DNA from: a virus
Taxonomy: Duplodnaviria; Heunggongvirae; Uroviricota; Caudoviricetes
Direction: 5' to 3' (one strand)
Virus record (IMG/VR): IMGVR_UViG_2718218127_000003
Length of the DNA: 21,552 nucleotides
In this document: positions 1-21,552 of the stretch, in pieces
How positions within the stretch are numbered: the stretch's first letter is position 1
How the letters are laid out: every line of letters starts with the position of its first letter
Notes under the pieces: model-generated
What the model saw: only the letters and a program-made list of their open reading frames with translations
The model's database searches: none
Told to the model about the DNA's origin: nothing
Made by a program: the position numbers and the translations under genes

Positions 1-186
1 ATGGCAGAAAGGTTCGTGAAAACGATGAAGGAAGACTACATCGCGTTCATGCCGAAACCGAATGTAAGAACGGCATTGCATAATCTTGCAGTGGCGATCG
101 AACATTACAATGAAAACCATCCGCACAGTGCGTTGGGTTATCGCTCTCCGCGAGAATATCGACGTCAGCGGGTAACGTTAACTTAA
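1..186 (+). CDS. IS3-family (IS2-group-like) transposase OrfB, C-terminal fragment; 5' end lies outside the window
   Basis: Translation ends ...[25 protein letters not shown], the typical C-terminus of an rve/DDE transposase of the IS3 family. The ORF is open at the window start. Confidence 0.75.
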
Positions 187-223
187 GATACACCCCCTGT
201 CTGGAAATAAGGGGGCAAGAACA
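1..223 (+). mobile_element. Right end of an IS2-like insertion sequence (partial)
   Basis: The transposase 3' end is followed by GTCTGGAAATAAGGGGGCAAGAACA, which resembles the IS2 terminal inverted repeat and ends in CA. The exact terminus is approximate. Confidence 0.55.
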
Positions 224-227
224 ATGA

Positions 228-971
228 TCAGATTCCCTGGTGAGTAAGAATTTTACTTTCTGAACTCCTCTGAGAGTATTGACTTGGAGAAACACCAAAA
301 TAACGTCTAAATACATAAGTAAAGTATGAGACACTGGCATAACCACAGACCTTAGCTACTTTACTAATAGGATAACAACGAGTGCAGAGTAAATATTCAG
401 CCATTTGCATCCTCTCATCAAGTATGATCTTACTGAATGATACCCCCTCTTCTTTCAATTTCCTCTTTAGTAAACTTTCGCTGAGATATAATCTTGATGA
501 TATATCCTTAAGACGCCATGGTGCAGATAAATCCGTATGAATAATCGTTTTAACTTTAGCCCCTGTGCTTTTCAAACATTCAAACAGAAATACTCCAAAT
601 TGTTTTTCAGAAGAAAATGCAGAGAGACATGTAAAAGCAATAGACTCATCAAAAATTTCTATGTATTCAGCACAGTGATTAGCCCAACTAATTAATCCTT
701 TAATTAAACTGAAGTCAGCAAAGTTTATTTTTAAATAAGATGGATATTCCCTACAATCAGAAATTTCCCTTAAGTTATTAGCTTTCAAATAGCGACTAAT
801 AAACTCAGCGCCAAAATCCGCCACTATCACTCTTTCAGGATATGTCAGGAAAAAATCTCTAGAGCTAGAGTCGACAAGTACAGATGAACCTCTCTCCAGA
901 AACACACTCTCTTTTCCGAAATAAACATCAAAGGACTCCAAAATCAATATAACTGAACATGTAGTTGCCAT
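228..971 (-). CDS. AraC/XylS-family transcriptional regulator, AppY/EnvY-like (247 aa from the ATG)
   Basis: The C-terminal HTH region (...WRLKDISSRLYLSESLLKRKLKEEGVSFSKIIL...CGYASVSYFTYVFRRYFGVSPSQY) is typical of small AraC regulators such as AppY, EnvY and YdeO. The ATG at 969-971 is preceded by GGTGGA. The gene is AT-rich. Confidence 0.8.
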   Translation of the reverse strand: MATTCSVILILESFDVYFGKESVFLERGSSVLVDSSSRDFFLTYPERVIVADFGAEFISRYLKANNLREISDCREYPSYLKINFADFSLIKGLISWANHCAEYIEIFDESIAFTCLSAFSSEKQFGVFLFECLKSTGAKVKTIIHTDLSAPWRLKDISSRLYLSESLLKRKLKEEGVSFSKIILDERMQMAEYLLCTRCYPISKVAKVCGYASVSYFTYVFRRYFGVSPSQYSQRSSESKILTHQGI

Positions 972-1555
972 ATCATCCACCCAACTTAACTGAAACCAGG
1001 ATGAAGTATATGCATATAAAGTTCACTTTGCCAAACTTCAGTATAAAAAACCACATAAAAAATAGGGTGTGATAAAAAATACCGTAACAATAAAGCAAAG
1101 GATTATAAATTCCGTTACAGTTACAAATGATACTCAAGAAACAATTCCTTAGGAAAAACTTATTTACAGCCAATAAGTAAGACACTTATATGATATCAAG
1201 TTTTCATAAAACATAACTAGGCTAAATAGCTGCGCCTAATACCGCTACACTTTTGCCAGCCCATGTTTGCCTCCGGGTATTGACCCCTTCTCTACGCAAC
1301 TTCAGTTCCTACCACCAACTTTGCGGCAGCTTTGTAGGATCAATGTCTAAAAGAATAATGGTGACCGATAAGAAAACGACTGAATAACTGCAAATTTTCG
1401 CTCAAAACCTTCCTGTCAGATCCATAGCGAATCAAGTGCTGAATGTCACAGTATCGAACAGAAAACAGTGACGATCTAACCCTTCAAGAATATTCTACGA
1501 TTGTTCTGTTTAGGAAAAGCAAGGCGGGAAGTCGGGAGATAAGTCATTGATAAAG

Positions 1556-1617
1556 TGGCGGAGAGAGGGGGATTTGAACCCCCGGTAGAGTTGCCCCTAC
1601 TCCGGTTTTCGAGACCG
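1556..1617 (-). tRNA. Partial tRNA-Ser(CGA): 3' 62 nt only, from the anticodon stem through CCA; att remnant rather than a functional tRNA
   Basis: The minus strand reads CGGTCTCGAAAACCGGAGTAGGGGCAACTCTACCGGGGGTTCAAATCCCCCTCTCTCCGCCA, which is the anticodon arm (CGA), long variable arm, T arm, acceptor 3' strand and CCA of a serine tRNA. No D arm or 5' acceptor strand is present upstream. Confidence 0.7.
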
Positions 1618-2350
1618 ATGATACAGAGTCGAAAAATCAAAGAGTTAAAAATTTTTCTTGGAATAAATGTCTTAAAATCGTACACGAAAAATCAATGAAT
1701 TACATAACATTAAAGAAGAATATTCCAAGCCTTCTTGAGGCTACTACCTGTTTTCAGGTGTCATTCAGACGTGATTTGCCCCAGATTGGGAAAGCACGCT
1801 TTTTTCTCAGCTATCGTCCTCTTATTTTGCCGTTACATTTCTTTTTGCACTCTAATGATTAATTTACAATAATAATATCGGTAATTATTGAGTAATAATA
1901 AATTGATTATTGCAAATGTAATTTAATTCCATCTTCGCGTTATATTCCAATCTTTAATCTCCGCATGGAACAAGTTGCATGCGTGACTATATTAAGACAA
2001 CTTATAACCACCAAAACATTTGCTTTGCAAACAAAAACAGTGACCATTGACTCTAAGAAAATTCCGATCTATTGTTAGGGTCATCAAAGTTACTTAACAG
2101 TATTCCGAAATGAAAATACAAAGCAAGCTAATTGTCTTATTAAACATTATCATTGCATTTATATTATTTGAGCTTTTAGCTCAAAAATTTGGTTTGAGTA
2201 CATTATTTTAAAGCAAGATAAACAATATCGGGCACTCTAGTTTTTATAATTAACAATTAAACGTCCATAAAATGTTATTTACTTTTGTTCGCTATTGTCA
2301 CATCTTAATATAGTGGCTTACGCCACTCTACTTTCATCACATTTTGTACG

Positions 2351-2385
2351 TTTATGTACTCGCCATGAAGCTCTTTCATGGCGAT
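2351..2385 (+). terminator. Intrinsic terminator-like hairpin in the AT-rich spacer
   Basis: CGCCATGAA-gctct-TTCATGGCG (9-bp stem) followed by ATTTTTATTCTT. Confidence 0.4.
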
Positions 2386-2475
2386 TTTTATTCTTAATCC
2401 AAGAACATACTCCCTACCTATAGCAAAATCACTTTTTGAACAAAAGAATAACGTATTTAGGTAATCATTACGAAT

Positions 2476-3057
2476 TTACCCTATAGGTGCTACTGGCCAT
2501 TCAATATCCGGAGCAGTTGTTGTATTAACACGGTTCAGCAACACCCGATACTTTTTCCAGGCTTCCAGCAACGAGTTTTCTTCCTCCGTTGCGATTTCCA
2601 GATCTACAGCATCCTGAAGTGGCGCAATATGCTCATTCGCTGCCTGCATCAGGCTGTTTTTTGTTTCTTCCGCCTCCCGGATCCGGAATAGTTTTTCTGC
2701 TTCTGCATCTTTCACCCAGGCTGTGCCGTTCCACTTCTGAAACTCCCCTTCCGGGGATAACCAAGTGGCATTTTCCGGTAACGGACCGAGTTCAGAAATA
2801 AATAACGCGTCGCCGGAAGCCACGTCATAAACCGTTTTACCCCGATGATCTTCAACGAGATGCCACGATGCCTCATCACTGTTGAAAACAGCCACGAAGC
2901 CTGCCGGAATATCTGGCGGTGCAATATCGGTACTGTTTGCTGGCAGACCTGTATGAGGCGGAATATATGCGTCACCTTCACCAATAAATTCATTAGTTCC
3001 GGCCAGCAGATTATAAATTTTTATGGTCCGTGGTTGTTCACTCATTCTGAATGCCAT
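2476..3057 (-). CDS. Phage tail fiber assembly protein (Tfa)
   Basis: The N-terminus [54 protein letters not shown] is characteristic of lambdoid Tfa chaperones. The ATG overlaps the stop of the upstream stf fragment (TAATG). Confidence 0.85.
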
Positions 3058-3297
3058 TATGCAAGCCTCACAATATAGTTAAATGCGATGTTTTTGACGG
3101 TGTTTTCCGCGTTACCAGCAGCGTTAACGGTGATGGTATGTCCATGTGAACCAATCGCAACGGAGTGCGTATGAGCACCAATACCGACAGTATGTGCGTG
3201 TGCACCTGCGCTTGCAGCAGTACCCGATACAGAGTGCGTATGAGCGCCTGCAGAAGAAGTGTTAACACTGTATTTAGAATAATCAGGTGATCCACTT
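3057..3297 (-). pseudogene. Side tail fiber (stf) gene, 3'-terminal remnant of about 80 codons
   Basis: My own translation of an alternative minus-strand frame gives ...[79 protein letters not shown], the (G)AHTHSV-repeat C-terminus of lambdoid side tail fibers. There is no start codon; it is fused upstream to the nu1 fragment. Confidence 0.7.
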
Positions 3298-3625
3298 CCA
3301 CCACTTCAGCGGAGTCTCTGGCATTCTTCAGTTCCTGTGCGTCGGCCTGCGCACGCGTAAGTCGATGGCGTTCGTACTCAATAGTCCCTGGCTGGAGATC
3401 TGCCTCGCTGGCCTGGCGCAGTTCTTCAACCTCCCGGCGCAGCTTTTCGTTCTCAATTTCAGCATCCCTTTCGGCATACCATTTTATAACGGCGGCAGAG
3501 TCATAAAGCACCTCATTACCCTTGCCACCGCCTCGCAGAACGGGCATTCCCTGTTCCTGCCAGTTCTGAATGGTACGGATACTCGCACCGAAAATGTCAG
3601 CCAGCTGCTTTTTGTTGACTTCCAT
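3296..3625 (-). pseudogene. nu1: Terminase small subunit Nu1, N-terminal 110 codons only
   Basis: [110 protein letters not shown] matches lambda Nu1 as I recall it. After codon 110 the frame runs into out-of-frame stf sequence (the listed 185-aa ORF is a chimera). Confidence 0.85.
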
Positions 3626-3850
3626 TGTTCATTCCACGGCCAAAAACAGAGAAAGGAAACGACAGAGGCCCAAAAGCTCGTTTTCAGCACCTGTCGTTTC
3701 CTTTCTTTTCAGGGGGTATTTTAAATAAAAACATTAAGTTACAACGAAGAAGAACGGAAATGCCTTAAACCGGAAAATTTTCATAAATAGCGAAAACCCG
3801 CGAGGTCGCCGCCCCGTAACAGCCCGGATCGCCGGAAAGGACCCGTAAAT
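3626..3850 (-). other. Lambda-type cos site (cosQ-cosN-cosB); 12-nt cohesive end at 3803-3814
   Basis: The reverse complement of 3721-3814 reads GGGCGGCGACCTCGCGGGTTTTCGCTATTTATGAAAATTTTCCGGTTTAAGGC..., which is the lambda left-end/cos sequence. The flanking CGGAAAGGACCCGT matches the lambda right end. It sits directly upstream of nu1. Confidence 0.85.
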
Positions 3851-3968
3851 GAGATGCTTTGTTGTTTTCTTGTTGGCTGTTCAACTACATGCAAGCATAT
3901 GGCATAATATTTAATTGATAATCTAATAGTTATAAAAACTTGCCCCAAAACCTTAACGGAGACTAAGA

Positions 3969-4661
3969 ATGTCCAGAGAAGGAACGTTAGATTTATTGCA
4001 AGAAGTTGAAGAAACCGTTGAAATATTAAAAGATACGCAACAAATAAAACCAGTAAAGGTTAAATCAATACTTGAAAATTTAAGAAGCGCATTAGAATAC
4101 GTTGCGAATGATAGTTATGAAAAACATACCACTAACCAATCAACCCCTCGGCCAAAAATTTATTTCCCATACGGCGAGAAAAAATTTTTAGATGCTTTCT
4201 TTATTAAAAAATTAAACTGCCAGCAACCTGAATTATCTCCATTATATGCAGTTTTTGTTTCAATCCAAGACTATCAAACTGGTAATAACTGGCTTGGAAT
4301 GATGTGTAACCTCACGAACGAAGTAAAACATAGGAAACCAATCCCATTGAGTGAAGATAGTATTGTTCGAGGAATAGATGTTAATATCAATGGGTTTGGA
4401 TTAATTAAGACAGATGCTACATCAAAAATCATTTTCAGAGATAATTTCACCAATGGACAGAGAATTGAAGACTTCACCATTGAAAATGGTAAAGTTGAAA
4501 AATCAGGGAACGGAATCCCCATCAATATTAACATAACCGAAGAGAAAAAAATAAGATTCCACGGTACAGATTATGAGGTCATTCCTTTTGTAGAGTTATG
4601 TCTAAAAGAAATAAGAGATTTTGTTAATGAAGCATATGAAATTTTAGATGCCATTGAATAA
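3969..4661 (+). CDS. Hypothetical protein, 230 aa, no recognisable domain; gene at the bor position between Rz and cos
   Basis: ATG at 3969 is preceded by GGAG with 7-nt spacing. The gene is AT-rich relative to its neighbours and lies on the strand opposite the late genes. The product is hydrophilic with no signal peptide. Confidence 0.7.
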   Translation: MSREGTLDLLQEVEETVEILKDTQQIKPVKVKSILENLRSALEYVANDSYEKHTTNQSTPRPKIYFPYGEKKFLDAFFIKKLNCQQPELSPLYAVFVSIQDYQTGNNWLGMMCNLTNEVKHRKPIPLSEDSIVRGIDVNINGFGLIKTDATSKIIFRDNFTNGQRIEDFTIENGKVEKSGNGIPININITEEKKIRFHGTDYEVIPFVELCLKEIRDFVNEAYEILDAIE

Positions 4662-4756
4662 TAATGATTAAGTAACATGGCAGGTAATCTATTTAAACCG
4701 GCCATGTTACAAATCATTGACGTAGAGAAAAAATGTAAAGTATATCCTTTATATAC

Positions 4757-5260
4757 TCAATTGTAATTTGATGTCCTCACCGACTCATAAACGCGCTCAC
4801 ACGTCATTCCAGCCCGGTAGCTTTCGTCAGATCGCTCAGCATAATATCGAGCTTCTTCTGTAAGGCGGCCGAGCATGTCGGCGAGCACTGCGGCGTCGGC
4901 TCCGGCTGTTTTGCTTCTGACGGCAGCGGCAAGATCTGCGGTGTGCTTTGCGGCGTCCAGGCGGGCGGCAAGCTTTGTTGCTTCGGTGCGCAGCTGGTTA
5001 ACAGTGGCAGACAGGCCAGCAGCAGTGGCAGCAGATTTAGCTGCTTGTGCTTGTGCATCTTTTACAGCCTCATCACGGGCAATTATGCGCCCTTGTTCAA
5101 TCATGCGGGCTGCGGTCTGCGCGTTCGCTGTTTGCGATGATTCCGCGCTGTCACGTTCCGCCCACTTTTTTTCCCAACCGCGGCTACACCATATATTTCC
5201 AGCGATAAACGCACTGGTCACTAGTACCGCGGCAACAATAAGCTGGGAGCACAGGCTCAC
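4757..5260 (-). CDS. Rz-like i-spanin (inner-membrane spanin)
   Basis: N-terminal TM helix [23 protein letters not shown] followed by an Ala/Gln-rich coiled coil. The GTG start overlaps the endolysin stop (GTGA). Confidence 0.7.
4804..5058 (-). CDS. Rz1-like o-spanin lipoprotein, embedded in the +1 frame of Rz
   Basis: [23 protein letters not shown] has a lipobox (LTSC) and is followed by a Pro-rich segment. The gene lies entirely inside Rz, as in lambda Rz/Rz1. Confidence 0.65.
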
Positions 5261-5790
5261 TGGTCTATCCCCCAGCAGGTTAATGCACTCTCCTGGTCAC
5301 GACGAATAACCTGACCGTAACAATTATTTGAACGAATACGGCAATCACGTCCACCGTCCTTTATCCACCAGCGAATCGCCTCGCATGCGCCTTTACGATC
5401 ACCGGCATTAAGCCGCTTATAAAACGTCGACGGAAAACACTTACCAGGGCCAATGTTATAGGGACAGAATGACGCGATACCGGCTTTCTGTGGCTCGGTC
5501 AGTGGAACTTTTATATTGCGCTCCACCCATGCCAGCGCCTTATCCCGCTCAATGGCGTTAACCTGGGCGCATTTTTCCTTCGACAGTTTCATTCCCGGAA
5601 TAACAGGTTTACCGTCCACCATCGTTGCTCCCCGACAGATGGTCCATACGCCGGAGCCATCGCGGTATGCAGTGGTGTGATTCCCCTCTTTTTCATCAAG
5701 AAACTGATCGAGAATGTCAGGTGCAGGAGCACTGGCGGCAATCAGTGCCAGAACAGCAGCCGACAGGCTGTATCTGATTTTTACGTTCAT
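5257..5790 (-). CDS. Phage endolysin (GH24 lysozyme) with an N-terminal signal-anchor (SAR-type), RrrQ-like
   Basis: [56 protein letters not shown]... matches lambdoid lysozymes of the Qin/21 type. Confidence 0.85.
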
Positions 5791-5924
5791 GGATATTTAT
5801 CAGGATTTATCGGTTTCTGAACCCTGGATATGTTAAGCATTCAGCCCGTCAGTGGTAGGACACTGGCGCTCTGGTTAAGGATTATGGGGGATGCAGGCTG
5901 GGCTACCCCATCTGAGGATTTGAT

Positions 5925-6164
5925 ATGCAAAAAGAAGTTTTTATCAATATTACAGCTGACTGCTCATCTCCTGCATCAACAGCAAAAGAAATTGAAGCTC
6001 TTAAATATATGATTACAGTAATATTTACCGTATTGGACCAGAATGAAAAAAATGGAATCATTCATCAATTAAATGAACATGTAAATAATCCATATATCAA
6101 AAGCAATCTGGAAATGTTGCTACCAATGAAAGATATTGGAAAACCAACTGAAACAAAAGGCTAA
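5925..6164 (+). CDS. Small hypothetical protein (79 aa) inserted in the lysis cassette on the opposite strand
   Basis: ATG at 5925 is preceded by GAGGA with 6-nt spacing. The gene is AT-rich and has no recognisable family. Confidence 0.45.
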   Translation: MQKEVFINITADCSSPASTAKEIEALKYMITVIFTVLDQNEKNGIIHQLNEHVNNPYIKSNLEMLLPMKDIGKPTETKG

Positions 6165-6475
6165 CAACCCGTAATCGAGTTATCTGAACTGTTAATTTTT
6201 ATGGTATACCGCGCCTCTGAACAGGGGCGCGTTTCTGGCAACAGCTCGTCCCCTTCACATAACCCGGCAGCAACATCCAGGAAGACCTGTCTGATGCTCC
6301 TTCTGGCTGCTGCCTCATAAAACTCCAGCGCGGCACCTTCAACACGGTCCAGCGAGATGTCCAGGTCAAAAATTTCACCGTCAAAGCGTTTTTTGTCCCG
6401 TAACGCTAAAGTTACCGTAACTTTATTCTCAAAATTGCGGATCCCTTTCACAATCAGTTCATAGTTTTGAGTCAT
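6161..6475 (-). CDS. YdfR-like protein (DUF1327 family) of the Qin-type lysis cassette
   Basis: MTQNYELIVKGIRNFENKVTVTLALRDKKRFDGEIFDLDISLDRVEGAALEFYEAAARRS... ATG at 6473-6475 with GGGGAGAG upstream. It sits between holin and endolysin, as ydfR does between essQ and rrrQ. Confidence 0.7.
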   Translation of the reverse strand: MTQNYELIVKGIRNFENKVTVTLALRDKKRFDGEIFDLDISLDRVEGAALEFYEAAARRSIRQVFLDVAAGLCEGDELLPETRPCSEARYTIKINSSDNSITGC

Positions 6476-6479
6476 TGAA

Positions 6480-6695
6480 TTACTCTCCCCGTGCAGCCTT
6501 GCGCTTATCTTCTTTAATCTTGAAATAAAGGTTTGTCAGGTACGTCAGCAGGCCAAATACCAAGCTACCCAGCACACCTATTGCTGCCCACTGTGAGGGC
6601 GTGACTTTATCGAGCAGCTGTAAAAACCAGTAGCCAGCACTGCCTGCGGAGGTGCCGTAGGCAATGCCCGTTGTTAACTTATCCATGGATTTCAT
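6480..6695 (-). CDS. Class II holin, phage 21 S (pinholin)-like, with a dual-start motif
   Basis: [71 protein letters not shown], 71 aa, with Met1 and Met4 (antiholin/holin starts). Strong SD GGAGGTG. Confidence 0.85.
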
Positions 6696-6786
6696 AGCCT
6701 CACCTCCGCAAATAACGGATGGTGTACACGGTTCGGAACGAAGAGGAAAGGTATAGAAGTTACATTAGCGTAAGGCTTGAACATCT

Positions 6787-6821
6787 ATTCAAAAAGAAAA
6801 ACGCCAGCGATTATTCTGGCG
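6787..6821 (-). terminator. Intrinsic terminator downstream of the AraC-like gene and upstream of the holin
   Basis: On the minus strand: CGCCAG-aataatcg-CTGGCG followed by TTTTTCTTTTTG. Confidence 0.55.
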
Positions 6822-6888
6822 TAGCTGAAAGCATCATACAATTATCAAATACGAAAATTACAAAATCATTAAAACGCATCACGTTACA

Positions 6889-7614
6889 TCATGTCTTTTC
6901 TAAAAAAAATCTTGATGAATATTGATGGGGAGGAACACCAAAATATCTTCTGAAAACACTTACAAAATATGACGTGTTTTCATAACCGCATATCTCAGTA
7001 ACTTTTCCAACAGAATATAAATTGTAGCTTAATAACCTTTCCGCCATCACCATTCGCTCTTCAAGAATTAACTTACTAAATGATAAGCCTTCGTGCTTTA
7101 ATTTTCCTTTTAACAGACTTTCACTCAGATACAGTCTTGAAGATATATCACAAAGTCTCCATGCTGCAGATATATCCGTGTGAATAATAGCCTTAACTTT
7201 ACTTCCTAAACTATTAAGACATCCAAATAAAAAACTTTGCACTATTTTCTCTGAAGATAAGATAGCAAGACATGCAAGTGATATTTGATTTCTAACAAAA
7301 TCCACAGTTCTGCCATCACAATTCAAGCATGCAATCAAGTTCTTTAACAATGAAAAATCTTCACATTCCACCATCAAGTATGCCGGATAAAACCTTCTTA
7401 CAGAAAAAGGTGAGAGTGTGTTGCTTTTAAAGAAATCATTAACTGTTTTCTCTTCAACATCTACGATCATTGCATGATCTATATTTGATGAAAAAAAATC
7501 TTTTAAATTGTAATCAATGAGAACAGCACTTCCTTTTTTAAATAAAATATCTTCTTTACCAATTCGGACATCAAACGAGTTCAACACCAAAATGATAGAA
7601 CATATGTATGGCAT
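6889..7614 (-). CDS. AraC/XylS-family transcriptional regulator, AppY/EnvY-like (241 aa from the ATG); paralog of 228..971
   Basis: ...WRLCDISSRLYLSESLLKGKLKHEGLSFSKLILEERMVMAERLL...CGYENTSYFVSVFRRYFGVPPHQYS. ATG at 7612-7614 is preceded by AGGTGG. The gene and its 350-bp upstream region are AT-rich. Confidence 0.8.
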   Translation of the reverse strand: MPYICSIILVLNSFDVRIGKEDILFKKGSAVLIDYNLKDFFSSNIDHAMIVDVEEKTVNDFFKSNTLSPFSVRRFYPAYLMVECEDFSLLKNLIACLNCDGRTVDFVRNQISLACLAILSSEKIVQSFLFGCLNSLGSKVKAIIHTDISAAWRLCDISSRLYLSESLLKGKLKHEGLSFSKLILEERMVMAERLLSYNLYSVGKVTEICGYENTSYFVSVFRRYFGVPPHQYSSRFFLEKT

Positions 7615-7965
7615 ATTATCCACCTGATATCATTGGGGTTACACCAGGTAAGTATAGGTGGAAAATCAATATTCGCCAGTTCAACAATAAGGAAAATCTC
7701 ATTGCATCACAAGTATAAAATTATGTATTTAACTCACAAAGACAAATTATTAAACCAATCTGTTATATTATATATAGCTGCGTGGAATCATAATATTATA
7801 TATTTTGACTGGCATGTTTACCAACTTTAAGTTGCATCTCAATGGTTTCTTCAGCGTAAACAGAGTTTTTATACAAACTGACACTCTGGGTATCATAGTG
7901 TAGTTTTTACGATTGTAAATATCCTGCATGCAGGAACTCATCCTTTTGGATGATATCGCATACAA

Positions 7966-8925
7966 TTAATTTACCATCAGTCTTAGAGCCAGTTCGTCCG
8001 GATAGGGATCGAAGTAATTCTGTGTAAGCAAGTAATCATTAGGATACTCACCCAGATAATGCTTCAGCAGAGTCAACGGCGCAAGAAGAGGTAATGTGCC
8101 AGAACGATAGTTAAGTATAACCTCGCTCAACTCTTTACGCTGGCGTGTACTTAAGTAGTTACTAAAATACCCCTGTATATGCATCAGCACATTCGTGTGA
8201 TTTTTACGTGATGCAGGTTTTCTGAGAATCGCCATCAGCTTATCACGATACACCTCAAAGTATGATTCAAGGTCCGCCCACTCGTGTATTGCAGCCACAA
8301 ATGGTCCCATATCTTTATAGCCTGCCTGACTATGCGCCAACAACTGAAGCTTATAACGACTATGAAAAGCTAATAACTCTCTTCTTGATAATTTCTCCTT
8401 GTAAAGGTGATTGAGCTCATGCAAAGCAAAAACTCTTTCAACAAAATTCTCACGAAGCACTGGATCATGTAATCGCCCATCCTCTTCAACCGGTAGCCAG
8501 GAAAACTTTTCCATCAAAGTGCTCGTAAATAGTCCCACTCCATCTTTACGACCTCGATTACCATTTTCATCATAGACACGCACGCGCTCCATGCCACAGC
8601 TGGGAGATTTAGCACAAACCACAAACCCCGATACATCCTTTAATTTGTCCATATAAGAACGACTAAACTCTGTCATTCTCTCTGTCACATCCTCATTCTG
8701 GTCGTGGCTGAAACACATCCGAATATTTCCTTGCGTCGAGCGCACAAGACGTAGAGCAGGACGCGGAACTGGCAGCCCTATAGCCATTTCCGGACATACT
8801 GGTCTGAATGTTACCCATTCCACTAATTTGTCCATTAAAAAGTCAGCTCTTTTGTGACCACCATCAAAACGAACAGCAGAACCGGCCAGACAACCGCTGA
8901 TTCCAATCACAGGTTTTTTTATCAT
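7966..8925 (-). CDS. YbgA-family protein: N-terminal DUF523 (TudS-like, Cys-rich) fused to C-terminal DUF1722
   Basis: MIKKPVIGISGCLAGSAVRFDGGHK...PVCPEM...VVCAKSPSCGME carries the conserved cysteines and SPSCG motif of the DUF523/thiouracil-desulfidase family, with a helical C-terminal half. Strong SD GGGGGAGG. Confidence 0.75.
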   Translation of the reverse strand: MIKKPVIGISGCLAGSAVRFDGGHKRADFLMDKLVEWVTFRPVCPEMAIGLPVPRPALRLVRSTQGNIRMCFSHDQNEDVTERMTEFSRSYMDKLKDVSGFVVCAKSPSCGMERVRVYDENGNRGRKDGVGLFTSTLMEKFSWLPVEEDGRLHDPVLRENFVERVFALHELNHLYKEKLSRRELLAFHSRYKLQLLAHSQAGYKDMGPFVAAIHEWADLESYFEVYRDKLMAILRKPASRKNHTNVLMHIQGYFSNYLSTRQRKELSEVILNYRSGTLPLLAPLTLLKHYLGEYPNDYLLTQNYFDPYPDELALRLMVN

Positions 8926-9117
8926 ATCCTCCCCCTTGACTAATTCATTAACACATAAACTGTGTAGTGCACGGAATAAATTGCCTTTCTGGCGTCATCA
9001 CTGACAATTTTTCTGTTATGGACTATTCCTAATATAGTATGAAAGTTCTTTAAGTGATCGGTCGTAATCATCTATCTTTCATACTTACTCTCAACTATCA
9101 AAAGTACAGGATTTATT

Positions 9118-9642
9118 ATGAAGTTATGGCCTGTGTTGACTGGCATTGCACTCTCTTTCACTCTTATAGCATGTAAGGCCCCGACACCACCTAAAGGTGT
9201 GCAGCCGATTACAAATTTTGACGCCAACCGCTACCTCGGAAAGTGGTATGAAATAGCTCGCCTCGAGAACCGGTTCGAACGTGGTCTGGAACAGGTCAGC
9301 GCTACTTATGGAAAACGGAACGACGGAGGGATTCGTGTACTTAACCGTGGATACGATCCAACGAAAAATAAATGGAGCGAGAGCGAAGGTAAAGCATACT
9401 TTACTGGAGATACTAAAACTGCAGCGTTGAAGGTTTCGTTTTTTGGCCCCTTCTATGGTGGCTATAATGTAATCAAACTGGATGATGAGTATAAGTATGC
9501 TCTTGTCAGTGGTCCGAACAGAGAATACCTATGGATTCTGGCAAGGACCCCAACTATTCCAGATAAAGTAAAAGCAGACTATGTGCGAACCGCTCAAAAG
9601 TTGGGATTCAATGTCAATGAATTATTATGGGTTAAACAATAA
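9118..9642 (+). CDS. blc: Outer-membrane lipocalin lipoprotein, Blc family (paralog-like, prophage-borne)
   Basis: Lipoprotein signal MKLWPVLTGIALSFTLIAC, then ...NFDANRYLGKWYEIARLENRFERGLEQV...GKAYFTG...LKVSFFGPFYGGYNVI...YLWILARTP..., the bacterial lipocalin signature. Confidence 0.85.
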   Translation: MKLWPVLTGIALSFTLIACKAPTPPKGVQPITNFDANRYLGKWYEIARLENRFERGLEQVSATYGKRNDGGIRVLNRGYDPTKNKWSESEGKAYFTGDTKTAALKVSFFGPFYGGYNVIKLDDEYKYALVSGPNREYLWILARTPTIPDKVKADYVRTAQKLGFNVNELLWVKQ

Positions 9643-9667
9643 AATCCCTACCCGAAATAATACTTAT

Positions 9668-9697
9668 TAGAAAAAAACCAGCCTTTGGGGAGGCTGG
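9668..9697 (-). terminator. tR'-like intrinsic terminator about 100 nt downstream of Q
   Basis: On the minus strand: CCAGCCT-ccccaa-AGGCTGG followed by TTTTTTTCT. The position matches the lambda pR'-tR' unit on which Q acts. Confidence 0.55.
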
Positions 9698-9797
9698 CTA
9701 AATCAGGAAACAAGCTGTTATATGATAATAACTACGTTGCGATTCCAACATTTAAAATGTTAGACTAATGAGAATCAGACAGCAACTTTTCCTTTAA

Positions 9798-10175
9798 TTA
9801 TTTCGAACAATCAGCATCCATCTCCAATCGGAGATCCAACACCATCAGCATACCCTCCACTACGCCCTCAGCTTTCTGGAGCATCCTGCCAACCCAACAA
9901 TCAGATCGCCCATGCTTACGTGCAAGCGCCATAAAAGTCATGCCGCCGACATAATAGTCCACCAATAAATCGTGCAAATCGCTGTTGTTCTTTTTCAGAC
10001 GGGCCATGCACCCGCAAATGATCATCGCGTCATCGTCACAACATTGCGGGCGAGATTTTACTTTTGAAGGAATTAATCCCTTAAAACCGGCGGCAATGGA
10101 CGACCAGGTCACATCTTCATGATTATTAGCCGCCCATGCTCCCCAACGCTCCAGAACCATCTGAATATCACGCAT
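9798..10175 (-). CDS. Late-gene antitermination protein Q (phage 82/21 type, QuuD-like)
   Basis: [76 protein letters not shown]... The ATG at 10173-10175 is preceded by GGAG; the TTG 4 codons upstream used by the ORF track is less likely. Confidence 0.85.
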
Positions 10176-10192
10176 CAACTTTCTCCACAAAA

Positions 10193-11188
10193 TCAGGCCA
10201 GCACACCAATCGCCAGCGCACGATCGATAAAACGAAATATCAGCTCCAGCTGGGAGCCATACTTCTCTTCAAATGCCACGGTATCCGCATGCAGCTCGTC
10301 GTGATGCTTTCTGCACAAAGGCAACACAAAAAGGTCATGCGCTTTTGTACCCATTCCACCCTGACCGTGGCCTATCAGGTGATGGGGATCATCGGCGGGC
10401 TTTCCACAACATGCACACGGCTGCGTCTTAACCCAGCGCGTGTACTTTTCATTAACCCAGCGGCGACGTTTTGGGCGTAACATAAAAGACTCCGGCGACT
10501 CCGGCTCCACTTTCAGCGCCAGCACCTTTTTCGCTTTATCCTGGATGATGCTGGTGGCAGGAACCGAAGGAACAAGATCACTTTCCCGGGTGACAGACGG
10601 CACAACAGGCTTCGGTAATCTCAGTGCCTTACGGGCTGCACTTTCCGGTAAGGCATCCGCCAGGTCATTACGAACCAGCCACCAGCACAGTTCCGGCATT
10701 GTCACAACGTGACTGTCATCAAAACCGAGATCCCGACGCACGACAGACAACACCCAGCGGGCACAGTTATCCGTTGCCATTGATTCCAGCCGTTCCGTGA
10801 ACTGATCGCGCAGCTGGTTATCGCAGTGCCAGCACAGACGGATTGCGCCCGGAGCGTGTCGCATTGTGGTCATGTTCTCGCTGTGCCAGTCGGAATGAGG
10901 CCACTGGCAGCCTTTTTCACGAAGTAACCAGCTTTCAAGACATTCCACGCCACCAGCACGACGGATCACCGCCTCATTGCGGAACACAGACCGAACGGCA
11001 GGATCATCCGCCAGTGGTTGTAATGCCGCCGGAACGGCACCACTGGAAAAAGATGAATAATGTTCCGGCTCAGGCTCCAGCAGGACACGCCCCTGCATAA
11101 ACAGGGGCATCAGCTCTGAACCGGGTCTGAACAATACGATCCCCATACGCGGGGCAACTTCAGGGGTCAGTAGTGCTCTCACGGTCAC
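10193..11188 (-). CDS. DUF968-family prophage protein (YdfU-like) with a C-terminal HNH-like Cys/His motif
   Basis: C-terminus ...[47 protein letters not shown]. It lies immediately upstream of Q, as ydfU does in Qin. The start is GTG and uncertain. Confidence 0.7.
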
Positions 11189-11189
11189 C

Positions 11190-11763
11190 TCAATGAACGG
11201 TATCGAGCAGCTTTAACAGCTCAGGGAATCGGGATTCGAAGAAATGCGGCTGCGTCTCGCGCGGATTTGCGGGACTGGTGATATTCTTGCCGAACATGCA
11301 GCCTTTCGCTGTCAGCGACCAGAATTTTTTGATGTTGTTAATCGCGGTACGGCTGTATCGTTCGCGCTGCTCGACGATCCCCAGCTTCACCATCTGGTGA
11401 TATGCCTGATTAGCTGTCAGGCGGATACCATACTGCTTCAGCAGTGCACTCAGTGACAGCGTGGGGCGGCTTGAGCCATCAGGCGCGTCAGCAGGAGCAT
11501 CAATGGCATAGCGCGGTGCCAGATTCGGTACCCTGGCGACGCGCCTTACGCGTTAACCAGCCTTCTGCTTCCAGCCGTGCGATAGCCGTCCTGACGGTAC
11601 TCATCCCCGCGCCAATCTGACGGGCAATAGTTTCAATTGATGGCCAGCACACACCTTCGTCATTACTGAAATCAGCCAGGCGGGCCATAATTGCCACGCT
11701 GGATAATTTCATGCCTGATGCAGCGCAACCATCCCATACATAGCCGGTTAATTTAGTGCTCAT
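11190..11763 (-). pseudogene. Helix-turn-helix phage protein (replication/regulatory-like), apparently frameshifted near 11500-11520
   Basis: The 87-aa ORF (MSTKLTGYVWDGC...RLEAEGWLTRKARRQG) stops at 11500, and protein-like sequence continues in another frame (RYAIDAPADAPDGSSRPTLSLSALLKQYGIRLTANQAYHQMVKLGIVEQ...) into the 67-aa ORF ending at 11190. Confidence 0.5.
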
Positions 11764-12111
11764 GACCGACCTCTATTTCCCTGAATTTACGACGAAACTG
11801 TTCGAGCGGGCTGAAGCACTCATGCTCATAGCCTTCGCGGAGGTAGATAACTCGTTGTGTTTCCGGCTCCCAACGAATGACTCTGACGGGCACTCCGTAG
11901 TGATCTTTGAACCAGCGGTTAACTTGTCGCAAAGGACTGTCTCCTTCTGCCGGTTGAAATCACCCACAGCCCACTCAGCAAAGCTGTGGGTTACAATTTC
12001 CCTGTCACCTGGTACATTAACTGCATAGCAATACTCCACCTTCGCTTTTCCACCCGGTACAGGAAGCGCAATCAGTTGCGAGCGACGGTAGTGTGTTGTT
12101 AAACTGTTCAT
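11753..12111 (-). pseudogene. Hypothetical phage early protein, frameshifted near 11940-11975
   Basis: The N-terminal frame ([50 protein letters not shown]) then degrades, while another frame gives protein-like ...[62 protein letters not shown], whose stop overlaps the next ATG. Confidence 0.5.
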
Positions 12112-12671
12112 GCGTTAGTTTCTCCACAGTCACGACACGCCACGGCGCCCGGAGCTGCACACTCGCGGGCGTCATTACTTTCTGAAATGCAAAAGATTTT
12201 GTAGACCAGTGCTGCATGCTCCTGCAGCTTCGAAATTGAGAGATACAGCTCGTCGTTAATTGCTGTCTTCTCATGCGGTTCCACTACACCGTCTTCGATT
12301 GCTGAACGAATCTGTTTTGAATAACTGCCGATCTGTTCAATGACTTCCAGCAGACGCTGGTTAATATCGGCGTTGTCCACATCCTCGACGTCAGGAAGAG
12401 ACACAAAGACGCCATTTGCAGACTGCGCCACAGCGTCAGCAATGAAGTGAGTTCCACCAGCACGTTGCAAAATCATTGCCCATCCCAGCGGGAAAATCTG
12501 ATCGCCATCGGCACGAAGGCGGTTAAATAATGCGTTCTCTGTTACATCCAGCCAGTCAGCCGCTTCAGCGTAACCACCCGGCAACGCCGCGATAGTTTTT
12601 CTGACAGCTTTCACGTACCACTCAGGCTGTTTTTCTATTTTCCAGTGATGCTTACCCACGATTAGCCTCAT
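12108..12671 (-). CDS. Phage regulatory protein, CII-like / YdaT-like, downstream of cro
   Basis: 187 aa with ATG at 12669-12671. Its stop overlaps the next gene start (ATGA). It is second in the pR-side operon after cro, as ydaT/cII are. Confidence 0.6.
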
Positions 12672-12702
12672 CGTTCTGTGGTTAAAAATTGAAAGTGTTC
12701 TG

Positions 12703-12903
12703 CTAATCTTTCGGATAGATATCCGGTCTTAAGTCAGATTTCGTAATTGCACCTGACGTGCATTGCTCAAGTTTTTTAGCCAGCACAAAACTGGCTTTTT
12801 TATAGCCATTGAAAACCAGCCGTAAGTAGCCAGGTGTTGAGCCAACTTTTCCGGCCAACTCGCCCTGCTGTTCTTTGGTTAAAGAGTCCCAATACGCTTT
12901 CAT
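12703..12903 (-). CDS. Cro-like HTH regulator (YdaS family), 66 aa
   Basis: MKAYWDSLTKEQQGELAGKVGSTPGYLRLVFNGYKKASFVLAKKLEQCTSGAITKSDLRPDIYPKD. ATG at 12901-12903 with SD GGAGGT. Divergent from the cI-like gene. Confidence 0.8.
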   Translation of the reverse strand: MKAYWDSLTKEQQGELAGKVGSTPGYLRLVFNGYKKASFVLAKKLEQCTSGAITKSDLRPDIYPKD

Positions 12904-12906
12904 ACA

Positions 12907-12978
12907 ATATGTACCTCCGGTGTACATATTACATGATTGAAATGAACCTTCAAGATACTTGTACCTTAACGGTACAAG
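12907..12978. promoter_or_regulatory. Immunity operator/promoter region (oR-like) with two palindromes between cro and cI
   Basis: ATATGTAC-ctccggt-GTACATAT (12907-12929) and CTTGTACC-ttaac-GGTACAAG (12958-12978) share the half-site (A/T)TGTACC. Confidence 0.5.
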
Positions 12979-12993
12979 GGTTTTAATTTCGTT

Positions 12994-13668
12994 ATGAAAA
13001 CAATCCATGACATCCGGCGGTCTAACGCCAGAAAACTGAGAGATGGTGTTGGCGGGAATTCTTCCTTTGCCACTATGATTGATCGCGAGCCAACCCAGAC
13101 CAGCAGGTTTATGGGAGATGGTGCTACTAAAAATATCGGTGACAGCATGGCACGACACATCGAAAAATGTTTCGACCTGCCTGTCGGATGGCTCGATCAA
13201 GAACACCAGACAACGAACATCACAAAAAAACCTGATGTTTCAATCACTAATAAACAAATCACATTAGTCCCTGTCATATCATGGGTACAGGCCGGAGCAT
13301 GGAAAGAAGTTGGATATTCTGAGGTTGATTTGAGCACAGCAGAAACGTATCCCTGCCCTGTACCCTGTGGGGAAATGACTTATATCTTGCGGGTGATAGG
13401 TGATTCAATGATTGATGAGTACCGCCCGGGAGACATGATTTTTGTCGATCCTGAAGTACCTGCCTGCCACGGTGACGACGTTATTGCATTGATGCACGAT
13501 ACAGGTGAAACCACCTTCAAAAGGTTGATAGAAGATGGGACACAGCGTTATCTCAAAGCGTTAAACCCAAACTGGCCTGAGCCTTACATTAAGATCAACG
13601 GTAATTGCTCTATAATTGGAACTGTGATTTTCTCAGGAAAACCAAGAAGATACAAAATCAAAGCCTAA
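12994..13668 (+). CDS. cI-like prophage repressor: N-terminal HTH, C-terminal S24 (LexA-like) autopeptidase
   Basis: The C-terminal domain has an AG cleavage site (VQAG/AW), the GDSM serine motif and a downstream Lys (TFKRL). The ATG has almost no SD, consistent with a leaderless pRM-type transcript. Confidence 0.85.
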   Translation: MKTIHDIRRSNARKLRDGVGGNSSFATMIDREPTQTSRFMGDGATKNIGDSMARHIEKCFDLPVGWLDQEHQTTNITKKPDVSITNKQITLVPVISWVQAGAWKEVGYSEVDLSTAETYPCPVPCGEMTYILRVIGDSMIDEYRPGDMIFVDPEVPACHGDDVIALMHDTGETTFKRLIEDGTQRYLKALNPNWPEPYIKINGNCSIIGTVIFSGKPRRYKIKA

Positions 13669-13688
13669 TCAATGTTTATGAACCTGCT

Positions 13689-13712
13689 TCGGCAGGTTTT
13701 TTTATACTTGAC
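13689..13712 (+). terminator. Intrinsic terminator after the cI-like gene
   Basis: AACCTGC-ttcg-GCAGGTT followed by TTTTTTT. Confidence 0.6.
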
Positions 13713-13715
13713 AAT

Positions 13716-13749
13716 GTACCTTTGAGATACATAATGTACCCAAGAGAAA
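13716..13749 (+). promoter_or_regulatory. pL-like promoter overlapped by an operator palindrome
   Basis: TTGACA-N16-CATAAT. The spacer contains ATGTACC-tttga-GATACAT (13722-13740), the same half-site and 5-bp spacing as the oR palindromes, plus a further ATGTACC at 13742-13748. Confidence 0.5.
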
Positions 13750-13816
13750 CAACAAACAGGCAGGACGCCCACGAAGTATCCGCCTGGGGCATATGAAGTC
13801 CAGGATGATTCGTTAG

Positions 13817-13846
13817 CAACAAAAAAGCGCCCTACAGGACGCTTAG
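13817..13846 (-). terminator. Intrinsic terminator downstream of the 173-aa gene
   Basis: On the minus strand: AAGCG-tcctgtaggg-CGCTT followed by TTTTGTTG. Confidence 0.45.
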
Positions 13847-13885
13847 CTCTTTAACAATCTGGGTATCATCCAACCAATGCAAGAT

Positions 13886-14407
13886 TTAAGGAATCCAAGG
13901 CGAATTCAGATCTCGCCCCAACTCACGTAATGATCTTGGTCGTTCGTACATCGGATTTTTTTCCATAAGAAATTTATTTTCACAGTGAAGGCAACGGCTT
14001 GTAAGAAAATGAGAAGTTTTACCTACTGGAAGCGGATGAAGTATCGATTTTATATTTTTGGAATAACAAAGTGGGCACAGATGCACAGTTATTTCTTTTC
14101 CACTCACAATTTCATTTTTAGAGTAAACAAAAGCACCAGAGTCAAGCTGATCAAGGACATATCCTTCTACCTTGGCACAAAAATCTTCAAACTCTGCAAT
14201 TTTTGCTTTGAGATGCATCACCTCTTCATCACGAAGGCGGATCGCATCGCCAAGAGAGAAGCATTCTGCCTGAAGCGTGATTAGTTTGTTCTGGAGTTCA
14301 ATGGTTGCAGCTTTAACTTCTGCATCCGTTTTCGCGTCATTAATAACCTTAGCAAGACCGGCAGTCTCCTTTATAGCGGCCATAGCCGCAGACAGTTCAG
14401 CTATCAC
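13886..14407 (-). CDS. Hypothetical protein, 173 aa: N-terminal coiled coil and C-terminal CxxC-X22-CxxC zinc-ribbon-like motif
   Basis: ...HLCPLCYSKNIKSILHPLPVGKTSHFLTSRCLHCENKF. The gene is AT-rich, convergent with cI, and has its own terminator. The start is uncertain (GTG at 14405-14407 or the ATG 8 codons in). Confidence 0.55.
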   Translation of the reverse strand: MIAELSAAMAAIKETAGLAKVINDAKTDAEVKAATIELQNKLITLQAECFSLGDAIRLRDEEVMHLKAKIAEFEDFCAKVEGYVLDQLDSGAFVYSKNEIVSGKEITVHLCPLCYSKNIKSILHPLPVGKTSHFLTSRCLHCENKFLMEKNPMYERPRSLRELGRDLNSPWIP

Positions 14408-14876
14408 GTTGAATACTCAGCTAGTTGTTGGGGATATCCAGATTAACCAAATCCTTGTTGTTGGGGAATAACTAGGTCCACCTCGCCTGATGTGGCTAAA
14501 AGCAGGCACATAACAGCTAAGTATTTTCAACCAGAGAGAATCCTTAGCGTTGTGGTGAATGCGGCTCAGCGCACGCGGGTTAAGGTTGAGGCTGACAGTC
14601 GACCTTCTGTGGATACCCACCCGCCTGGTGTGCAACCTTCGCCAGGCACCGGGAGGCACCCGGCACCACAACTTTATGCTGTGTGTAGTCCTGGCGGTAT
14701 CAGCTTGTACCCTTGCTTCCGGCTGGTACCGTCCTTTTTACAAAACAGAGAAGAGCATCACCGGACGACGGGCTCATAACCCAATCCATCCGGGCGGCTG
14801 CCACCGCAGGTGTTCTTCTCTGTTTTGTGGAGAAACCAACCGACCCTGCAGGGTCGATATGATGGGGAGCAGCAAA

Positions 14877-15239
14877 ATGGCTAGCGAACGCAGTACTGAT
14901 GTGCAGGCATTTATCGGGGAGCTGGACGGCGGCGTATTTGAAACCAAAATCGGCGCAGTTCTCAGTGAAGTCGCTTCCGGTGTGATGAACACGAAAACCA
15001 AAGGTAAGGTCTCGCTCAACCTGGAAATCGAACCGTTTGATGAGAACCGTGTAAAAATCAAACACAAACTCTCATATGTTCGCCCGACTAACCGCGGGAA
15101 AATTTCCGAAGAAGACACCACCGAAACGCCGATGTATGTCAATCGCGGTGGTCGCCTGACTATTCTGCAGGAAGACCAGGGACAATTACTGACTCTTGCC
15201 GGTGAACCTGACGGAAAACTCCGCGCAGCAGGTCGTTAA
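14877..15239 (+). CDS. YfdP-like prophage protein (120 aa)
   Basis: MASERSTDVQAFIGELDGGVFETKIGAVLSEV... ATG at 14877 is preceded by GGGGAG with 7-nt spacing. The upstream in-frame extension is GC-rich and low-complexity and is rejected. Confidence 0.7.
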   Translation: MASERSTDVQAFIGELDGGVFETKIGAVLSEVASGVMNTKTKGKVSLNLEIEPFDENRVKIKHKLSYVRPTNRGKISEEDTTETPMYVNRGGRLTILQEDQGQLLTLAGEPDGKLRAAGR

Positions 15240-15304
15240 TATCGTTTTTAATAAACTGATTATTTATCTCATCACTGAATATCTTTATATAGTGAGGACT
15301 TATT

Positions 15305-16129
15305 ATGTCTCAGAACTTAGACGCAACCGCAATTAATCAAATCCATGCCCTTATTTCTGCTCAGGGTGTTAATGAAATTATCAGTAAGATTGGTGCCGAT
15401 GCTGTGGCATTGCCTGAGAATTTCCGCATTCATGATCTGGAAAAATTTAATTTAAATCGCTTCCGTTTCCGTGGTGCGCTTTCCACTGCCAGCATCGATG
15501 ACTTTACCCGTTATTCTAAAGATCTTGCAGATGAAGGCACCCGCTGCTTTATCGATGCTGATAATATGCGAGCCGTCAGTATGCTTAACCTGGGTACTAT
15601 TGATGAACCAGGTCACGCAGATAACACCGCCACTCTCAAACTGAAAAAGACAGCACCGTTCTCTGCCCTGTTGTCTGTTAACGGCGAGCGTAACTCCCAG
15701 AAGTCACTGGCAGAATGGATTGAAGACTGGGCCGACTACCTTGTGGGCTTTGATGCTAATGGTGACGCCATTCAGGCAACAAAAGCGGCTGCGGCGGTCC
15801 GTAAAATCACGATTGAAGCAAACCAGACCGCTGATTTTGAAGACAATGACTTCAGCGGCAAACGCTCTCTGATGGAGTCTGTCGAAGCGAAAACCAAAGA
15901 CATTATGCCAGTAGCATTTGAGTTTAAATGCGTTCCGTTTGAAGGCCTGAAAGAACGTCCGTTTAAATTACGCCTCAGCATTATCACTGGTGATCGCCCT
16001 GTACTGGTTCTGCGCATTATTCAGCTGGAAGCAGTGCAGGAAGAAATGGCTAACGAATTTCGTGATCTGCTTGTTGAAAAATTCAAAGACAGCAAAGTAG
16101 AAACCTTTATTGGTACTTTCACCGCCTGA
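15305..16129 (+). CDS. YfdQ-like prophage protein (DUF2303 family), 274 aa
   Basis: Good SD (TGAGGA). The size and position match yfdQ in the CPS-53-type early-left module. Confidence 0.75.
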
Positions 16130-16141
16130 TTTCATTACTGC

Positions 16142-16166
16142 AAATGCCCCTGCGGGGGCATTTATG
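16142..16166 (+). terminator. Strong stem-loop between the yfdQ-like and yfdR-like genes (possible attenuator or partial terminator)
   Basis: AAATGCCCC-tgcg-GGGGCATTT, a 9-bp GC-rich stem, followed by AT-rich sequence but no clean U-run. Confidence 0.3.
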
Positions 16167-16256
16167 GAAACGTAATTAACTCAATAATCGCCTGATGGCG
16201 AGGGTTTTCTTTAACCAAAATTCAGCGCGGTGCAGCGCATATACGTGGAGAACAAA

Positions 16257-16793
16257 ATGTCATTTATTAAAACTTTTTCCGGGAAGCATTTTTATTATGA
16301 CAGGATAAATAAAGACGACATCGATATTAACGATATCGCGGTTTCCCTTTCAAATATCTGTCGCTTTGCCGGTCATCTTTCGCACTTCTACAGCGTCGCC
16401 CAACATGCGGTTCTTTGCAGCCAGCTGGTGCCGCAGGAATTTGCTTTTGAAGCGTTAATGCATGATGCAACAGAAGCGTATTGCCAGGACATTCCCGCAC
16501 CACTGAAACGCCTTCTTCCTGACTATAAACAAATGGAAGAAAAAATAGACGCCGTAATCCGTGAGAAATACGGGTTACCCCCAGTTATGAGTACGCCCGT
16601 GAAATATGCCGATCTCATCATGCTGGCAACCGAACGCCGCGATCTCGGGCTTGATGATGGCTCTTTCTGGCCTGTACTGGAAGGTATCCCGGCAACAGAG
16701 ATGTTCAACGTGATTCCACTGGCACCGGGCCATGCCTACGGGATGTTTATGGAACGCTTTAACGAGTTATCGGAGTTACGCAAATGCGCATGA
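16257..16793 (+). CDS. HD-domain phosphohydrolase, YfdR-like (5'-deoxynucleotidase family), 178 aa
   Basis: ...FAGHLSHFYSVAQHAVLCSQL...ALMHDATEAYCQDIPAPLK... is an HD motif. ATG at 16257 with GGAG upstream; the GTG at 16230 used by the ORF track is less likely. Confidence 0.8.
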   Translation: MSFIKTFSGKHFYYDRINKDDIDINDIAVSLSNICRFAGHLSHFYSVAQHAVLCSQLVPQEFAFEALMHDATEAYCQDIPAPLKRLLPDYKQMEEKIDAVIREKYGLPPVMSTPVKYADLIMLATERRDLGLDDGSFWPVLEGIPATEMFNVIPLAPGHAYGMFMERFNELSELRKCA

Positions 16794-17146
16794 ATGTTTT
16801 CGAAATGGAAGGGTTTCTTCGTGGGAGATGTGTACCGCGAGATCTGAAAGTAAATGAAACAGATGCTGAATACCTGGTGCGTAAATTCGATGCGCTTGAA
16901 GCTAAATGTGCAGCACAGGAAAACAAAGTAATACCAGTGTCAACTGAACTGCCACCAGCAAATGAAAGTGTTTTGTTATTCGATGCTAACGGAGAAGGCT
17001 GGCTAATTGGCTGGCGTTCTCTCTGGTACACCTGGGGACAAAAAGAAACCGGAGAATGGCAGTGGACATTTCAGGTCGGGGACCTTGAAAACGTCAATAT
17101 CACTCACTGGGCAGTAATGCCAAAAGCACCGGAGGCTGGAGCATAA
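16784..17146 (+). CDS. DUF551-family prophage protein (YfdS-like), 120 aa
   Basis: C-terminal Trp-rich segment ...GEGWLIGWRSLWYTWGQKETGEWQWTF... SD GGAG. Overlaps its neighbours, consistent with an operon. Confidence 0.75.
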   Translation: MRMNVFEMEGFLRGRCVPRDLKVNETDAEYLVRKFDALEAKCAAQENKVIPVSTELPPANESVLLFDANGEGWLIGWRSLWYTWGQKETGEWQWTFQVGDLENVNITHWAVMPKAPEAGA

Positions 17147-17475
17147 TGACCACTTTTACCGACAAAGAACTGATTAAAGAAATTAAAGAGCGTATCAGCA
17201 GCCTTGACGTGCGAGACGATATTGAGCGCCGTGCTTATGAAATCGCACTCCTATCTCTGGAAGTAGAACCAGATGAACGCGAAGCTTATGAATTATTCAT
17301 GGAAAAGCGTTTCGGTGACTTAGTAGATCGTCGGAGAGCAAAAAACGGCAATAACGAATACATGGCATGGGATATGACTCTCGGTTGGATCGTCTGGCAG
17401 CAACGAGCTGGTATCCATTTTTCAACAATGTCACTGAATCGCCACGGGTTTAACAGACACCTCAGAGTCATTTAA
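17146..17475 (+). CDS. YfdT-like prophage protein; the 3' end is probably altered by the IS insertion at about 17435
   Basis: ATG overlaps the upstream stop (TAATG), with SD GGAGG. The last ~14 codons are read from the IS terminal repeat. Confidence 0.6.
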   Translation: MTTFTDKELIKEIKERISSLDVRDDIERRAYEIALLSLEVEPDEREAYELFMEKRFGDLVDRRRAKNGNNEYMAWDMTLGWIVWQQRAGIHFSTMSLNRHGFNRHLRVI

Positions 17476-17497
17476 GATGGCTTAAAGAGAGGTGCCC

Positions 17498-17748
17498 ATG
17501 AGCGGTAAGCGTTATCCCGAAGAGTTTAAAACTGAAGCAGTCAAACAGGTTGTTGATCGCGGTTATTCTGTTGCCAGCGTTGCAACACGTCTCGATATCA
17601 CCACCCACAGCCTTTATGCCTGGATAAAGAAGTACGGTCCGGATTCTTCCACTAATAAAGAACAGTCAGATGCTCAGGCCGAGATCCGCCGTCTCCAGAA
17701 AGAGCTGAAACGGGTTACCGACGAACGGGACATATTAAAAAAAGCCGC
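17498..17748 (+). pseudogene. IS3-family OrfA (HTH), interrupted by IS30; the last 9 codons resume at 18972-18999
   Basis: MSGKRYPEEFKTEAVKQVVDRGYSVASVATRLDITTHSLYAWIKKYG...ILKKAA, then after IS30 AYFAKLSD*. Confidence 0.8.
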
Positions 17749-18969
17749 TGTAGATTCAATTGGTCAACGCAACAGTTATGTGAAAACATGGGGTTGCGGA
17801 GGTTTTTTGAATGAGACGAACATTTACAGCAGAGGAAAAAGCCTCTGTTTTTGAACTATGGAAGAACGGAACAGGCTTCAGTGAAATAGCGAATATCCTG
17901 GGTTCAAAACCCGGAACGATCTTCACTATGTTAAGGGATACTGGCGGCATAAAACCCCATGAGCGTAAGCGGGCTGTAGCTCACCTGACACTGTCTGAGC
18001 GCGAGGAGATACGAGCTGGTTTGTCAGCCAAAATGAGCATTCGTGCGATAGCTACTGCGCTGAATCGCAGTCCTTCGACGATCTCACGTGAAGTTCAGCG
18101 TAATCGGGGCAGACGCTATTACAAAGCTGTTGATGCTAATAACCGAGCCAACAGAATGGCGAAAAGGCCAAAACCGTGCTTACTGGATCAAAATTTACCA
18201 TTGCGAAAGCTTGTTCTGGAAAAGCTGGAGATGAAATGGTCTCCAGAGCAAATATCAGGATGGTTAAGGCGAACAAAACCACGTCAAAAAACGCTGCGAA
18301 TATCACCTGAGACAATTTATAAAACGCTGTACTTTCGTAGCCGTGAAGCGCTACACCACCTGAATATACAGCATCTGCGACGGTCGCATAGCCTTCGCCA
18401 TGGCAGGCGTCATACCCGCAAAGGCGAAAGAGGTACGATTAACATAGTGAACGGAACACCAATTCACGAACGTTCCCGAAATATCGATAACAGACGCTCT
18501 CTGGGGCATTGGGAGGGCGATTTAGTCTCAGGTACAAAAAACTCTCATATAGCCACACTTGTAGACCGAAAATCACGTTATACGATCATCCTTAGACTCA
18601 GGGGCAAAGATTCTGTCTCAGTAAATCAGGCTCTTACCGACAAATTCCTGAGTTTACCGTCAGAACTCAGAAAATCACTGACATGGGACAGAGGAATGGA
18701 ACTGGCCAGACATCTAGAATTTACTGTCAGCACCGGCGTTAAAGTTTACTTCTGCGATCCTCAGAGTCCTTGGCAGCGGGGAACAAATGAGAACACAAAT
18801 GGGCTAATTCGGCAGTACTTTCCTAAAAAGACATGTCTTGCCCAATATACTCAACATGAACTAGATCTGGTTGCTGCTCAGCTAAACAACAGACCGAGAA
18901 AGACACTGAAGTTCAAAACACCGAAAGAGATAATTGAAAGGGGTGTTGCATTGACAGATTGAATCTACA
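17749..18969 (+). mobile_element. IS30, complete (1221 bp) with a 2-bp GC target duplication
   Basis: Ends TGTAGATTCAATTGGTCAACGC... and ...GACAGATTGAATCTACA. GC is present on both flanks. Confidence 0.9.
17811..18962 (+). CDS. insI: IS30 transposase (383 aa)
   Basis: MRRTFTAEEKASVFELWKNGTGFSEIANILGSKPGTIFTMLRDTGG... through the DDE domain to the IS30 end. Confidence 0.9.
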   Translation: MRRTFTAEEKASVFELWKNGTGFSEIANILGSKPGTIFTMLRDTGGIKPHERKRAVAHLTLSEREEIRAGLSAKMSIRAIATALNRSPSTISREVQRNRGRRYYKAVDANNRANRMAKRPKPCLLDQNLPLRKLVLEKLEMKWSPEQISGWLRRTKPRQKTLRISPETIYKTLYFRSREALHHLNIQHLRRSHSLRHGRRHTRKGERGTINIVNGTPIHERSRNIDNRRSLGHWEGDLVSGTKNSHIATLVDRKSRYTIILRLRGKDSVSVNQALTDKFLSLPSELRKSLTWDRGMELARHLEFTVSTGVKVYFCDPQSPWQRGTNENTNGLIRQYFPKKTCLAQYTQHELDLVAAQLNNRPRKTLKFKTPKEIIERGVALTD

Positions 18970-19055
18970 GCGGCGTACTTCGCAAAGCTGTCCGACTGAG
19001 GTACGCCTTTATCCGTGACAACTCCTGTTGCTGGCCTGTTCGCCTGCTCTGTCGG

Positions 19056-19868
19056 GTGCTGGATGTTCATCCCAGTGGTTTTTACGCCTGGCTTCAGCAG
19101 CCGCATTCACAACGCCATCAGGCAGACCTGAGACTGACAGGACAGATTAAACAGTTCTGGCTGGAATCGGGATGCGTCTATGGTTATCGCAAAATCCATC
19201 TGGATTTGCGTGACAGCGGGCAACAGTGCGGAGTAAACAGAGTCTGGAGACTGATGAAACGTGTCGGAATAAAGGCTCAGGTCGGATACCGAAGCCCGCG
19301 GGCACGTAAAGGCGAGGCCAGTATCGTGTCACCCAACAGGCTCCAGCGACAGTTCAATCCGGATGCTCCTGATGAGCGTTGGGTAACGGACATAACCTAC
19401 ATCAGGACCCACGAAGGCTGGCTGTATCTTGCCGTTGTTGTTGATCTGTTCTCACGCAAAATTATCGGCTGGTCCATGCAATCCCGGATGACAAAGGACA
19501 TTGTCCTGAACGCACTGCTGATGGCTGTATGGCGGCGTAATCCCGAAAAACAGGTGCTGGTTCATTCGGATCAGGGCAGTCAGTACACAAGCCATGAGTG
19601 GCAGTCGTTCCTGAAATCACACGGCCTGGAGGGTAGCATGAGCCGTCGCGGTAACTGCCATGATAATGCGGTTGCAGAAAGTTTTTTCCAGTTGTTGAAA
19701 CGTGAACGGATAAAGAAAAAGATCTACGGAACGCGGGAAGAAGCCCGCAGTGATATTTTTGATTACATCGAAATGTTTTATAACAGTAAGCGTCGGCATG
19801 GTTCTAGCGAACAGATGTCACCGACAGAATATGAAAACCAGTATTATCAACGGCTCGGAAGTGTCTAG
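19056..19868 (+). CDS. IS3-family OrfB transposase (rve/DDE domain); the 5' part overlaps orfA and is normally reached by a -1 frameshift
   Basis: ...WVTDITYIRTHEGWLYLAVVVDLFSRKIIGWSM...LVHSDQGSQYTS...GNCHDNAVAESFF... Confidence 0.85.
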   Translation: MLDVHPSGFYAWLQQPHSQRHQADLRLTGQIKQFWLESGCVYGYRKIHLDLRDSGQQCGVNRVWRLMKRVGIKAQVGYRSPRARKGEASIVSPNRLQRQFNPDAPDERWVTDITYIRTHEGWLYLAVVVDLFSRKIIGWSMQSRMTKDIVLNALLMAVWRRNPEKQVLVHSDQGSQYTSHEWQSFLKSHGLEGSMSRRGNCHDNAVAESFFQLLKRERIKKKIYGTREEARSDIFDYIEMFYNSKRRHGSSEQMSPTEYENQYYQRLGSV

Positions 19869-19964
19869 ATTATCCGTGGCGATTCACTTCTCAGTGAGAA
19901 GGCCTTATTTGTATTGTTTCAAAAAATTACTAAAATGCAGTTTCGTTACGCAATTTTCTATAGA

Positions 19965-21221
19965 TTACTGATAGTCATCAGCAAGTCCGCTACTAAATAA
20001 CGTTTCTGCATTTTCAGCGGTAGCAACAGCATCCTGCACATCCTGCCGTTTCAAATCTAACACTCGTAATTTACCCTTTACTTCGGCGACAGATTCGATT
20101 CGCCTGTAAGCATCAGAATGATGTTCGGCATATAGCGCAAGTCCTTCCAGTTTGGGCAAAGCATCAGCCAGATGTAGGCTATGTGGATCTACCAGGTCCA
20201 CAACCATTTTGCCATCCTGTTCGGCAAAGAACAGGAAATCGGGACGAACAATCTTGTACTGTTCAGCTTCAACATAAGCGATTCCCAGTGACGACTGCCC
20301 TGTGTACTGTGGATTACGATACCAGAAAGCAAATCCTTCACGTTTGGTTTCGATCTCAAAAACCTTGGTTTCCCAATGGTTCAACAGAGCCGGATAGTTC
20401 CCGCTTTCGTCACACAACAAATGGTGTTTCCAGACTGGAAGGTCAGCTTCCTTTTCACCTTCACGCACCCTGGTCATTTCAAACTTGTTCGCCGGCCTGA
20501 CCAGATCCACATCCTGCGGTTCGGTACTCATTTCGACGATTTGACGATAGGCCTCTTTACGCTCATCTTTCAACGACTTGATTTGCGGTGTGTACTCGGC
20601 CAGCCACGCCTTCGCCAGTCTATCGGCCTCGCCATCGAAGTAATCCTGCACCTCCATCACCAGCCCCATGCCAGCAACGGTAACACGAGCCTCCATGATT
20701 GCTTCCAGATATTCCTCTGCATCCTCTTCTCGATCCGCAACCTTATCGGCCAGATATTCGACATAGGTACGTGAAACATCCGGGCTGAAAATTCGGGCTG
20801 CACGCCGGTAGGCGTCATCAATCACCGTTACGTCCGCCTCCTCCCAGAATTCGTTGAAGGTCATTGCTTTGTTCTTGAGGCTGGCAACCACAGCCTTACC
20901 ATCTACGACGAGCACTGCATTGCGTTTGTTTTTGATTTTCTCGGCATTTTCTATCTGGAACTTGTCCAGAACAGCGTGCAAAGCAGCATGGGCTTTCCTG
21001 ACTGCCCCATCAAGAATACCGTCATCAACCAGTTCCTGTGCCAGCGCGGTCAGACGTCTGGCGGGTCTGGCTCCTTTCTGTGGTCGGGTTTGCGAAGGTA
21101 GCGCTTCAAATGCTTCCCATACTTCAGCTGAAGCAGCCGGGTTAGGTTTCATCTCCACAGGGTTAACCAGGATGCGTCCGCTTGGAGGAGAGGTATCATC
21201 GCCCTTAAACAAGGTATTGAC
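19965..21221 (-). pseudogene. 3' portion (at least 415 codons) of a large gene of unknown function; the 5' part is separated or removed by the IS1 insertion
   Basis: The reading frame is open right up to the IS1 left inverted repeat at 21222, where the only in-frame stop lies inside IS1. The first codon in the ORF track is TTG, with no credible start. The C-terminal region ...YKIVRPDFLFFAEQDGKMVVDLVDPHS... is faintly nuclease-like. Confidence 0.55.
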
Positions 21222-21552
21222 GGTGATGCTGCCAACTTACTGATTTAGTGTATGATGGTGTTTTTGAGGTGCTCCAGTGGCTTCTGTTTCTATCAGCTGT
21301 CCCTCCTGTTCAGCTACTGACGGGGTGGTGCGTAACGGCAAAAGCACTGCCGGACATCAGCGCTATCTCTGCTCTCACTGCCGTAAAACATGGCAACTGC
21401 AGTTCACTTACACCGCTTCTCAACCCGGTACGCACCAGAAAATCATTGATATGGACATGAATGGCGTTGGATGCCGGGCAACCGCCCGCATTATGGGCGT
21501 TGGCCTCAACACGATTTTCCGCCATTTAAAAAACTCAGGCCGCAGTCGGTAA
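21222..21552 (+). mobile_element. IS1, left end and insA; truncated by the window edge
   Basis: Left inverted repeat GGTGATGCTGCCAACTTACTGATTTAGTGTATGATGGTG begins at 21222. Confidence 0.85.
21277..21552 (+). CDS. insA: IS1 InsA (91 aa)
   Basis: [59 protein letters not shown]..., with a GTG start as in IS1. Confidence 0.9.

Follow-up and report, generated by a model that had tools for sequence, protein, structure and literature searches.

The DNA analysed here, called the window throughout and 21,552 nucleotides long, is part of an Escherichia coli chromosome. Strain MB06022 matches positions 1..16738 at 100% identity, and there the counterpart region adjoins paoABCD and a yagP remnant. One strongly decayed lambdoid prophage was found in the window. 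From the right-hand side leftwards, its genes begin with an immunity region (ymfK, ymfT, ymfL), followed by a DUF968 gene, the antiterminator gene Q, a lipocalin gene in reverse orientation, a YbgA-like gene and the gene of an AraC-type regulator, here called B. After B come essD, ydfR, a lysozyme gene, an Rz-like gene, a fusion of terminase and tail-fibre fragments, tfa, a 1.5-kb AT-rich stretch, a second AraC-type regulator gene, here called A, and a scrap of an IS3-family element (Table 1). The head and tail genes are missing, and insertions of IS1, IS3 and IS30 are numerous. The original prediction had placed B between Q and the holin gene and A just beyond a tRNA-Ser attachment remnant, and had likened the position of A to that of appY at the tail-fibre end of DLP12 in K-12. 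All three placements were borne out, the remnant lying between A and the tail-fibre assembly gene and A lying downstream of tfa just as appY does.

Table 1. Features of the window around the two AraC-type regulator genes
Positions	Strand	Feature	Remark
1..186	+	IS3-family transposase 3' fragment (integrase core), beside patE	RefSeq: integrase core domain protein lacking its N-terminus
228..971	-	Regulator A, patE orthologue; AraC/XylS family, YdeO/GadW-like subfamily	247 aa
972..1222	-	Native patE upstream region, about 250 bp, AT-rich	Contiguous with patE in Sakai, ev099 and the window
1223..1277	.	IS630-family fragment, 55 bp	93% identical to an element end on plasmid pJNE23-001_1
1278..1555	.	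Chromosomal DNA from downstream of serU (yodB-serU intergenic), 278 bp	BLAST to K-12
1556..1617	-	tRNA-Ser(CGA) serU 3' part, nt 29-90, ends in CCA	Exact match to K-12 serU
1618..2475	.	AT-rich phage arm, attR to tail-fibre assembly gene	98% identical to the attR-proximal arm of the GPEC1040 serU prophage and to ev099
2476..3057	-	tfa, tail fibre assembly; last structural gene of the remnant	RefSeq; 94% identical to DLP12 tfaD
6480..6695	-	Holin gene essD, first of the lysis genes	RefSeq
6801..6822	-	Intrinsic-terminator-like hairpin and T run, between B and holin	
6889..7614	-	Regulator B, uncharacterised PatE paralogue, in the Q-to-holin cargo slot	241 aa
7966..8925	-	YbgA-like gene, 2-thiouracil desulfurase and DUF1722 domains; cargo cassette	Annotation, domain matches
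9118..9642	+	Cassette gene of the lipocalin family; antisense to late transcription	Annotation
9676..9699	-	Terminator-like hairpin, about 100 nt downstream of Q	
9798..10175	-	Q-family antiterminator	RefSeq; Pfam Phage_antitermQ in homologous loci

At 2495..3844 a piece of the small terminase gene runs directly into a tail-fibre fragment, with tfa coming next. This joint together with tfa is 94-96% identical to the nohD-aaaD-tfaD joint of K-12 DLP12, and since the deletion joint is common to both elements, the two remnants either go back to one ancestor that already had the deletion or have exchanged DNA by recombination. A 230-aa open reading frame of 32% GC (3969..4661, plus strand) separates the packaging fragment from the Rz-like gene; it is a full-length member of PHROG 13652 (unknown function) for which no match was obtained in Pfam or PADLOC, and in MB06022 it is broken by IS1. 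The right end of the window (17492..21552) consists of IS debris, at which the early region of the prophage is cut off, and includes an IS30 copy (17811..18962) nested in an IS3-family element (17492..17854 and 19056..19868). A 415-aa open reading frame at 19965..21212 on the minus strand gave no match in Pfam, PHROG or PADLOC, and the DNA around it has IS1B alongside in other genomes.

Both regulator genes are intact open reading frames on the minus strand, and RefSeq gives the same ends for them in the identical MB06022 DNA. They share the ribosome-binding context GGTGGAT(G/A)ATATG, the Shine-Dalgarno-like GGTGGA lying 4 nt before the ATG of A (971) and likewise ahead of the ATG of B (7614). 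The AT-richness noted earlier for genes and upstream regions was confirmed: the GC content was 35% for A and 32% for B, and 37% and 32% for their respective upstream regions, against 45% for the whole window.

The two proteins were identical at 121 of 235 residues in an ungapped BLASTP alignment (51%, E 9e-84), in good agreement with the earlier estimate by eye that about half the residues are shared. Conservation is unevenly distributed, with 69% identity in the C-terminal DNA-binding half against 38.5% in the N-terminal half; the C-terminal HTH region had been described as near-identical, and it is well conserved rather than that. Each protein carries the C-terminal domain of about 100 residues with two HTH motifs that marks the AraC/XylS family. 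The Pfam gathering cut-offs were passed by both proteins for HTH_18 (A 57.7 bits, B 47.7 bits, cut-off 33.6) and for HTH_AraC (A 60.8 bits, B 34.0 bits, cut-off 26.6). The original prediction was to fall if the pairwise identity was below about 25% or if an AraC-type HTH domain was absent; the identity is about twice that limit and the domain is present in both. Full-length matches were also obtained to PHROG 1450, a family with its function listed as unknown (E 1.1e-95 for A and 2.1e-104 for B; residues 1-239 covered). These comparisons support the view that A and B are true paralogues of one AraC subfamily.

Among the NCBIfam models, YdeO was the best for both proteins and matched over their full length, with scores (A 148.4 bits, B 122.9 bits) well below the cut-off of 348 for the YdeO equivalog NF007407. 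The GadX equivalog NF007432 was matched by the C-terminal part only, again below its cut-off (111.9 bits and 81.7 bits against 500). Of the K-12 proteins, A was most similar to YdeO (35% identity), then to GadW (33%) and AppY (28%), and B to GadW (33%), then to AppY and YdeO (31% each). A neighbour-joining tree united the groups of PatE and of B with an intermediate group (P0055) in one clade; next outwards came the regulator of O-island 57 (OI-57) of O157:H7 strain EDL933, followed by GadW, AppY and YdeO and after them by GadX. The recognition-helix motifs S-ESL-K-KL and SYF--F were kept across the whole group in the alignment, including YdeO, GadW and GadX, which gave the best K-12 matches. 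These three are chromosomal, whereas A and B are phage-borne and stand outside the EvgA/SafA context. At the level of sequence, the two proteins are best explained as members of a branch of AraC/XylS activators that is carried by prophages and belongs to the group of YdeO, GadW and AppY.

The label 'AppY-like' given to the pair in the original prediction therefore holds for the subfamily and no further, AppY being 28-31% identical to the two proteins, YdeO and GadW 31-35%, and the O157:H7 regulator PatE 99% identical to A. We also considered whether A and B could be orthologues of AppY that duplicate the function of the DLP12 gene. Such an origin would fit the place of A downstream of tfa at a prophage end, the neighbouring tfa and terminase-fragment DNA that is 94-96% identical to DLP12, and the N-terminal MxxxCSV motif that AppY has in common with the pair. 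It is opposed by an identity to AppY (28% for A, 31% for B) that does not exceed the identity to YdeO and GadW, and by the tree, in which AppY groups with GadW outside the PatE/B clade, so that we regard it as hardly credible. With YdeO (for A) and GadW (for B) as the closest K-12 proteins, orthology to AppY was rejected at the sequence level. AppY, a prophage-end AraC regulator with an AT-rich gene, is a positional analogue of A, and no link from A or B to its hya, app or RpoS-stability roles emerged from these comparisons.

The AlphaFold model of B was confident for the DNA-binding domain only. This predicted domain superposed on the GadX domain 3mkl with a target TM-score of 0.91 and an rmsd of 1.5 A, making the GadX DNA-binding domain the best structural match to the modelled C-terminal half of B. 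For the full-length model the best matches were CsvR, Rns and ToxT (E about 1e-9 to 1e-10), which have the two-domain architecture predicted for B and sequence matches to it that reach beyond the HTH region, although the identity is only 14-20%. The N-terminal domain was modelled with a mean pLDDT of 67, residues 82-133 falling below 50, and because of this low confidence no ligand or fatty-acid pocket is claimed for B.

A is PatE (Z0321 / ECs0287). It is identical at 244 of 247 residues (99%) to ECs_0287 of O157:H7 strain Sakai, a protein of the same length, and ECs_0287 is in turn identical to the product of the sole AraC gene of EDL933 prophage CP-933H. The surrounding DNA agrees, positions 1..1618 of the window being 99.1% identical to Sakai prophage Sp1, with the IS3 scrap on one side of the gene and the serU fragment on the other as in CP-933H/Sp1. 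The identification was made because of the near-identity to the CP-933H/Sp1 AraC gene combined with the same flanks. B, which is 52% identical to O157 PatE over 235 residues with the same domain layout, falls outside PatE and is a separate paralogue in another slot of the phage genome. The O157:H7 gene sits in Sp1, whereas A lies in a different, DLP12-like remnant beside paoABCD. The window copy of patE is bracketed by IS remnants, the IS630 scrap at 1223..1277 and the IS3 scrap at 1..186, and the latter is also found next to patE in Sakai (as a partial ISEc48) and in phages ev099 and PhiR70_1.

PatE has been described in O157:H7. A review gives it as z0321, an AraC-like activator of gadB, gadC, gadE and hdeAB that works through hdeA promoter positions -132 to -45 and lowers the expression of several LEE genes (PMC10877973). 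Z0321 was listed as a putative regulator of prophage CP-933H in O-island 8, with 6-fold RpoS dependence (PMC2907692), and ECs0287 was reported to be up at the stationary-phase transition (PMC2241611). PatE is also reported in the O157:H7 literature to raise acid survival, its expression being RpoS-dependent. The identity of A as PatE removes novelty for A: A is an already characterised regulator, and B is an uncharacterised paralogue of the same kind.

The window copy of patE differs from that of O157 by three substitutions (D68E, G131E and S196C), corresponding to three non-synonymous and no synonymous changes, and from that of ev099 by five non-synonymous and no synonymous changes. G131E replaces a glycine common to four of eight aligned relatives (B, P0055, the OI-57 regulator and O157 PatE); the residue differs in GadW, AppY, YdeO and GadX. 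Because only non-synonymous changes were found, G131E among them, this copy could be impaired and may have decayed in function within the cryptic element.

The tRNA-Ser remnant was located by reading the sequence and by BLAST. It corresponds exactly to nt 29-90 of K-12 serU, a segment that reaches from within the anticodon loop as far as the final CCA. No tRNA was reported by ARAGORN over the window, because only a fragment is present, and the only Rfam match at the gathering threshold was IS009, which falls inside tfa. On the 3' side of the fragment, towards patE, lies host DNA that ends at the IS630 scrap, itself placed precisely at the junction between host DNA and the patE upstream region. 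Host DNA and serU fragment together (1278..1617) are 97% identical over 340 bp to K-12 2043190..2043529, and a match to this DNA was found at the serU locus of 5,422 of the 5,426 complete E. coli genomes. GPEC1040 has the native order yodB - host DNA - serU fragment - AT-rich spacer - tfa - stfR - lom - J. As the exact 3' part of serU adjoins DNA normally found downstream of serU, in the arrangement that is native in GPEC1040, the fragment is the fossil attR core left by a lambdoid phage that integrated at serU, and the adjoining host DNA has stayed with it. The homology of Sakai Sp1 with the window ends exactly at this fragment, at position 1618.

The spacer that separates tfa from the serU fragment also contains a strong intrinsic-terminator-like hairpin (2360..2384, plus strand; 11-bp stem and T run). 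It overlaps a weak, non-significant MicC-like Rfam match (2271..2397, plus strand; E 3.4) and may mark a small transcript.

Positions 1..3248, comprising the fossil attR and patE, match the packaged ev099 phage genome at 98.3% identity, where the block lies between tfa and int-xis, and the same attR-patE block occurs in phages PhiR70_1 and mEp332. Because the block travels inside viable phages, patE is phage cargo and not a flanking host gene. The original prediction had put A beyond the attachment remnant and outside the prophage; it does lie beyond the fossil attR, but as cargo of the same defective prophage, and the notion of a host gene outside the prophage was rejected on the strength of the packaged genomes. 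The simplest history would be that an ancestral serU-integrating phage took up the DNA beside its attachment site, namely the attR fossil, 278 bp of host DNA, the IS630 scrap, patE and the IS3 scrap. An aberrant, IS-assisted excision would have captured this DNA, after which patE would have become ordinary phage cargo in the position that appY holds in DLP12. A literature search on serU-linked cargo capture returned nothing specific. The fossil attR next to patE offers a clean textbook example of cargo gain from beside an attachment site.

B carries only the RefSeq name 'helix-turn-helix domain-containing protein'. At every locus examined it belongs to a cassette made up of Q, the lipocalin gene on the reverse strand, a YbgA/DUF1722 gene, the AraC gene and the holin gene. 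This order was found in four independent contigs and in phage IdasGreatGrand, the corresponding protein of which is 98% identical to B, and copies about 82% identical to B were found in about a dozen Lambda_ev and related phages. A literature search on the Q-lipocalin-YbgA-AraC cassette yielded nothing specific.

Among the 5,426 complete E. coli genomes, patE was present in 657, with at least 99% identity in 601 records, and B in 1,033 (about 19%, or one in five), with alleles 80-100% identical. The two genes occurred in one element in only two of these genomes, MB06022 and NCTC11023. Viable phages carrying A were ev099, mEp332 and PhiR70_1, and none of the sequenced phages in the collection searched carried both A and B. 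The two nearest strains differ in where the prophage is truncated, that of NCTC11023 being cut by IS1 at another point than that of MB06022; in NCTC11023, B is also split by IS1 (17211..18714 of its locus).

These observations bear on whether A and B are inert relics of a decaying prophage, intact by chance and making no contribution in the strain. An IS-riddled element that lacks head and tail genes and is truncated differently in its two nearest strains, an IS1 disruption of B in one of them, and a patE copy that has diverged from that of O157 by non-synonymous changes only, including G131E, are what such relics would look like. However, both frames are intact with good ribosome-binding sites, and the prevalence and conservation of patE and the frequency of B given above speak against chance survival. 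Among B alleles the dN/dS ratio was about 0.26-0.28, and a value near 0.27 indicates purifying selection on B. Moreover, patE is reported to be expressed and functional in O157:H7 from an equally decayed prophage. We therefore consider it very unlikely that both genes are inert.

Some features of the pair would fit morons, independent cargo units with a promoter and a terminator of their own, a deviant base composition and a presence that varies between otherwise similar phages. The GC content of 32-35% deviates from that of the window, a terminator-like hairpin follows B, and presence varies among phages and genomes. Promoter-like sites were found upstream of patE (one, at 1034..1005, with a 10/12 match) and in the upstream region of B (7615..7965, minus strand, 32% GC) at 7919..7892 and 7824..7795. 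Such sites were no more numerous upstream of A and B than in a shuffled control, and as they occur at chance frequency no promoter is claimed for either gene. Silencing of A and B by H-NS, suggested by the base composition and the precedent of appY, is plausible; AppY is reported to be controlled by H-NS and RpoS.

B lies on the same strand as Q and the holin gene. In a lysogen, its expression would depend on its own 350-bp AT-rich upstream region, and after induction Q-modified RNA polymerase from pR' would read through ybgA and B. This read-through is proposed because on the late strand B follows Q and precedes the holin gene, with one hairpin downstream of Q and another after B; by analogy, the former would occupy the position of lambda tR'. 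Late transcription would also run head-on through the lipocalin gene, since that gene is antisense to the Q-dependent transcript.

Our preferred reading, to which we give a probability of about 0.72, is that a single defective lambdoid prophage carries A and B as cargo ('moron') regulators, A being PatE and B an activator of an overlapping set of genes that likely serve acid fitness. PatE in O157:H7 is described as being induced at entry into stationary phase and as switching on gadE, gadBC and hdeAB through a cis-element of hdeA. B would bind AT-rich promoters through the same two recognition helices as its relatives, and it would activate a gene set overlapping that of PatE, most likely the acid fitness island. 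We infer acid-fitness-island promoters as its targets by analogy, because the relatives of B act on AT-rich promoters of this kind and B shares their recognition-helix motifs. PatE, PsrB and AppY are reported to act on gadE and hdeA, AppY by activating gadE directly; GadW, GadX and YdeO are named in the literature as regulators of gadE; and one segment of the hdeA promoter is reported to serve both PatE and the distant PsrB (PMC10877973). The convergence of A and B on one host regulon, which had been put forward as a possibility for the pair, is on these analogies plausible. The signals and partners of B may differ from those of PatE, because the N-terminal halves are only 38.5% identical.

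AraC-family regulators commonly act on neighbouring genes, and B could instead be a local regulator of its own cassette (the ybgA-like and lipocalin genes) or of late and lysis functions of the phage, with no host regulon. This commonness and the occurrence of B with ybgA and a divergent lipocalin gene at all loci examined lend it some weight. The characterised relatives YdeO, GadW, GadX, AppY, PatE and PsrB, however, act on distant promoters of the acid fitness island, the recognition-helix motifs of B are conserved with these host-acting proteins, and PatE, its closest relative, has no ybgA or lipocalin neighbours. A purely local role for B is therefore judged unlikely.

A more elaborate form of the preferred reading, in which B acts on the host, would make B a dual-mode regulator. 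It would be silent or weak in the lysogen and strongly expressed through Q after induction, like stx in the same slot, and would then rewire the acid-stress/GadE network. GadX/GadW heterodimers are known, and mixed B-PatE dimers might be formed. We hold this scheme to be speculative and quite unlikely; if it were true, a dual-mode B together with PatE in the rare double carriers would constitute a prophage-internal two-regulator switch.

Related systems in O157:H7 are PsrA and PsrB, the prophage-encoded secretion regulators, likewise AraC-like, which according to the literature raise GadE, leading to acid resistance and LEE repression; the Psr family is marked by an indirect repression of type III secretion by way of GadE and YhiF. 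In OI-57 of EDL933, a 237-aa regulator has a Q-like gene on one side and a tRNA, nanS and holin genes on the other, and a PerC/Pch gene is close by. It resembles B in its place between a Q-like gene and lysis genes and is 37-39% identical to A and B. This protein is probably PsrB, an assignment made by position alone. Reviews place PsrA (z1789) in OI-50/CP-933N. No psrA-like gene was found in EDL933 1626000..1670000 or in Sakai Sp6, either in the RefSeq annotation or by tblastn with A or B; the reviews may be mistaken about the locus tag or the island, or psrA may have another location.

Prophage AraC regulators that feed the GadE circuit (AppY, PatE, PsrA/B) are an established route by which phages alter the stress tolerance and virulence of E. 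coli. B extends this family of prophage-borne regulators to a very common cargo gene that has had no earlier study and that occupies a high-expression slot also used by the Shiga toxin genes. This makes it a sensible though modest candidate for studying how acid resistance is altered by lysogeny or by prophage induction.

Follow-up and report, generated by a model that had tools for sequence, protein, structure and literature searches.

A displaced serU fragment within a defective Escherichia coli lambdoid prophage is most probably the fossil of an earlier integration

Displaced 3' copies of tRNA genes at the ends of prophages have long been established, and tRNA fragments, together with direct repeats, are commonly used for calling prophage boundaries. 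It is also well known that the specialised transducing phages lambda bio and lambda gal arise by imprecise excision. In STEC, the tRNA gene serU is a recognised site of prophage integration (PMC7067040), and tccP is carried on the prophage CP-933U/Sp14 (PMC2884950).

The organization of a true serU lysogen can be seen in ECL27977, where the order is mtfA, intact serU, integrase, prophage, gpJ, tail fibre, a tfa remnant, a 62-nt piece of serU, the spacer and yodB. The intact serU at attL has two compensatory changes in its variable arm and is followed by phage DNA directly after CCA, unlike the copy at attR, which retains the native variable arm and the native flank. The attL change consists of GTAGGGGCAACTCTAC being replaced by GTGGGGGCAACTCCAC, a compensatory pair (positions 14065-14126 of the extracted locus). 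Lysogens, in which the phage rebuilds serU with this pair in place of the native one, therefore express a slightly different tRNA-Ser. Other serU prophages, that is, the espJ/tccP prophage of O157:H7 and a GIY-YIG/pinE type, have differing phage arms at the same place, so that three different arms meet the serU piece at one boundary, within 1 nt. Judged from the aligned sequences, such a common boundary is the signature of site-specific recombination, unlike that of random breakage.

In this work, we describe a serU piece of the attR kind in a different setting. The window, that is, the whole stretch of DNA that we analysed, comprises 21,552 nucleotides (IMG/VR record IMGVR_UViG_2718218127_000003). 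Its features are:

1-186, plus strand: ISEc48-like transposase of the IS3 family ("integrase core domain"), C-terminal fragment; the edge of the window cuts it, and it forms the outer portion of the cargo
228-980, minus strand: AraC-family regulator, phage cargo (Pfam HTH_AraC and HTH_18)
1223-1277, no strand assigned: 3'-end remnant of an IS630-family element, 55 bp (92.9% identical to the end of the transposase gene on plasmid pJNE23-001_1)
1278-1555, minus strand: serU-yodB spacer, captured host DNA, 278 bp, matching C43(DE3) and bearing the shared diagnostic haplotype
1556-1617, minus strand: 3' 62 nt of serU, tRNA-Ser(CGA); displaced host copy with the attR att core and a host-type variable arm
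1618-2475, minus strand: arm A, which is the non-coding, AT-rich (31% GC) arm on the phage side of the former serU attR, also found in ev099 and mEp332
2476-3057, minus strand: tfa, tail fibre assembly (Pfam Caudo_TAP, E = 6e-43), annotated likewise in MB06022
3057-3625, minus strand: fusion of a tail-fibre C-terminal remnant (3057-3278) and an N-terminal fragment of Nu1 (3266-3625; Pfam Phage_Nu1, E = 2e-69)
3296-17434, minus strand: defective lambdoid backbone with lysis genes, Q, DUF968, ymfL/T/K immunity and yfdP-yfdT-like early genes
17435-21552, no strand assigned: IS nest and CP4-6-island DNA (ISX-like end, IS30, IS3-family orfB, yagJ segment, IS1)

Read on the minus strand, window positions 1556-1617 correspond to CGGTCTCGAAAACCGGAGTAGGGGCAACTCTACCGGGGGTTCAAATCCCCCTCTCTCCGCCA, which matches nucleotides 29-90 of serU without a single difference over its 62 positions (reference: the annotated 90-nt serU of E. 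coli C43(DE3)). The piece begins at base two of the anticodon stem and finishes with the CCA of a tRNA-Ser gene with the anticodon CGA. The D arm and the 5' acceptor strand are missing, and the 28-mer from the 5' end of serU has no match in the window with one mismatch allowed. ARAGORN found no tRNA gene in the window and Rfam found no tRNA there at gathering thresholds; the piece does not contain the complete cloverleaf of a functional tRNA-Ser gene. These results agree with the original prediction in three respects, namely that the piece is a 62-nt 3' part of tRNA-Ser(CGA) reaching from the anticodon arm to CCA, that the D arm and 5' acceptor strand are lacking, and that no complete tRNA would be found.

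A permissive Rfam scan of positions 1400-1800 returned solely artefactual partial matches, none of them informative: a plastid 3'UTR family on the opposite strand, a weak sX4 and an 18-nt T-arm of tmRNA. The first of these ("Plastid-psbl-rps4 3'UTR", 1559-1610 on the plus strand, opposite the tRNA piece, E = 2e-07) belongs, at a guess, to a family built antisense to a plastid tRNA-Ser gene, and the match would then be an artefact. Between 900 and 2600, a scan for promoters and terminators revealed no minus-strand site resembling a terminator close to the fragment, and sites resembling promoters were as frequent as expected from shuffled sequence; for this reason we do not claim that a serU terminator insulates the AraC gene. 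The fragment most likely has no function of its own.

The match to serU is far above chance, because it continues beyond the tRNA piece for a further 278 bp (1278-1555) that correspond to the spacer downstream of serU toward yodB, an extension that the original prediction had not remarked upon. The whole block (1278-1617, 340 bp) is 97.4% identical to the native serU locus of C43(DE3). On the other side of the piece follows a phage stretch of 975 bp (1618-2592), as in the attR of ECL27977, and the window from 1278 to 2592 is colinear with that true serU attR at 98.9% identity over 1,316 bp. Moreover, the serU copy of the window is of the native, displaced type, with the variable arm and the downstream flank of the host. 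In sequence and in orientation the fragment thus resembles the native serU attRs of ECL27977 and of the O157:H7 espJ/tccP prophage, and with ECL27977 it also shares the phage arm; in both cases the origin would be integrase recombination within the tRNA gene. By origin, then, the piece is to all appearance the attR of a serU-integrated prophage. The original prediction had recognised it as a displaced 3' tRNA copy of the attR type with the tail end of a prophage on its 5' side, and both points are upheld by the comparison with ECL27977: the flank and variable arm are those of the host, unlike those of the attL copy, and the phage arm is colinear. The differences lie on the chromosomal side, which in the window is just 278 bp long, in the locus, which is not serU, and in the surroundings, the scar being placed within mobile DNA that uses other attachment sites.

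If chromosomal DNA had instead been duplicated or transposed by IS elements, with no relation to a serU integration, the end of the fragment in the anticodon stem would be accidental. IS remnants do flank the module (IS630-family at 1223-1277, IS3-family at 1-186), and the native spacer is a target of IS elements, since in MB06022 an IS66 insertion lies about 15 bp from where the captured block ends. Nevertheless, true serU lysogens have their attR junction at precisely the base where the fragment has its inner end, the same phage arm continues beyond it throughout 1618-2592, and three phage arms share this boundary to within 1 nt. We regard such an accident as extremely improbable.

A search of 5,426 complete E. 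coli genomes, 5,422 of which had some match to the query, indicated how sharply the serU homology is limited. In native serU loci (spread sample of those listed) the match begins precisely at 1278, and in none of them is the AraC gene part of it. The serU-derived DNA of the window, just 340 bp, stops at 1278 against the IS630 remnant, which is followed by the AraC gene. The remnant joins the spacer at a TA dinucleotide through a breakpoint internal to the IS, and it is identical in the window and in phage ev099. We also considered the AraC gene as native to the serU locus, but this is unsupported, as the listed native loci match only from 1278 onward.

The same arrangement is found in phage genomes. 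Window positions 600-1700 match the deposited phages PhiR70_1, ev099 and mEp332 at 99.2-99.7%, PhiR70_1 reaching 99.7% over the 1.1-kb core (the comparison covered 600-1700), and the 278-bp serU spacer and the att scar lie within all three phage genomes. With ev099 and mEp332 the window is colinear from 1 to 3245 at about 98.3% (98.3-98.4%). The order in ev099 is J, lom, stf, tfa, arm A, the 62-mer, the 278-bp spacer, the IS630 remnant, AraC, IS fragments, the lambda core, int and xis; the 62-mer is exact (61/62 in mEp332) and the lambda attP core, GCTTTTTTATACTAA, is located at 5619-5633 of the extracted segment. The module of ev099 therefore lies between tfa and attP/int, which is the classical b-region slot. 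Like the window, ev099 (Radostvirus) and mEp332 have IS fragments, AraC, the IS630 remnant, the serU spacer, the serU piece, arm A and tfa in this order. In ev099 the module is then followed by the lambda attP core and int/xis, unlike in the window, where the att side lies beyond position 1. The rest of the prophage in the window is a different and deleted backbone.

Complete prophages with recognisable ends also contain the module. In strain 214-4, a complete lambda-like prophage lies between ybhC and ybhB with a lambda core at both ends and the module inside. The prophages of Sakai (Sp1), H52_982342 and strain 107 begin at thrW, with the module between the tail end and the displaced 3' copy of thrW, after which a P4-like element starts. 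In an O112ab:H8 strain, arm A, the module and the thrW copy adjoin another integrase-bearing element. The curated Sakai annotation places the regulator and the ISEc48 fragment within Sp1. This prophage shares with the window the IS630 remnant, the 340-bp serU block, the haplotype, the ISEc48 fragment and an AraC protein of 99% identity, and differs from it in being integrated at thrW and in having another arm, with a GIY-YIG gene, pinE and invertible tail-fibre genes. By its colinear parts and shared haplotype, window 1-3245 can be classed as a cargo module of the ev099/mEp332 type, which is also that of Sp1. The module is thus already present in reference genomes and phage records, with the tRNA piece unannotated, and in a limited search we found no description of an internal serU scar in the literature.

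The protein encoded by the AraC gene is identical at 244 of 247 positions (99%) to ECs_0287 of O157 Sakai Sp1. The EDL933 counterpart of Sakai Sp1 we take to be CP-933H/OI-8, encoding the AraC-like acid-resistance regulator PatE. According to a review, the AraC-like PatE (z0321, OI-8) activates acid-resistance genes and represses LEE genes (PMC10877973). On the basis of that review and of the 99% identity to the Sakai Sp1 regulator, the window gene is probably an orthologue of PatE, if ECs_0287 is equated with z0321, as we presume. The IS3 fragment at the outer end adjoins the AraC gene in ev099 too; its counterparts are a partial integrase-core-domain CDS in MB06022 and an "ISEc48 Family: IS3 partial" in Sakai Sp1.

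The relocated copies of the serU block share one haplotype, CTGCCAAC, which is common to the window, ev099, mEp332 and the relocated prophage copies. The diagnostic bases at 1330, 1333, 1334, 1341, 1365, 1404 and 1408 are common to eight relocated copies, namely those of the window, of MB06022, of three prophages at the lambda site and of three at thrW, and the blocks of ev099 and mEp332 also have the relocated haplotype. The four native copies examined, including MB06022's own native spacer, differ from it. The closest native haplotype is that of GIMC1405:EC_Lstone01, whose native and unoccupied serU locus has 6/8 of the diagnostic bases; the captured DNA therefore derives from a real E. coli haplotype that differs from those of the present hosts. 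The annotation of GIMC1405:EC_Lstone01 lists no yodB between zinT and serU. One shared haplotype fits a single capture event followed by horizontal spread. About 500 of the 5,426 genomes have an AraC-linked copy of the block, and many of these are O157:H7 with an Sp1-type prophage. Exactly the configuration of the window (AraC-linked and with arm A) is found in 100 of the 5,426, and the Sp1-type configuration, with a second arm that we call arm B, in about 400. At the native serU attR, arm B occurs in only 5 genomes, plus 2 in which it is interrupted by IS4. The shared haplotype may be used as a marker for tracing a cargo module that lies beside a regulator linked to acid resistance and LEE control.

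All this bears on whether a serU-integrated prophage could have its present attR at the fragment, with chromosomal DNA at low coordinates and an intact serU and integrase past the right edge, as the original prediction had it. The orientation is right, the sequence is of the host type, the phage arm is the one found at the true serU attR of ECL27977, and the site is a recognised one in STEC (PMC7067040). Against this, the serU-locus homology ends at the IS630 remnant and the AraC gene, 278 bp past the tRNA, so that the fragment does not mark the distal prophage junction. In addition, the AraC regulator and the IS fragments, which had been regarded as non-phage DNA, are part of the ev099 and mEp332 phage genomes and lie within att-bounded prophages.

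The genomic surroundings point the same way. We infer what flanks the window edges from MB06022 and NCTC11023. MB06022 is the closest complete genome and covers 78% of the window (none of the 5,426 reaches 80%), with an essentially 100% match up to 16738. Its copy of the locus has paoD/yagP on one side and afuC/mmuM/mmuP on the other. The intact serU of MB06022 lies 1.89 Mb off, between mtfA and yodB, with an IS66 element in its spacer and with no prophage and no integrase alongside. On the att side of the module in MB06022, neither a lambda core nor a thrW copy was found, and that side is cut off by an IS-truncated junction with yagP. The window itself lacks a lambda core, any fragment of thrW or argU, and a tyrosine integrase. 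The right end of the window matches CP4-6 DNA of K-12, and the nearest intact relative of the backbone ends in intD beside argU. The window locus is the thrW/CP4-6 island region, and the fragment is internal to mobile DNA, not a current boundary between prophage and chromosome. The locus lends no support to an intact serU and an integrase past the right edge, and we consider a present serU attR very improbable. The original prediction was to fail if the genome had no second copy of the repeat; such a copy exists, but it is not the other end of this prophage. Its proviso that IS elements might have removed the integrase end holds better, for 17435-21552 is an IS nest with no tyrosine integrase.

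In the native serU spacer of MB06022, the inserted element is the IS66-family ISEc23, some 15-25 bp from the end point of the captured block (about 7457 and 9988-10013 of the extracted native locus). The AT-rich serU spacer may be a preferred IS target.

The practical consequence concerns the calling of prophage boundaries. A boundary called here from the serU fragment would be about 1.5 kb too far in and would imply the wrong attachment site and the wrong integrase. We see the main value of the locus in this caution, and in the marker that it provides for the PatE-type cargo module.

The remainder of the prophage has a different history from that of its tail end. Homology to the module phages stops at 3245 and nohD-type homology begins at 3296; the fusion at about 3245-3296 (ORF 3068-3625), where MB06022 has partial CDS annotations, is a single deletion scar by which all head and tail genes were lost. 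At the equivalent place, RM10410 has a different deletion, with a tail protein fused to a fragment of the terminase large subunit. The backbone is 93.6% identical to that of the 2013C-4282 prophage ending in intD beside argU, and it is truncated at 17434 by an ISX-type element. In 2013C-4282, the closest intact relative of the backbone, intD lies by tRNA-Arg (argU) at about 28743-29998 of the extracted locus. As this relative uses intD/argU, the backbone too does not point to serU. The window prophage thus combines a backbone related to argU prophages with the tail end of a serU phage, in the thrW island.

The presence of an AraC regulator, tfa and nohD had also suggested the right end of K-12 DLP12, with appY, at argU. 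We rejected this candidate, given that neither the AraC gene nor the serU block matches anything in the K-12 DLP12 region and that the MB06022 locus lies elsewhere.

Some minor features of the prophage may be mentioned. Wholly inside tfa, 2516-2714 on the minus strand give a full-length match to Rfam "IS009" (212 bits, E = 4e-52), a family that may model a conserved tfa coding segment and not a separate RNA gene. Genes of the YbgA and lipocalin families (7966-8925 and 9118-9642) lie between Q and the lysis genes, a typical position for morons, and are kept in related prophages (2013C-4282). The transposases of the IS nest have Pfam rve and HTH_38 domains, and the nest as a whole matches ISX, IS30, yagJ and IS1 of K-12 CP4-6, with neither integrase nor tRNA in 17435-21552. 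Its IS30 is complete, and 910 bp are 100% identical to the yagJ region of K-12. Nearly the same IS cluster is found, at 98.7%, on many E. coli plasmids from pigs and poultry.

Taken with the phage genomes, the locus is best explained as follows: the serU fragment is, very probably, a molecular fossil of an earlier serU integration, now carried as passive cargo inside mobile DNA. The comparisons show what the block is and where it stops, that phage genomes contain it, that it lies inside att-bounded prophages and that it has a single haplotype; from this we infer the mechanism of capture and the order of events. A lambdoid phage integrated into serU by site-specific recombination inside the 62-nt block of identity, with the crossover most likely in the anticodon arm, and this left the displaced 3' copy of the host tRNA gene at the tail-fibre end as attR. 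Later, attR and at least 278 bp of the adjoining chromosome would have been taken into the phage genome, either by imprecise (lambda-bio-like) excision or by an IS630-associated deletion or fusion. Since then the block has probably been carried passively in the b-region slot, from tfa to attP/int, beside the PatE-like AraC regulator, and the module may have passed by ordinary lambdoid recombination among phages with lambda-type and thrW-type integration modules. The copy in the window would have reached its IS-bounded state through deletions and IS events in the thrW island. A large inversion between prophages was considered as the means by which the scar was relocated and rejected by reasoning, as it would keep yodB beside the fragment.

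The proposed capture resembles that of lambda bio and lambda gal in that host DNA contiguous with the att site enters a phage genome and reaches new hosts and sites. There are differences as well. The outer junction is an IS630 remnant, internally truncated and ending at TA, which fits an IS-associated deletion as well as an aberrant excision, and the captured DNA is non-coding. Moreover, excision is established for lambda bio and gal, whereas the capture seen in the window is known through comparison of sequences. The fossil leaves the known biology of phage integration unchanged, the capture of host DNA by imprecise excision being long established. What it offers is a clean natural record of a temperate phage picking up att-adjacent DNA and carrying it to other phages and sites.

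One finding is unexpected for a purely passive fossil, that is, two different phage arms occur on one and the same block. Because both are genuine serU attR arms on one block, a later exchange within 1409-1617 is required. Homologous recombination could have brought it about, or else an integrase acting on the att core that is still present, and the data fit both. If the latter, the fossil serU core might still be an active secondary attachment site at which integrases of serU phages swap arms and move the AraC cargo, a reading compatible with the fossil origin and not exclusive of it. It would account for a same-haplotype block that abuts two unrelated arms exactly at the inner edge of the 62-mer, for the occurrence of both combinations in numbers (arm A in 100 genomes, the Sp1-type arm B in about 400), and for the fact that arms A and B are both also true attR arms at native serU. 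In addition, arm B of HCP5S3_I2 ends at a 16-mer resembling the serU anticodon arm, after which a different cargo follows. Homologous recombination anywhere within the roughly 209 bp that separate the last diagnostic site (1408) from 1617, however, would give the same products; a crossover in the core cannot be mapped, since all copies are identical there, and the window contains no serU-type integrase. An active site of this kind seems to us unlikely, if not negligibly so. That the serU core in the b region is a working site shuttling the PatE-type module among serU-, thrW- and lambda-site phages is, by the same comparisons, a doubtful proposition, and our preference stays with the passive fossil. 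Were it true, unrelated temperate phages would be able to swap cargo by way of an att site.

The end of the arm in HCP5S3_I2 looks like a recombination point for cargo exchange. The Sp1-type arm ends there at CGGTCTCAAAAACCGC (about 6001-6020 of the extracted locus), which differs at a single position from the anticodon stem-loop of serU and has GGAC in front of it, as intact serU does. In this strain the place of the AraC module is taken by a gene of the lipase family, and a thrW copy lies further out.

Follow-up and report, generated by a model that had tools for sequence, protein, structure and literature searches.

The feature in which a lambda-type terminase small subunit gene (nu1) runs into the 3' end of a side tail fiber gene (stf) is very likely an inert scar left by a deletion in a cryptic lambda-like prophage that occupies the thrW/pao site of the Escherichia coli chromosome. 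It lies within a 21,552-nucleotide stretch of DNA (IMG/VR record IMGVR_UViG_2718218127_000003), which we call the window, and all of its parts, nu1', 'stf, tfa, and cos, are on the minus strand (Table 1). The first 110 codons of nu1 are joined to the last 80 codons of stf at a microhomology of 4 nucleotides, the genes between them are absent, and the scar is inherited within a lineage. The scar represents ordinary prophage decay of the kind known from two remnants in E. coli K-12, DLP12 and Qin, and it is already annotated in the genome of strain MB06022 as partial pseudogenes in RefSeq.

Table 1. Features of the window (minus-strand positions, with the basis of each assignment)
Feature	Position	Strand	Basis
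Non-coding prophage DNA downstream of tfa	1899..2475	-	collinear with complete relatives
tfa, intact tail fiber assembly gene, 193 codons	2476..3057	-	Pfam, PHROG, lambda DNA
'stf, last 80 codons and stop of side tail fiber gene	3057..3299	-	translation, NCTC11023 identity, PHROG
Chimeric ORF, 185 codons (Nu1 1-110 and 75 out-of-frame residues)	3068..3625	-	ORF list
Deletion junction, GGAA microhomology (TTCC on the plus strand)	3296..3299	-	both parental sequences read across the join
nu1', first 110 codons of lambda-type terminase small subunit gene	3296..3625	-	lambda coordinates, PDB, Pfam
Lambda-type cos region	3626..3830	-	base-by-base alignment to lambda 48468-48502 and 1-190
Late-control and lysis block upstream of cos	4757..10190	-	Pfam, ORFs, matching RefSeq annotation in MB06022
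Rz/DUF2514 (embedded 84-codon ORF at 5058..4804)	5260..4757	-	Pfam/ORF
Endolysin	5790..5257	-	Pfam/ORF
DUF1327	6475..6161	-	Pfam/ORF
Holin, P21-type	6695..6480	-	Pfam/ORF
Q	10190..9798	-	Pfam/ORF

The terminase fragment and cos

Lambda positions 520 to 1 align with window positions 3296 to 3814 at 97.9% identity. With the nu1 start at lambda 191, exactly 330 nucleotides of the gene are kept (window 3625 to 3296, lambda 191 to 520), which agrees with the 110 lambda-like codons counted in the initial annotation. Residues 1 to 98 are identical to lambda Nu1 in PDB entry 6HN7 and residues 1 to 68 to that in 1J9I, and the Pfam model Phage_Nu1 (PF07471) is matched with 232.9 bits at a cutoff of 30. 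The N-terminal winged helix-turn-helix (HTH) domain that binds cosB (residues 1 to 68) is therefore complete, whereas full-length Nu1 is not encoded, codons 111 to 181 being missing. The corresponding C-terminal part of lambda Nu1 (residues 111 to 181) binds the large terminase subunit gpA. In every comparison, with lambda and with the prophages of strains TK3889 and EC9952, nu1 homology ends at codon 110, inside the Pfam domain, and a gene for the terminase large subunit (A) downstream of nu1' was not found among the open reading frames (ORFs) scanned across the window.

The cos region is intact. The 12-nucleotide cohesive-end sequence of cosN, GGGCGGCGACCT, lies at window 3814 to 3803, cosB with the inverted repeat of the R sites spans approximately 3765 to 3646, the inverted repeat I1 lies at 3650 to 3706, and a cosQ-like stretch is found just upstream of cosN/cosB.

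The tail fiber fragment, the chimeric reading frame, and tfa

The stf remnant encodes the GAHTHS repeats and the conserved end of a canonical side tail fiber C terminus, in the -1 frame relative to nu1. Strain NCTC11023 has an stf pseudogene whose 3' end is 100% identical to the remnant. The remnant also matches PHROG tail fiber models at their C-terminal ends as well as the Pfam Phage_fiber repeat. The start codon and the N-terminal tail attachment domain of a complete Stf are missing: 80 codons remain of the 662 to 1131 found in stf relatives, depending on the relative, and the breakpoint corresponds to codon 583 of the 662-codon stf of a close relative (LR536431). The translation, the identity to NCTC11023, and the position of the breakpoint (583 of 662) thus bear out the initial description of some 80 C-terminal stf codons in another frame. 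Read upstream from the join, that frame meets a TGA after five codons, and it contains no usable ATG, GTG, or TTG start except a GTG four codons before the stop, so that the remnant would not be translatable on its own.

These observations also speak to the alternative raised in the initial annotation, namely that two intact small genes, a short Nu1-like gene and a small fiber-like gene with its own start, stand side by side. An 82-residue PHROG family (phrog_36248) does match the stf remnant end to end, and such fragments are called as genes in some phage records. However, besides the missing start and the upstream TGA, the Nu1 frame runs on out of frame for 75 codons, nu1 homology stops abruptly within a Pfam domain, stf homology in NCTC11023 continues 1.6 kb further upstream from the very base at which it breaks off in the window, and RefSeq marks both pieces as partial. 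We consider two intact genes extremely improbable; the parental sequences read across the join, the translation of the stf frame, and the mapping of the breakpoint refute this reading.

In the window the Nu1 frame stays open through the stf remnant and ends 8 nucleotides before the ATG of tfa. By a rough estimate that assumes uniform codon usage, 75 open out-of-frame codons have a roughly 3% chance of occurring. The open frame and its end near tfa could be a hint of retained translation through to tfa; the chimeric protein itself is presumably non-functional. The copies that were found do not differ from one another across the junction, which leaves no variation from which to gauge selection on the chimeric ORF, be it for or against a function. 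Programmed -1 frameshifting from Nu1 into the stf frame was considered and set aside, as reading the junction by eye revealed no slippery heptamer after the in-frame stop.

The start codon of tfa overlaps the stop codon of stf (TAATG). The gene encodes a full-length Tfa that covers the whole family model, with matches to Pfam Caudo_TAP (PF02413; E = 6.2e-43 over positions 1 to 130 of 131) and phrog_105 (1.6e-98), and its region is 92% identical in DNA to lambda 21824-22535. The 193-codon ORF and the full Caudo_TAP match confirm that tfa is intact, as first noted. We assigned the DNA downstream of tfa to the surviving right arm of the prophage because it is still collinear with complete relatives.

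The junction and its proposed origin

The initial annotation called for alignment to a complete lambdoid genome and anticipated a GAAGTGG-like microhomology of 7 nucleotides at the junction. Such alignment mapped the breakpoint and confirmed that there is a microhomology, but a different and shorter one. We read the parental sequences across the join, taking the nu1 side from TK3889 and FORC064 and the stf side from NCTC11023. In TK3889, FORC064, and lambda, the nu1 side continues from GTGGTGGAA into ACCGCATTC; in NCTC11023, whose stf agrees with the window at every base from 3299 downward, the stf side reads GCTCCGGGAA up to the breakpoint and GTGGATCACC after it. The two overlap by 4 nucleotides only, GGAA. 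GAAGTGG does occur on both parental sides, but out of register, and the product of the join is GAAGTGGTGGAAGTGG.

Among random joins, about 1.6% would share 4 nucleotides or more by chance (P = 0.016). Microhomology-assisted illegitimate joining is well known from such deletions in E. coli, and the overlap observed here would fit it. We hypothesize that an illegitimate, RecA-independent join at GGAA, by end joining or by slippage at short homology, fused nucleotide 330 of nu1 to codon 583 of stf. This join would have removed the rest of nu1, the terminase gene A, the portal, head, and tail genes, J, lom, and approximately 88% of stf; a complete precursor would have lost about 22 kb, and one that already carried an earlier nu1-stf deletion about 2.2 kb. 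The products would be two pseudogene fragments, together with a Nu1 frame that reads out of frame through the stf remnant and thereby gives the 185-codon chimera.

Repair recombination at the scar was also considered and rejected. The stf breakpoint does not coincide with a change in divergence between NCTC11023 and the Qin prophage of LR536431, and the mismatches between these two are concentrated far from the junction, between window 2484 and 2768 in the 3' half of tfa.

A different origin of the join would be site-specific inversion or recombination by an invertase of the Pin/Gin type. Invertible segments of this kind adjoin stf/tfa in e14, Mu, and P1, and another adjoins pinQ in Qin. In related Qin prophages, pinQ follows tfaQ directly, and such systems recombine inside tail fiber genes. 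Yet one partner of the join is nu1 and not a tail fiber segment, a recombinase gene near tfa was not found in the window, and no inverted repeats flank the region. The sole match to a crossover core, at position 20360, is far off and at chance level, although this part of the comparison is a weak test. The region thus lacks the features of an invertible tail fiber segment, and we regard an invertase origin as effectively refuted and vanishingly unlikely.

Complete counterparts and the missing DNA

Strain EC9952 (NZ_CP104595) carries a complete 43-kb lambdoid prophage at the same thrW/pao locus, with the gene order nu1-A-W-B-C-D-E-FI-FII-Z-U-V-G-T-H-M-L-K-I-J-lom-stf-tfa. It shares with the window element the insertion site and the flank of the right end (AraC, an IS remnant, LysR', and paoD), its early left arm is 99.84% identical, and positions 1 to 1189 of its L021 segment match window 2022 to 3209 at 99.4%. 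In TK3889 (NZ_AP045036), the prophage is located at ydfJ; its module of lysis genes, 230-amino-acid ORF, cos, and nu1 is 99.1% identical to that of the window, and positions 24264 to 25610 of its L018 segment match window 3243 to 1899 at 97.0%. Unlike the window element, both prophages have the full set of 21 genes from A to stf, and int and xis are retained in EC9952 as well. Just 3' of the breakpoint, over a stretch of 56 to 90 nucleotides, the stf genes of these prophages differ from that of the window, and the lysis and cargo modules of the two show a mosaic relationship to those of the window.

Measured against lambda, the window element lacks positions 521 to approximately 21730, or about 21.2 kb. 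In the comparison with TK3889, homology ends at nucleotide 330 of nu1 and resumes in the last part of stf, with about 21.96 kb missing, and between the same two breakpoints about 22.4 kb of the EC9952 prophage are missing; all three sizes are approximate, because a short variable stretch of stf had to be bridged by ungapped extrapolation to place the endpoints on that side. Comparison with the three references and the scan of the ORFs of the window agree with the original statement that all genes from nu1 to the 3' end of stf are absent, and no head or tail gene besides tfa was found in that scan. Judging by gene content, the element would be unable to package DNA or to build particles, because the terminase, portal, capsid, and tail genes are absent.

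Distribution of the junction

The same junction is present in 1 of 5426 complete E. coli genomes in RefSeq, that of MB06022, where PGAP annotates a DNA-packaging protein "missing C-terminus" and a tail fiber protein "missing N-terminus." The exact 185-amino-acid chimeric ORF occurs on at least 21 public contigs (NCBI, ENA, JGI, and Logan assemblies). A 30-nucleotide string across the junction was found in all eight independently assembled contigs that were read, as well as in MB06022, and most of these contigs share the neighboring genes of the window where the flank is long enough. Because the junction recurs in MB06022 and in eight independently assembled contigs, it is an inherited allele of a lineage and not an assembly error. 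The 30-nucleotide string had no exact match in the one genome-contig and one metagenome-contig collection that we scanned; this reflects the content of these collections, since the look-up of the exact protein did find contigs, 21 or more, and one of these, from a JGI metagenome, contains the string.

A sister allele and the number of steps

Strain NCTC11023 (NZ_LS483297) carries a different junction at the same locus. Its DNA is 100% identical to the window at positions 2300 to 3299 and 3554 to 4000, whereas codon 24 of nu1 is joined to codon 57 of stf, with a 2-nucleotide overlap (AA). Compared with the window, NCTC11023 thus has 254 nucleotides less of nu1 (it lacks window 3300 to 3553) and 1576 nucleotides more of stf. 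Deletion cannot turn either allele into the other, and the comparison of the two implies that their common ancestor had at least 110 codons of nu1 and at least 606 codons of stf. This ancestor could have been a complete prophage like that of EC9952 or a form that had already suffered a deletion, like the Qin variant of LR536431.

The existence of an allele with identical flanks and a different junction weakens the case for a single 22-kb event. A two-step history is a refinement of the reading as a scar and does not make the feature a different object: an older deletion between nu1 and stf would have come first and a deletion of about 2.2 kb would then have erased the first scar, with the allele of NCTC11023 arising from that precursor by a separate loss of about 0.86 kb. 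The different lengths of nu1 and stf between 100% identical flanks point in this direction, and two independent deletions of about 20 kb from nu1 to stf in near-identical strains would be a coincidence. A form of the LR536431 type, in which codon 148 of nu1 is followed by 317 nucleotides and a whole stf, yields both alleles by deletions of 2181 and 857 nucleotides, and upstream of window 2768 just 4 positions distinguish the 5' DNA of stf-tfa in the window and in NCTC11023 from that variant. On the other hand, we found no genome with the intermediate arrangement at thrW/pao, the variant of LR536431 is located at ydfJ, the Qin locus, and the complete prophage at thrW/pao in EC9952 makes a complete ancestor possible as well. 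We rate the two-step history as a serious candidate that falls just short of probable.

Related deletions in E. coli prophages and the question of function

The closest precedents for the scar are found in E. coli K-12. Qin (nohA-stfQ-tfaQ-pinQ) has a lysis cassette of the essQ-ydfR-rrrQ-rzpQ type, cos, a nu1 homologue, a truncated stf, and tfa. It has lost the whole block from A to J, with lambda 1-719 kept and joined inside stf, and its identity to the window is 97.8% in cos-nu1 and 94.4% in stf'-tfa. The two differ in that Qin keeps Nu1 to about residue 176 and 320 codons of stf, annotated as an ORF, compared with 110 and 80 codons in the window, and in that Qin lies at ydfJ with pinQ, whereas the window element lies at thrW/pao without an invertase. 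DLP12 (nohD-aaaD'-tfaD-...-appY) likewise retains cos and a nu1 homologue, has lost about 21 kb of structural genes, and has a copy of tfa followed by the gene of an AraC-family regulator (appY; the counterpart in the window is a YdeO/GadX-like gene at positions 228 to 980). It differs in having a complete nu1 and in its chromosomal site; it keeps lambda 1-1018 (cos, nohD, and the 5' end of A), and the 5' end of A (lambda 1018) is joined into tfa (lambda ~22119). Like these prophages, the window element has late-control genes, lysis genes, and cos, with the head and tail morphogenesis genes deleted, which places it among the cryptic lambdoid prophages of the DLP12/Qin type.

Further independent junctions occur in BR1220, where approximately codon 120 of nu1 is joined to the N-terminal part of stf in the lambda attachment region, in the FORC064-type Qin, where a fragment of J lies between the two partners (nohA-J'-stf'), and in FCI55, with the junctions A'-C' and FII-stf'. 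Altogether, cos, the 5' end of nu1, and tfa survive at seven or more distinct deletion junctions among E. coli prophages, and five of these join nu1 itself to stf (the window, NCTC11023, BR1220, the LR536431 Qin variant, and K-12 Qin). In 463 of the 5426 complete genomes, no more than about 1.25 kb separates the 5' end of nu1 from the 3' end of stf with tfa; to judge from gene names, many of these genomes probably carry a vertically inherited Qin. The recurrent survival of cos-nu1' next to stf'/tfa is the only non-trivial residue of our analysis. It could be neutral, the deletions being bounded by useful flanking genes; a retained function is less likely.

What such a function might be can be stated. 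The Nu1 DNA-binding domain and cos could serve as a decoy for cosB binding directed against lambda-like phages or allow packaging by a helper through cos, and tfa could be kept as a usable tail fiber chaperone. The complete winged-HTH domain, which is identical to that of lambda, and the intact cos are consistent with this idea, as are the seven or more junctions and the 463 genomes just mentioned. A survey of incomplete prophages (PMC7744054) reports that packaging and structural genes are preferentially lost and tail fiber genes are enriched. A precedent for an anti-phage role comes from a report on the K-12 cryptic prophage e14 (PMC12529663), in which an stf chimera made by inversion blocks the adsorption of phage T2; the window element, by contrast, has no invertase, and its piece of stf would be untranslatable.

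Several observations weigh against a retained module. A weak match of the Nu1 HTH to the PADLOC model "mad1" (1.4e-11) would speak for such a module, but it concerns a generic HTH only. The C-terminal 75 residues of the chimera are frameshifted tail fiber DNA, the copies lack the sequence variation needed for a test of selection, and many of the 463 genomes probably reflect the inheritance of Qin. The length of nu1 varies from 24 to 181 codons among the junctions, and the 24-codon form in NCTC11023 destroys the DNA-binding domain, so that preservation of this domain is not consistent. Finally, the element measures about 17 to 19 kb, and the size limit for packaging by lambda is far above this. 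Taken together, we find a retained functional module very unlikely. The stronger proposal, that cos and the 5' end of nu1 survive repeatedly beside the 3' end of stf and tfa through selection for a small module and not by neutral decay, with the Nu1 fragment and cos acting against cos-packaging phages or being exploited through them and with Tfa expressed by way of the chimeric ORF, appears very unlikely to us. We found nothing that contradicts the reading of the feature as a scar.

The rest of the element

Upstream of cos, the genes for Q, the holin, the DUF1327 protein, the endolysin, and Rz/DUF2514 are intact, and cargo genes for a lipocalin, YbgA, and an AraC-like regulator are interspersed in the lysis block. 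Pfam matches and the base-by-base alignment of cos thus uphold the early observation that Q, the lysis genes, and cos are kept. Genes for a CI-like S24 repressor and for Cro/CII-like proteins are present as well. The ORFs of 230 and 415 amino acids, both of unknown function, gave nothing useful in searches with NCBIfam and PADLOC.

The element is defective in several ways. Compared with EC9952, a second deletion of about 2.4 kb affects the replication/nin region at window 11523 to 11530, and it appears in MB06022 as two partial genes. Prophage homology ends at 17434; it is followed by an IS3-family element interrupted by IS30, an unknown ORF, and IS1, in place of xis-int-thrW. No integrase gene was found in the window, IS3/IS30 being found in its place. 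Although cos is present, the gene content is collinear with that of a full lambdoid prophage and is not that of a cos-type phage satellite (PICI-like). On induction, the absence of particles would be a reasonable expectation, whereas lysis is uncertain because the replication region and the int end are also damaged.

Significance

The appropriate annotation of the feature is two pseudogene fragments of a single deletion and not a 185-residue "DNA-packaging protein," and the element as a whole should be scored as a prophage remnant that is non-inducible and forms no particles. Beyond correct annotation, the significance of the scar is small. The junction can be used as a clean marker of the lineage that carries it. 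Together with the junction in NCTC11023 and the complete prophage of EC9952, it provides a small worked example of the stepwise erosion of a prophage at one chromosomal site.

Recurrent loss of the A-to-J block

The nu1-stf fusion in the window is one of at least 7 distinct junctions in E. coli prophages from which the A-to-J block (terminase large subunit through head and tail genes) is gone, and cos, the 5' end of nu1 and tfa are retained in all of them. Examples, including those in DLP12 and Qin of K-12, are listed in the table. Among complete genomes, the nu1 5' end and the stf 3' end-tfa region are separated by at most about 1.25 kb in 463 of 5,426. This shared outcome may be neutral or may reflect selection on the flanks.

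Even a single locus has been affected more than once. The sister strain E. coli NCTC11023 carries the prophage at the same locus with flanks that are 100% identical to those of the window, but its nu1-stf junction (L003 5876/5877, matching window positions 3299/3554) is different: codon 24 of nu1 is joined to codon 57 of stf across an AA overlap of 2 nt. Because neither of these alleles could have given rise to the other, we conclude that the lineage underwent two or more deletions.

A pattern scan of metagenome_contigs with the 30-nt junction string returned 0 matches. This zero result does not equate with absence of the junction, as the string is present at position 3278 of L011, a JGI metagenome contig retrieved via the exact-protein look-up.

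Coordinates of prophage junctions and of features in the window
Feature	Sequence	Position	Strand	Context or remark
BR1220 junction	L020	about 10510		
LR536431 junction	L014	6052-6813		
FORC064 junction	L002	3329-3724		
K-12 DLP12 junction	L022	6355-6663		
K-12 Qin junction	L023	5799-5848		
AraC-family regulator	window	228-980	-	prophage right end
AT-rich ORF, 230 codons	window	3969-4661	+ (opposite strand)	between Rz and cos
AraC-family regulator	window	6889-7623	-	between Q and holin, beside YbgA and lipocalin cargo genes
IS3-family element, split by IS30	window	within 17492-21552; IS30 insertion 17811-18962		
415-codon ORF	window	19965-21212	-	no family match
IS1 end	window	21222 onward		

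Further remodeling and cargo

A second deletion junction lies at window 11523-11530, where about 2.4 kb is missing relative to the complete prophage of strain EC9952 (L021 33251-35642) and the flanking alignments share an 8-nt overlap. This deletion took the 5' part of a KilA-N gene, RusA, a LexA-like gene, yfdN and most of a replication-type HTH gene. Homology to the prophage stops at window 17434, and where EC9952 has xis, int and tRNA-Thr, window 17492-21552 carries the IS3/IS30 elements, the 415-codon ORF and the IS1 end.

Several matches within the window call for comment. An Rfam IS009 (RF02111) match at window 2516-2714 (minus strand; 212 bits, above the gathering score) is confined to the 3' half of tfa, the stretch in which divergence from the LR536431 tfa copy peaks. 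The Nu1 HTH (residues 1 to 55; window 3461-3625) matches the PADLOC model "mad1" (mads_1; E = 1.4e-11), which probably reflects generic HTH similarity and does not point to a role in defence. At window 1556-1615 (minus strand), a fragment resembles a 3' half-gene for tRNA-Ser, presumably serU; ARAGORN found no complete tRNA there, and the best Rfam match is to a plastid trnS-antisense element. The fragment is possibly an old attachment-site duplicate left by another integrated element.

The two AraC-family regulators are a paralogous pair, with YdeO and GadX as best NCBIfam matches, and the right-end copy occupies the place of appY in DLP12.

The sole match of the 230-codon ORF is phrog_13652 (unknown function), and its DNA is present in only 4 of the 5,426 complete genomes, two of which (TK3889 and ETEC1738) carry it in prophages whose gene block from A to the tape measure is complete. 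The same interval is occupied by a "beta family protein" and a "sce7726 family protein" in EC9952 and FCI55, and by bor/ybcV/ybcW/ylcI in DLP12. The Rz-cos interval is a cargo slot, possibly one serving defence or moron genes.

Follow-up and report, generated by a model that had tools for sequence, protein, structure and literature searches.

A conserved and probably cleavable lambda-type cos site retained in a strongly degraded lambdoid prophage resembling Qin and DLP12

Results

The prophage remnant and its genes

The window, which here means the whole stretch of 21,552 nucleotides analysed (IMG/VR virus record IMGVR_UViG_2718218127_000003, Caudoviricetes), carries a prophage whose gene order is given by the MB06022 annotation, Pfam and PHROG. 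The early part is composed of YfdQ, YfdP, the cI-like YmfK, a Cro-like gene and the cII-like YmfL, after which come a replication gene that is truncated and joined to a KilA-N fragment, DUF968 and Q. Downstream of Q are present the accessory genes (lipocalin, YbgA and AraC-like), the holin, YdfR, lysozyme and Rz genes, the low-GC phrog_13652 gene and the cos site, followed by a truncated nu1 (nu1') and the tail-fibre remnants stf'/tfa. The lambdoid order of immunity, Q, lysis, cos and nu1 is kept, and the head and tail genes are gone. The main features are listed below.

from 21277: IS1 InsA gene
19965-21212, minus strand: open reading frame of 415 amino acids, with no Pfam or PHROG match and a negligible PADLOC match only (E = 0.006)
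17492-17854 and 19056-19868: orfA and orfB of an IS3-family element, split by an inserted IS30-type transposase gene (17811-18962)
9118-9642, plus strand: Blc-like lipocalin, in the accessory block between Q and the holin
7966-8925, minus strand: YbgA-type DUF523/DUF1722 protein with a 2-thiouracil desulfurase domain
6889-7623, minus strand: AraC-type regulator
4757-6695, minus strand: Qin-type lysis cassette (PHROG and MB06022 annotation), in the same order as in K-12 Qin
6480-6695, minus strand: holin
6161-6475, minus strand: YdfR
5257-5790, minus strand: lysozyme
4757-5260, minus strand: Rz-like spanin
3969-4661, plus strand: low-GC (about 33%) gene of 230 codons, phrog_13652 (PHROG E = 1e-106), between Rz and cosQ
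3296-3625, minus strand: nu1' codons 1-110, DNA-binding domain, ATG at 3625
about 3057-3295, minus strand: tail-fibre C-terminal fragment (MB06022 annotation)
2476-3057, minus strand: tail-fibre assembly gene (MB06022 annotation; Pfam Caudo_TAP, E = 6e-43)
228-980: AraC-family regulator, downstream of the tail-fibre remnants

IS remnants are present at both ends of the window, and the split IS3-family element (17492-19868) occupies the place of the phage integrase in relatives. No phage integrase and no excisionase are present in the window, and the replication gene is the truncated fragment only; therefore no circle or concatemer can form. With its lambdoid order, its loss of the morphogenesis genes and no capacity for autonomous excision or replication, the element is a defective lambdoid prophage of the same kind as Qin and DLP12.

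The phrog_13652 gene opposes the direction of late transcription and adjoins the end of the lambda homology, 5 bp upstream of cosQ. It belongs to no Pfam family, its one PADLOC match is far too weak to count, and its protein gave no tblastn match in 50,697 phage records. The junction of this gene with cos is also present in the apparently intact prophages of the E. coli genomes TK3889 and ETEC1738, where the gene is whole and lies beside full packaging genes; in MB06022 it is broken by IS1 and IS3. The PADLOC matches of the accessory genes were discounted, their E values of about 0.006-0.007 being far too weak.

On the other side of cos, positions 1186-2475 (approximately 1.3 kb), which separate the tail-fibre assembly gene from the AraC-family regulator, contain no open reading frame of at least 70 amino acids and are mostly AT-rich, with a GC content of 29-36% over about 1600-2475 and of 41-44% around 1200-1800. 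Inside the tail-fibre assembly gene, positions 2516-2714 on the minus strand match the Rfam family IS009 (RF02111) with 212 bits, well over the gathering score.

The closest near-complete relative is a prophage at the argU site of strain 2013C-4282, which carries the same Q-lipocalin-YbgA-AraC-holin block; in addition intD is present, the replication region is complete, and nu1, A and the head and tail genes are found as well. This prophage apparently represents the ancestral form, and the window element is therefore a decayed copy of its phage type. The blc-like gene is an ordinary phage accessory gene, already borne by apparently intact relatives. The remnant itself is found between paoD and fbpC/mmuM, an interval which we take to be the position of the CP4-6 region in K-12. 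That the remnant is at pao-fbpC/mmuM, and its closest near-complete relative at argU, the DLP12 site, suggests either a relocation or a separate integration followed by IS-mediated decay.

The cos site

In a pairwise alignment with lambda (NC_001416), window positions 3849-3296 on the minus strand correspond to lambda 48468-48502 plus 1-520 in one uninterrupted block of 97% identity, with 15 mismatches in 554 aligned bases and one 1-bp deletion at lambda 138. A BLAST search of the 50,697 phage records gave E = 0 over 3296-3852, a result well outside chance. The stretch 3626-3850, from the nu1 start codon to the end of the homology, contains 12 of the substitutions and the 1-bp deletion, nearly all of them in spacers. 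The subsites are listed below, with boundaries taken from Murialdo & Feiss 2022 (PMC9026076), Feiss et al. 2015 (PMC4669245) and Sippy et al. 2016 (PMC4856287).

3838-3844, minus strand: cosQ, GGGTCCT, packaging-termination element (PMC4669245), 7/7 identical to lambda 48473-48479 and, as there, 23 bp from the nick
3821-3824, minus strand: 4-bp variant block in the cosQ-cosN spacer, outside both subsites, ACAG in lambda (48493-96) and GGCT in the window
3801-3816, minus strand: cosN, composed of the 12-nt cohesive end GGGCGGCGACCT (3803-3814) and 2 bp on each flank, 16/16 identical to lambda
3765-3797, minus strand: I2 segment (lambda bp 18-50), 33/33
3750-3765, minus strand: R3, critical binding site of TerS (Nu1) (lambda bp 50-65), 15/16, the sole change being G54A (window 3761)
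3724-3741, minus strand: I1 region, candidate, where the IHF core consensus is best matched (lambda bp 74-91), unchanged from lambda
3691-3706, plus strand: R2, TerS binding site (lambda bp 109-124) in the opposite orientation to R3 and R1, 16/16
3650-3665, minus strand: R1, accessory TerS site (lambda bp 151-166), 16/16

The cosN at 3801-3816 is the only exact match in the window. Two cosN-like matches with two mismatches each, at 4963 and 17074 on the other strand, were considered as a possible second cos and rejected; in a shuffle control at least three such matches were seen in 2 of 100 shuffles, the mean being 0.66. The first 53 bp of lambda are unchanged and free of indels, so that the cosN-R3 spacing is exact, and the spacing between cosQ and cosN is free of indels as well. 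This spacing from cosN to R3 is strict in lambda, where a deletion of 3 bp is already severe (PMC9026076, PMC4856287), and the intervening I2 segment serves a required post-recognition step of packaging initiation (PMC4856287). The bases of R3 contacted by TerS have been defined by NMR as 55-63, with 56, 58 and 59 genetically critical (PMC9026076). All of these are the same in the window as in lambda, and G54A lies outside them.

The whole set of elements of a complex cos of lambda type is therefore found in the sequence, that is cosQ, cosN, I2 with its spacing, the R3 contacts, a candidate I1, an inverted R2 and R1. The original prediction had placed an intact lambda-type cos at 3626-3850, and this is borne out, with coordinates exact to the base. 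It had also named mutations in the R sites or the IHF site of cosB as evidence that would speak against it; R2, R1 and the IHF core candidates are unchanged, and the one change is that in R3, outside the contact bases.

Differences from lambda affect one of the 121 positions in named subsites and 12 of the 104 spacer positions (Fisher p = 7e-4; with the 4-bp block taken as a single event, p = 0.013). A contrast of this sort is what purifying selection leaves on subsites, and most likely it dates from the time when the lineage was an active phage.

Variants of the cos site in other phages and prophages

In an alignment with deposited phage genomes, lambda relatives commonly carry 48486C, 73G, 102C, 134A, the deletion at 138, 145G and 176G; the 1-bp deletion at lambda 138 is found in phage DE3 too. 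The R3 variant 54A is common to the window, phage PhiR42_1 and K-12 Qin, and the cosB of Qin is the same as that of the window at every variant position except lambda-72. Judging from its occurrence in PhiR42_1 and Qin, G54A is presumably harmless. The PhiR phages are taken to be viable because their records are those of complete phage genomes and name a host; we found no publication documenting them.

The GGCT block of the cosQ-cosN spacer is also present in one IMG/VR contig encoding a full-length Nu1 (181 amino acids) and gpA (641 amino acids), and together with the same cosQ-upstream junction in the apparently intact prophage of strain TK3889, which has genes for Nu1, TerL, portal, protease, decoration and capsid proteins. 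Because it is found beside intact terminase genes, the block appears to be neutral. An exact-match scan for the cosQ-spacer-cosN variant of the window gave no match in genome contigs and one in a viral contig. In TK3889 the cosQ and cosB are of lambda type and the cohesive end (about 7950-7962 of its locus), GGGCGGAAGGCG, is unlike lambda at bp 7-12, in keeping with reports that the right half of cosN is variable.

The remaining change, C>T at lambda-72 (window 3743), was seen in this window only among the phages and prophages compared. Together with the change at lambda 73 (window 3742), where G is frequent in phages, it lies just outside the IHF core candidates. IHF itself is dispensable for lambda, with a yield of about 30% in its absence (PMC4856287). 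Apart from lambda-72 C>T, each variant thus recurs in deposited phage genomes, in K-12 Qin or in prophages that appear intact. Because the named subsites are conserved and nearly all variants occur in phages or apparently intact prophages, the cos is judged to be probably functional, that is, cleavable by a terminase of lambda specificity.

The truncated nu1 and the deletion junction

The 110 codons of nu1' encode a protein fragment with 100% amino acid identity to residues 1-110 of lambda Nu1 (Pfam Phage_Nu1, E = 1.9e-69), and its three nucleotide differences from lambda are all synonymous. The open reading frame continues to 3068 through out-of-frame tail-fibre sequence, for a total of 185 amino acids, and is annotated as a pseudogene in MB06022. 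No trace of gpA was detected in the window (tblastn with lambda gpA, best E = 6.2). A truncated nu1 without a gene for the terminase large subunit had been read from the sequence before, and both parts of that reading are confirmed.

One deletion most probably joined nu1 codon 110 to the tail-fibre region, removing the 3' end of nu1, the TerL gene A and the head and tail genes, and further lesions took the integrase and most of the replication module. The junction at nu1 codon 110 differs from that of Qin, near the 3' end of nu1 (about lambda 718), and from that of DLP12, inside A; the three deletions are therefore independent. All three start in nu1 or A, within approximately 0.3-1 kb of cos on its downstream side, and end in the tail-fibre region, and all three spare cos and the 5' end of nu1.

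Packaging direction and partner cos sites

Having nicked cosN, the terminase remains with the cosB end, which it feeds into the prohead (PMC4669245). In the window cosB and nu1 are at lower coordinates than cosN, and the uptake would therefore proceed from 3802 downwards, through nu1', stf', tfa and the AraC-family gene and then towards the pao side. In MB06022 the DNA beyond the window on this side comprises paoDCBA, the ecp operon, fdeC, rcl and bet. The marker proposed earlier for mobilisation by helper phage, the blc-like gene (9118-9642), is on the cosQ side and so outside the DNA taken up. This gene and the other accessory genes would be packageable only as the tail end of a unit begun at another cos, 38-51 kb upstream and in the same orientation.

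The size limits of the lambda capsid correspond to about 38-51 kb between cos sites. A packageable cos-to-cos unit takes two sites at this distance in the same orientation, whereas one cosN was found in the window and one cos in each of the nearest genomes. The chromosomes of MB06022 and NCTC11023, which are the closest complete genomes and distinct from the source strain, have a single lambda-type cos each by megablast, and in MB06022 no second cos is present within -59 kb or +66 kb.

For a helper to package a passive prophage, two cos sites are required; packaging that starts at a lone prophage cos comes to a halt at the full head, and the resulting particle has no tail and is not infectious (PMC4669245). 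In lambda particles purified from a K-12 host, the reads map almost only to lambda and its flanks (PMC7667829), and of lateral transduction it has been stated that "cos phages do not" perform it (PMC12829572). It had been proposed that the terminase of a helper could cut and package the element. Of this, the cutting is probable, given the conserved subsites, and infectious packaging is not to be expected, with no second cos in the nearest genomes and a stall at the lone one. The further proposal that the cargo is mobilisable by helper phage is contradicted by the packaging direction, by the absence of a partner cos and by the lack of excision and replication functions. The cos alone should not make the genes of the element transferable.

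Discussion

The reading which we prefer, and hold with good confidence, is that the window carries a retained cos of lambda specificity, passive but probably still cleavable, inside a lambdoid prophage that, like Qin and DLP12, is heavily decayed. From the sequence we infer the cleavage and its outcome as follows. During lytic growth of a phage of lambda specificity (with the terminase of lambda, 434, phi80 or N15), TerS would bind R3 and R2 across an IHF bend and TerL would nick cosN at 3803-3814. The end carrying cosB and nu1 would enter a prohead, with DNA taken in toward the low coordinates of the window and on into the adjacent chromosome. Without a downstream cos, packaging would stall at the full head, and the product would be a tailless, non-infectious particle.

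Such an event could have three consequences. The double-strand break would leave the cosQ side unprotected, which would stimulate recombination, and by a double crossover lambdoid phages could gain the lysis genes and the accessory gene that adjoin cos. If a lambda-type prophage were present in the same orientation approximately 38-51 kb upstream, packaging begun there could furthermore be terminated by the window cos. The helper might also lose a small share of its proheads. A precedent for the first of these is the recombination of lambda with DLP12, which is about 100-fold above that with Qin or Rac and in which 10 of 19 junctions adjoin cos, ascribed by the authors to breaks at cos (PMC3945230).

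The reading originally put forward saw in the remnant a helper-mobilisable element, in which a superinfecting lambda-like phage cuts the cos and packages the cargo, the blc-like gene included, in the manner of a cosmid or satellite. The cos does look intact and of lambda specificity, and a helper terminase does package passive prophage DNA when it is bracketed by two cos sites (PMC4669245). The nearest genomes have one such site each, however, and packaging from it heads away from the cargo; the window is without integrase, excisionase or working replication genes, and particles filled from a lone prophage cos are non-infectious (PMC4669245). Neither is there a redirecting protein of the Rpp type, the cosB being of the helper's own type, and the blc-like, YbgA and AraC genes already travel in the near-complete relative prophage. 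Mobilisation by a helper is accordingly very unlikely. The opposite reading, of a cos which resembles that of lambda but is dead, would ascribe the loss of activity to the change at lambda-72, to G54A in R3 or to the replaced sequence upstream of cosQ. It draws on the absence of C72T from all compared phages and prophages and on the end of the lambda homology just 5 bp before cosQ. Each of the three changes can be answered, since positions 72 and 73 lie outside the best IHF core matches and IHF is dispensable for lambda, with a yield of about 30% in its absence (PMC4856287), since G54A is carried by PhiR42_1 and Qin, and since the cosQ-upstream junction and GGCT stand beside full terminase, portal and capsid genes in TK3889, cosQ being in any case defined as 7 bp (PMC4669245). 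A dead cos is therefore regarded as unlikely.

A different kind of explanation would make the retention itself adaptive, with cos and Nu1(1-110) kept because they hinder incoming phages of lambda type. The Nu1 fragment, which has the DNA-binding domain and lacks the TerL-binding end, could act as a dominant negative by sitting on cosB, and terminase and proheads could be wasted on the chromosomal cos. It agrees with this that residues 1-110 are fully identical to lambda in an open reading frame of 185 amino acids, that three independent deletions (Qin, DLP12 and the window) all spared cos and the 5' end of nu1, and that initiation at a prophage cos lowers the efficiency of the helper (PMC4669245). 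Against the many genome copies of an infecting phage, on the other hand, one chromosomal cos is a negligible sink; the three synonymous differences in nu1 most likely date from the active-phage ancestry; and expression of nu1', annotated as a pseudogene in MB06022, is hypothetical. Lambda also grows well on K-12, which is the host of both Qin and DLP12. That such interference accounts for the retention is hardly credible, and just as improbable is its more elaborate form, in which cos and the 185-amino-acid open reading frame have been co-opted as an anti-packaging device. If the latter were true, late transcription reading through under the Q protein of the incoming phage would yield a TerS fragment, which would sit on R3 and R2 in the concatemers of the invader and poison the assembly of its terminase. 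The device would then be the counterpart, in a defective prophage, of the Rpp strategy of the PICIs, and could explain why cos and the 5' end of nu1 were spared in Qin, DLP12 and the window element.

Under the preferred reading of a passive and probably cleavable cos, orphan cos sites are to be expected as break points and recombination hot spots during infection by phages of lambda specificity. Phages could acquire the neighbours of such sites, which in this case are the phrog_13652 gene and the lysis cassette, and the sites alone would not be able to transfer the flanking chromosome.

Comparison with known systems

Lambda-type cos sites are found in 3981 of 5426 complete E. coli genomes (about three quarters), at 8420 places in total, when a megablast match to at least 80% of the 225 bp is counted. 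An orphan cos of this type in a defective prophage is not new, and has been known since the cryptic prophages of K-12 were described.

With the cos of lambda itself the window site shares the order cosQ-cosN-I2-R3-I1-R2-R1, the spacing, the orientation and the cohesive end, and presumably also the packaging specificity. Unlike that of lambda, it sits in a chromosome without a cognate terminase or a partner cos.

The cos-type PICIs of Gram-negative bacteria, e.g. EcCICFT073, have no morphogenesis genes, carry a lambda-like cosN and use the terminase of a helper (PMC9026076). The window element resembles them as a chromosomal element with a lambda-like cosN and no morphogenesis genes. In contrast to it, they excise and replicate, encode Rpp and have a cosB sequence of their own, whereas the cosB of the window is of the helper's own type. 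Typical of a PICI are an integrase and att sites of its own, a regulator induced by the helper (alpA or a repressor), a replication module and an Rpp protein redirecting TerS. The identification as a PICI or satellite was considered and rejected, no tyrosine integrase, primase/replicase or Rpp-like gene being present in the window and the cosB being of lambda/Qin type.

A structure built on purpose is that of the Feiss laboratory strain MF532, whose lambda imm434 prophage lacks the stretch from Nu1 to attR; this prophage has served as a routine passive terminating cos and has terminated packaging begun by the helper at an upstream cos (PMC4669245). It has in common with the window element the presence of early and late genes and of cos, followed by a deletion beginning in Nu1. 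MF532 was engineered, with a second prophage put upstream deliberately, whereas the structure in the window is natural and no upstream cos was found in the nearest genomes.

DLP12, whose cos is upstream of nohD (b0560), has the order ess-rrrD-rzpD-bor ... cos-nohD-aaaD-tfaD ... appY. As in the window, the lambda-type cos has been kept, the head and tail genes are gone, and cos is followed by tail-fibre-assembly remnants and an AraC-family regulator, which in DLP12 is appY. It differs in that nohD is complete and gene A survives in its 5' part (aaaD), that the lysis genes are of the lambda/21 type (rrrD, rzpD, borD) and that intD is still present at argU. It is a known recombination partner of lambda, with junctions clustered at cos.

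Qin, with its cos upstream of nohA (b1548), has the order ess-ydfR-rrrQ-rzpQ ... cos-nohA-stfQ-tfaQ. It differs from the window element in that its nu1 is nearly complete (breakpoint near lambda 718) and not cut at codon 110, in carrying ydfO/ynfO and not the phrog_13652 gene upstream of cosQ, in the lambda spacer ACAG as opposed to GGCT, and in its chromosomal site at ydfJ as opposed to the interval between pao and fbpC/mmuM. The two elements are alike in the type of lysis cassette (ess, ydfR, lysozyme and a DUF2514 Rz) and in a lambda-type cos followed by a nu1 homologue fused to tail-fibre genes, with the TerL, head and tail genes gone from both.

Follow-up and report, generated by a model that had tools for sequence, protein, structure and literature searches.

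The window analysed here (the viral stretch IMGVR_UViG_2718218127_000003, 21,552 nucleotides in full) carries, between the lysis cassette and the cohesive end of a lambda-like prophage, an open reading frame of 230 amino acids (3969-4661, + strand, stop codon included). It begins at an ATG codon, and all public records of its product (WP_073528137.1) give only ‘hypothetical protein’. Its translation is that quoted in the initial annotation, which had described an AT-rich gene with a strong ribosome-binding site, lying on the strand opposite the late operon in the position where lambda carries bor; the sequence bears out each of these features. A GGAG ribosome-binding site, read from the sequence (3958-3961, +), precedes the ATG by 7 nt. 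The phage genes around it all lie on the - strand, so that the 230-aa gene stands alone and antisense to the late operon, with Rz on one side and cosN on the other. Its GC content (0.323) is well below that of the lysis cassette (0.488; 4757-6695) and of the region from Nu1 to cos (0.497; 3068-3850), and the GC profile shows an AT-rich block extending from approximately 3850 to 4760.

The left limit of the slot is the cohesive-end sequence cosN, GGGCGGCGACCT (3803-3814, -), a unique exact match with 0 expected by chance, which can be aligned with the phi80 sticky end; a further ∼40 nt match the annotated phi80 cosQ, with homology lost near 3853. Beyond cosN lies a remnant of Nu1, the gene for the terminase small subunit (3068-3625, -). 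The right limit is an Rz-type spanin gene (DUF2514; 4757-5260, -), the last gene of the lysis cassette, which is convergent with the 230-aa gene, contains an embedded Rz1 (4804-5058, -), and is accompanied by genes for a lysozyme (5257-5790, -) and a holin (6480-6695, -). Because cosN/cosQ and Rz flank it, the 230-aa gene occupies the lambda ‘bor’ slot. In lambda, bor lies between Rz and cos on the opposite strand, is expressed from the prophage, and encodes a small outer-membrane lipoprotein. Map position and orientation are common to the two genes, whereas their products are unrelated in size and predicted fold, the 230-aa protein having neither a signal peptide nor a lipobox.

Between these limits, the GC profile and the end of phi80 cosQ homology delimit an AT-rich cargo cassette of ∼0.9 kb (3853-4756, +), running from cosQ to the Rz stop codon. 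Inside it, between cosQ and the gene, a candidate sigma-70 promoter can be picked out by eye (3880-3908, +; TTCAAC, a 17-nt spacer and the extended -10 element TGgCATAAT); a consensus promoter scanner was silent on this candidate, and its -35 element matches at just three of six positions. From the stop codon onward the sequence forms a strong hairpin (4662-4719; core GTAACATGGC...GCCATGTTAC; dG -23.8 kcal/mol and z -6.0 on the + strand), which folds on the - strand too and has no clear U-tract; lying between the convergent gene and Rz, it is a possible terminator or transcript-end stabiliser. Of the three other genera examined, Enterobacter (z -4.6) and Raoultella (z -2.75) also show a hairpin downstream of the homologue's stop codon, and Cronobacter shows none. 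No tRNA or Rfam element was found inside the cassette, inspection by eye revealed no good LexA box in the upstream region, and two small antisense ORFs (4571-4717 and 3781-3948) are not conserved in related loci. The best reading of this arrangement is a self-contained prophage cargo (moron) cassette, consisting of a candidate promoter, a single ORF and a hairpin that follows its stop codon.

The lambda-like carrier prophage is decayed, its Nu1 gene being truncated and fused to tail-fibre remnants. The Nu1 frame (3068-3625, -) is lambda-like for ∼110 residues and continues into unrelated sequence annotated as a tail-fibre remnant, after which comes an intact tail-fibre-assembly gene (2476-3057, -); the whole head and tail region appears to have been lost in a single large deletion. 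The window's only Rfam match, to IS009 (RF02111; 212 bits; 2516-2714, -), falls within this tail-fibre-assembly gene. Two AT-rich genes for AraC-family regulators (228-980 and 6889-7623, both -; ∼31-36% GC), which from their position we take to be appY/envY-like, look like further cargo: one lies just past the tail-fibre-assembly remnant, and the other, an insertion within the prophage late region, separates the holin gene from a YbgA-family gene. An AT-rich antisense ORF of 79 aa (5925-6164, +; hypothetical protein WP_032264896.1; phrog_21218, function unknown) sits inside the lysis cassette, flanked by the lysozyme gene and a YdfR-family gene, and may be another small moron.

In E. coli ETEC1738, the cassette is 98.8% identical and lies between Rz and an intact terminase small subunit gene, in an apparently complete lambda-like prophage; the queried stretch of the window is identical to E. 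coli S43 and NCTC11023. Copies of exactly this protein are found on 71 contigs, and Citrobacter freundii and E. fergusonii have near-identical ones. The gene is rare in E. coli, with five carriers among 5,426 complete genomes, one of the five copies being truncated by IS1, and the Rz-cos slot of other E. coli prophages holds YlcI/YnfO or gnsB, or is empty. Such a rare, patchy distribution is as expected of a cargo gene. In the same decayed prophage of E. coli MB06022 (locus 2770-3914), IS1 cuts the gene to 170 aa, and an IS3 lies just downstream. Mutants of phi80 lacking the counter-defence gene ati escaped autoimmunity through transposon insertion into the defence gene tai (PMC11364771); the insertion in MB06022 may simply reflect the preference of IS elements for AT-rich DNA.

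The 230-aa ORF is a genuine gene rather than a chance reading frame, since it is under purifying selection (median dN/dS 0.09, Nei-Gojobori method, 35 homologue pairs) and has hundreds of homologues. A first homologue search returned 66 relatives, all of 225-245 aa and all from Enterobacteriaceae. An exhaustive profile search yielded 672 cluster representatives at E<=0.001 (259 of them at E<=1e-10), a lower bound that places the family at no fewer than 672 clusters at 50% identity, with a range spanning Enterobacteriaceae, Pseudomonas, Burkholderiaceae and phage contigs from gut metagenomes. Relaxing the homologue search to E<=10, for marginal annotated relatives, returned the same 96 matches as before, and a search of GTDB species representatives gave no confirmed related locus.

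In PHROGs, the protein matches phrog_13652 (E 1e-106), labelled ‘unknown function’. Pfam gave no match for the protein itself or for 41 diverse family members, and NCBIfam none for the protein. Among the 5,027 defence-protein models of PADLOC-DB 2.0.0, the only match was a 12-bit partial one to BrxC (E 0.007, 45 residues), which is noise, and no model was matched by more than one of the 41 family members. A PDB hmmsearch with two family profiles produced noise only; tblastn of the protein against 50,697 phage records (phi80 included) produced no match, and literature searches by accession numbers and PHROG identifier found no papers on the family. This is, then, a large protein family, hitherto nameless in the databases searched. 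Certain members are longer: P0177 (370 aa) carries a C-terminal DUF6941 domain (Pfam E 2e-5), and P0156 and P0160 (312 aa) have an N-terminal extension of ∼85 residues, fusions that might hint at partners or regulators.

Across this range, the homologue is a solitary prophage or island cargo gene in ∼24 of 30 viral contigs and in all genomic look-ups but one. In those ∼24 IMG/VR contigs, the homologue is bracketed by a lysis gene and by a packaging gene or glycosyltransferase moron, all of them antisense to it, and the packaging-side neighbours vary (lambda TerL/Nu1, HNH plus Terminase_4, or the glycosyltransferase moron). The Enterobacter, Raoultella and Cronobacter homologues each lie alone on the opposite strand between the lysis cassette and the HNH/Terminase_4 genes of HK97-like prophages. 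The lysis/packaging junction of the Enterobacter prophages (locus 5381-7912 and 8690-10001) also holds two glycosyltransferase-type morons, phrog_1579 and phrog_854; downstream of the homologue there, 1.3 kb of sequence contains no convincing ORF and could represent gene remnants or an RNA.

More distant members were found between a tail fibre and a holin gene (on a prophage contig from a pig-gut metagenome), antisense in the early-left region of a Pseudomonas veronii prophage, beside the lysis genes at a prophage end in Caballeronia, directly upstream of TerS, in an integrase/resolvase island in Cupriavidus and, in one case, in an ordinary chromosomal site after tex. Some of these, namely those on the pig-gut contig and beside TerS, face in the same direction as late or packaging genes. 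No neighbour recurs as a conserved partner across the contexts examined. A divergent 485-aa Enterobacter neighbour considered as a partner is a glycosyltransferase moron (phrog_1579), absent elsewhere, and the gene downstream of the Cupriavidus homologue, likewise considered, is not a paralogue. The anatomy is that of a mobile cargo gene, presumably one that is independently transcribed.

The initial annotation had reported a product with no signal peptide, no transmembrane segment and no recognised motif, and had proposed structure prediction with a Foldseek search. The first two observations agree with our analysis: on the Kyte-Doolittle scale no 19-residue window averages more than 0.64, residues 1-25 (mean -0.67) form a hydrophilic N-terminus, and the acidic protein is predicted to be soluble and cytoplasmic. 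The third holds for the families of Pfam, NCBIfam and PADLOC, but not for the structural model, in which a HEPN-like helical bundle bears an invariant N-x2-K-H at the motif position. AlphaFold2, given a 36-sequence alignment, returned a HEPN-like fold with a pLDDT of 90.5, and the same architecture, beta insertion included, was predicted for a Pseudomonas homologue at 27% identity (pLDDT 95.2); Foldseek found nothing significant in the PDB, only weak matches to NusG domain II and DUF1312, which probably reflect the beta domain, and a BFVD fold search gave one unnamed match.

In the AlphaFold2 model, residues 1-121 (3969-4331, +) comprise helix 1 (3-23), helix 2 (28-53), an insert of loop and short helices (54-107), and helix 3 (108-121), which ends in T116-N117-x2-K120-H121. 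An all-beta domain (residues ∼122-200, strands 127-197; 4332-4568, +) is inserted between helices 3 and 4, and a C-terminal helix (204-227, within residues ∼201-230; 4569-4658, +), the equivalent of HEPN helix 4, closes the four-helix bundle. Conservation, assessed over sets of 136 and 212 divergent sequences, is greatest in three places, namely helix 2 (K32, E36, R39, S40, Y44, D48), the insert (Y65-F66-P67-Y68 and Q100), and helix 3 and its end (W108, N117 at 93%, K120 at 99%, and an invariant H121); position 116, a threonine here, is V, N, S or A in other members. Variability is highest in the beta domain, with a mean top-residue frequency of 0.26 versus 0.58-0.63 for helices 2 and 3. Diversifying selection on this domain was considered and rejected among close relatives (dN/dS 0.08).

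HEPN domains are defined by an Rx4-6H motif at the end of helix 3, with N, D or H right after the arginine; the same definition also describes inserted segments separating helix 2 from helix 3 and, within helix 2, a polar or acidic residue (PMC3710099). The predicted model contains the HEPN four-helix up-down bundle of two alpha-hairpins, and T116-N117-E-V-K120-H121 stands at the end of helix 3 in the exact register of R-N-x3-H, with the arginine missing. A HEPN-type insert between helices 2 and 3 (54-107) and conserved polar residues in helix 2 are likewise present, although the Ex3[KR] spacing is not kept, E36-x2-R39 taking its place. Searches of Pfam, NCBIfam, PADLOC and the PDB (hmmsearch) revealed no sequence-profile link to any HEPN family.

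Families that have lost the motif arginine are nevertheless accepted as HEPN, among them Parep1/8 of the HEPN-T clade, and other conserved basic residues have been proposed to compensate (PMC3710099). Like Parep1/8, the family described here keeps the histidine and lacks the arginine; K120 or R39 may stand in for the missing residue. The same survey describes a beta-hairpin after the HEPN motif of Csx1 (PMC3710099), so that both proteins have a beta insertion directly after the motif helix, a hairpin in Csx1 and a whole domain here. On the strength of the predicted fold and motif geometry, we regard the family as a probable divergent member of the HEPN superfamily.

Two prophage systems illustrate what such a protein might do. 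HepS of Gifsy-1 (PDB 9OIJ/9OIK) is a constitutive, latent solo HEPN abortive-infection protein that senses and acts within one polypeptide; it has a canonical R100-x4-H105 motif, is triggered by the tail tip protein J, and targets tRNA anticodon loops (PMC13043305). Tha-1, from S. aureus prophages, is a tail-activated protein of 301 aa with a C-terminal HEPN domain (R265-x4-H270) that needs the inhibitor Ith (PMC11087260). HepS and Tha are examples of single HEPN proteins, encoded by prophages, that detect a phage structural protein and respond by aborting infection. Like HepS, the 230-aa protein is a single polypeptide shorter than 250 aa whose gene fills an accessory slot in a lambdoid prophage and has no conserved partner; the proposed HEPN fold would be a further common feature. 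The 230-aa protein differs in having T-N-x2-K-H in place of the canonical arginine motif and a ∼75-residue beta domain after the motif helix; no sequence link to HepS was found, and the protein lacks the canonical RX4-6H by which the HepS family is recognised. Tha is more distant, with a different host phylum, a different locus, and a canonical motif. GiPD474, a further Gifsy-1 defence protein considered as a relative (PMC12724215), is an unrelated ATPase.

The reading that we favour, tentatively and short of calling it probable, is that the 230-aa gene encodes a constitutive, single-protein sensor and effector of anti-phage defence of the ‘solo HEPN’ type, cytoplasmic and most likely an RNase. 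By analogy, we file the protein as one that would work like a solo HEPN prophage defence and as a member of neither Tai, the phi80 defence family discussed below, nor HepS. The gene would be transcribed from the resident prophage by a promoter within 3853-3968, and its product would persist in the cytoplasm in latent form, with the conserved helical core as the effector. The putative active site would be formed by H121 with K120 and N117, together with R39, S40 and Y44 of helix 2, metal-independent RNase activity being the most likely chemistry. The variable beta domain, which follows directly on the presumed catalytic helix, may recognise a sign of infection, such as a structural protein of the incoming phage; the activated protein would cleave RNA, shut down translation and abort the infection. 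The antisense placement may have a role of its own, in that Q-dependent late transcription from pR' would dampen the gene when the carrier prophage itself turns lytic.

Several observations count against this solo HEPN model. The motif arginine is missing and the profile link to HEPN absent; the beta domain, proposed as the sensor, bears no arms-race signature at the scale of close relatives (dN/dS 0.08, as given above); and one member occupies the plain chromosomal site after tex.

The foremost alternative comes from the same slot in phi80. The initial annotation had noted that other lambdoid phages use this position for lysogenic-conversion or exclusion genes expressed from the prophage, and phi80 taiEcA (orf63), whose product is not detectably related to the 230-aa protein, is a proven defence gene, constitutive in the lysogen and reduced by Q expression (PMC11364771). 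As it lies antisense between the lysis genes and cos, in the same slot, this precedent validates the positional logic of the annotation. The reported mechanism is a non-abortive blockage of tail assembly, with the central tail fibre as target (PMC11364771). The 230-aa gene is identical to taiEcA in slot and orientation, both being antisense and interrupting the Q-dependent late operon; it is of similar size (230 versus 204 aa) and is likewise AT-rich cargo with no Pfam or PADLOC match. It could accordingly be supposed that the 230-aa protein is a non-catalytic binder that attaches to a structural protein of the incoming phage and blocks virion assembly while the cell survives, its conserved helical surface serving for binding or oligomerisation. 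TaiEcA itself has a canonical R-N-x3-H, which the 230-aa protein lacks for want of the arginine, and is yet reported as an assembly inhibitor, which lends this alternative some weight.

We nonetheless consider a Tai-like binder unlikely. Homology to TaiEcA was not detectable, either by BLASTP (E 6.6) or by hhalign of the family alignment (probability 0.1%, and 0.2% against a five-sequence Tai alignment). In phi80, the cognate counter-defence gene atiEcA adjoins tai (PMC11364771); neither the window nor four related loci contain an AtiEcA homologue, and the gene is not flanked by any conserved small ORF on the late strand, an absence that is not decisive, as Ati occurs in only five Tai carriers (PMC11364771). 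The conservation of an invariant histidine with an adjacent lysine and an asparagine (H121, K120, N117) over more than 200 very divergent sequences is more typical of catalysis than of a binding surface.

TaiEcA (phi80 JX871397, 4366-4980, -) contains LRIHLLCE... and INSMRNDLAH, the latter a canonical HEPN-type R-N-x3-H, and five homologues, the most divergent at 25% identity, all keep its R94, N95 and H99; HEPN is nowhere mentioned in the Tai paper (0 occurrences; PMC11364771). HepS, also triggered via the C-terminal part of the tail-tip protein J, has homologues in the same genera as Tai. It may be that Tai and HepS form one family or two related ones, and that a nuclease activity of Tai has gone unnoticed.

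Second among the alternatives, and improbable in our estimation, is a factor that benefits the phage in lytic growth, through counter-defence or host takeover, rather than protecting the lysogen. In its favour, anti-defence genes can be found among the accessory genes beside lysis and packaging modules, the HEPN fold is also known from domains that bind nucleotides without catalysis (PMC3710099), and in two distant contexts the members run in the same direction as late or packaging genes, as would also fit a lytic-cycle function. Against this, the Enterobacteriaceae and Pseudomonas copies are consistently antisense, with their own ribosome-binding site and upstream region; the gene has been kept intact in a heavily decayed prophage unable to make virions; and members occur in a non-phage island and at a chromosomal site.

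Third, and in our view quite improbable, comes an addiction or toxin module by which the prophage or island would be stabilised, with an unrecognised small RNA or peptide as neutraliser and no primary anti-phage role. Neither a neighbouring ORF nor a flank is conserved across contexts, the cassette has no Rfam match, and solo HEPN defences that act with no antitoxin are documented (HepS; PMC13043305); in practice, moreover, this reading overlaps with abortive infection.

The initial annotation is supported in so far as the gene is an independent accessory gene of an undescribed family in a variable slot; of the two functions suggested there, exclusion would accord with the reading favoured here, and bor-like lysogenic conversion is unlikely because the protein is, by prediction, cytoplasmic. 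A conversion factor altering host physiology or virulence ranks last and has very little probability: it would accord with the map position and orientation of lambda bor and with the glycosyltransferase morons that share the slot in Enterobacter prophages, but the product is an acidic cytoplasmic protein with no signal peptide, lipobox or transmembrane segment, and a range from Enterobacteriaceae to Pseudomonas, Burkholderiaceae and gut-metagenome prophages argues against a virulence role specific to one host niche.

The solo HEPN reading can also be extended to the family as a whole, in a form that we consider doubtful. The family would then be an unrecognised HEPN branch in which T-N-x2-K-H replaces the catalytic arginine motif and a beta-sandwich sensor is housed in the loop between helices 3 and 4, a one-protein combination of sensor and RNase, triggered directly by a phage protein, that is carried in the cargo slots of prophages of many phyla. 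If this were true, an arginine-less HEPN site with an inserted sensor domain would widen the definition of the HEPN nuclease, and the protein would offer a compact, one-polypeptide system for studying how recognition is coupled to activation.

As new prophage defences turn up regularly, another one would come as no surprise, and the 230-aa gene is a good, cheaply testable candidate. Should it prove to be a defence gene, a widespread unannotated family (at least 672 clusters at 50% identity) would join the single-protein immune effectors borne by prophages, and the Rz-cos junction would emerge as a general slot for defence cargo in lambdoid phages rather than a peculiarity of phi80 and Tai, providing a simple positional rule by which more such genes could be mined. 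Genes of this kind help to determine the susceptibility of E. coli, Enterobacter, Klebsiella and Cronobacter strains to therapeutic or biocontrol phages.

Follow-up and report, generated by a model that had tools for sequence, protein, structure and literature searches.

Based on the comparative analysis of sequences, we proposed, with a probability of roughly 0.55, that a small reverse open reading frame (ORF) was the cargo of a "reverse moron", a self-contained unit lying backwards in a late lysis operon. The ORF of 79 amino acids was located in a stretch of 21,552 nucleotides from a Caudoviricetes virus (IMG/VR record IMGVR_UViG_2718218127_000003), and this whole stretch is referred to as the window. 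Taken alone, the ORF merely adds to the uncharacterised accessory genes of prophages. More use was seen in the wider pattern, as a leader with covariation support tagged at least 18 unrelated cargo families, including those of phages HK97, HK022 and ES18.

Location of the ORF

The host element was a defective lambdoid prophage of E. coli. The lysis cluster of the window was of the lambdoid type and was encoded on the minus strand, as were all of the flanking late genes. The following features were assigned:

4757..5260, minus strand: Rz/Rz1, a member of the lysis cluster
5257..5790, minus strand: endolysin gene (Pfam Phage_lysozyme, 1.7e-24), a late gene downstream of the cassette
5804..6270, no strand: block without a counterpart in K-12 Qin (Qin alignment), holding the leader, the ORF and an alternative ydfR 3' end
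5925..6164, plus strand: reverse ORF of 79 aa (phrog_21218; WP_032264896.1)
6161..6475, minus strand: YdfR-like DUF1327 gene (Pfam, 5e-39), convergent with the 79-aa ORF
6480..6695, minus strand: P21-type holin gene (P21 holin, 2e-35)

A preliminary description of this DNA, made from the letters alone, had noted an extra small gene on the opposite strand between the endolysin and YdfR-like genes. This was borne out by the ORF at 5925..6164 of the plus strand, the translation of which was as quoted there. The near-ideal ribosome-binding site that had been ascribed to it was confirmed as well, with GAGGA at 5914-5918 placed 6 nt ahead of the ATG at 5925. The TAA of the ORF overlapped the ydfR stop codon, and therefore the two genes were convergent.

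A segment of 601 bp from this region was present in 100% identical copies in E. coli chromosomes, where the ORF was named by PGAP as WP_032264896.1, "hypothetical protein". The same 601 bp were found in phage Perceval at 97%. The prophage of the window was degraded, with Nu1 out of frame, and IS elements were found in a strain with the identical sequence.

Replacement of a block in the lysis cluster

In K-12 Qin the ydfR stop codon overlapped the rrrQ start codon with no spacer. Homology of the window to Qin stopped ~12 nt past the endolysin start and restarted within ydfR near 6275, and by this alignment positions ~5804-6270 of the window stood in place of ~105 bp of Qin. The slot was empty as well in phage vB_EcoS-689R5, against which the block was narrower (~5820-6211). 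The flanks were matched by 3086 E. coli genomes, of which 96 contained the block in full.

The comparison with Qin, which the preliminary description had suggested as a check for an insertion, upheld one half of that idea. The DNA was extra, given that ydfR and rrrQ adjoin in Qin, but it was not purely inserted, given the ~105 bp that it replaced. Since the block also swapped the C-terminal codons of ydfR, it was concluded that one cassette had replaced another stretch, and that this was not simply an insertion. The same description had spoken of an AT-rich insert of 370 bp, which held for the ORF only (GC of 0.29-0.32 versus about 0.5 in the lysis genes); the 135 bp upstream of the ORF had a GC content of ~50%. 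Its expectation that late transcription would run antisense through the ORF was in agreement with the opposite orientation of the gene and with the slot being empty in Qin, from which it follows that late transcription must cross the ORF antisense.

The C-terminal tail of YdfR was encoded inside the swapped block, and this tail (RYTIKINxSDNSI) was kept at locus L015. The C-termini of YdfR-like proteins differed across PHROGs 2735, 2091, 406, 34145 and 1085. Other small reverse ORFs, each with a strong Shine-Dalgarno sequence, occupied the same endolysin/ydfR slot, namely one of 86 aa in phage 2H10 (phrog_2572) and one of 90 aa in 783R2 and Chlobot (phrog_2411). Homology among the 79-, 86- and 90-aa ORFs was sought and rejected, as BLASTP returned nothing and hhalign probabilities were below 1%, and the 2H10 ORF had only a marginal HMM match (11.7 bits). 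By these comparisons the three were treated as separate families.

Conservation of the ORF as a gene

The pattern of divergence showed that the ORF of 79 aa is a genuine gene on which purifying selection acts. The copy at L015/L016 differed at 35 of 240 bases (15% DNA divergence) and contained neither a stop codon nor an indel, and the dN/dS for the ORF against L015 was 0.26, while the remaining two frames were full of stops. A lack of conservation in related inserts had been named beforehand as an argument against the gene; the frame was found intact in L015 at this dN/dS.

To find relatives, 1.8 billion representative proteins were searched exhaustively with a profile, which returned proteins of 73 aa at 48% identity and 74 aa at 44% identity, along with a 50-aa fragment at 44% identity. 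The residues common to the ORF and these relatives were D12, C13, S18, E22, I23, L26, K27, F34, Q39, K42, I46, Q48 and L49. The relatives at 44-48% identity were located in prophages, antisense to the late genes, with a gene of the late strand converging on them. The close family was essentially confined to E. coli, since no relative turned up when a single genome of each species was scanned.

A run of seven A residues (A7) was located within the ORF (6046..6052, plus strand), and the loss of one A resulted in 48-aa variants in some strains (P0006-P0008 alignment). It is extremely improbable that the ORF is a decaying, non-functional remnant. The degraded state of the prophage (Nu1, IS elements) and the frameshifted 48-aa variants on about 200 contigs would be in line with decay, but intact 79-aa forms were found on at least 1190 contigs, outnumbering the truncated ones by ~6 to 1, and the dN/dS value, the conserved distant homologues and the conserved leader all spoke against it, as did the presence of the gene in Perceval, a plaque-forming phage.

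Protein family and predicted structure

The ORF matched phrog_21218 (9e-57), a family of unknown function, and phrog_6806 (0.014), and no matches were obtained in Pfam or in PADLOC, the anti-phage defence profiles of which also gave none for the 86-aa and 90-aa ORFs. The absence of a family that could be named, as stated in the preliminary description, still stands, with only phrog_21218 and the RefSeq "hypothetical protein" being applicable.

A profile HMM was built from 17 cargos similar to HK022 gp23 ("Srb"), with window-type sequences left out. It matched the ORF at 46.1 bits (E 4.7e-14; 245 ORFs of the window, runner-up 4.6 bits) and HK022 gp23 at 84.8 bits, and left HK97 gp23 and ES18 gp25 unmatched. 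Because this HMM was independent of window-type sequences, its match assigned the ORF, at the level of sequence profiles, to a Srb-like superfamily comprising PHROGs 21218, 6806, 7249 and 16466. HK022 gp23 itself matched phrog_6806 and phrog_21218, the latter at 7e-4. The superfamily alignment of 23 sequences was gapless, and in it the ORF was ~20% identical to HK022 gp23. The superfamily is one of fast-evolving, small acidic proteins that include HK022 gp23.

The product of the ORF had a mass of 8.9 kDa and a pI of 5.6, and neither a transmembrane segment nor a signal peptide was evident in the sequence on inspection, without a formal prediction. An AlphaFold2 model with a pLDDT of 86, the alignment for which included the relatives at 44-48% identity, consisted of an extended N-terminus followed by helices at residues 16-35, 39-50 and 56-68. 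Thus, the product was predicted to be a three-helix bundle. Fold searches were uninformative, and the matches of a PDB profile search (DC-SIGNR neck, protein A) were discarded as repeat-summed artefacts.

The structured leader

The region upstream of the ORF contained a set of elements that were shared with other loci, and a hairpin was also found downstream of the ORF on each strand:

5829..5834, plus strand: -10-like hexamer TATGTT, a putative promoter (conserved as TAWGKT; the empty-slot phage 689R5 is without the hexamer)
5840..5928, plus strand: structured leader (5' UTR), covariance model R1, 42.1 bits, E 5e-11
5841..5846, plus strand: 5' box UCAGCC, the complement of loop GGCUGG in hairpin 2 (5896-5901)
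5847..5868, plus strand: hairpin 1, CGUCAGUG / GUAGGA / CACUGGCG, supported by covariation (dG -12.7, z -3.5)
5884..5911, plus strand: hairpin 2, AUGGGG...CCCCAU, aligned by cmsearch to hairpin 2 of the model
5896-5901, plus strand: hairpin-2 loop GGCUGG, assigned from the sequence
5914..5918, plus strand: GAGGA as the Shine-Dalgarno sequence, spaced 6 nt from the ATG (5925)
6163..6184, minus strand: terminator-like hairpin and T-run past the ydfR stop, found by the consensus scan (weak fold, dG -9.6, z -1.7)
6210..6236, plus strand: terminator-like hairpin in the 3' part of ydfR, 9 bp with a GAAC loop (dG -17.9, z -3.6)

A near-identical hairpin was found upstream of the distant homologues despite a protein identity of 44-48%. 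To collect further leaders, viral contigs were scanned for the pattern of hairpin 1 and then for hairpin 2, which yielded at least 120 loci, each with a module of ~110 nt ahead of a different, usually small ORF. Hairpin 2 ended 2 nt ahead of the Shine-Dalgarno sequence in the window, and AAGGA or GAGGA was found in the same place across all relatives.

In an alignment of 47 sequences, both sides of hairpin 1 had changed in 7 of its 8 pairs and 97% of the cells were paired; because the loci were gathered with hairpin patterns, the apparent conservation of the leader was biased in the parts selected by those patterns. When the whole structure was compared with shuffles, the observed values were reached in 0 of 500 on four of five measures and in 1 of 500 on the remaining measure. 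In slid controls, 30-49% of the cells were paired, versus 96% for the proposed structure. The third pair of hairpin 1 occurred as UG in 18, CG in 17 and UA in 10 sequences, and since such a series of U.G, C-G and U-A is tolerated on the plus strand only, the folding RNA was assigned as the sense leader of the small ORFs. The hairpin-2 stem varied by lineage (GGAGG/CCUCU, GGGG/CCCC or GCAGAG/CUCUGC), and the folding energies of hairpin 2 and of the whole leader were no better than those of shuffles.

The 5' box and the loop of hairpin 2 formed six pairs in 65 of 72 leaders, and C-to-U changes in the box retained U.G pairing. Six of the seven leaders without hairpin 1 formed eight such pairs, both flanking bases being changed. 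At the sequence level, this complementarity suggests a pseudoknot or a sequestration of the 5' end. The box-loop pairing rests on invariance and perhaps on one lineage with extended pairing, not on true covariation.

Covariance model R1 was built from 42 leaders, excluding window-type sequences. Its only significant match in the window was at 5840-5928, and it detected no second copy of the leader there, e.g. ahead of a reverse ORF of 230 aa. The scores were 93 bits for HK022, 76 for ES18, 59.6 for L020, 49.8 for L017, 45.6 for HK97, 44.2 for Perceval and 22.8 for L015. Rfam 15 gave no relevant match at E <= 1 for window positions 5000-7000 and none for the HK022, HK97, ES18 and L053 loci. By blastn, the leader was present in 218 of 5426 E. 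coli genomes, and among the E. coli matches listed there was no annotated feature under it. The shared covarying leader appears to be undescribed; the literature searched contained no earlier description, and Juhala et al. 2000 may mention a shared upstream sequence. The anti-sRNAs at PR' (Tree et al. 2014) were considered and set aside as a different element.

The hexamer TAWGKT was examined in 78 leaders, where it was placed 6 nt ahead of UCAGCC with the A conserved at 100% and the final T at 85%. On sequence grounds it fits a putative -10 element, from which transcription would start at or beside UCAGCC. No convincing -35 element was found upstream of the leader, and a sigma-70 consensus scan called no plus-strand promoters in the window and none in HK022 or ES18. 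At the other end of the unit, the plus-strand hairpin (6210-6231) was followed by UUUCU only, a U tract too short for the consensus scan; this hairpin is the probable end of the reverse transcript.

Cargos and their partner genes

The leaders headed at least 76 distinct cargo sequences in at least 122 occurrences, which formed at least 18 BLASTP clusters in at least 106 distinct occurrences. Besides the Srb-like proteins (at least 42 members), there were clusters of DUF1883, of a zinc ribbon and of proteins with lengths of 169-210 aa. The mean GC content of the cargos was 0.39. The modules occupied slots in the lysis cluster, at the tape measure gene and gene M, between I and J, and from the lysis cluster to the terminase, and at every mapped locus the leader module was antisense to the late genes. 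As one leader stands ahead of at least 18 unrelated families in several slots, always antisense, the cargos appear from their sequences to be exchanged between conserved flanks.

A late-strand ORF ended -54 to +156 nt from the cargo stop codon in 100 of the 106 occurrences listed, and in 55 of those 100 the 3' ends of the cargo and the late-strand gene overlapped. Such overlaps raise the question of whether the antisense RNA, rather than the protein, is what matters, by damping leaky expression of ydfR or the endolysin gene in lysogens or by destroying late mRNA made by relatives that superinfect. By its very layout, the unit lies antisense to the late operon. Moreover, HK022 and ES18 have a late-strand terminator just beyond the leader, and therefore the forward transcript would complement the whole reverse gene. 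A precedent is STnc6030, an antisense RNA of the Salmonella prophage BTP1 that is expressed in lysogeny, is antisense to late genes and mediates superinfection exclusion (PMC7067206). However, STnc6030 is a non-coding RNA of more than 700 nt that acts by base pairing and has no ORF longer than 60 aa (PMC7067206), whereas the unit of the window encodes a conserved protein and its antisense overlap is short. The window transcript would head away from the endolysin gene, and its overlap with the 3' end of ydfR would be limited to ~70 nt ahead of the hairpin. The purifying selection on the ORF (dN/dS of 0.26), the conserved strong Shine-Dalgarno sequence and the retention of protein homologues despite DNA divergence also argue against a purely antisense role, which was judged unlikely.

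It was also considered that the ORF and the convergent YdfR (DUF1327) constitute an obligate two-gene module, in which the ORF would be an antagonist or partner of YdfR, a protein that binds RNase E's catalytic domain as well as RNA (PMC13232886). The window, L015, ES18 (gp24/gp25) and L049 all had a DUF1327 gene that converged on a reverse gene, the C-terminal tail of YdfR moved along with the cassette, and the 48%-identical homologue in L017 was adjoined by a protein with distant similarity to YdfR (BLASTP 1e-4). Nevertheless, among the occurrences listed the Srb-like cargos adjoined 8 partner clusters, one of them the essential tail gene M, and their commonest partner was an unrelated "MTLEQRVE" family. 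A one-to-one relation between the 18 cargo and 20 partner clusters was absent from the same occurrences. The homologue at L020 and L031-46 adjoined an unrelated protein of 150 aa, and the shared tail could be explained by physical linkage. Since Srb-like cargos sit with 8 partner clusters, an obligate pairing found no support in the table of cargos and partners, and a two-gene module with YdfR was considered very unlikely.

Proposed function of the unit

Returning to the reverse moron, we proposed that the unit would be driven by a promoter of its own, either weak or dependent on an activator, and would not rely on the late transcription that Q drives, and because of that independence, which is itself deduced from sequence, expression would probably take place in lysogens. 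The start site and the timing of expression were inferred, a full sigma-70 promoter being absent from the scans of the window, HK022 and ES18. The transcript would begin at or beside UCAGCC and would end at the hairpin 6210-6231. Its folded leader may hide the 5' end and frame the ribosome-binding site, which would make the mRNA more stable and/or set the level of its translation. The resulting cytoplasmic three-helix protein of 8.9 kDa could then bind a partner in a phage-phage or phage-host conflict, e.g. in exclusion, defence or counter-defence, and the hypervariability of the cargos would be due to such a role. During lytic growth, the late transcript would be fully complementary to the mRNA of the unit and would silence it.

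Alternatively, the ORF could be a gene of the lytic cycle that is expressed from its own promoter early after infection or induction, e.g. as an anti-defence protein or a modulator of lysis timing. A small acidic helical cargo resembles many anti-defence proteins, and the zinc-ribbon family of cargos had a match to the Lar restriction-alleviation protein that was below the threshold (20.3 bits versus a cutoff of 28.6). A poor -35 could mean a dependence on an activator, and the cassette was carried by the plaque-forming phages Perceval, HK97, HK022 and ES18. On the other hand, a regulator site was not identified, convergent late transcription would oppose late expression, and the block was kept in a defective prophage, which fits a benefit to the host. 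Hence, a lytic function was regarded as quite unlikely.

A broader and more tentative reading extends the reverse moron to the whole collection of loci. It is possible, though on balance doubtful, that the ~80-nt leader represents a new class of cis-acting RNA that marks exchangeable reverse cassettes in lambdoid prophages of Enterobacteriaceae, the cargos being weapons or shields for conflicts that are expressed in lysogeny. On this reading, a portable promoter-leader would drive dozens of unrelated, fast-evolving small proteins from otherwise silent late operons, and the terminal UCAGCC would pair with the hairpin-2 loop. Should mRNA stability or translation be under its control, the leader would be a new regulatory RNA, and if the cargos are conflict genes, it would serve as a cheap search handle for mining them. 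The pattern would help to account for the exchange of accessory genes between the conserved flanks of mosaic lambdoid genomes, and it gives testable handles on HK022 gp23 and HK97 gp23.

Comparison with known systems

The layout described here is that of the reverse morons already annotated in the GenBank records of HK97, HK022 and ES18. HK022 gp23 (NP_037683.1, "srb protein; moron gene product") belongs to the same superfamily as the ORF and has the same leader, and both run backwards in a late operon, converging on a small gene in forward orientation. Unlike the ORF, HK022 gp23 is located between the tail genes I and J rather than in the lysis cluster, and it has a clear intrinsic terminator at the place equivalent to the plus-strand hairpin of the window. 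HK97 gp23 ("reverse moron product") and ES18 gp25 ("possible moron") have the leader and the backward placement in the late operon in common with the ORF, but they are unrelated proteins in tail-gene slots. ES18 gp25 is similar to the ORF in being convergent with a DUF1327 gene (gp24). The literature searched contained no published function for HK022 gp23 or HK97 gp23.

A moron was reportedly described by Juhala et al. 2000 as additional DNA lying between two genes that adjoin each other in related phages, with an unusual base composition, a hairpin downstream of the gene and no dependence on the late operon. The unit of the window had the extra DNA between adjacent genes and the deviant base composition. 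As for a promoter of its own, it had the conserved -10-like box only, and as for a terminator, the strong hairpin at 6210-6231 was followed by the short UUUCU and was not called by the scan. To our knowledge, a leader common to unrelated cargos is not a part of the moron definition.

The bor gene of phage lambda is expressed in lysogens. It resembles the ORF in being a reverse accessory gene beside Rz that is expressed independently. Bor is an exported lipoprotein, whereas the ORF showed no evident signal peptide or transmembrane segment. Both bor and the cassette were carried by Perceval, in which the covariance model gave a single match (L002) and none ahead of bor.

Genes convergent with the reverse cassettes

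The proteins of the YdfR/DUF1327 group kept their N-terminal ~90 aa, while their C-termini differed (PHROGs 2735, 2091, 406, 34145 and 1085). The variable C-terminal part was encoded within the swapped block that carried the reverse ORF, and its overlap with this ORF was frequent. Another occupant of the slot between the endolysin gene and ydfR was a 90-aa family, with members called 'ybl58' in some records; a Citrobacter relative was found at 59% identity, and in one version (P0087) the reading frame was lost and then regained.

Window 6161-6270 (-), locus L003 3175-3726 and locus L005 1935-2279: variable YdfR/DUF1327 C-termini
Locus L005 1697-1969 (+): 90-aa family, phrog_2411

Among the matches listed, the family of small late-strand proteins that begin MTLEQRVE... 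was the one most often convergent with the reverse cassettes, in 51 of the 106 distinct leader/cargo occurrences; its N-terminus was conserved and its C-terminus varied. In HK022 and ES18, a strong intrinsic terminator on the late strand was located just past the leader, and a terminator of this type and placement was absent from the window. With such a terminator, the RNA made from the small forward gene would be antisense to the whole reverse gene; hence, it was proposed that the forward and reverse genes of these two phages could be mutually exclusive convergent units.

Loci L052 and L053, +264 to +640 relative to hairpin 1, and ~50 further loci (-): MTLEQRVE-family gene
HK022 (L187) 2451-2468 (-) and ES18 (L189) 2471-2488 (-): strong intrinsic terminator

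Variation of the leader and its cargos

A leader variant without hairpin 1 was found at six loci (L085, L089, L096, L107, L131 and L185), where the 5' box was AUCAGCCA and its complementarity to the hairpin-2 loop comprised 8 pairs versus 6. The cargos at loci L069-L186 included DUF1883 proteins (1.6e-26) and a CxxC...CxxC zinc-ribbon family, for which the match to the Lar restriction-alleviation protein was sub-threshold; no family was matched by the cargos of 169-aa to 211-aa among these loci.

Within the 79-aa reverse ORF of the window, a run of adenines was present, the six-A copies of which (~200 contigs) resulted in a truncated 48-aa protein. This change in length may represent either simple decay or slippage-prone variation.

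Window 6046-6052 (+): run of seven A

Other genes and the state of the prophage

A 230-aa ORF, reversed and directly past Rz, occupied the place that is taken by bor in Perceval; no copy of the conserved leader was found at this ORF. An AraC-family gene, flanked by the holin gene and a YbgA-family gene (7966-8925), looks like a further inserted accessory gene on the downstream side of the late promoter region.

Window 3969-4661 (+): 230-aa ORF, AT-rich (GC ~0.32), phrog_13652 (PHROG of unknown function)
Window 6889-7623 (-): AraC-family regulator, HTH_18 2e-12, phrog_1450, AT-rich (GC ~0.31)
Window 3068-3625 (-): terminase small-subunit (Nu1-like) ORF, C-terminal half seemingly out of frame

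The last of these ORFs was taken to be Nu1-like by comparison with the lambda sequence, and, because of its apparent loss of frame, the prophage appears to be defective. Strain MB06022 matched the 601-bp query (5700-6300) at 100%, yet carried IS3 and IS1 left of Rz instead.

Follow-up and report, generated by a model that had tools for sequence, protein, structure and literature searches.

Why does a temperate phage keep an eraser of a tRNA modification, under purifying selection, beside its lysis genes? The question is raised, in a form that is easily addressed, by a decayed lambdoid prophage of E. coli, no longer carrying head or tail genes, in the 21,552-nucleotide stretch of DNA analyzed here (the window; all positions refer to it). 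The modification concerned, 4-thiouridine at tRNA position 8 (s4U8), serves the cell as its near-UV chromophore: under UVA it becomes crosslinked to C13, and the resulting uncharged tRNAs lead to ppGpp synthesis and growth delay. A sequence-only reading had placed between the antiterminator gene Q and the holin gene, at 6787-9697, a lipocalin gene, a gene for a TudS-like protein and a regulator gene, and this range fits the cassette within a few bases. In our judgment the locus is probably a moron cassette that is widespread among lambdoid prophages of E. coli, occupies their Q-to-holin slot, has the s4U eraser RudS at its core and derives the genes for RudS and the lipocalin from a MerR-regulated cluster. 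Here we establish the identities and key residues of its genes, the anatomy and origin of the locus, its prevalence and the purifying selection on it; we infer its promoters, the timing of its expression, the targets of its regulator, and its benefit to phage or host.

Anatomy of the slot between Q and the holin

The minus strand is the late strand across the slot. The upstream boundary is the Q gene (9798..10190, minus strand; PF06530, E 2.5e-51; RefSeq start at 10175, 125 aa), whose product shares 98-99% identity with the Q proteins of phages 1H12 and IdasGreatGrand, and the downstream boundary is a holin gene of the P21/EssD type (6480..6695, minus strand; PF04971). Homology to K-12 DLP12 quuD (88% DNA identity) stops at 9816 and homology to K-12 essD (92% DNA identity) starts at 6706, which defines the variable slot as 6707-9815. 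The interval that follows Q on the minus strand (9700..9797) should contain pR' and the Q-loading site; on reading the sequence, a candidate -35 element TTGCTG is found at 9786-9781 and a candidate -10 element TAACAT at 9763-9758, and the mean column identity of this interval among four alleles is 97%. Next comes a tR'-like intrinsic terminator (9668..9699, minus strand), just past the 3' end of the convergent blc gene, in which a 9-bp stem (9699-9676) that does not vary in the four alleles is followed by T7 (-14.9 kcal/mol, z = -3.4).

The cargo itself consists of the lipocalin gene blc (9118..9642, plus strand), a divergent blc-rudS control region with promoter-like elements (8926..9117), rudS (7966..8925, minus strand), an AT-rich spacer (7615..7965, minus strand), and a gene for an AraC/XylS-family regulator (6889..7614, minus strand), here called araC. 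The promoter scan places two promoter-like sites in the spacer (7919-7892 and 7824-7795, 10/12 matches each), and the segment 7703-7849 within it does not align with phage 1H12. A second intrinsic terminator upstream of the holin gene closes the cargo (6791..6822, minus strand), with a 7-bp stem (6822-6801) and a TTTTTCTTTTT tail (-11.3 kcal/mol, z = -3.4); between the two terminators, including the rudS-araC spacer, the scan found no further terminator-like site. The sequence-only reading is confirmed in its placement of the three genes, of the cysteine motifs and of both terminators.

Composition marks the cargo as distinct from the flanking phage genes: GC content is 30-33% in araC and 42-46% in rudS and blc, against 49-57% in the flanks, and these steps imply at least two acquisitions. 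The location between Q/tR' and the holin, the foreign composition and the closing terminator are those of a moron of the Q-S slot, and they are shared with stx, with nanS-p (the sialate esterase gene of Sakai Sp6) and with nmpC of DLP12, the last two of which bear out the earlier view of this interval as a cargo slot; the genes differ, however, and here blc is antisense to late transcription, on the strand opposite to rudS and araC. Within the slot there is no Rfam match at gathering score (sub-threshold chance matches only) and no tRNA gene was found. PHROGs assigns all three cargo families to unknown function, and PADLOC returns 0 matches among the cargo proteins, leaving a defence-system reading of the cargo unsupported.

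The 319-residue protein belongs to the RudS family

The rudS product is a fusion of an N-terminal TudS/DUF523 domain (PF04463, 2-thiouracil desulfurase; residues 7-149, E 3e-40) to DUF1722 (PF08349; residues 192-309, E 2e-40), both scoring far above the gathering score. Its alignment with RudS_vir of Escherichia phage 1H12 (gp66, YP_009909557), likewise of 319 aa, is gap-free at 93% identity, with 21 substitutions, and the same genes (Q, blc, rudS, araC, holin) surround the two. The cysteine motifs are GCLAG (Cys12), CPE (Cys44, Glu46) and SPSCG (Ser107, Ser109, Cys110), and the three [4Fe-4S] ligands in RudS_vir numbering, Cys12, Cys44 and Cys110, occupy matching positions in that alignment. 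These cysteines, together with Glu46, Arg55, Ser107 and Ser109, are invariant in 60/60 homologues, and Cys10 and Cys43 of the TudS structure 6Z92 align with Cys12 and Cys44. The catalytic residues E51, S111, S113 and R60 of RudS_KT have their counterparts in Glu46, Ser107/Ser109 and Arg55, a correspondence read off by comparing motif spacing with Table 2 in PMC11417400 rather than by direct alignment. The C-terminal half contains long invariant motifs among the 60 homologues, and dN/dS over the whole gene is 0.10.

By homology, then, the protein is RudS, a tRNA s4U desulfidase; the activity has been measured for RudS_vir and is predicted for the present allele. The earlier label of a TudS-like enzyme holds for the DUF523 domain, although the protein is a member of a named family and not an unexplored TudS relative. 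The accompanying guess of thio-modification chemistry was right, since RudS_vir overexpressed in E. coli lowered tRNA s4U as followed by LC-MS/MS (Jamontas et al., NAR 2024, PMC11417400); thiouracil bases are poor RudS substrates (PMC11417400). In the same study the growth delay under UVA was about 45 min shorter with RudS_KT; phage context, expression and prevalence lay outside the scope of that work (PMC11417400). Although RudS_vir protein reached high levels, its activity on tRNA was below that of other RudS enzymes, and it gave a uracil auxotroph on 4-thiouracil the shortest lag of all RudS proteins (PMC11417400), a combination suggesting that tRNA is possibly not its sole substrate.

The lipocalin and the regulator

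The 174-residue blc product contains a Lipocalin_2 domain (PF08212, E 7e-44) and scores 316 bits against the NCBIfam Blc subfamily model NF007786 (cutoff 267). Its lipobox LIAC, with Lys at +2 (MKLWPVLTGIALSFTLIAC-K, read from the translation), aligns with VVAC-S of K-12 Blc. The protein is accordingly a Blc-subfamily lipoprotein by profile and lipobox, as had been proposed, with a predicted outer-membrane location. It shares the fold and the lipobox with E. coli Blc (b4149) but is only 60% identical to it; beside the host gene, the phage blc is an additional copy, acquired horizontally and linked to rudS. In lambda phages of the infant gut this gene was reported, as "blc", to be a moron present in more than 50% of them (Mathieu et al. 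2020, PMC6969025).

PatE, AppY, YdeO and PsrA/PsrB are AraC/XylS activators of the GAD acid-resistance regulon and are mostly prophage-borne. The cassette regulator belongs to the AppY/YdeO/PatE group: it carries a C-terminal AraC-type double helix-turn-helix (PF12833, residues 162-237, and PF00165), and residues 4-238, N-terminal domain included, align with PatE (Z0321/ECs_0287; 52% identity), AppY (31%) and YdeO (31%), which are of similar size, and it is likewise an AT-rich prophage gene. The name AppY-like was therefore right as to family, but the protein is nearer to PatE, its closest characterized relative by alignment, and it is orthologous to none of the three; orthology with YdeO is ruled out by a full-length match of 122.9 bits to the equivalog model NF007407, below its cutoff of 348, and a true PatE orthologue (98.8%) lies elsewhere in the window, at 228-980. 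The open reading frame (6889-7623, minus strand) can start with GTG at 7623 or with ATG at 7614; the latter stands behind AGGTG and is for that reason the likelier start (241 aa). Some copies of the cassette are without araC. PatE, PsrB and AppY activate gadE/hdeA (PMC10877973, PMC10057817); by analogy with PatE, AppY and YdeO, the cassette regulator probably targets acid-resistance genes of the host in trans. Sakai Sp6, the sole prophage searched for PsrA/PsrB, has no annotated AraC gene.

Origin of the blc-rudS pair in a MerR-regulated chromosomal cluster

In 36 of 62 chromosomal loci, blc stands next to genes for an MlrA-like MerR protein, a transthyretin-like protein and RudS; in 12 more, the order is MerR, amine oxidase, DUF1365, CFA synthase and, further on, DUF3833 and rudS. 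A MerR-RudS pair of E. cloacae has been discussed before, and Salmonella ORF319/STM1389 is the counterpart of such a chromosomal, MerR-linked rudS (PMC11417400). In Enterobacter, Leclercia and Citrobacter the RudS encoded at these loci is 66-77% identical to that of the phage, and the divergent blc is 77-82% identical. When the intergenic region of the phage is aligned directly with Citrobacter loci that have blc and rudS side by side, little conservation is seen; homology emerged only against the blc-merR intergenic region, with which about 97 nt on the blc side are colinear. Within this region the TAnTATATTnnGA block is invariant, both relative to the chromosomal blc-merR region and among four phage alleles, and the blc-rudS control region as a whole is more conserved in these alleles than synonymous sites are. 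It holds a candidate sigmaS-like -10 element, CATACTTAC, for blc (9080-9088, plus strand) and a conserved promoter-like -10 element, TATATT, directed towards rudS (9036-9031, minus strand). The candidate promoters match the consensus weakly, and the promoter scan returned 13 promoter-like sites compared with 10.3 +/- 3.1 in shuffled sequence, which is no enrichment.

A palindromic MerR-type box lies about 59 nt upstream of rudS in the chromosomal loci. Scored with a position weight matrix derived from 15 distinct boxes of these chromosomes, found in 26 loci (AATACTTGGACAAA-N8-TTGTGTAAGTTTT), the phage blc-rudS intergenic region reaches at best -3.0, where the 95th percentile of the null is 0.5 and true boxes score at least 39; the slot holds no MerR gene either. 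Retained MerR control in the phage is ruled out by the absence of a significant box match in this region. A resemblance to an MlrA box noticed by eye (AAAAATTGTC-N17-GGCAATTTAT) was dropped at a score of -20 with the chromosomal matrix, which is not the E. coli MlrA consensus. The transthyretin-like gene and the amine oxidase-DUF1365-CFA synthase-DUF3833 genes that often accompany chromosomal rudS are likewise missing from the phage. Together, these comparisons trace the blc-rudS pair to a light/oxidative-stress cluster under MerR regulation in chromosomes of the Enterobacter/Citrobacter type; the phage copy has lost MerR and its operator while keeping a promoter-like block upstream of rudS.

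Prevalence, linkage and selection

E. coli has been said to lack RudS (PMC11417400; PMC13602947). The cassette is present in 1155 of 5426 complete E. coli genomes, and 991 of these 1155 copies are full length. With annotated copies in about one in five complete E. coli genomes, the cassette cannot be called novel; the literature already covers its enzyme family, a near-identical orthologue from a phage, blc as a moron and the family of the regulator, and this is no new kind of system. The order Q, blc (opposite strand), rudS, [araC], holin recurs in 80/80 IMG/VR loci, on varied backbones, and in 12 isolated phages; among the IMG/VR loci the cassette goes with a single Q allele (95-100% identity) and a single type of holin. 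dN/dS over the cassette genes is 0.06-0.27, from 0.06 for blc to 0.27 for araC, at a synonymous divergence of 0.2-0.37. IS insertions and truncations exist, as in BL21(DE3), where rudS is reduced to 49 codons. In the defective prophage studied here the cargo genes are intact, but Q and the lysis genes are intact too, so that intactness of the cargo need not mean selection at the level of the host. A Rac-like prophage of Citrobacter murliniae carries rudS in another place, without blc, co-oriented in the early-right region between DUF977 and DUF968; this is an independent capture.

Expression and possible roles of the cassette

In the account that we favor, rudS and the divergent blc were captured together, the MerR gene and its operator were lost, and the AT-rich PatE-like araC is a separate addition. 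In the lysogen, blc would be transcribed from its own promoter, and rudS is probably also transcribed weakly from what was once the merR promoter; any Q-modified polymerase that passed tR' would necessarily read rudS and araC. RudS, a [4Fe-4S] desulfidase, would dock on tRNA through DUF1722 and convert s4U at position 8 to uridine, and a cell expressing it would lose its light-triggered translation brake. Late, Q-dependent transcription of rudS is expected from its position, but expression in the lysogen is at least as likely, given the promoter-like block before rudS, the promoter-like sites before araC and the defective state of the prophage.

When rudS matters is the point on which another explanation turns. 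It could be an auxiliary gene of the lytic cycle, the emphasis of the sequence-only reading, and important mainly at induction, when Q-antiterminated transcription would strip s4U from tRNA, so that sunlight that induces the prophage (UVB, through SOS) could not also stall late translation or raise ppGpp through UVA crosslinks. The orientation of rudS with the late operon, the terminator-free path from tR' to rudS, and the company of Q, cargo and holin in every one of the viral loci agree with this, as does the loss of MerR control, which fits rewiring to phage promoters. The C. murliniae capture is co-oriented as well, although two co-oriented cases are weak evidence, expected one time in four by chance. 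RudS prevents crosslinks but cannot repair them, and late expression would follow the damaging light; bulk tRNA is stable, and the published s4U erasure needed strong overexpression (PMC11417400). With the conserved block before rudS and retention in defective prophages also pointing to expression outside the lytic cycle, we regard a mainly lytic role as doubtful.

The substrate could instead be free 4-thiouracil or 4-thio-UMP released by tRNA turnover, which the enzyme would return to uracil or UMP for salvage or detoxification, like stand-alone TudS. TudS enzymes do recycle 4-thio-UMP (PMC10611767), and the short lag on 4-thiouracil and relatively low tRNA activity of RudS_vir lean the same way; yet no RudS equalled TudS in the 4-thiouracil growth assay, tRNA s4U did fall with RudS_vir (PMC11417400), and the tRNA-binding DUF1722 domain is kept under strong purifying selection, as the rudS dN/dS and the C-terminal invariant motifs attest, all of which makes salvage as the main function very improbable. 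No more credible is that the cassette is neutral passenger DNA hitch-hiking with a successful Q-holin module: its tight linkage to a single Q allele and holin type and the disrupted copies would suit such a passenger, but the low dN/dS at that synonymous divergence, the retention of every catalytic residue, the large majority of full-length genome copies, and a control region conserved beyond synonymous sites all speak against it.

Returning to the captured s4U-eraser cassette, a UVA-related benefit for a gut bacterium is not obvious. A speculative and rather unlikely answer is that temperate coliphages carry the eraser to disarm the near-UV sensor of their host: removal of s4U8 would prevent UVA-induced tRNA crosslinks, the ppGpp burst and the growth delay, which in sunlight would otherwise stand in the way of SOS-driven induction and of late protein synthesis. 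If so, the capture of rudS in a different slot of the Citrobacter prophage would be convergent evidence, and about one fifth of E. coli strains would differ from K-12 in UVA physiology by way of a prophage gene. The origin traced to a MerR cluster, with its control lost, raises the question of how the genes are regulated today. More broadly, differences between strains in UVA growth delay, tRNA s4U content and 4-thiouridine labelling could stem from a prophage rudS.

Cargo of the Q-holin interval

The late strand of the window is the minus strand, as determined from the ORF listing and Pfam scans, and on it a DUF968 protein (10193-11188, -) and antiterminator Q (9798-10190, -; PF06530) are followed by the lipocalin gene blc (Lipocalin_2; 9118-9642), which lies on the opposite (+) strand, rudS (7966-8925, -), an AraC-type regulator gene (6889-7623, -; the ATG at 7614 is the likelier start) and a P21-type holin gene (6480-6695, -); genes for a DUF1327 protein, a lysozyme and a DUF2514 spanin-like protein lie beyond the holin in late order. 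Intrinsic-terminator-like hairpins are found on the late strand (-) at 9699-9676, followed by T7 (-14.9 kcal/mol, z ~ -3.4), and at 6822-6801, followed by a T-run (-11.3 kcal/mol, z ~ -3.4), with no terminator-like sites between them. The gene order and two terminators proposed in the sequence-only reading were thus recovered, essentially to the base, by ORF listing, Pfam and hairpin folding.

Homology to the K-12 prophage DLP12 stops at 9816 (quuD, 88%) and restarts at 6706 (essD, 92%); the equivalent interval holds nmpC and IS5 in DLP12 and a sialate O-acetylesterase in Sakai Sp6. GC content steps from 30-33% in araC to 42-46% in rudS and blc and 49-57% in the flanking phage genes, indicating at least two separate cargo acquisitions. 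No RNA family or tRNA gene was found within the slot, and no defence-system signature among the cargo.

The 319-aa protein is a RudS

Both expected domains were matched in the 319-aa protein, PF04463 (2-thiouracil desulfurase/DUF523) at residues 7-149 and PF08349 (DUF1722) at residues 192-309, and the cysteine motifs are present as described; over its C-terminal half the protein shares 49% identity with E. coli YbgA. TudS-DUF1722 fusions have been named RudS and remove 4-thiouridine (s4U) from tRNA (Jamontas et al., NAR 2024; PMC11417400). Among the six enzymes tested in that work was gp66 of Escherichia phage 1H12, there called RudS_vir, which has Cys12, Cys44 and Cys110 (PMC11417400). A gap-free alignment of all 319 residues gives 93% identity between RudS_vir and the window protein, and phage 1H12 has the identical gene order Q, blc, rudS, araC, holin; on this comparison the protein is a RudS, and the earlier guess of desulfidase chemistry was right, since a 93%-identical protein removes s4U from tRNA in a published assay. 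Mutagenesis of another enzyme of the same paper, RudS_KT, showed E51, R60, S111, S113 and the three cysteines to be essential (PMC11417400); these correspond to Glu46, Arg55, Ser107, Ser109 and Cys12/44/110 in the window RudS, all invariant among the 60 homologues compared.

The lipocalin and the AraC-type regulators

The lipocalin scores above the cutoff of the NCBIfam Blc subfamily model, has the lipobox LIAC and is 60% identical to K-12 Blc. The phage records that match the cassette at ~89% DNA identity are 1H12 and the Lambda_ev/Lambda_2E9 series, which appear to be part of the infant-gut lambda collection of Mathieu et al. 2020. In that study blc was a moron (an accessory gene in the phage genome) of >50% of the infant-gut lambda phages (PMC6969025).

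The description of the regulator as AppY-like holds at the level of the group; because full-length alignment gives 52% identity to PatE (Sakai ECs_0287) and 31% to both AppY and YdeO, with a score below the YdeO equivalog cutoff, its closest characterised relative is PatE, not AppY. PatE, PsrB and AppY all activate GAD/hdeA acid-resistance genes (PMC10877973; PMC10057817), so that a similar activity is a reasonable guess for the slot regulator. The true PatE orthologue is encoded at the prophage end (228-980, -); it shares 98.8% identity with Sakai ECs_0287 and 52% with the slot regulator, so that this one prophage has two paralogous regulators of the acid-resistance type. A promoter scan returned two promoter-like sites of araC's own, each with 10-of-12 matches.

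Prevalence and selection

The 3.1-kb region is matched in 1155 of 5426 complete E. coli genomes (991 with at least 80% of its length; up to 3 copies per genome) and in 12 isolated phages, and the exact window RudS protein is found on at least 1000 contigs. About one-fifth of complete E. coli genomes have the cassette annotated; the statement of two papers that E. coli is without RudS (PMC11417400; PMC13602947) applies to K-12, not to the species as a whole. Each of the 80 IMG/VR loci examined has Q, then blc on the opposite strand, then rudS; araC and the holin come next wherever the contig reaches that far. The backbones vary (lysozymes 33-99% identical, DUF968 present or absent). A minority of cassette copies are without araC, and IS insertions occur. 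BL21(DE3), the host of the published RudS assays, itself carries the cassette (NC_012971.2 1588189-1588335; locus L071 5001-5147), in a form where IS3 leaves rudS 49 codons long and the phage blc is intact.

Between the window and 1H12 alleles, dN/dS is 0.10 for rudS (dS 0.30), 0.06 for blc (dS 0.20) and 0.27 for araC (dS 0.37); purifying selection acts on all three cargo genes.

Chromosomal origin and control region

A search for relatives, taking one genome per species, returned 64. Two of these are short, E. coli-like contigs assigned to a 'Candidatus Nanosynbacter' MAG (JARKOR010000151.1 and JARKOR010000135.1; L055, L060); they carry the cassette at 94-100% protein identity, almost certainly through binning contamination, and were set aside. 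The remaining 62 relatives are Enterobacterales chromosomal loci (66-77% identity). By neighbour typing, 36 have blc divergent from an MlrA-like MerR gene, a transthyretin-like gene and rudS; another 12 have MerR, amine oxidase, DUF1365, cyclopropane-fatty-acid synthase, DUF2878, DUF3833 and rudS; and in 2 blc directly adjoins rudS. The MerR-to-DUF3833 cluster has been linked to photo-oxidative stress. The typing agrees with published remarks on E. cloacae, in which a MerR gene adjoins RudS and s4U is lowered by UVA pre-exposure (PMC11417400).

A conserved palindromic MerR-type promoter box, AATACTTGGACAAA-N8-TTGTGTAAGTTTT, lies ~59 nt (58-113 nt) upstream of chromosomal rudS in 26 loci of Enterobacter, Leclercia and relatives (e.g. 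L013 7939-7974), and is likely the operator of the adjoining MlrA-like regulator; we know of no earlier description of it. The MerR gene is absent from the phage cassette. Retention of the box in the phage blc-rudS region was considered and rejected, no counterpart being found there.

The blc-side 97 nt of the phage run colinear with the region between blc and merR in the chromosomes, and two blocks are retained: a sigmaS-like -10 for blc, read in reverse (CTACACTTA in chromosomes, CATACTTAC at 9080-9088 in the phage), and TAnTATATTnnGA, upstream of merR in chromosomes and of rudS in the phage (TATATT 9036-9031, minus), which is invariant in four phage alleles. We infer that merR and the genes downstream of it were deleted, so that the former merR promoter now lies ahead of rudS. 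Over the 125 bp nearest blc, identity is ~96% between alleles that differ by 0.2-0.3 at synonymous sites; judged by this conservation, blc and probably rudS would also have promoters active in the lysogen.

The defective prophage and a second capture

The window prophage has the same layout as that of strain MB06022 and is a defective remnant in which Q, cargo and lysis genes are intact. Judged by how RefSeq annotates the near-identical locus of MB06022, the window's tail-fibre, DNA-packaging, KilA-N and HTH genes (3057-3625 and 11190-11763) are truncated, and a head or tail module is missing. Elsewhere in the window are an Rfam IS009 match (RF02111; 2516-2714, -; 212 bits, well over the gathering score) within the tail-fibre-assembly gene; a 230-aa ORF (3969-4661, +; 32-33% GC, no Pfam match, PHROG 13652, unknown function) that may be another moron and whose MB06022 counterpart is interrupted by IS1; a low-GC 79-aa ORF on the opposite strand (5925-6164, +; PHROG 21218, no Pfam match) between the lysozyme and DUF1327 genes; an IS3-family element (orfA 17492-17854, orfB 19056-19868) apparently interrupted by a transposase gene of IS30 type (17811-18962); a 415-aa ORF with a TTG start (19965-21212, -; no Pfam match); and an IS1 fragment at the window end (21221-21552).

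In Citrobacter murliniae (CP163158.1; L020 8001-8960), a rudS 73% identical to the window's, without blc, lies in a Rac/Qin-like prophage in the order CI-like repressor, YdaT, DUF1376, DnaC-like, PerC, DUF977, rudS, DUF968. This copy was captured independently, into another slot in the early-right region, between DUF977 and DUF968.

Possible roles of the cassette

Read from position, Q-modified polymerase would read through tR', cross blc in antisense, continue into rudS and araC, and arrive at the holin after passing the second terminator. A lytic role for rudS in the induced phage may follow, as the gene is co-oriented with lytic transcription both in the window and in the independently captured C. 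murliniae copy. The cassette may instead have a host-level role in the lysogen: its genes are intact although the prophage around them is defective, its packaging, tail-fibre and KilA-N genes being truncated. By erasing s4U, RudS would abolish the UVA-triggered tRNA crosslink, and with it the stringent response and growth delay; overexpressing RudS_KT cut the growth delay caused by UVA from ~105 to ~60 min (PMC11417400).

RudS_vir overexpression lowered tRNA s4U, but less than other RudS despite high protein levels, and RudS_vir gave the shortest lag on 4-thiouracil (PMC11417400). The latter phenotype would fit salvage of free thionucleotides, a reading disfavoured by conservation of the tRNA-binding domain. 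Neutral hitch-hiking of the cassette is likewise disfavoured, given dN/dS values of 0.06-0.27.

Earlier publications describe the RudS family, an almost identical orthologue from a phage, blc as a moron and the family of the regulator; interest in the cassette, itself already known, is modest. It lies in the unrecognised prevalence of the rudS cassette in E. coli, in its derivation from a MerR-controlled light-stress cluster, and in the question of why temperate phages keep an eraser of tRNA modification.

Follow-up and report, generated by a model that had tools for sequence, protein, structure and literature searches.

An overlapping ymfM/DUF4222 gene pair and a deletion with a recurrent O-gene endpoint as the probable sources of two frame switches in a decayed Escherichia coli prophage

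On the minus strand of the 21,552-nt stretch of viral DNA analysed here (IMG/VR record IMGVR_UViG_2718218127_000003, hereafter called the window), recognisable protein sequence changes reading frame within two neighbouring stretches, 11753..12111 and 11190..11763, which raises the question of whether two early genes were broken, the assembly is faulty, or the frames belong to different genes. A reading made without database searches (henceforth the sequence-only reading) had taken both stretches for single frameshifted genes, with assembly indels at homopolymers as the alternative. The frame switches are indeed present in the sequence where it had located them, but neither stems from an indel within one gene. 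The region is very probably explained by three elements: a native ymfM/DUF4222 pair, a deletion of 3,050 nt between an O-like and a KilA-N-family gene, and a recurrent endpoint of this deletion on the O side.

Within the window lies the early-right part of an e14/SfII-type lambdoid prophage of E. coli that has undergone ordinary prophage decay. Annotated over its full length, the element proved to be a remnant of 16.5 kb in which integrase, head, and tail genes are absent and insertions of IS1 and IS3 are present. This remnant retains an early operon that can be induced by SOS (repressor, cro, ymfL, ymfM, and DUF4222), with the same gene order as in K-12 (ymfK-ymfT-ymfL-ymfM). When the whole window was scanned against Rfam, the sole match was the IS1-associated family IS009 at 2516..2714, and the region studied contained no match. 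The features of the region are listed in Table 1.

Table 1. Features of the early region, in order along the minus strand of the window; the slash marks the point of joining
Feature	Position	Strand	Evidence
ymfL (CII/CP76-like early regulator), upstream neighbour	12108..12671	−	Pfam Phage_CP76, E 1.6e-13; PGAP "protein YmfL" in the identical record
ymfM ORF, 112 aa	11773..12111	−	109/112 aa and 333/339 nt identical to K-12 b1148; phrog_1170 over its full length, E 3.8e-70
DUF4222 gene, intact, 59 aa	11753..11932	−	Pfam PF13973, E 8.6e-19; phrog_1343 over its full length; PGAP WP_001250269.1
O-like replication initiator gene, 5' remnant (nt 1–235, 78 codons)	11529..11763	−	identical to nt 1–235 of the 942-nt O gene of vB_EcoM-689R6
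Deletion junction	11528..11530	−, ...CGCCAGGGTA/CCGAATCTGG...	three-way alignment of the window, the intact O gene, and the intact KilA-N gene
KilA-N-family gene, 3' remnant (last 339 nt, 112 codons)	11190..11528	−	phrog_129 positions 161–269 of 273, E 4e-48
DUF968 gene (YdfU-type, HNH-like), intact, downstream neighbour	10193..11188	−	Pfam DUF968, E 7.3e-81; PGAP

At the first frame switch, the ymfM and DUF4222 ORFs overlap by 160 nt in different frames, DUF4222 lying in the −1 frame of ymfM. The TGA stop codon of ymfL overlaps the ATG of ymfM (ATGA), and DUF4222 starts inside ymfM at a TTG located 7 nt downstream of an AAGGAG Shine–Dalgarno sequence. ymfM stops 9 nt before the ATG of the O gene and DUF4222 stops 8 nt after it, i.e., the latter overlaps the start of the O gene by 11 nt. 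The YmfM ORF comprises a conserved N-terminal protein part of ~57 aa and a C-terminal part of ~53 aa that runs out of frame across DUF4222. The 59-aa ORF spans the whole DUF4222 profile (PF13973 positions 3–52 of 53, 67.3 bits against a gathering score of 27), and searches of PDB sequences with DUF4222 and YmfM yielded nothing meaningful. Positions 11529..12200 are base-for-base identical to phage vB_EcoM-689R6 with zero gaps, and 98–99% identical to SfII and SfIV.

The overlapping arrangement was found well beyond these close relatives. The ymfM ORF is open in 135 of the 135 loci examined (90 distinct sequences, Klebsiella-type and Eeyore lineages included) and likewise in Pantoea phage AH07 and mEp390. 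In the Klebsiella phages, Pantoea AH07, mEp390, and Eeyore, a DUF4222 ORF of 59–64 aa is accompanied by an overlapping ORF of 108–128 aa, and the DUF4222 start codon in the four other lineages is ATG. As synonymous sites between the lineages are saturated (pS 0.68–0.78 in DUF4222), the lineages can be regarded as near-independent. Given the DUF4222 protein sequence of each lineage, the probability of a stop-free overlapping frame is 0.035–0.115 per lineage; both frames are open in five of five diverged lineages, i.e., more often than expected by chance, and in the five saturated lineages the long frame runs on to an identical position, 9 nt ahead of the O ATG.

Selection acts unequally on the two frames. 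In comparison with the Klebsiella phages, dN/dS was 0.34–0.37 for the N-terminal part of YmfM and an apparent 4–6 for the overlapping part, while the nearly invariant DUF4222 gene had a dN/dS of about 0.04. pS in DUF4222 was no lower than in the neighbouring O gene (0.74–0.83), and the C-terminal part of YmfM is highly polymorphic, many of the polymorphisms falling on sites that are synonymous in DUF4222. Purifying selection on amino acids in the overlap is hence confined to the DUF4222 frame, the C-terminal half of YmfM being unconstrained, and judging from these substitution patterns all that the longer ORF seems to require across the overlap is freedom from stop codons. We infer that ymfM and DUF4222 are two separate, natively overlapping genes and that nothing would be broken at 11753..12111; ymfM would be started by ATGA coupling to ymfL, and DUF4222 from its own Shine–Dalgarno sequence and start codon. 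The claim of a single ancestral gene at this locus accordingly fell on the point that the sequence-only reading had itself named as contrary, since homologs show genuine separate genes, with a full DUF4222 and no indel relative to vB_EcoM-689R6.

Whether both members of the pair are real genes is the point on which annotations disagree: the K-12 RefSeq record has ymfM and no DUF4222 gene, whereas PGAP calls DUF4222 and leaves ymfM uncalled in the record identical to the window, and takes the side opposite to K-12 in thousands of genomes. DUF4222 might accordingly be the sole real gene, with ymfM being a chance frame, or at best a ~57-aa peptide followed by a meaningless tail, and with the published phenotype of ymfM arising from DUF4222. 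Expression of K-12 YmfM has been reported to block Z-ring formation and to cause filamentation (bioRxiv 10.1101/2020.11.19.390815). Judging from its coordinates, the pBAD-ymfM insert of that study would hold the DUF4222 Shine–Dalgarno sequence, the TTG start, and 53 of the 59 codons, and the preprint reports no protein-level control. The evolution of the C-terminal part as out-of-frame sequence beside a nearly invariant DUF4222 and the 63-aa PHROG phrog_20047, which spans only aa 1–63 of YmfM, are also in line with DUF4222 being the only gene. Nevertheless, we consider this unlikely, given that the N-terminal part of YmfM is under purifying selection and is conserved (44–63% identity) in a family consisting mostly of proteins of 102–117 aa without a DUF4222 domain, that ymfM is coupled to ymfL, and that the long frame is open to the same point in all five saturated lineages. 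The published division inhibitor "ymfM" may be a dual-coding locus, and the assignment of the SfiC phenotype to ymfM deserves a control, because the construct that defines it carries most of the DUF4222 gene. Upon SOS induction, the block should still yield a YmfM/SfiC-type division inhibitor, by analogy with K-12 for this last step.

At the second frame switch, each half matches a different, unrelated family, and in intact phages 3 kb separates the two genes. The O remnant carries an HTH_36 winged-helix DNA-binding domain (aa 22–70, E 4e-12) and covers positions 1–83 of the profiles phrog_391/11896, with positions 1–81 of 298 matched in phrog_391 ("replication initiation O-like"); past the junction, its ORF (11500..11763) adds 9 codons that are out of frame before it stops at 11500. 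The KilA-N remnant matches the 3' end of the 810-nt KilA-N gene in phage 689R6 and in four E. coli prophages at about 97% identity. In an intact relative, the KilA-N domain (PF04383) occupies aa 7–109; a Pfam search of the remnant, which is equivalent to aa 158–269, gave no match, the domain itself having been deleted. PGAP labelled the two pieces in the identical record as "missing C-terminus" (O) and "missing N-terminus" (KilA-N).

The intact gene order is ymfL - DUF4222 - O (313 aa) - yfdN - dam - lexA-like - rusA - KilA-N (269 aa) - ydfU. Exact mapping showed that 3,050 nt are missing at the junction (959..4008 of L002), i.e., the rest of the O gene with its iterons (the array of 15-nt repeats), yfdN, the Dam methylase gene, the LexA-like gene, rusA, and the KilA-N domain. 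Both parents of the junction carry the TA at 11530-11529, which forms a microhomology. A single illegitimate-recombination event would account for this structure, removing the 3,050 nt so that nt 235 of O and nt 472 of the KilA-N gene became neighbours at the shared TA; its product would be a dead O stub of 87 aa and a promoterless KilA-N tail. Alignment to intact homologs thus revealed no indel of 1–2 nt in 11190..11763, which had been read as one frameshifted gene, and at neither locus do the two halves align to one intact homologous protein, rare fusions at the first locus apart.

The earlier expectation that the prophage probably cannot replicate holds, for a different reason from the one proposed: only 78 codons of O are left and the iteron array within the gene is deleted. 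As the C-terminal part of the initiator and the origin iterons are gone, autonomous replication of the element is not expected. This is only one of several defects, because integrase, head, and tail genes are absent and IS1 and IS3 are inserted, and it is therefore a minor point in an element already reduced to this extent.

A search of 5,426 complete E. coli genomes recovered the exact junction of the window from a single record (100% match; presumably the source assembly). LR-33, the closest relative at the same chromosomal position, carries a different junction; a derivation of the window junction from that of LR-33 was ruled out, as the alleles of the KilA-N remnant differ at about 12 of 430 nt. 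A junction seen in a single record and replaced by another one at the same position in LR-33 might point to a collapsed or chimeric join made during assembly. However, 20 other junction classes from unrelated genomes share its anatomy (the same O nucleotide, TA microhomology, and direct deletion), and no repeat long enough to mislead an assembler exists at the join, since the parents share only TA and scattered matches, so that an artefact is very improbable and the junction is best regarded as a genuine deletion.

The original proposal, by which each locus would be one ancestral gene broken by a small indel, whether a frameshift mutation or a homopolymer error in sequencing or assembly, retains hardly any probability. 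It would account for the change of frame of recognisable protein sequence at both loci, and some proteins in the database are in-frame fusions of the YmfM N-terminus with DUF4222. These fusions are rare (P0030, P0052, P0059, P0065, and P0090), and the two that were aligned, P0065 and P0030, switch frame at different points and hence look like secondary errors or mutations. The ungapped identity of 11529..12200 to vB_EcoM-689R6, the lack of any homopolymer of 5 or more in the ymfM ORF, the span of the DUF4222 ORF over its profile, and the two unrelated families at the second locus all argue against small indels and leave no place for assembly indels at homopolymers. Equally implausible is programmed −1 ribosomal frameshifting giving a fusion of YmfM N-terminus and DUF4222 of ~119 aa as the true product: DUF4222 lies in the appropriate frame, which is open for 9 codons upstream of the TTG, and fused proteins of 118–119 aa occur in the database, but the whole ymfM ORF lacks a slippery heptamer (X XXY YYZ), DUF4222 is equipped with a strong Shine–Dalgarno sequence and a start codon of its own, and the open stretch upstream of it varies in length between lineages.

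The O-side breakpoint of the deletion, GGGTA/ACC, is not particular to the window. In other E. coli prophages, at least 21 deletion junctions of independent origin share it; the junction classes at T234-A235 of O comprise 16 that retain the left side and 5 that retain the right. K-12 e14 (oweE) is among them, as is CPS-53 (yfdO), whose deletion runs the opposite way. No junction was found at two TA sites of this O gene that served as controls, and 13 of 13 partial O matches sampled from complete E. coli genomes break at nt 229–240 of O. All 13 events for which the native partner was found beside an intact O gene are direct deletions of 1.1–9.9 kb, with no inversions among them, and TA is present at the crossover in 12 of the 13 native partner flanks recovered. 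The O-side endpoint is a non-random, recurrent deletion endpoint. In its context, CCAGGGTA/ACCGC, the site is followed after 7 nt by an isolated iteron-like copy and after ~70 nt by the iteron array.

In the likeliest scenario, ...GGGTA is where a DNA end or 3' terminus would form, to be joined again or elongated at short sites resembling it, of the form GGnTA/YC. As a tentative proposal, some unrecognised process, be it a sequence-specific DNA break, an arrest of replication, or a recombinase-like exchange, may act on T234-A235 and repeatedly delete either side of the prophage. A hairpin or cruciform was sought at the site, and no unusual fold was found (DNA fold z-score −0.3). Several site motifs were considered by eye, and none seemed to fit all junctions: cleavage at GGTNACC (BstEII-type) and Dcm/Vsr CCAGG, a Chi-like GCTGGTTA 26 nt upstream, Hin/Gin-type crossover sites, the gyrase/topoisomerase I consensus, and IS target preferences. 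A search of the literature on O-gene deletions with microhomology in cryptic prophages, including oweE/oweS, returned nothing relevant.

These results correct an over-reading, there being neither frameshifts nor assembly errors in the region. With at least 21 independent deletions in both directions at one TA, among them the textbook K-12 pseudogenes oweE and oweS, the recurrent endpoint suggests that prophage domestication is more than random erosion filtered by selection, and it offers a precise site for testing the mechanism of deletion. If true, the proposed break, arrest, or exchange would drive the loss of replication or immunity modules in e14, CPS-53, and many other cryptic prophages.

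Overlapping gene pairs are known from phages, e.g., Rz/Rz1 of lambda, in which a longer ORF contains another one that is read in a different frame and has start signals of its own. ymfM/DUF4222 resembles such pairs in the embedded out-of-frame ORF and in the conservation of both frames across lineages; it differs in that amino-acid constraint in the overlap acts on the DUF4222 frame only. The closest intact systems are vB_EcoM-689R6, SfII, and SfIV, in which ymfL, ymfM/DUF4222, and nt 1–235 of O share 98–100% identity with the window, and the KilA-N 3' end and the DUF968 gene about 97%. Unlike the window, these phages have an O gene of full length (942 nt, including the array of 15-nt iterons), an uncut KilA-N gene, and the genes yfdN, dam, lexA-like, and rusA. 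The early region of K-12 e14, ymfK-ymfT-ymfL-ymfM-ymfN (oweE'/aaaE'), matches the window in gene order and in near-identical sequence, and its O-like gene is likewise cut after nt 234. There it is fused to a terminase gene to give the annotated chimera YmfN, a fusion credited to Mehta et al. 2004 as cited in PMC3614548. The partner in e14 lies about 9.6–9.9 kb downstream in intact relatives and is joined in frame, whereas the partner in the window is the KilA-N 3' end, 3 kb downstream and out of frame. The yfdO/oweS remnant of K-12 CPS-53 (KpLE1) is broken at the TA of O that marks the break in the window (...CATCATA/ACCGCAATGCG, with TA microhomology) and is the mirror image of the window: nt 234–942 of O are kept and all that lies upstream is deleted as far as 17 bp before yfdP.

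Recognisable protein sequence switches frame mid-gene at two places in the window, 11190..11763 and 11753..12111 (ORF listing and six-frame translation), as a sequence-only reading had described; frameshifts, the cause it had proposed, were upheld at neither. Over its 21.5 kb, the window matches E. coli strain MB06022 at 100% identity (NZ_CM129892.1; record coordinate = window coordinate + 3,737,279), and both loci fall within a ~16.5-kb prophage remnant (window ~438..16880). The genes of both loci and the neighbours under discussion all lie on the minus strand.

Features of the prophage remnant by window coordinate
Feature	Coordinates	Strand	Remarks
Tail-fibre gene, without N-terminus	1019..1240		Overlaps terminase piece (PGAP)
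Terminase (DNA-packaging) gene, without C-terminus	1228..1587		PGAP
IS1A	2378..3075		Between packaging remnant and lysis genes; contains the sole Rfam match in the window (IS009, 2516..2714)
IS3	3516..4678		Between packaging remnant and lysis genes
YbgA-family gene and lipocalin gene	7966..9642		Between antiterminator Q gene and lysis genes
KilA-N remnant	11528..11190	minus	Last 339 nt of KilA-N gene (three-way alignment, exact mapping)
O remnant	11763..11529	minus	O nt 1-235 (three-way alignment, exact mapping)
DUF4222 gene, 59 aa	11753..11932	minus	PF13973, 67 bits, profile 3-52 of 53; phrog_1343 full length
ymfM ORF, 112 aa	11773..12111	minus	Overlaps 59-aa ORF
ymfK, LexA-type repressor	12994..13668	plus	Kept in remnant (PGAP)
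Hypothetical gene directly upstream of yfdP	14552..14862		PGAP label "frameshifted"
IS1 fragment beside truncated ABC-transporter permease gene	16737..16880		Prophage end, yfdQ side

The locus at 11753..12111 consists of two overlapping genes. The DNA from 11529 to 12200 was identical to the early region of phage vB_EcoM-689R6 with zero gaps, and 98-99% identical to SfII and SfIV; the supposed frameshift is therefore unchanged in deposited phage genomes. The 112-aa product matched phrog_1170 over its full length and was identical at 109 of 112 residues to K-12 b1148 ("cell division inhibitor YmfM"), the same ORF being annotated in K-12, and PGAP called the 59-aa ORF an intact gene (WP_001250269.1). 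The annotations conflict, K-12 RefSeq giving ymfM without a DUF4222 gene and PGAP the reverse. Start and stop signals are consistent with two separate genes: the ymfL stop and the ymfM ATG overlap (ATGA), DUF4222 starts with TTG (ATG in the other four lineages compared) 7 nt after AAGGAG, and neither an X XXY YYZ heptamer nor a homopolymer of at least 5 nt was found in the ymfM ORF. Relative to the ATG of the O-like replication initiator gene (O), the ymfM stop lies 9 nt before and the DUF4222 stop 8 nt after, with both spacings kept in 5/5 lineages (window 11753..11790), which suggests that both ORFs are translationally coupled to the replication gene.

Conservation was assessed in four further lineages with ~70-74% nucleotide identity to the window, namely the Klebsiella phages ST101-KPC2phi6.3 and KpF5, Pantoea AH07, and the coliphages mEp390 and Eeyore. 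Each carries a DUF4222 ORF of 59-64 aa and an ORF of 108-128 aa that starts upstream, runs through DUF4222 in the +1 register, and ends ~20 nt before the DUF4222 stop. As a null model, the DUF4222 protein of each lineage was recoded by drawing synonymous codons at random in proportion to E. coli usage, which left the overlapping frame stop-free in just 3.5-11.5% of trials per lineage. Since DUF4222 has reached saturation at synonymous sites between lineages (pS 0.68-0.78, a level equal to that of the adjacent O gene), the lineages are nearly independent samples, and the joint probability of an open overlapping frame is therefore of the order of 1e-6; an open antisense frame has a prior of ~0.5 and carries no meaning. 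The dN/dS ratio was about 0.04 for DUF4222. For YmfM codons 1-59, it was 0.34-0.37 against the two Klebsiella phages and 0.68 against Eeyore, and for the YmfM part within the overlap the apparent ratio was 4-6 and 1.8, respectively. Across 135 loci from E. coli and others (90 distinct sequences), the DUF4222 protein was almost invariant, and the YmfM tail had many substitutions and zero interruptions. A protein search yielded 92 YmfM relatives, all enterobacterial, most of them 102-117 aa long; their N-half is conserved, and their C-half is variable and rich in Ser/Thr. A few relatives (P0030, P0052, P0059, P0065, P0090) are in-frame fusions of the YmfM N-terminus to DUF4222. Of these, P0065 and P0030 were aligned and switch frame at differing points; the fusions are probably sequencing errors (Logan/ENA assemblies) or secondary frameshifts. 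We read DUF4222 as a conventional gene under strong constraint and the N-half of ymfM as a real protein part; on this reading the ymfM tail has to be translated, or at least to stay open, with its sequence left free. A tail of this kind could serve to couple translation to the O gene or to meet a need for a certain composition.

The overlap bears on a published phenotype. The e14 region ymfL'-ymfM-ymfN' was recovered by a filamentation screen (PMC3614548); in UPEC, the ymfN-ymfK region came up once more (PMC6206680). Cloned ymfM was found to block Z-ring formation, whereas ymfL did not, and ymfM was equated with SfiC (bioRxiv 10.1101/2020.11.19.390815). That preprint mentions neither DUF4222 nor an overlapping ORF; the words stop codon, truncation, western, and tagged are absent from its text, and it reports no protein-level control. 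Judged by coordinates, the cloned ymfM ORF (pBAD-ymfM) would contain the Shine-Dalgarno sequence, TTG start, and 53 of the 59 codons of DUF4222, so that either YmfM or DUF4222 may be the product behind SfiC-type filamentation.

At 11190..11763, the ORF 11500..11763 begins as a replication-initiator N-terminus, and the other frame (11528 to 11190) is the C-terminus of another protein; the pieces belong to two different genes, and the 3,050 nt that separate the two pieces in the intact phage are deleted (959..4008 of L002, the intact-phage reference used for mapping). The intact order in vB_EcoM-689R6 is ymfL, DUF4222, O-like initiator (942 nt, 313 aa), yfdN, Dam methylase, LexA-like, rusA, KilA-N (810 nt, 269 aa), and ydfU/DUF968. 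With a slash marking the junction, the parent sequences are ...CGCCAGGGTA/ACCGC... in O and ...GTTGGCTTA/CCGAAT... in KilA-N, and the deletion product is ...CGCCAGGGTA/CCGAAT..., which places the crossover within the shared TA (11530-11529). The O stub comprises 78 native residues (HTH_36 winged-helix domain) and 9 foreign ones before a stop at 11500, and the other remnant has lost the KilA-N domain, which spans aa 7-109 in the intact protein. Intact O contains tandem 15-nt repeats (TCTGACCCGTCAAAA and variants) at O nt ~310-373 (L002 3871..3934) as well as more degenerate copies; the array, presumed by analogy with lambda to represent origin iterons, falls inside the deleted segment. PGAP agrees on the structure, giving two adjacent partial pseudogenes. 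Since the exact junction occurs in 1 of 5,426 complete E. coli genomes, it is considered a recent event confined to that one genome; an assembly error is less likely.

In aligned E. coli prophages with a truncated O, varied partners join O at the same place, T234-A235 (GGGTA/ACC). K-12 e14 oweE (GGGT/GATGG) is fused to the terminase gene, LR-33 (GGGTA/TCCCGGG) to sequence 85 bp upstream of KilA-N that is probably the 3' end of a rusA-like gene, P276M (GGTA/CAGCC) to KilA-N nt ~56, and PS00260.4 (GGGTAAC/AGCGCA) in frame to a tail-fibre gene; K-12 CPS-53 yfdO (CATCATA/ACCGC) is joined in the opposite direction. In P276M (L012 391..1374), the annotation gives O(1-77)::KilA-N as an intact protein of 327 aa, and its junction has two nucleotides (AG) fewer than a simple TA crossover; this restores the reading frame, and expression of the KilA-N part may have been selected for. 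IMG/VR was scanned with exact patterns flanking the site and then with patterns excluding the intact allele, both of which added junction classes. With the aligned prophages, oweE and yfdO among them, the total came to at least 21 independent classes with distinct partners at the TA of O nt 234-235, 16 left-retaining and 5 right-retaining (loci L003 8404, L015 ~3087, L011, L012, L016, L069, L083, L097, L140, L147, and L152-L163), whereas the same scan design gave zero junctions at two other TA positions of O. Other internal junctions downstream of O nt 229 were found in the first 120 IMG/VR loci only at nt 325 and nt 340 (L093, L024), directly after TCAAAAT, the equivalent position in two successive presumed iterons. 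Among complete E. coli genomes, 1,581 have an intact site and about 417 a broken copy only, and the sampled partial O matches (13/13) end or start at O nt 229-240.

TA was present at the crossover in 12 of the 13 classes with native partner sequence recovered, and most TA-bearing partners are similar to the O site to the left and right of the crossover (GGnTA/YC versus GGGTA/ACC). In 13 classes the native partner was located beside intact O; each of these was a direct deletion of 1.1-9.9 kb, with no inversion among them. The events in MB06022 and LR-33, at the same chromosomal locus, are independent, as their KilA-N remnant alleles differ at about 12 of 430 nt. The hot spot shows no unusual single-strand fold. 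Its sequence includes a CCAGG motif and, with A235 at the centre, the palindrome GGTAACC; an isolated iteron-like copy (ATGCGTCGAAT) follows at a distance of 7 nt and the main array at ~70 nt. Two processes would each be expected to give this pattern: a staggered break, or nascent 3' end, at the TA could be rejoined or extended at short look-alike sites, or a cognate site could undergo exchange with pseudo-sites at a central TA. To our knowledge, none of BstEII-type sites, Vsr, Chi, invertase crossover sites, gyrase, and IS targets fits all junctions. No description of an O-gene deletion hot spot was found in the searchable literature, which is weak evidence of novelty.

The inference that the element is replication-dead stands, but on account of the deletion scar instead of frameshifts, and the element has many other defects too. 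PGAP annotated no integrase, head, or tail genes in the element; besides ymfK, it retains cro (ymfT), ymfL, DUF968, Q, lipocalin and YbgA morons, and lysis genes. The morons occupy the usual cargo gene position of lambdoid phages, between Q and the lysis genes. A second deletion scar (1019..1587) fuses the terminase 5' piece to the tail-fibre 3' piece, all intervening head and tail genes being gone. The IS1 fragment marks the yfdQ-side end, and integrase and attachment site are missing. In contrast to the two loci discussed here, 14552..14862 may be a genuine frameshift.

The finding of the sequence-only reading is an over-interpretation of ordinary features and of low interest in itself; worth a specialist's attention are the nucleotide-precise recurrent deletion endpoint and the putative dual coding at the "ymfM" division-inhibitor locus. 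The first locus is an intact overlapping gene pair, already annotated but inconsistently, and the second is a deletion scar typical of prophages, like the one in the K-12 pseudogene oweE.

Follow-up and report, generated by a model that had tools for sequence, protein, structure and literature searches.

The closest described relatives of the immunity region analysed here are those of the e14 prophage of Escherichia coli K-12 (ymfK/cohE, ymfT/croE and ymfL) and of the Shigella phages SfV and SfIV, together with Ayreon, cdtI and Stx2c phages. In K-12, dRNA-seq places the ymfK transcription start at the start codon, giving a leader length of 0 (PMC4681348 Table S3). Further, e14 sfiC has been reported to be SOS-inducible and not under LexA control, and the e14 genes flanking ymfK on both sides are reported to form one co-regulated iModulon, with activity peaking on exposure to peroxide or when fur is mutated. 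In the SfV GenBank record the cro–cI spacer is already labelled a 'putative operator region' and the cI terminator is marked, and the Ayreon record has a promoter annotation past the terminator, at the position of the pL-like promoter described below. Individual sites and OL sites are marked in none of the SfV/SfIV/Ayreon-type records. YmfK/CohE and YmfT/CroE are transcription factors of K-12, yet our searches of the literature returned no published operator sequences, individually mapped sites or binding data for either, and the Reg-Seq supplement held nothing on ymfT or ymfJ.

Two other systems share part of this organization. The Rac (RacR-YdaS-YdaT) and CP-933P modules have the same gene order of a repressor, a divergent YdaS-family Cro and a CII-like protein, and the racR mRNA is leaderless too; RacR is not known to have an S24 autocleavage domain. 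Rep of Salmonella phage SPC32H (PDB 5d50), which is reported to bind DNA as a tetramer and to be inactivated by an antirepressor, is related to the repressor studied here in its N-terminal domain only.

The window, the whole stretch of Caudoviricetes DNA that was analysed (IMGVR_UViG_2718218127_000003, 21,552 nt; all site coordinates are window positions), contains at 12703–13752 what by its sequence is an e14/SfV-type prophage immunity module. It very probably encodes a lambdoid immunity switch of that type, with five related operators for the cI-like YmfK and, probably, also for the Cro-like YmfT. The arrangement is that of an ordinary lambda-style genetic switch, and systems of this kind are already known.

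The immunity module and its repressor

The module consists of two divergently oriented genes and the regulatory DNA between and beyond them. The genes are:

12703–12903, minus strand: cro-like gene of the ymfT/croE type, 66 aa, YdaS-family HTH (ORF and RefSeq annotation)
12994–13668, plus strand: cI-like repressor YmfK/CohE, 224 aa, with a putative N-terminal DNA-binding domain and an S24 autocleavage domain

Identity to K-12 is 100% for the cI protein (YmfK), 98% for Cro (YmfT) and 100% for the cro–cI spacer, and the terminator, pL and the OL sites beyond cI are identical in sequence as well. The two prophages differ in the early-left arm: the K-12 pL counterpart faces ymfJ-ymfH-xisE-intE, whereas here IS1 cuts the arm, in which there are an extra antisense gene, a stretch resembling an sRNA, and yfdP/yfdQ. 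In the SfV, SfIV, Ayreon, cdtI and Stx2c phages, which unlike the prophage here are live, cI and cro have 98–99% DNA identity to those of the window, the OR1 right arm reads ATATACAT instead of GTGTACAT, and the operator centres differ. A near-identical cI/cro/spacer module occurs in 2,449 of 5,426 complete E. coli genomes (~45%). An earlier note on this DNA had called the immunity region apparently functional; that description fits the switch and is limited to it, because the prophage in the window is a defective, IS-truncated remnant without int/xis whose replication genes are pseudogenes.

The same note had proposed a LexA-like autocleavable cI, and the C-terminal half of the protein bears this out at the level of sequence. 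Residues 93–212 match Pfam Peptidase_S24 (PF00717, E = 1.5e-26), and the protein also matches structures of the lambda cI C-terminal domain, with E between 2e-9 and 3e-11. The predicted cleavage site, VQA100-G101AW, aligns with lambda VQA111-G112MF, and the predicted dyad, Ser138 (GDSM) and Lys176 (TFKRL), aligns with lambda Ser149 and Lys192; PDB 3bdn yields an identical register. A100, G101, S138 and K176 are invariant in 13 homologues. A repressor of the Rep/antirepressor type (SPC32H, Gifsy) was rejected, since the protein has a complete lambda-type S24 domain in which both the cleavage site and the dyad are present.

The N-terminal domain is less easily placed. Residues 1–92 match PHROG repressor families, and Pfam returned no family and no HTH for them even at E = 10. 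An hhalign comparison of the cI family profile with the phage 434 repressor, the one classical lambdoid domain compared, gave no match. The sole solved structure with detectable similarity is Rep (5d50, to residues 1–81, E = 4e-4), and the N-terminal domain of BP-4795 cI, 41% identical, has a weak HTH_3 match; the putative tie to known DNA-binding domains runs only through these two. A protein search with the domain gave 14 matches, mostly fragments, and an AlphaFold model from the single sequence (pLDDT 31) was too poor to use. Cro has Pfam YdaS_toxin/HTH_3 matches below cut-off, falls in PHROG 35 (transcriptional repressor) and is closest among solved structures to 8co2 and 8c7k. YmfL belongs to the Phage_CP76 CII family in Pfam and to the CII-like activators in PHROG.

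Proposed operator motif and its sites

The earlier note had described three palindromes with an (A/T)TGTACC half-site and a 5-bp centre, two between cro and cI and one at a promoter past cI, and all three are present where it placed them. A window-wide scan with WTGTACC-N5-GGTACAW at up to 2 mismatches, a check that it had suggested, gives 4 matches in 21.5 kb against 0.22 expected, all in the oR/pL region; none of 100 shuffled windows reaches 4. In the 16 kb of K-12 e14, all such matches likewise fall within the immunity region, and 0 of 200 shuffles reach the observed count. Allowing 3 mismatches raises the number in the window to 14, against 5.1 expected, and at this level OR2 (3 mismatches) and OL2 (2 mismatches) are individually non-significant. 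A match inside cI at 13359–75 was dismissed as chance because it decays at synonymous positions, and it doubles as an internal negative control. The sites and the elements around them are:

12909–12927: OR1, ATGTACC-TCCGG-TGTACAT (ATGTACCTCCGGTGTACAT), 1 mismatch to the motif
12926–12931, minus strand: predicted pR −10, TAATAT, read from the sequence
12942–12960: OR2, ATGAACC-TTCAA-GATACTT, 3 mismatches to the 17-bp core, 11-nt half-site phasing
12948–12953, minus strand: predicted pR −35, TTGAAG, with a 16-nt spacer to the −10
12959–12977: OR3, TTGTACC-TTAAC-GGTACAA (TTGTACCTTAACGGTACAA), a perfect palindrome, 0 mismatches
12982–12987, plus strand: pRM −10, TTTAAT; TnTAAT is kept 6–7 nt 5′ of the ATG in 19 loci
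13680–13706, plus strand: intrinsic terminator of cI (terminator scan; 13680–13699 in a shorter delimitation)
13708–13735, plus strand: pL-like early-left promoter, TTGACA-16 nt-CATAAT, 11/12 against consensus
13714–13732: OL1, ATGTACC-TTTGA-GATACAT (ATGTACCTTTGAGATACAT), 1 mismatch, occupying the pL spacer
13734–13752: OL2, ATGTACC-CAAGA-GAAACAA (ATGTACCCAAGAGAAACAA), a weak site with 2 mismatches at about +1 of pL
13757–13813, plus strand: conserved pL leader with a hairpin (13783–13787/13800–13804), given as context outside the operator set
13846–13857, plus strand: boxA-like element GCTCTTTAACAA in the pL transcript, given as context

The five candidate operators appear to have TGTACC-N5-GGTACA as a common core, in which the half-sites are spaced by 11 bp, the step expected if a helix-turn-helix dimer contacts a single face of the DNA. 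We compared 19 distinct loci from ~15 genera, in which cI is 73–100% identical. Among these loci the 6 bp of each arm (TGTACC/GGTACA) never vary and the central 5 bp are free, with all four bases occurring, and the pattern holds in a wider set of 41 oR and 47 oL sequence variants from ~100 loci. With the family alignment as query, a scan of viral contigs gave 80 loci, all of them 100% identical and so informative on polymorphism, not distance; distant relatives were taken from tblastn against phage records. Pseudomonas phage Solano and a Vibrio phage, whose cI N-terminal domains are 59% and 55% identical, respectively, retain the motif, its overlap with the cro Shine–Dalgarno and the 17-bp step from OR2 to OR3; the recognition helix in Solano is REPTQVSR. 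BP-4795, whose 41% identical cI has the helix PSQLTQV, has other repeats instead (TTTATC/GATAAA). The motif thus seems to follow its regulators across phages.

Within oR, the two palindromes of the earlier note stand, and a third, degenerate site, OR2, had been overlooked. OR1 spans the last 2 nt of the predicted pR −10, the predicted pR start and the cro Shine–Dalgarno; its TGTACC, the TCC of its centre and TACA are each conserved in 19/19 loci, and its distance to OR3 is exactly 50 bp in every locus. OR2 covers the pR −35. Its left arm, TGAACC, is invariant (19/19), its right arm is GGTACT in most loci, and we count it as a probable operator on this conservation rather than on its match score. 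The arms of OR3 are conserved in 18–19 of 19 loci, and all four bases occur at its centre positions. The cores of OR2 and OR3 abut, with 17 bp between centres; OR1 and OR2 are 33 bp, or ~3 turns, apart. This packing of OR2 and OR3 is closer than that in lambda and may preclude simultaneous occupancy.

The promoters at oR were placed from different kinds of evidence. pR scores 8/12 against the promoter consensus, which is under the scan threshold, hence its absence from the scan output. We infer its position only from two conserved features: the plus-strand CAA that corresponds to the TTG of its −35 (18–19/19, with the adjoining centre bases variable) and the A2 and T6 of its −10, kept in all variants at other loci (TAATAT, CATAAT, TAGAAT, TATCCT). 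For pRM, the transcription start mapped in K-12 can be transferred to the window because the sequence is identical; the cI transcript has the A of the ATG, at 12994, as its first base and is leaderless. It follows that the pRM −35 and spacer lie within OR3, which is centred at −26, and that OR2 is centred at −43. The strongest palindrome, OR3, is on the repressor's own promoter, which, like its close packing with OR2, counts against the lambda-style reading.

The overlap of the first palindrome with the cro Shine–Dalgarno, pointed out in the earlier note, is real: GGAGG (12918–12914, minus strand) forms the centre of OR1, because OR1 lies at about +1 of the predicted pR, a placement that makes the leader very short. 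The translational occlusion that the note drew from it lacks support. A repressor on duplex DNA cannot hide the Shine–Dalgarno of an mRNA, and the RNA hairpin leaves the Shine–Dalgarno in its loop and is no stabler than shuffles (z = 0.49).

Just past the cI terminator, whose stem keeps its pairing despite changed sequence in other loci, the near-consensus promoter with a palindrome in its spacer was recovered as the note had described it. Both pL hexamers are invariant in the 19 loci; the arms of OL1 are invariant save for one G/A position, and its centre is free. The extra half-site that the note saw after the −10 is present and is probably a weak full site, OL2, because its place at pL matches that of OR1 at pR. 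OL2 lies 20 bp from OL1, with its left arm conserved in 18–19 of 19 loci and its right arm (G.AACA) in 14–16. The repressor/operator circuit envisaged in the note thus keeps its common motif at oR and the early-left promoter, with five sites and not three and a half.

Proposed switch

In the proposed switch, a repressor on OR1, over the pR −10 and start, and on OR2, over the pR −35, would turn off the cro-ymfL-...-Q operon, and occupancy of OL1 in the pL spacer and of OL2 at the pL start would turn off the early-left operon. cI would be expressed from the leaderless transcript that begins with its start codon. From its place at −43, OR2 could allow cI to activate pRM; lambda cI activates pRM from this position (~−42/−43). 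OR3, over the pRM −35 and spacer, would mediate negative autoregulation, serve as the first target of Cro, or both. Upon DNA damage, RecA would stimulate cI to cleave itself at Ala100-Gly101 through the Ser138/Lys176 dyad, and pR and pL would be released. In this scheme the sites with their conservation, the promoter hexamers, the cI start and the catalytic residues are observed here or published; our inferences are binding, cooperativity, the order in which sites fill, activation from OR2 and the precise starts of pR and pL, predicted at about 12919 ± 2 (minus strand) and 13742 ± 2.

Lambda and this region both have divergent cI and cro, three related OR sites, a motif that recurs at pL, operators that overlap promoter hexamers, a leaderless cI mRNA from pRM and one site centred near −42/−43 of pRM. 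The two repressors also have homologous C-terminal domains, 35% identical, and each has an Ala-Gly site and a Ser/Lys dyad. The differences from lambda lie in the operator sequence, in the OR spacings (33 and 17 bp here, 24 and 23 bp in lambda), in the place of OR1, which is at pR +1 and over the cro Shine–Dalgarno here and in the spacer in lambda, and in the number of OL sites, two seen here against three. Cro here belongs to the YdaS family of HTH proteins, and the N gene is absent; of the two proteins checked as N-like, ymfJ and SfV orf33, neither begins with an arginine-rich stretch.

The five-site map and the TGTACC-N5-GGTACA consensus provide directly testable candidate sites for these two K-12 regulators. 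Their practical value is modest, and they do not reveal a new kind of system. The carriers of the module include, besides the E. coli genomes counted above, Shigella serotype-converting phages and Stx2c phages, and the type of switch appears conserved as far as Vibrio and Pseudomonas phages.

Other readings of the sites

It is possible, though we doubt it, that the sites are read by a single one of the two regulators, or by some other protein of the phage (the CII-like YmfL, for instance), and that the five work in a manner unlike lambda's, for example with mutually exclusive occupancy of OR2 and OR3 and no positive autoregulation. The abutting OR2 and OR3 cores would fit such a scheme, OR2 reads TGAACC and never TGTACC (19/19), suggestive of a distinct affinity class, and cI and Cro homologues co-occur and co-vary, so the comparison assigns no site to either protein. 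Against this, the positions fit lambda logic, since the published cI start puts OR2 at −43 and OR1 is ~3 turns from OR2, and proteins of the CII-like activator class work at promoters outside oR.

A more specific departure from lambda is speculative and, on balance, improbable: OR3, on the repressor's leaderless promoter and abutting an invariantly 'spoiled' OR2 over the pR −35, might make OR2 and OR3 mutually exclusive parts of a pR/pRM toggle, and, separately, the pL leader and an rrn-type boxA might form an N-independent antitermination element. The leader hairpin shows compensatory changes in 3 of its 5 stem pairs across 10 loci. The boxA-like element has one exact match in the window (two with 1-mismatch matches included, against 0.17 expected), lies 3′ of pL in 48 of 111 loci, among them the diverged locus L018, where it reads TGCTCTTTAACAA; it supports an early-operon, nut-like leader.

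That the palindromes act as RNA hairpins (a terminator, an attenuator or a mask for the cro Shine–Dalgarno) instead of as protein-binding DNA is very unlikely. The scan does rate OR3, whose 8-bp stem precedes GGTTTTAATT, as terminator-like, and OR1 RNA can form a 6-bp hairpin. However, the T-run 3′ of OR3 is not conserved and the cI mRNA begins downstream of OR3, while the OR1 hairpin, in addition to its unremarkable stability and exposed Shine–Dalgarno, has its 5′ arm at or before the predicted pR start. OL1, in the promoter spacer, lies upstream of the pL start and outside the transcript, so that it would act as DNA, not RNA. Compensatory changes never occur in the stems, and an identical sequence is kept at five places.

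Host LexA boxes, with SOS control exerted directly or through an antirepressor as in Gifsy/SPC32H-type phages, are a highly improbable explanation. The half-site includes TGTA, as LexA boxes do, and the cI N-terminal domain matches SPC32H Rep, but the geometry here is TGTA-N9-TACA and that of LexA is CTGT-N8-ACAG. LexA-box matches number none in 12900–13760 and 4 in the window, against 7.0 expected, the reported control of sfiC is LexA-independent, and Rep does not share the complete S24 domain with its cleavage site and dyad. Chance repeats in an AT-rich spacer are a negligible prospect: hexamers that contain GTAC are short, and neither OR2 nor OL2 by itself exceeds chance, but neither the window nor the e14 shuffles reach the observed counts, and the conservation pattern extends across genera.

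Repressor module of the e14/SfV family

The region is the well-known immunity module of e14/SfV family lambdoid prophages, with a lambda-type switch. Two divergent genes flank the putative operators: cro (12903–12703, −), encoding a 66-aa YdaS-family HTH protein and adjoined by a gene for a CII-like protein of the Phage_CP76 family, and cI (12994–13668, +), encoding a 224-aa protein with a Peptidase_S24 domain. The surrounding 1.4 kb is 98–99.7% identical to SfV, SfIV, PhiR29 and other phages; for Ayreon and Stx2c phages the figure is about 95%. The module, annotated ymfK/ymfT/ymfL, occurs in 2,449 of 5,426 complete E. coli genomes. cI is 100% identical to K-12 YmfK (b1145, CohE) and Cro 98% identical to YmfT; K-12 e14 carries the same sequence for the cro–cI spacer, terminator, pL-like promoter and pL sites. 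In the GenBank entry for SfV the spacer already bears the label "putative operator region", and the Ayreon record labels a promoter past the cI terminator. We found no individual operator sites or binding experiments in the searchable literature, outside which key older papers lie.

The prophage itself is a remnant. It shows IS1 and IS3 insertions, pseudogenes for KilA-N and a replication-region HTH protein, tail-fibre and packaging fragments, and an early-left arm cut by an IS1 fragment before any xis or int (1–4700, 11190–11763 and 16737–16880). Q, holin, lysozyme and a spanin-like gene are intact and would still be downstream of pR, the cro promoter. An Rfam IS009 match (2516–2714, −; 212 bits) within an annotated IS1A element probably reflects the IS1 sequence and not a separate sRNA gene.

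Five candidate operators

The earlier note had read three palindromes and one extra half-site between 12904 and 13749 as repressor operators. The palindromes are present, at a count far above chance: a scan of the 21.5-kb window with WTGTACC-N5-GGTACAW at up to two mismatches, which that note had itself suggested, gave four matches (12909–13752) against 0.22 expected, and none of 100 dinucleotide-preserving shuffles contained four. The whole 16 kb of K-12 e14 gave five matches at up to two mismatches against 0.42 expected, all at the same sites. Comparative data strongly support the operator reading, but the site list was incomplete: recognition of OR2 and OL2 extends it to five putative sites, with the core TGTACC-N5-GGTACA.

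Putative operators, promoter elements and cI terminator
12909–12927: OR1, ATGTACCTCCGGTGTACAT, pattern scan
12931–12926 (−): predicted pR −10, TAATAT, 16 nt from the −35
12942–12960: OR2, ATGAACC-TTCAA-GATACTT, between the two oR palindromes
12953–12948 (−): predicted pR −35, TTGAAG, TTG conserved
12959–12977: OR3, TTGTACCTTAACGGTACAA, pattern scan
12982–12987: pRM (cI promoter) −10, TTTAAT, fixed by the published ymfK start
13680–13699: cI intrinsic terminator, clean, followed by pL
13708–13735: pL (early-left promoter), TTGACA-16-CATAAT, 11/12 against consensus
13714–13732: OL1, ATGTACCTTTGAGATACAT, pattern scan
13734–13752: OL2, ATGTACCCAAGAGAAACAA, pattern scan

For comparison, we scanned a genome collection with cI. 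This yielded 19 loci fit for use, spread over about 15 genera (among them Pseudocitrobacter, Klebsiella, Atlantibacter, Leclercia, Pantoea, Rahnella and Edwardsiella), whose cI proteins are 73–100% identical to that of the window; SfV and Ayreon were added. The OR3 arms, TGTACC and GGTACA, are kept in 18–19 of the 19 loci around a centre with three or four different bases at each of five positions; OL1 likewise keeps its arms around a free centre, one arm position being G or A. In OR1, TGTACC and TACA are kept in 19/19 loci, and the centre opens with TCC in every locus, since CCTCC complements the cro Shine–Dalgarno sequence. OR1 and OR3 lie exactly 50 bp apart in all 19. Among about 100 loci (41 oR and 47 oL sequence variants), it is once more the arms and promoter hexamers that do not vary.

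OR2, unrecognised in the earlier note, has three mismatches and is not significant alone, that stringency giving 14 matches against 5.1 expected; its candidacy is carried by conservation and register rather than by match score. Its half-sites share the 11-nt phasing of the other sites, and its left arm, TGAACC, is invariant (19/19), A always replacing the T of TGTACC. Most other loci read ATGAACC-NNCAA-GGTACTT, with the central CAA complementary to the TTG of the minus-strand −35 element. The supposed half-site after the pL −10 reads as a weak full site, OL2, 20 bp from OL1. Its right arm keeps G.AACA in 14–16 of 19 loci, a weak conservation, and it is placed at pL as OR1 is at the predicted pR, the AT of ATGTACC forming the last two −10 bases in both.

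A match with two mismatches inside cI (13359–13375, TGTACCCTGTGGGGAAA) was rejected as chance and serves as an internal control for the comparison: the motif is lost at synonymous codon positions in diverged loci, and therefore coding constraint alone does not keep it. OR1 also sits within a longer imperfect inverted repeat (12900–12936; 15-nt arms TCATACAATATGTAC / GTACATATTACATGA, 87% complementary), and several other loci have TAATAT on both strands beside OR1. The longer repeat may mean that the recognition sequence extends further, or AT-rich −10-like sequence may have produced it by coincidence.

Regulators and proposed switch

The cI C-terminal domain is homologous to that of lambda cI (PDB 1f39, 2ho0, 3bdn; E = 2e-9 to 3e-11), and VQA100-G101, Ser138 and Lys176, invariant in 13 homologues, align with lambda Ala111-Gly112, Ser149 and Lys192. 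The N-terminal 92 residues matched no Pfam family, only the N-terminal domain of Rep from Salmonella phage SPC32H (5d50, E = 4e-4) and PHROG repressor families. They are 41% identical to the N-terminal domain of BP-4795 cI, which has a weak HTH_3 match; this alignment puts FATMI-DRE-PTQTSRF as helix, turn and recognition helix.

Site specificity follows the regulators. Pseudomonas phage Solano, with a 59% identical N-terminal domain and the helix REPTQVSR, has ATGTACC-TCCTA-GGTACAA across its own cro Shine–Dalgarno sequence and two more sites 17 bp apart, and a Vibrio phage (55% identical) is laid out in the same way. BP-4795, whose helix is PSQLTQV, carries TTTATC/GATAAA repeats that are unrelated. 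Homology extends to Cro, the Solano and Vibrio phage proteins being 33% and 42% identical to that of the window, so the comparison cannot tell cI from Cro as the reader; by analogy with lambda, both probably bind. Downstream of its cI, the Solano locus (L109, 2308–2368) carries a different palindrome twice, as TCTGTATATACAGA and TCTGTATATACAAA, in place of TGTACC sites.

pL can be read directly from the sequence and does not vary among the 19 loci, its start point being predicted. Differential RNA-seq found ymfK to be one of only five leaderless E. coli mRNAs, starting on the A of the ATG with a 0-nt leader (PMC4681348, text and Table S3). Since K-12 does not differ in sequence here, the cI start lies at 12994, and the sites are centred at −26 (OR3), −43 (OR2) and −76 (OR1). 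TnTAAT is kept 6–7 nt upstream of the cI ATG in all loci, and the pRM −35 region (TTGTAC, 12959–64) falls inside OR3. The pR −10 varies (TAATAT, CATAAT, TAGAAT, TATCCT), with A2 and T6 always kept; pR would start near 12919, placing OR1 near +1 and OR2 at about −32.

On this geometry, cI bound as dimers to OR1 and OR2 (a distance of 33 bp, about three helical turns) would block the pR start and −35, and a pair of dimers at OL1 and OL2, separated by 20 bp, would block pL. Lambda cI activates pRM by contacting sigma region 4 from about −43; OR2 lies at that position, making positive autoregulation plausible by analogy. OR3, lying across the pRM −35 and spacer, would mediate negative autoregulation and offer Cro a natural first binding site. 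The cores of OR2 and OR3 adjoin at a step of 17 bp, about 1.6 turns, which argues against cooperative pairing of the two, and they may be mutually exclusive.

The earlier note had also proposed that OR1 occludes cro translation. Its overlap with the Shine–Dalgarno sequence is real and conserved, but a protein on duplex DNA leaves the mRNA site unmasked, and the overlap is explained by OR1 lying where a transcript with a short leader begins. In the RNA hairpin that OR1 could form, the Shine–Dalgarno sequence stays in the loop, the 5′ arm is at or upstream of the predicted pR start, and the hairpin is no stabler than shuffles (−10.5 kcal/mol, z = 0.49).

Induction by SOS would proceed through RecA-stimulated cI autocleavage, consistent with the aligned Ala-Gly, Ser and Lys residues. 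The division inhibitor of e14 has been reported to respond to SOS without being LexA-controlled, which fits this reading; a sequence search found no LexA box in the region. The e14 genes either side of ymfK form one iModulon, with peak activity with peroxide or in a fur mutant.

pL leader and early-left surroundings

The first ~75 nt of the pL transcript (13757–13813, +) are kept across loci despite differing downstream genes. The genes that pL faces, ymfJ-ymfH-xisE-intE in K-12 and orf33-orf30 in SfV, support its assignment. A leader hairpin (13783–13787/13800–13804) has compensatory changes in three of five pairs, and the conserved leader may act in antitermination or as a regulatory RNA. 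Some 105 nt past the pL start, after a hairpin (segment 13825–13857), GCTCTTTAACAA (13846–57, +) agrees at 12/13 bases with the rrn boxA TGCTCTTTAACAA. Of 111 loci retrieved, 48 have this boxA-like element beyond pL; in a diverged Limnobaculum locus (L018) it reads TGCTCTTTAACAA, and the hairpin ahead of it is altered in sequence with pairing kept. Such an arrangement is reminiscent of a nut-like early leader. A check of the first genes past pL, ymfJ and SfV orf33, revealed no N-like protein, neither having an arginine-rich motif; SfV-type phages have been reported to be without N.

Read on the minus strand, the hairpin ahead of the boxA-like element is the terminator of a 173-aa ORF (13886–14407, −; PHROG 1244, CxxC...CxxC motifs). 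K-12 e14 and SfV lack this ORF at the corresponding position, where it is inserted antisense between pL and the early-left genes. Further on, a GC-rich stretch (14519–14741, +), called a frameshifted hypothetical gene by RefSeq, has a sub-threshold Rfam match to the sRNA STnc100 (40.5 bits, gathering score 47, E = 9e-7) and a weak DicF-like match at 14680–14734; the early-left operon may encode an sRNA here, comparable to dicF in the Qin prophage.

Follow-up and report, generated by a model that had tools for sequence, protein, structure and literature searches.

An uncharacterised Rip1-family gene beside the repressor of a decayed lambdoid Escherichia coli prophage

Layout of the locus

The stretch of DNA analysed here (21,552 nt, IMG/VR record IMGVR_UViG_2718218127_000003; hereafter the window) is an E. 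coli prophage of the lambdoid, SfV/SfIV-like type in a decayed state, and the positions of its features are collected in Table 1. An intact open reading frame of 173 amino acids with a GTG start occupies positions 13886..14407 of the minus strand, as an initial annotation, which had proposed a gene on the opposite strand at this place, had listed exactly. RefSeq labels its product "hypothetical protein" (WP_000559913.1). The gene is AT-rich, as had been noted: its GC content is 41.4% (32% at third codon positions). The window as a whole has 44.9%, and the neighbouring segment 14417-14860 has 53.6%. The terminator ascribed to it is also found, as a minus-strand hairpin at 13844-13825 followed by a T-run.

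The gene had been assigned to the position that rex occupies in lambda. This assignment holds in part: the gene lies beside cI, but not between cI and pL, being located downstream of the pL-like promoter. That promoter points from the plus strand across the minus-strand gene, so that, judged by orientation, pL-like transcription would run antisense to it, in line with the initial annotation. The palindrome TGTACC-N5-GGTACA occurs five times in the window against 0.49 expected, a number reached in 0 of 100 shuffles. Because copies lie both at the pL-like promoter and between cI and cro, the promoter is very probably repressor-controlled, and four of the palindromes are predicted to define the oR-like and oL-like sites of this immunity type. 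A consensus promoter scan of the minus strand from 13600 to 14950 found no sigma-70 promoter for the gene, and nothing credible emerged when the 290 nt before the GTG were scanned with relaxed criteria; expression of the gene in the lysogen is therefore assumed. Our best guess for a -10 element is the TAAT box upstream of the gene, for which no -35 match was found.

About 110 nt past the pL-like promoter, directly after the terminator hairpin of the minus-strand gene, the early-left transcript carries GCTCTTTAACAA, which is boxA-like in that it matches exactly what we take to be the core of the rrn boxA consensus. The order of hairpin and then boxA at 13846-13857 resembles that of rrn antiterminators. 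No N-like gene is evident in the window.

Further along the early-left transcript, between the 173-residue gene and yfdP, positions 14519-14741 of the plus strand form a candidate structured RNA within the GC-rich segment 14417-14860. Folding gives z-scores of -5.18 (plus strand) and -2.72 (minus strand). The stretch matches Rfam STnc100 over its full length at a sub-threshold score (40.5 bits, with a gathering score of 47; E 4.9e-7), and positions 14680-14734 give a weak DicF-like Rfam match (E 0.12). PGAP calls the same stretch a frameshifted hypothetical pseudogene.

Decay of the prophage is apparent in the truncated Nu1 gene, in partial replication genes and in a left arm that ends in IS elements. 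The Nu1-like open reading frame appears to be fused to tail-fibre remnants, and all morphogenesis genes that lay between them therefore seem to have been deleted. The prophage thus retains a truncated small terminase together with a relative of a Rip1 protein known to bind a small-terminase ring.

Table 1. Positions of the features in the window; cells are empty where no value is given.
Feature	Position	Strand	Remarks
Rfam IS009 (RF02111)	2516-2714	-	full-length match, 212 bits, E 4e-52
Nu1-like 185-aa ORF	3068-3625	-	first 138 residues match small terminase Nu1, Pfam E 1.9e-69
Cro-like ymfT, ymfL		-	neighbours of cI
Operator-like palindromes TGTACC-N5-GGTACA	12910, 12960 (span 12910-12976)	+	cI-cro intergenic; oR-like
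cI-type repressor (ymfK, LexA/S24 family)	12994..13668	+	convergent with the Rip1-family gene; terminator 13680-13699
pL-like promoter TTGACA-16-CATAAT	13708-13735	+	11/12 match to consensus
Operator-like palindromes TGTACC-N5-GGTACA	13715-13731, 13735-13751	+	overlap the pL-like promoter; oL-like
Second terminator-like hairpin	13756..13772	-	between the Rip1-family gene and the pL/oL region
Intrinsic terminator of the Rip1-family gene	13818..13844	-	8-bp stem (5 GC pairs), 4-nt loop, T-run; identical in PhiR29_1
boxA-like GCTCTTTAACAA	13846..13857	+	exact match to rrn boxA core; early-left transcript
Rip1-family CDS	13886..14407	-	GTG at 14407-14405; predicted helices 2-24 and 28-79; predicted zinc-ribbon beta domain with C111/C114/C139/C142
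Leader	14408..14510	-	about 100 nt upstream of GTG; two interleaved helices
SD-like GAG	14418-14416	-	weak; in leader, before GTG
Second leader repeat CCCCAACAAC	14433-14424	-	
TAAT box GTTAAT	14447-14442	-	in leader; TATAAT in some variants
First leader repeat TTCCCCAACAAC	14468-14457	-	
Leader helix S2	CCAC 14495-14492 with GTGG 14481-14478	-	in leader
Leader helix S1	GCCTG 14507-14503 with CAGGC 14489-14485	-	in leader
yfdP, yfdQ, yfdR		+	neighbours beyond the Rip1-family gene
IS3-family orfA-like gene	17492-17854	+	left arm, nested IS (17492-19868)
Transposase, HTH_38 and rve domains	17811-18962	+	left arm, nested IS
IS3-type orfB	19056-19868	+	left arm, nested IS

Assignment of the protein to the Rip1 family

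A phmmer search of the PDB with the single protein returned one significant chain, 9oox_L, "ring interacting pore 1 (Rip1)", with an E value of 1.8e-9. In the alignment, query residues 5-151 correspond to residues 15-160 of 164, and both CxxC pairs are aligned; with a profile of 51 homologs the E value for the same chain is 3.1e-20. Entry 9OOX, released on 2026-02-04, carries the title HK446 Rip1 in complex with T6 small terminase. By BLASTP, the protein is 30% identical to JBD30_030 from Pseudomonas over 152 residues (E 3e-20) and 25% identical to HK446_037 over 147 residues (E 2e-13), and tblastn against phage genomes links it to the Pseudomonas D3112/DMS3/JBD30 group (E 1e-12) and to HK446. 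No match in Pfam, NCBIfam or PADLOC rose above threshold, and no Rex family was hit. PADLOC (2023) has no model for the Rip1 family and thus provides no independent defence-database call. In PHROGs v4, phrog_1244 matches the protein over nearly its full length (E 2.7e-52); this family of unknown function has no functional annotation, and the Rip1 link comes from the PDB and fold searches.

The AlphaFold2 model built from the alignment of the 51 homologs (mean pLDDT of 92.1) consists of two long helices followed by a six-stranded domain that bears the cysteines. The helices span residues 2-24 and 28-79, about 75 residues in total, in agreement with the coiled coil of ~75 residues described initially. 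When this model was compared with the PDB by Foldseek, only 9oox_L and 9oox_M were found at E<=0.001, with a probability of 1.00 and TM scores of 0.52-0.71 on the target. The AlphaFold2 and Foldseek part of the structural check proposed in the initial annotation (HHpred or AlphaFold with Foldseek) was thus carried out, and the confident model matches the HK446 Rip1 structure alone. Hydropathy peaks at a mean of 1.15 over 18 residues and no classical transmembrane segment is found, which fits a protein that would stay soluble until triggered. The N-terminus is Ala/Gly-rich, and its raw hydrophobic moment is moderate.

The cysteines had been described as a CPLC-X22-CLHC motif. Both CxxC pairs are present (C111-C114 and C139-C142), but the spacer between them is 24 residues rather than 22. 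None of the four cysteines varies among 51 close homologs, and in a set of 136 sequences, with distant representatives and HK446 Rip1 among them, each is retained in 98-100%. The absence of CxxC pairs from homologs, named at the outset as an observation that would count against the proposal, was therefore not found; the pairs are essentially invariant. The C-terminal four-cysteine site is zinc-ribbon-like and may bind metal.

A coiled coil joined to a zinc ribbon could also suggest, as the initial annotation allowed, a regulator of immunity or expression, for example an anti-repressor, a transcription factor or a kinase-activator-like adaptor. The gene does adjoin immunity genes, and sub-threshold matches were obtained to CdsZ in NCBIfam (E 0.11) and to the McsA-like "protein-arginine kinase activator" 8wtb (E 0.24). 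We nevertheless consider a regulator very unlikely for several reasons: (i) The CdsZ match reaches 11.9 bits where the family cut-off is 275, and the matches of this kind cover only the CxxC or coiled-coil parts. (ii) The full-length Rip1 match is better by many orders of magnitude. (iii) No DNA-binding domain was found in the 173-residue protein. (iv) The cassette adjoins at least three unrelated repressor types, as seen for an allele about 99% identical to that of the window, and the JBD30 and Serratia copies lie away from immunity genes.

On the evidence of sequence, predicted fold, cysteines and conservation, we file the protein as a Rip1 member; the window gene is an uncharacterised enterobacterial representative of that family. 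The initial annotation had recognised no family and had called the factor undescribed. Neither statement stands, since the protein is a clear Rip1 homolog, matching 9OOX both by sequence and by fold, and since Rip1 has already been described (PDB 9OOX; Patel et al. 2026, Nature 651:1060, as summarised in PMC13434031). A match to a family with an unrelated function would have told against the proposed exclusion factor, and the match that was found is to a related function. The exclusion idea is accordingly supported, with defence as the most likely role on the strength of Rip1 homology. The assignment gives a name and a testable mechanism to the hypothetical protein WP_000559913.1 / phrog_1244.

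Conservation, cassette structure and the leader

Homologs in Enterobacterales made up 167 clusters in a word-indexed protein search, and an exhaustive profile search of clusters at 50% identity found 2494 at E<=1e-3 and 781 at E<=1e-10, nearly all of 145-180 residues. The GTG start is retained in 81 of 82 related loci. A closely related prophage context is available in PhiR29_1, whose flanks are about 99% identical to the window while the allele between them is 58% identical at the protein level, with a dN/dS of 0.26. The homologous clusters and this ratio identify the 173-residue open reading frame as more than a chance one. Divergence between the two begins just 5' of the GTG, with scattered changes in the preceding 25 nt or so, and stops about 35 nt past the stop codon. 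The annotated PhiR29_1 CDS (L003 2784-3512, PV340556) comprises 242 residues and places the conserved GTG 69 codons downstream of its start. This CDS is an over-extension that is open by chance, and the true start is the conserved GTG; in the window, the same frame has a stop codon directly ahead of that GTG.

Variation is unevenly distributed along the protein. Column entropy averages 0.95 bits in residues 1-100 and rises to 2.03 bits in residues 101-173, a pattern in keeping with an effector half that is conserved and a sensor half that diversifies. If the C-terminal half is indeed such a sensor, the existing alleles would provide a ready panel for mapping the phage rings that are sensed.

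Among 5426 complete E. coli genomes, 52 carry the exact allele (at least 99% identity) and 733 (about 13%), O157:H7 included, carry relatives of the gene at the DNA level. An allele about 99% identical to that of the window is also present in IMG/VR contigs of 40-48 kb (L012 and L023). These data bear on the reading that the gene is a non-functional relic, which is suggested by the state of the prophage, with its morphogenesis genes gone, other genes truncated and IS elements inserted. The intact reading frame, the dN/dS of 0.26, the recurrence of the allele in the 52 genomes and in the larger contigs, and the conservation of leader, start codon and terminator all argue against a relic, and we give that reading very little weight.

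The system consists of a single gene, here in an SfV-like prophage remnant and elsewhere in prophages and phages. In every annotated relative that was inspected (HK446, JBD30, vB_EcoM-689R2, O157:H7 TR01, Edwardsiella and Serratia), the Rip1-type gene is antisense to neighbouring lytic genes. The copies in vB_EcoM-689R2, O157:H7 TR01 and Edwardsiella are convergent with the repressor and antisense to early-left genes, and the Serratia copy adjoins tail sheath genes. A convergent 3' neighbour was counted in 73 of 80 IMG/VR loci, with a cI-like repressor as that neighbour in 44, although this is a crude count based on open reading frames and the loci are highly redundant rather than independent observations. 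The gene is a stand-alone moron cassette, composed of leader, GTG-start reading frame and terminator, in a repressor/early-left swap site, and the enterobacterial Rip1 clade occupies this repressor-adjacent site. Since the orientation recurs in all of the relatives inspected, opposition of the gene by pL on induction is consistent with a family-wide trait.

Conservation is higher in the leader, which takes up about 100 nt ahead of the GTG, than in the protein encoded behind it. The sequence beyond it is unrelated between loci, which indicates that the leader moves with the cassette. Within the leader, two direct repeats of CCCCAACAAC enclose the TAAT box, and the helices S1 and S2 have the topology of an H-type pseudoknot and covary. 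Across 24 distinct leaders, 88.8% of cells pair, compared with 82.0% in shuffles (0 of 500 reach the observed value), five pairs are changed on both sides (1 of 500 shuffles), and covariation scores 0.160, compared with 0.047 for shuffles (reached by 0 of 500), where counts are made on fixed columns and CACG/CGTG variants of helix 2, one column off register, are scored as unpaired. Slid controls are paired to 48% at most. An Orbaceae leader keeps both helices with entirely different sequences, ACCGA/TCGGT and TCACA/TGTGA, and there are no G-U pairs in the leader helices. An Rfam search of the leader gave nothing even at E<=5, and in an unconstrained pseudoknot search shuffled sequences often scored equally well. 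Two further readings of the leader were dropped: a third pairing, of CAGG with a downstream CCTG, showed no covariation in CCGG variants, and a sigma-E-like reading (AAC...TCTGG) was too weak.

Of 5426 complete E. coli genomes, 1520 (28%) carry the leader, always unannotated, and it also occurs in loci L008, L012-L126, L137, L147, L148, L169, L211 and L222. A scan of genome contigs with a short pattern found six true leaders, its other matches being mostly random. The pattern first used on viral contigs had a spacing that excluded the variant in the window, and it revealed alternative cargos. In the same slot, the leader precedes an unrelated ECs1072-family protein of 144 residues, as well as a 170-residue hypothetical protein, a zinc-ribbon protein of about 75 residues, a hydrophobic protein of 104 residues and other small open reading frames. 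In L147, too, it is followed by a cargo of 144 residues. As a tentative proposal, possible though not one we would call probable, the leader could be an undescribed cis-regulatory module that sets lysogen-specific, early-left-antisense expression of repressor-adjacent morons, many of them presumably defences, and might switch them off at induction. Such a switch-off, if it occurs, would prevent Rip1 from triggering itself, and the antisense layout and the shared leader together suggest how prophages might avoid triggering their own pore-former.

Proposed mechanism and comparison with known systems

In the summary given in PMC13434031, which presents the work of Patel et al., Rip1 is a single prophage protein that is non-toxic alone. 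Phages that escape it are described there as altered in the portal protein (Pseudomonas phages) or in the small terminase (coliphages), and an 11-mer small terminase is described as ringed by twelve Rip1 monomers, with an amphipathic helix in the N-terminal part and ring contact by the C-terminal half. The complex is reported in the same summary to form a pore that lets dye out of liposomes and leaves holes in cells, with premature lysis of the infected cell, and homologs are said to be widespread in proteobacteria and mostly prophage-borne. The portion of a meeting report that concerns Rip1 (PMC12908700) agrees with this account.

By homology and analogy with these proteins, we propose, with a probability of roughly 0.75, that the lysogen makes a Rip1-family pore-former that is templated by a phage ring and aborts superinfection. 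The inferred points are expression in the lysogen, binding to a ring, formation of a pore, the nature of the trigger, and silencing by pL when the prophage is induced. By analogy with characterised Rip1, a lysogen would produce the window protein as soluble monomers that do no harm. A superinfecting phage would form a ring oligomer late in infection, either its small terminase or its portal, and the variable C-terminal zinc-ribbon half would bind around this ring. The ring may then template an assembly of about 12 subunits of the window protein, whose conserved, presumably amphipathic N-terminal helices would form a membrane pore, and the pore would kill or prematurely permeabilise the cell before progeny mature.

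The window protein is just 25-30% identical to members of both characterised Rip1 groups, so the specificity of its trigger, and even the class of trigger, could differ. This divergence, together with the variability of the putative sensor half, which is the most variable part of the family, and the great size and diversity of the family (the 2494 clusters noted above), leaves some room for a Rip1 fold with another trigger or role. The protein might respond to another oligomeric phage or host assembly, or it might control lysis or packaging of its own prophage. We judge this improbable. The characterised Rip1 proteins already answer different rings, portal in one case and small terminase in the other, in the PMC13434031 summary, so a varying trigger belongs to the mechanism as it is known and does not compete with it, and a role in the prophage's own late programme is argued against by the orientation of the gene opposite the lytic operons.

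HK446 Rip1 and the window protein are similar in length (about 165-173 residues) and align end to end, with N-terminal helices followed by a beta domain. Both genes belong to lambdoid coliphages and lie near the immunity region on the strand opposite the pL operon. They differ in their exact placement: HK446 Rip1 follows N inside the pL operon, with HK446_039 between cI and pL, whereas the window gene is the first downstream of pL. The JBD30 homolog, unlike the window gene, is not beside the repressor; it is found in the late region, flanked by a DUF1804 gene and a 550-aa gene. In our reading the DUF1804 gene is small-terminase-like, and the 550-aa gene is probably the large terminase; this placement matches the position "between small and large terminase" given in the PMC13434031 summary. 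The homologs from Mu-like phages of Pseudomonas aeruginosa (JBD30_030, D3112 orf25, DMS3 and MP38) share the architecture of the window protein and are likewise antisense to their lytic flanks.

The RexAB system of lambda is prophage-encoded, expressed in lysogeny beside cI and acts by membrane-depolarising abortive infection. Rex comprises two proteins, co-transcribed with cI from pRM, whose genes lie between cI and pL. The window system, in contrast, is a single gene without Rex similarity that lies beyond pL on the opposite strand and is not co-transcribed with cI, and its mechanism, by homology to Rip1, would be templated by a ring of the infecting phage.
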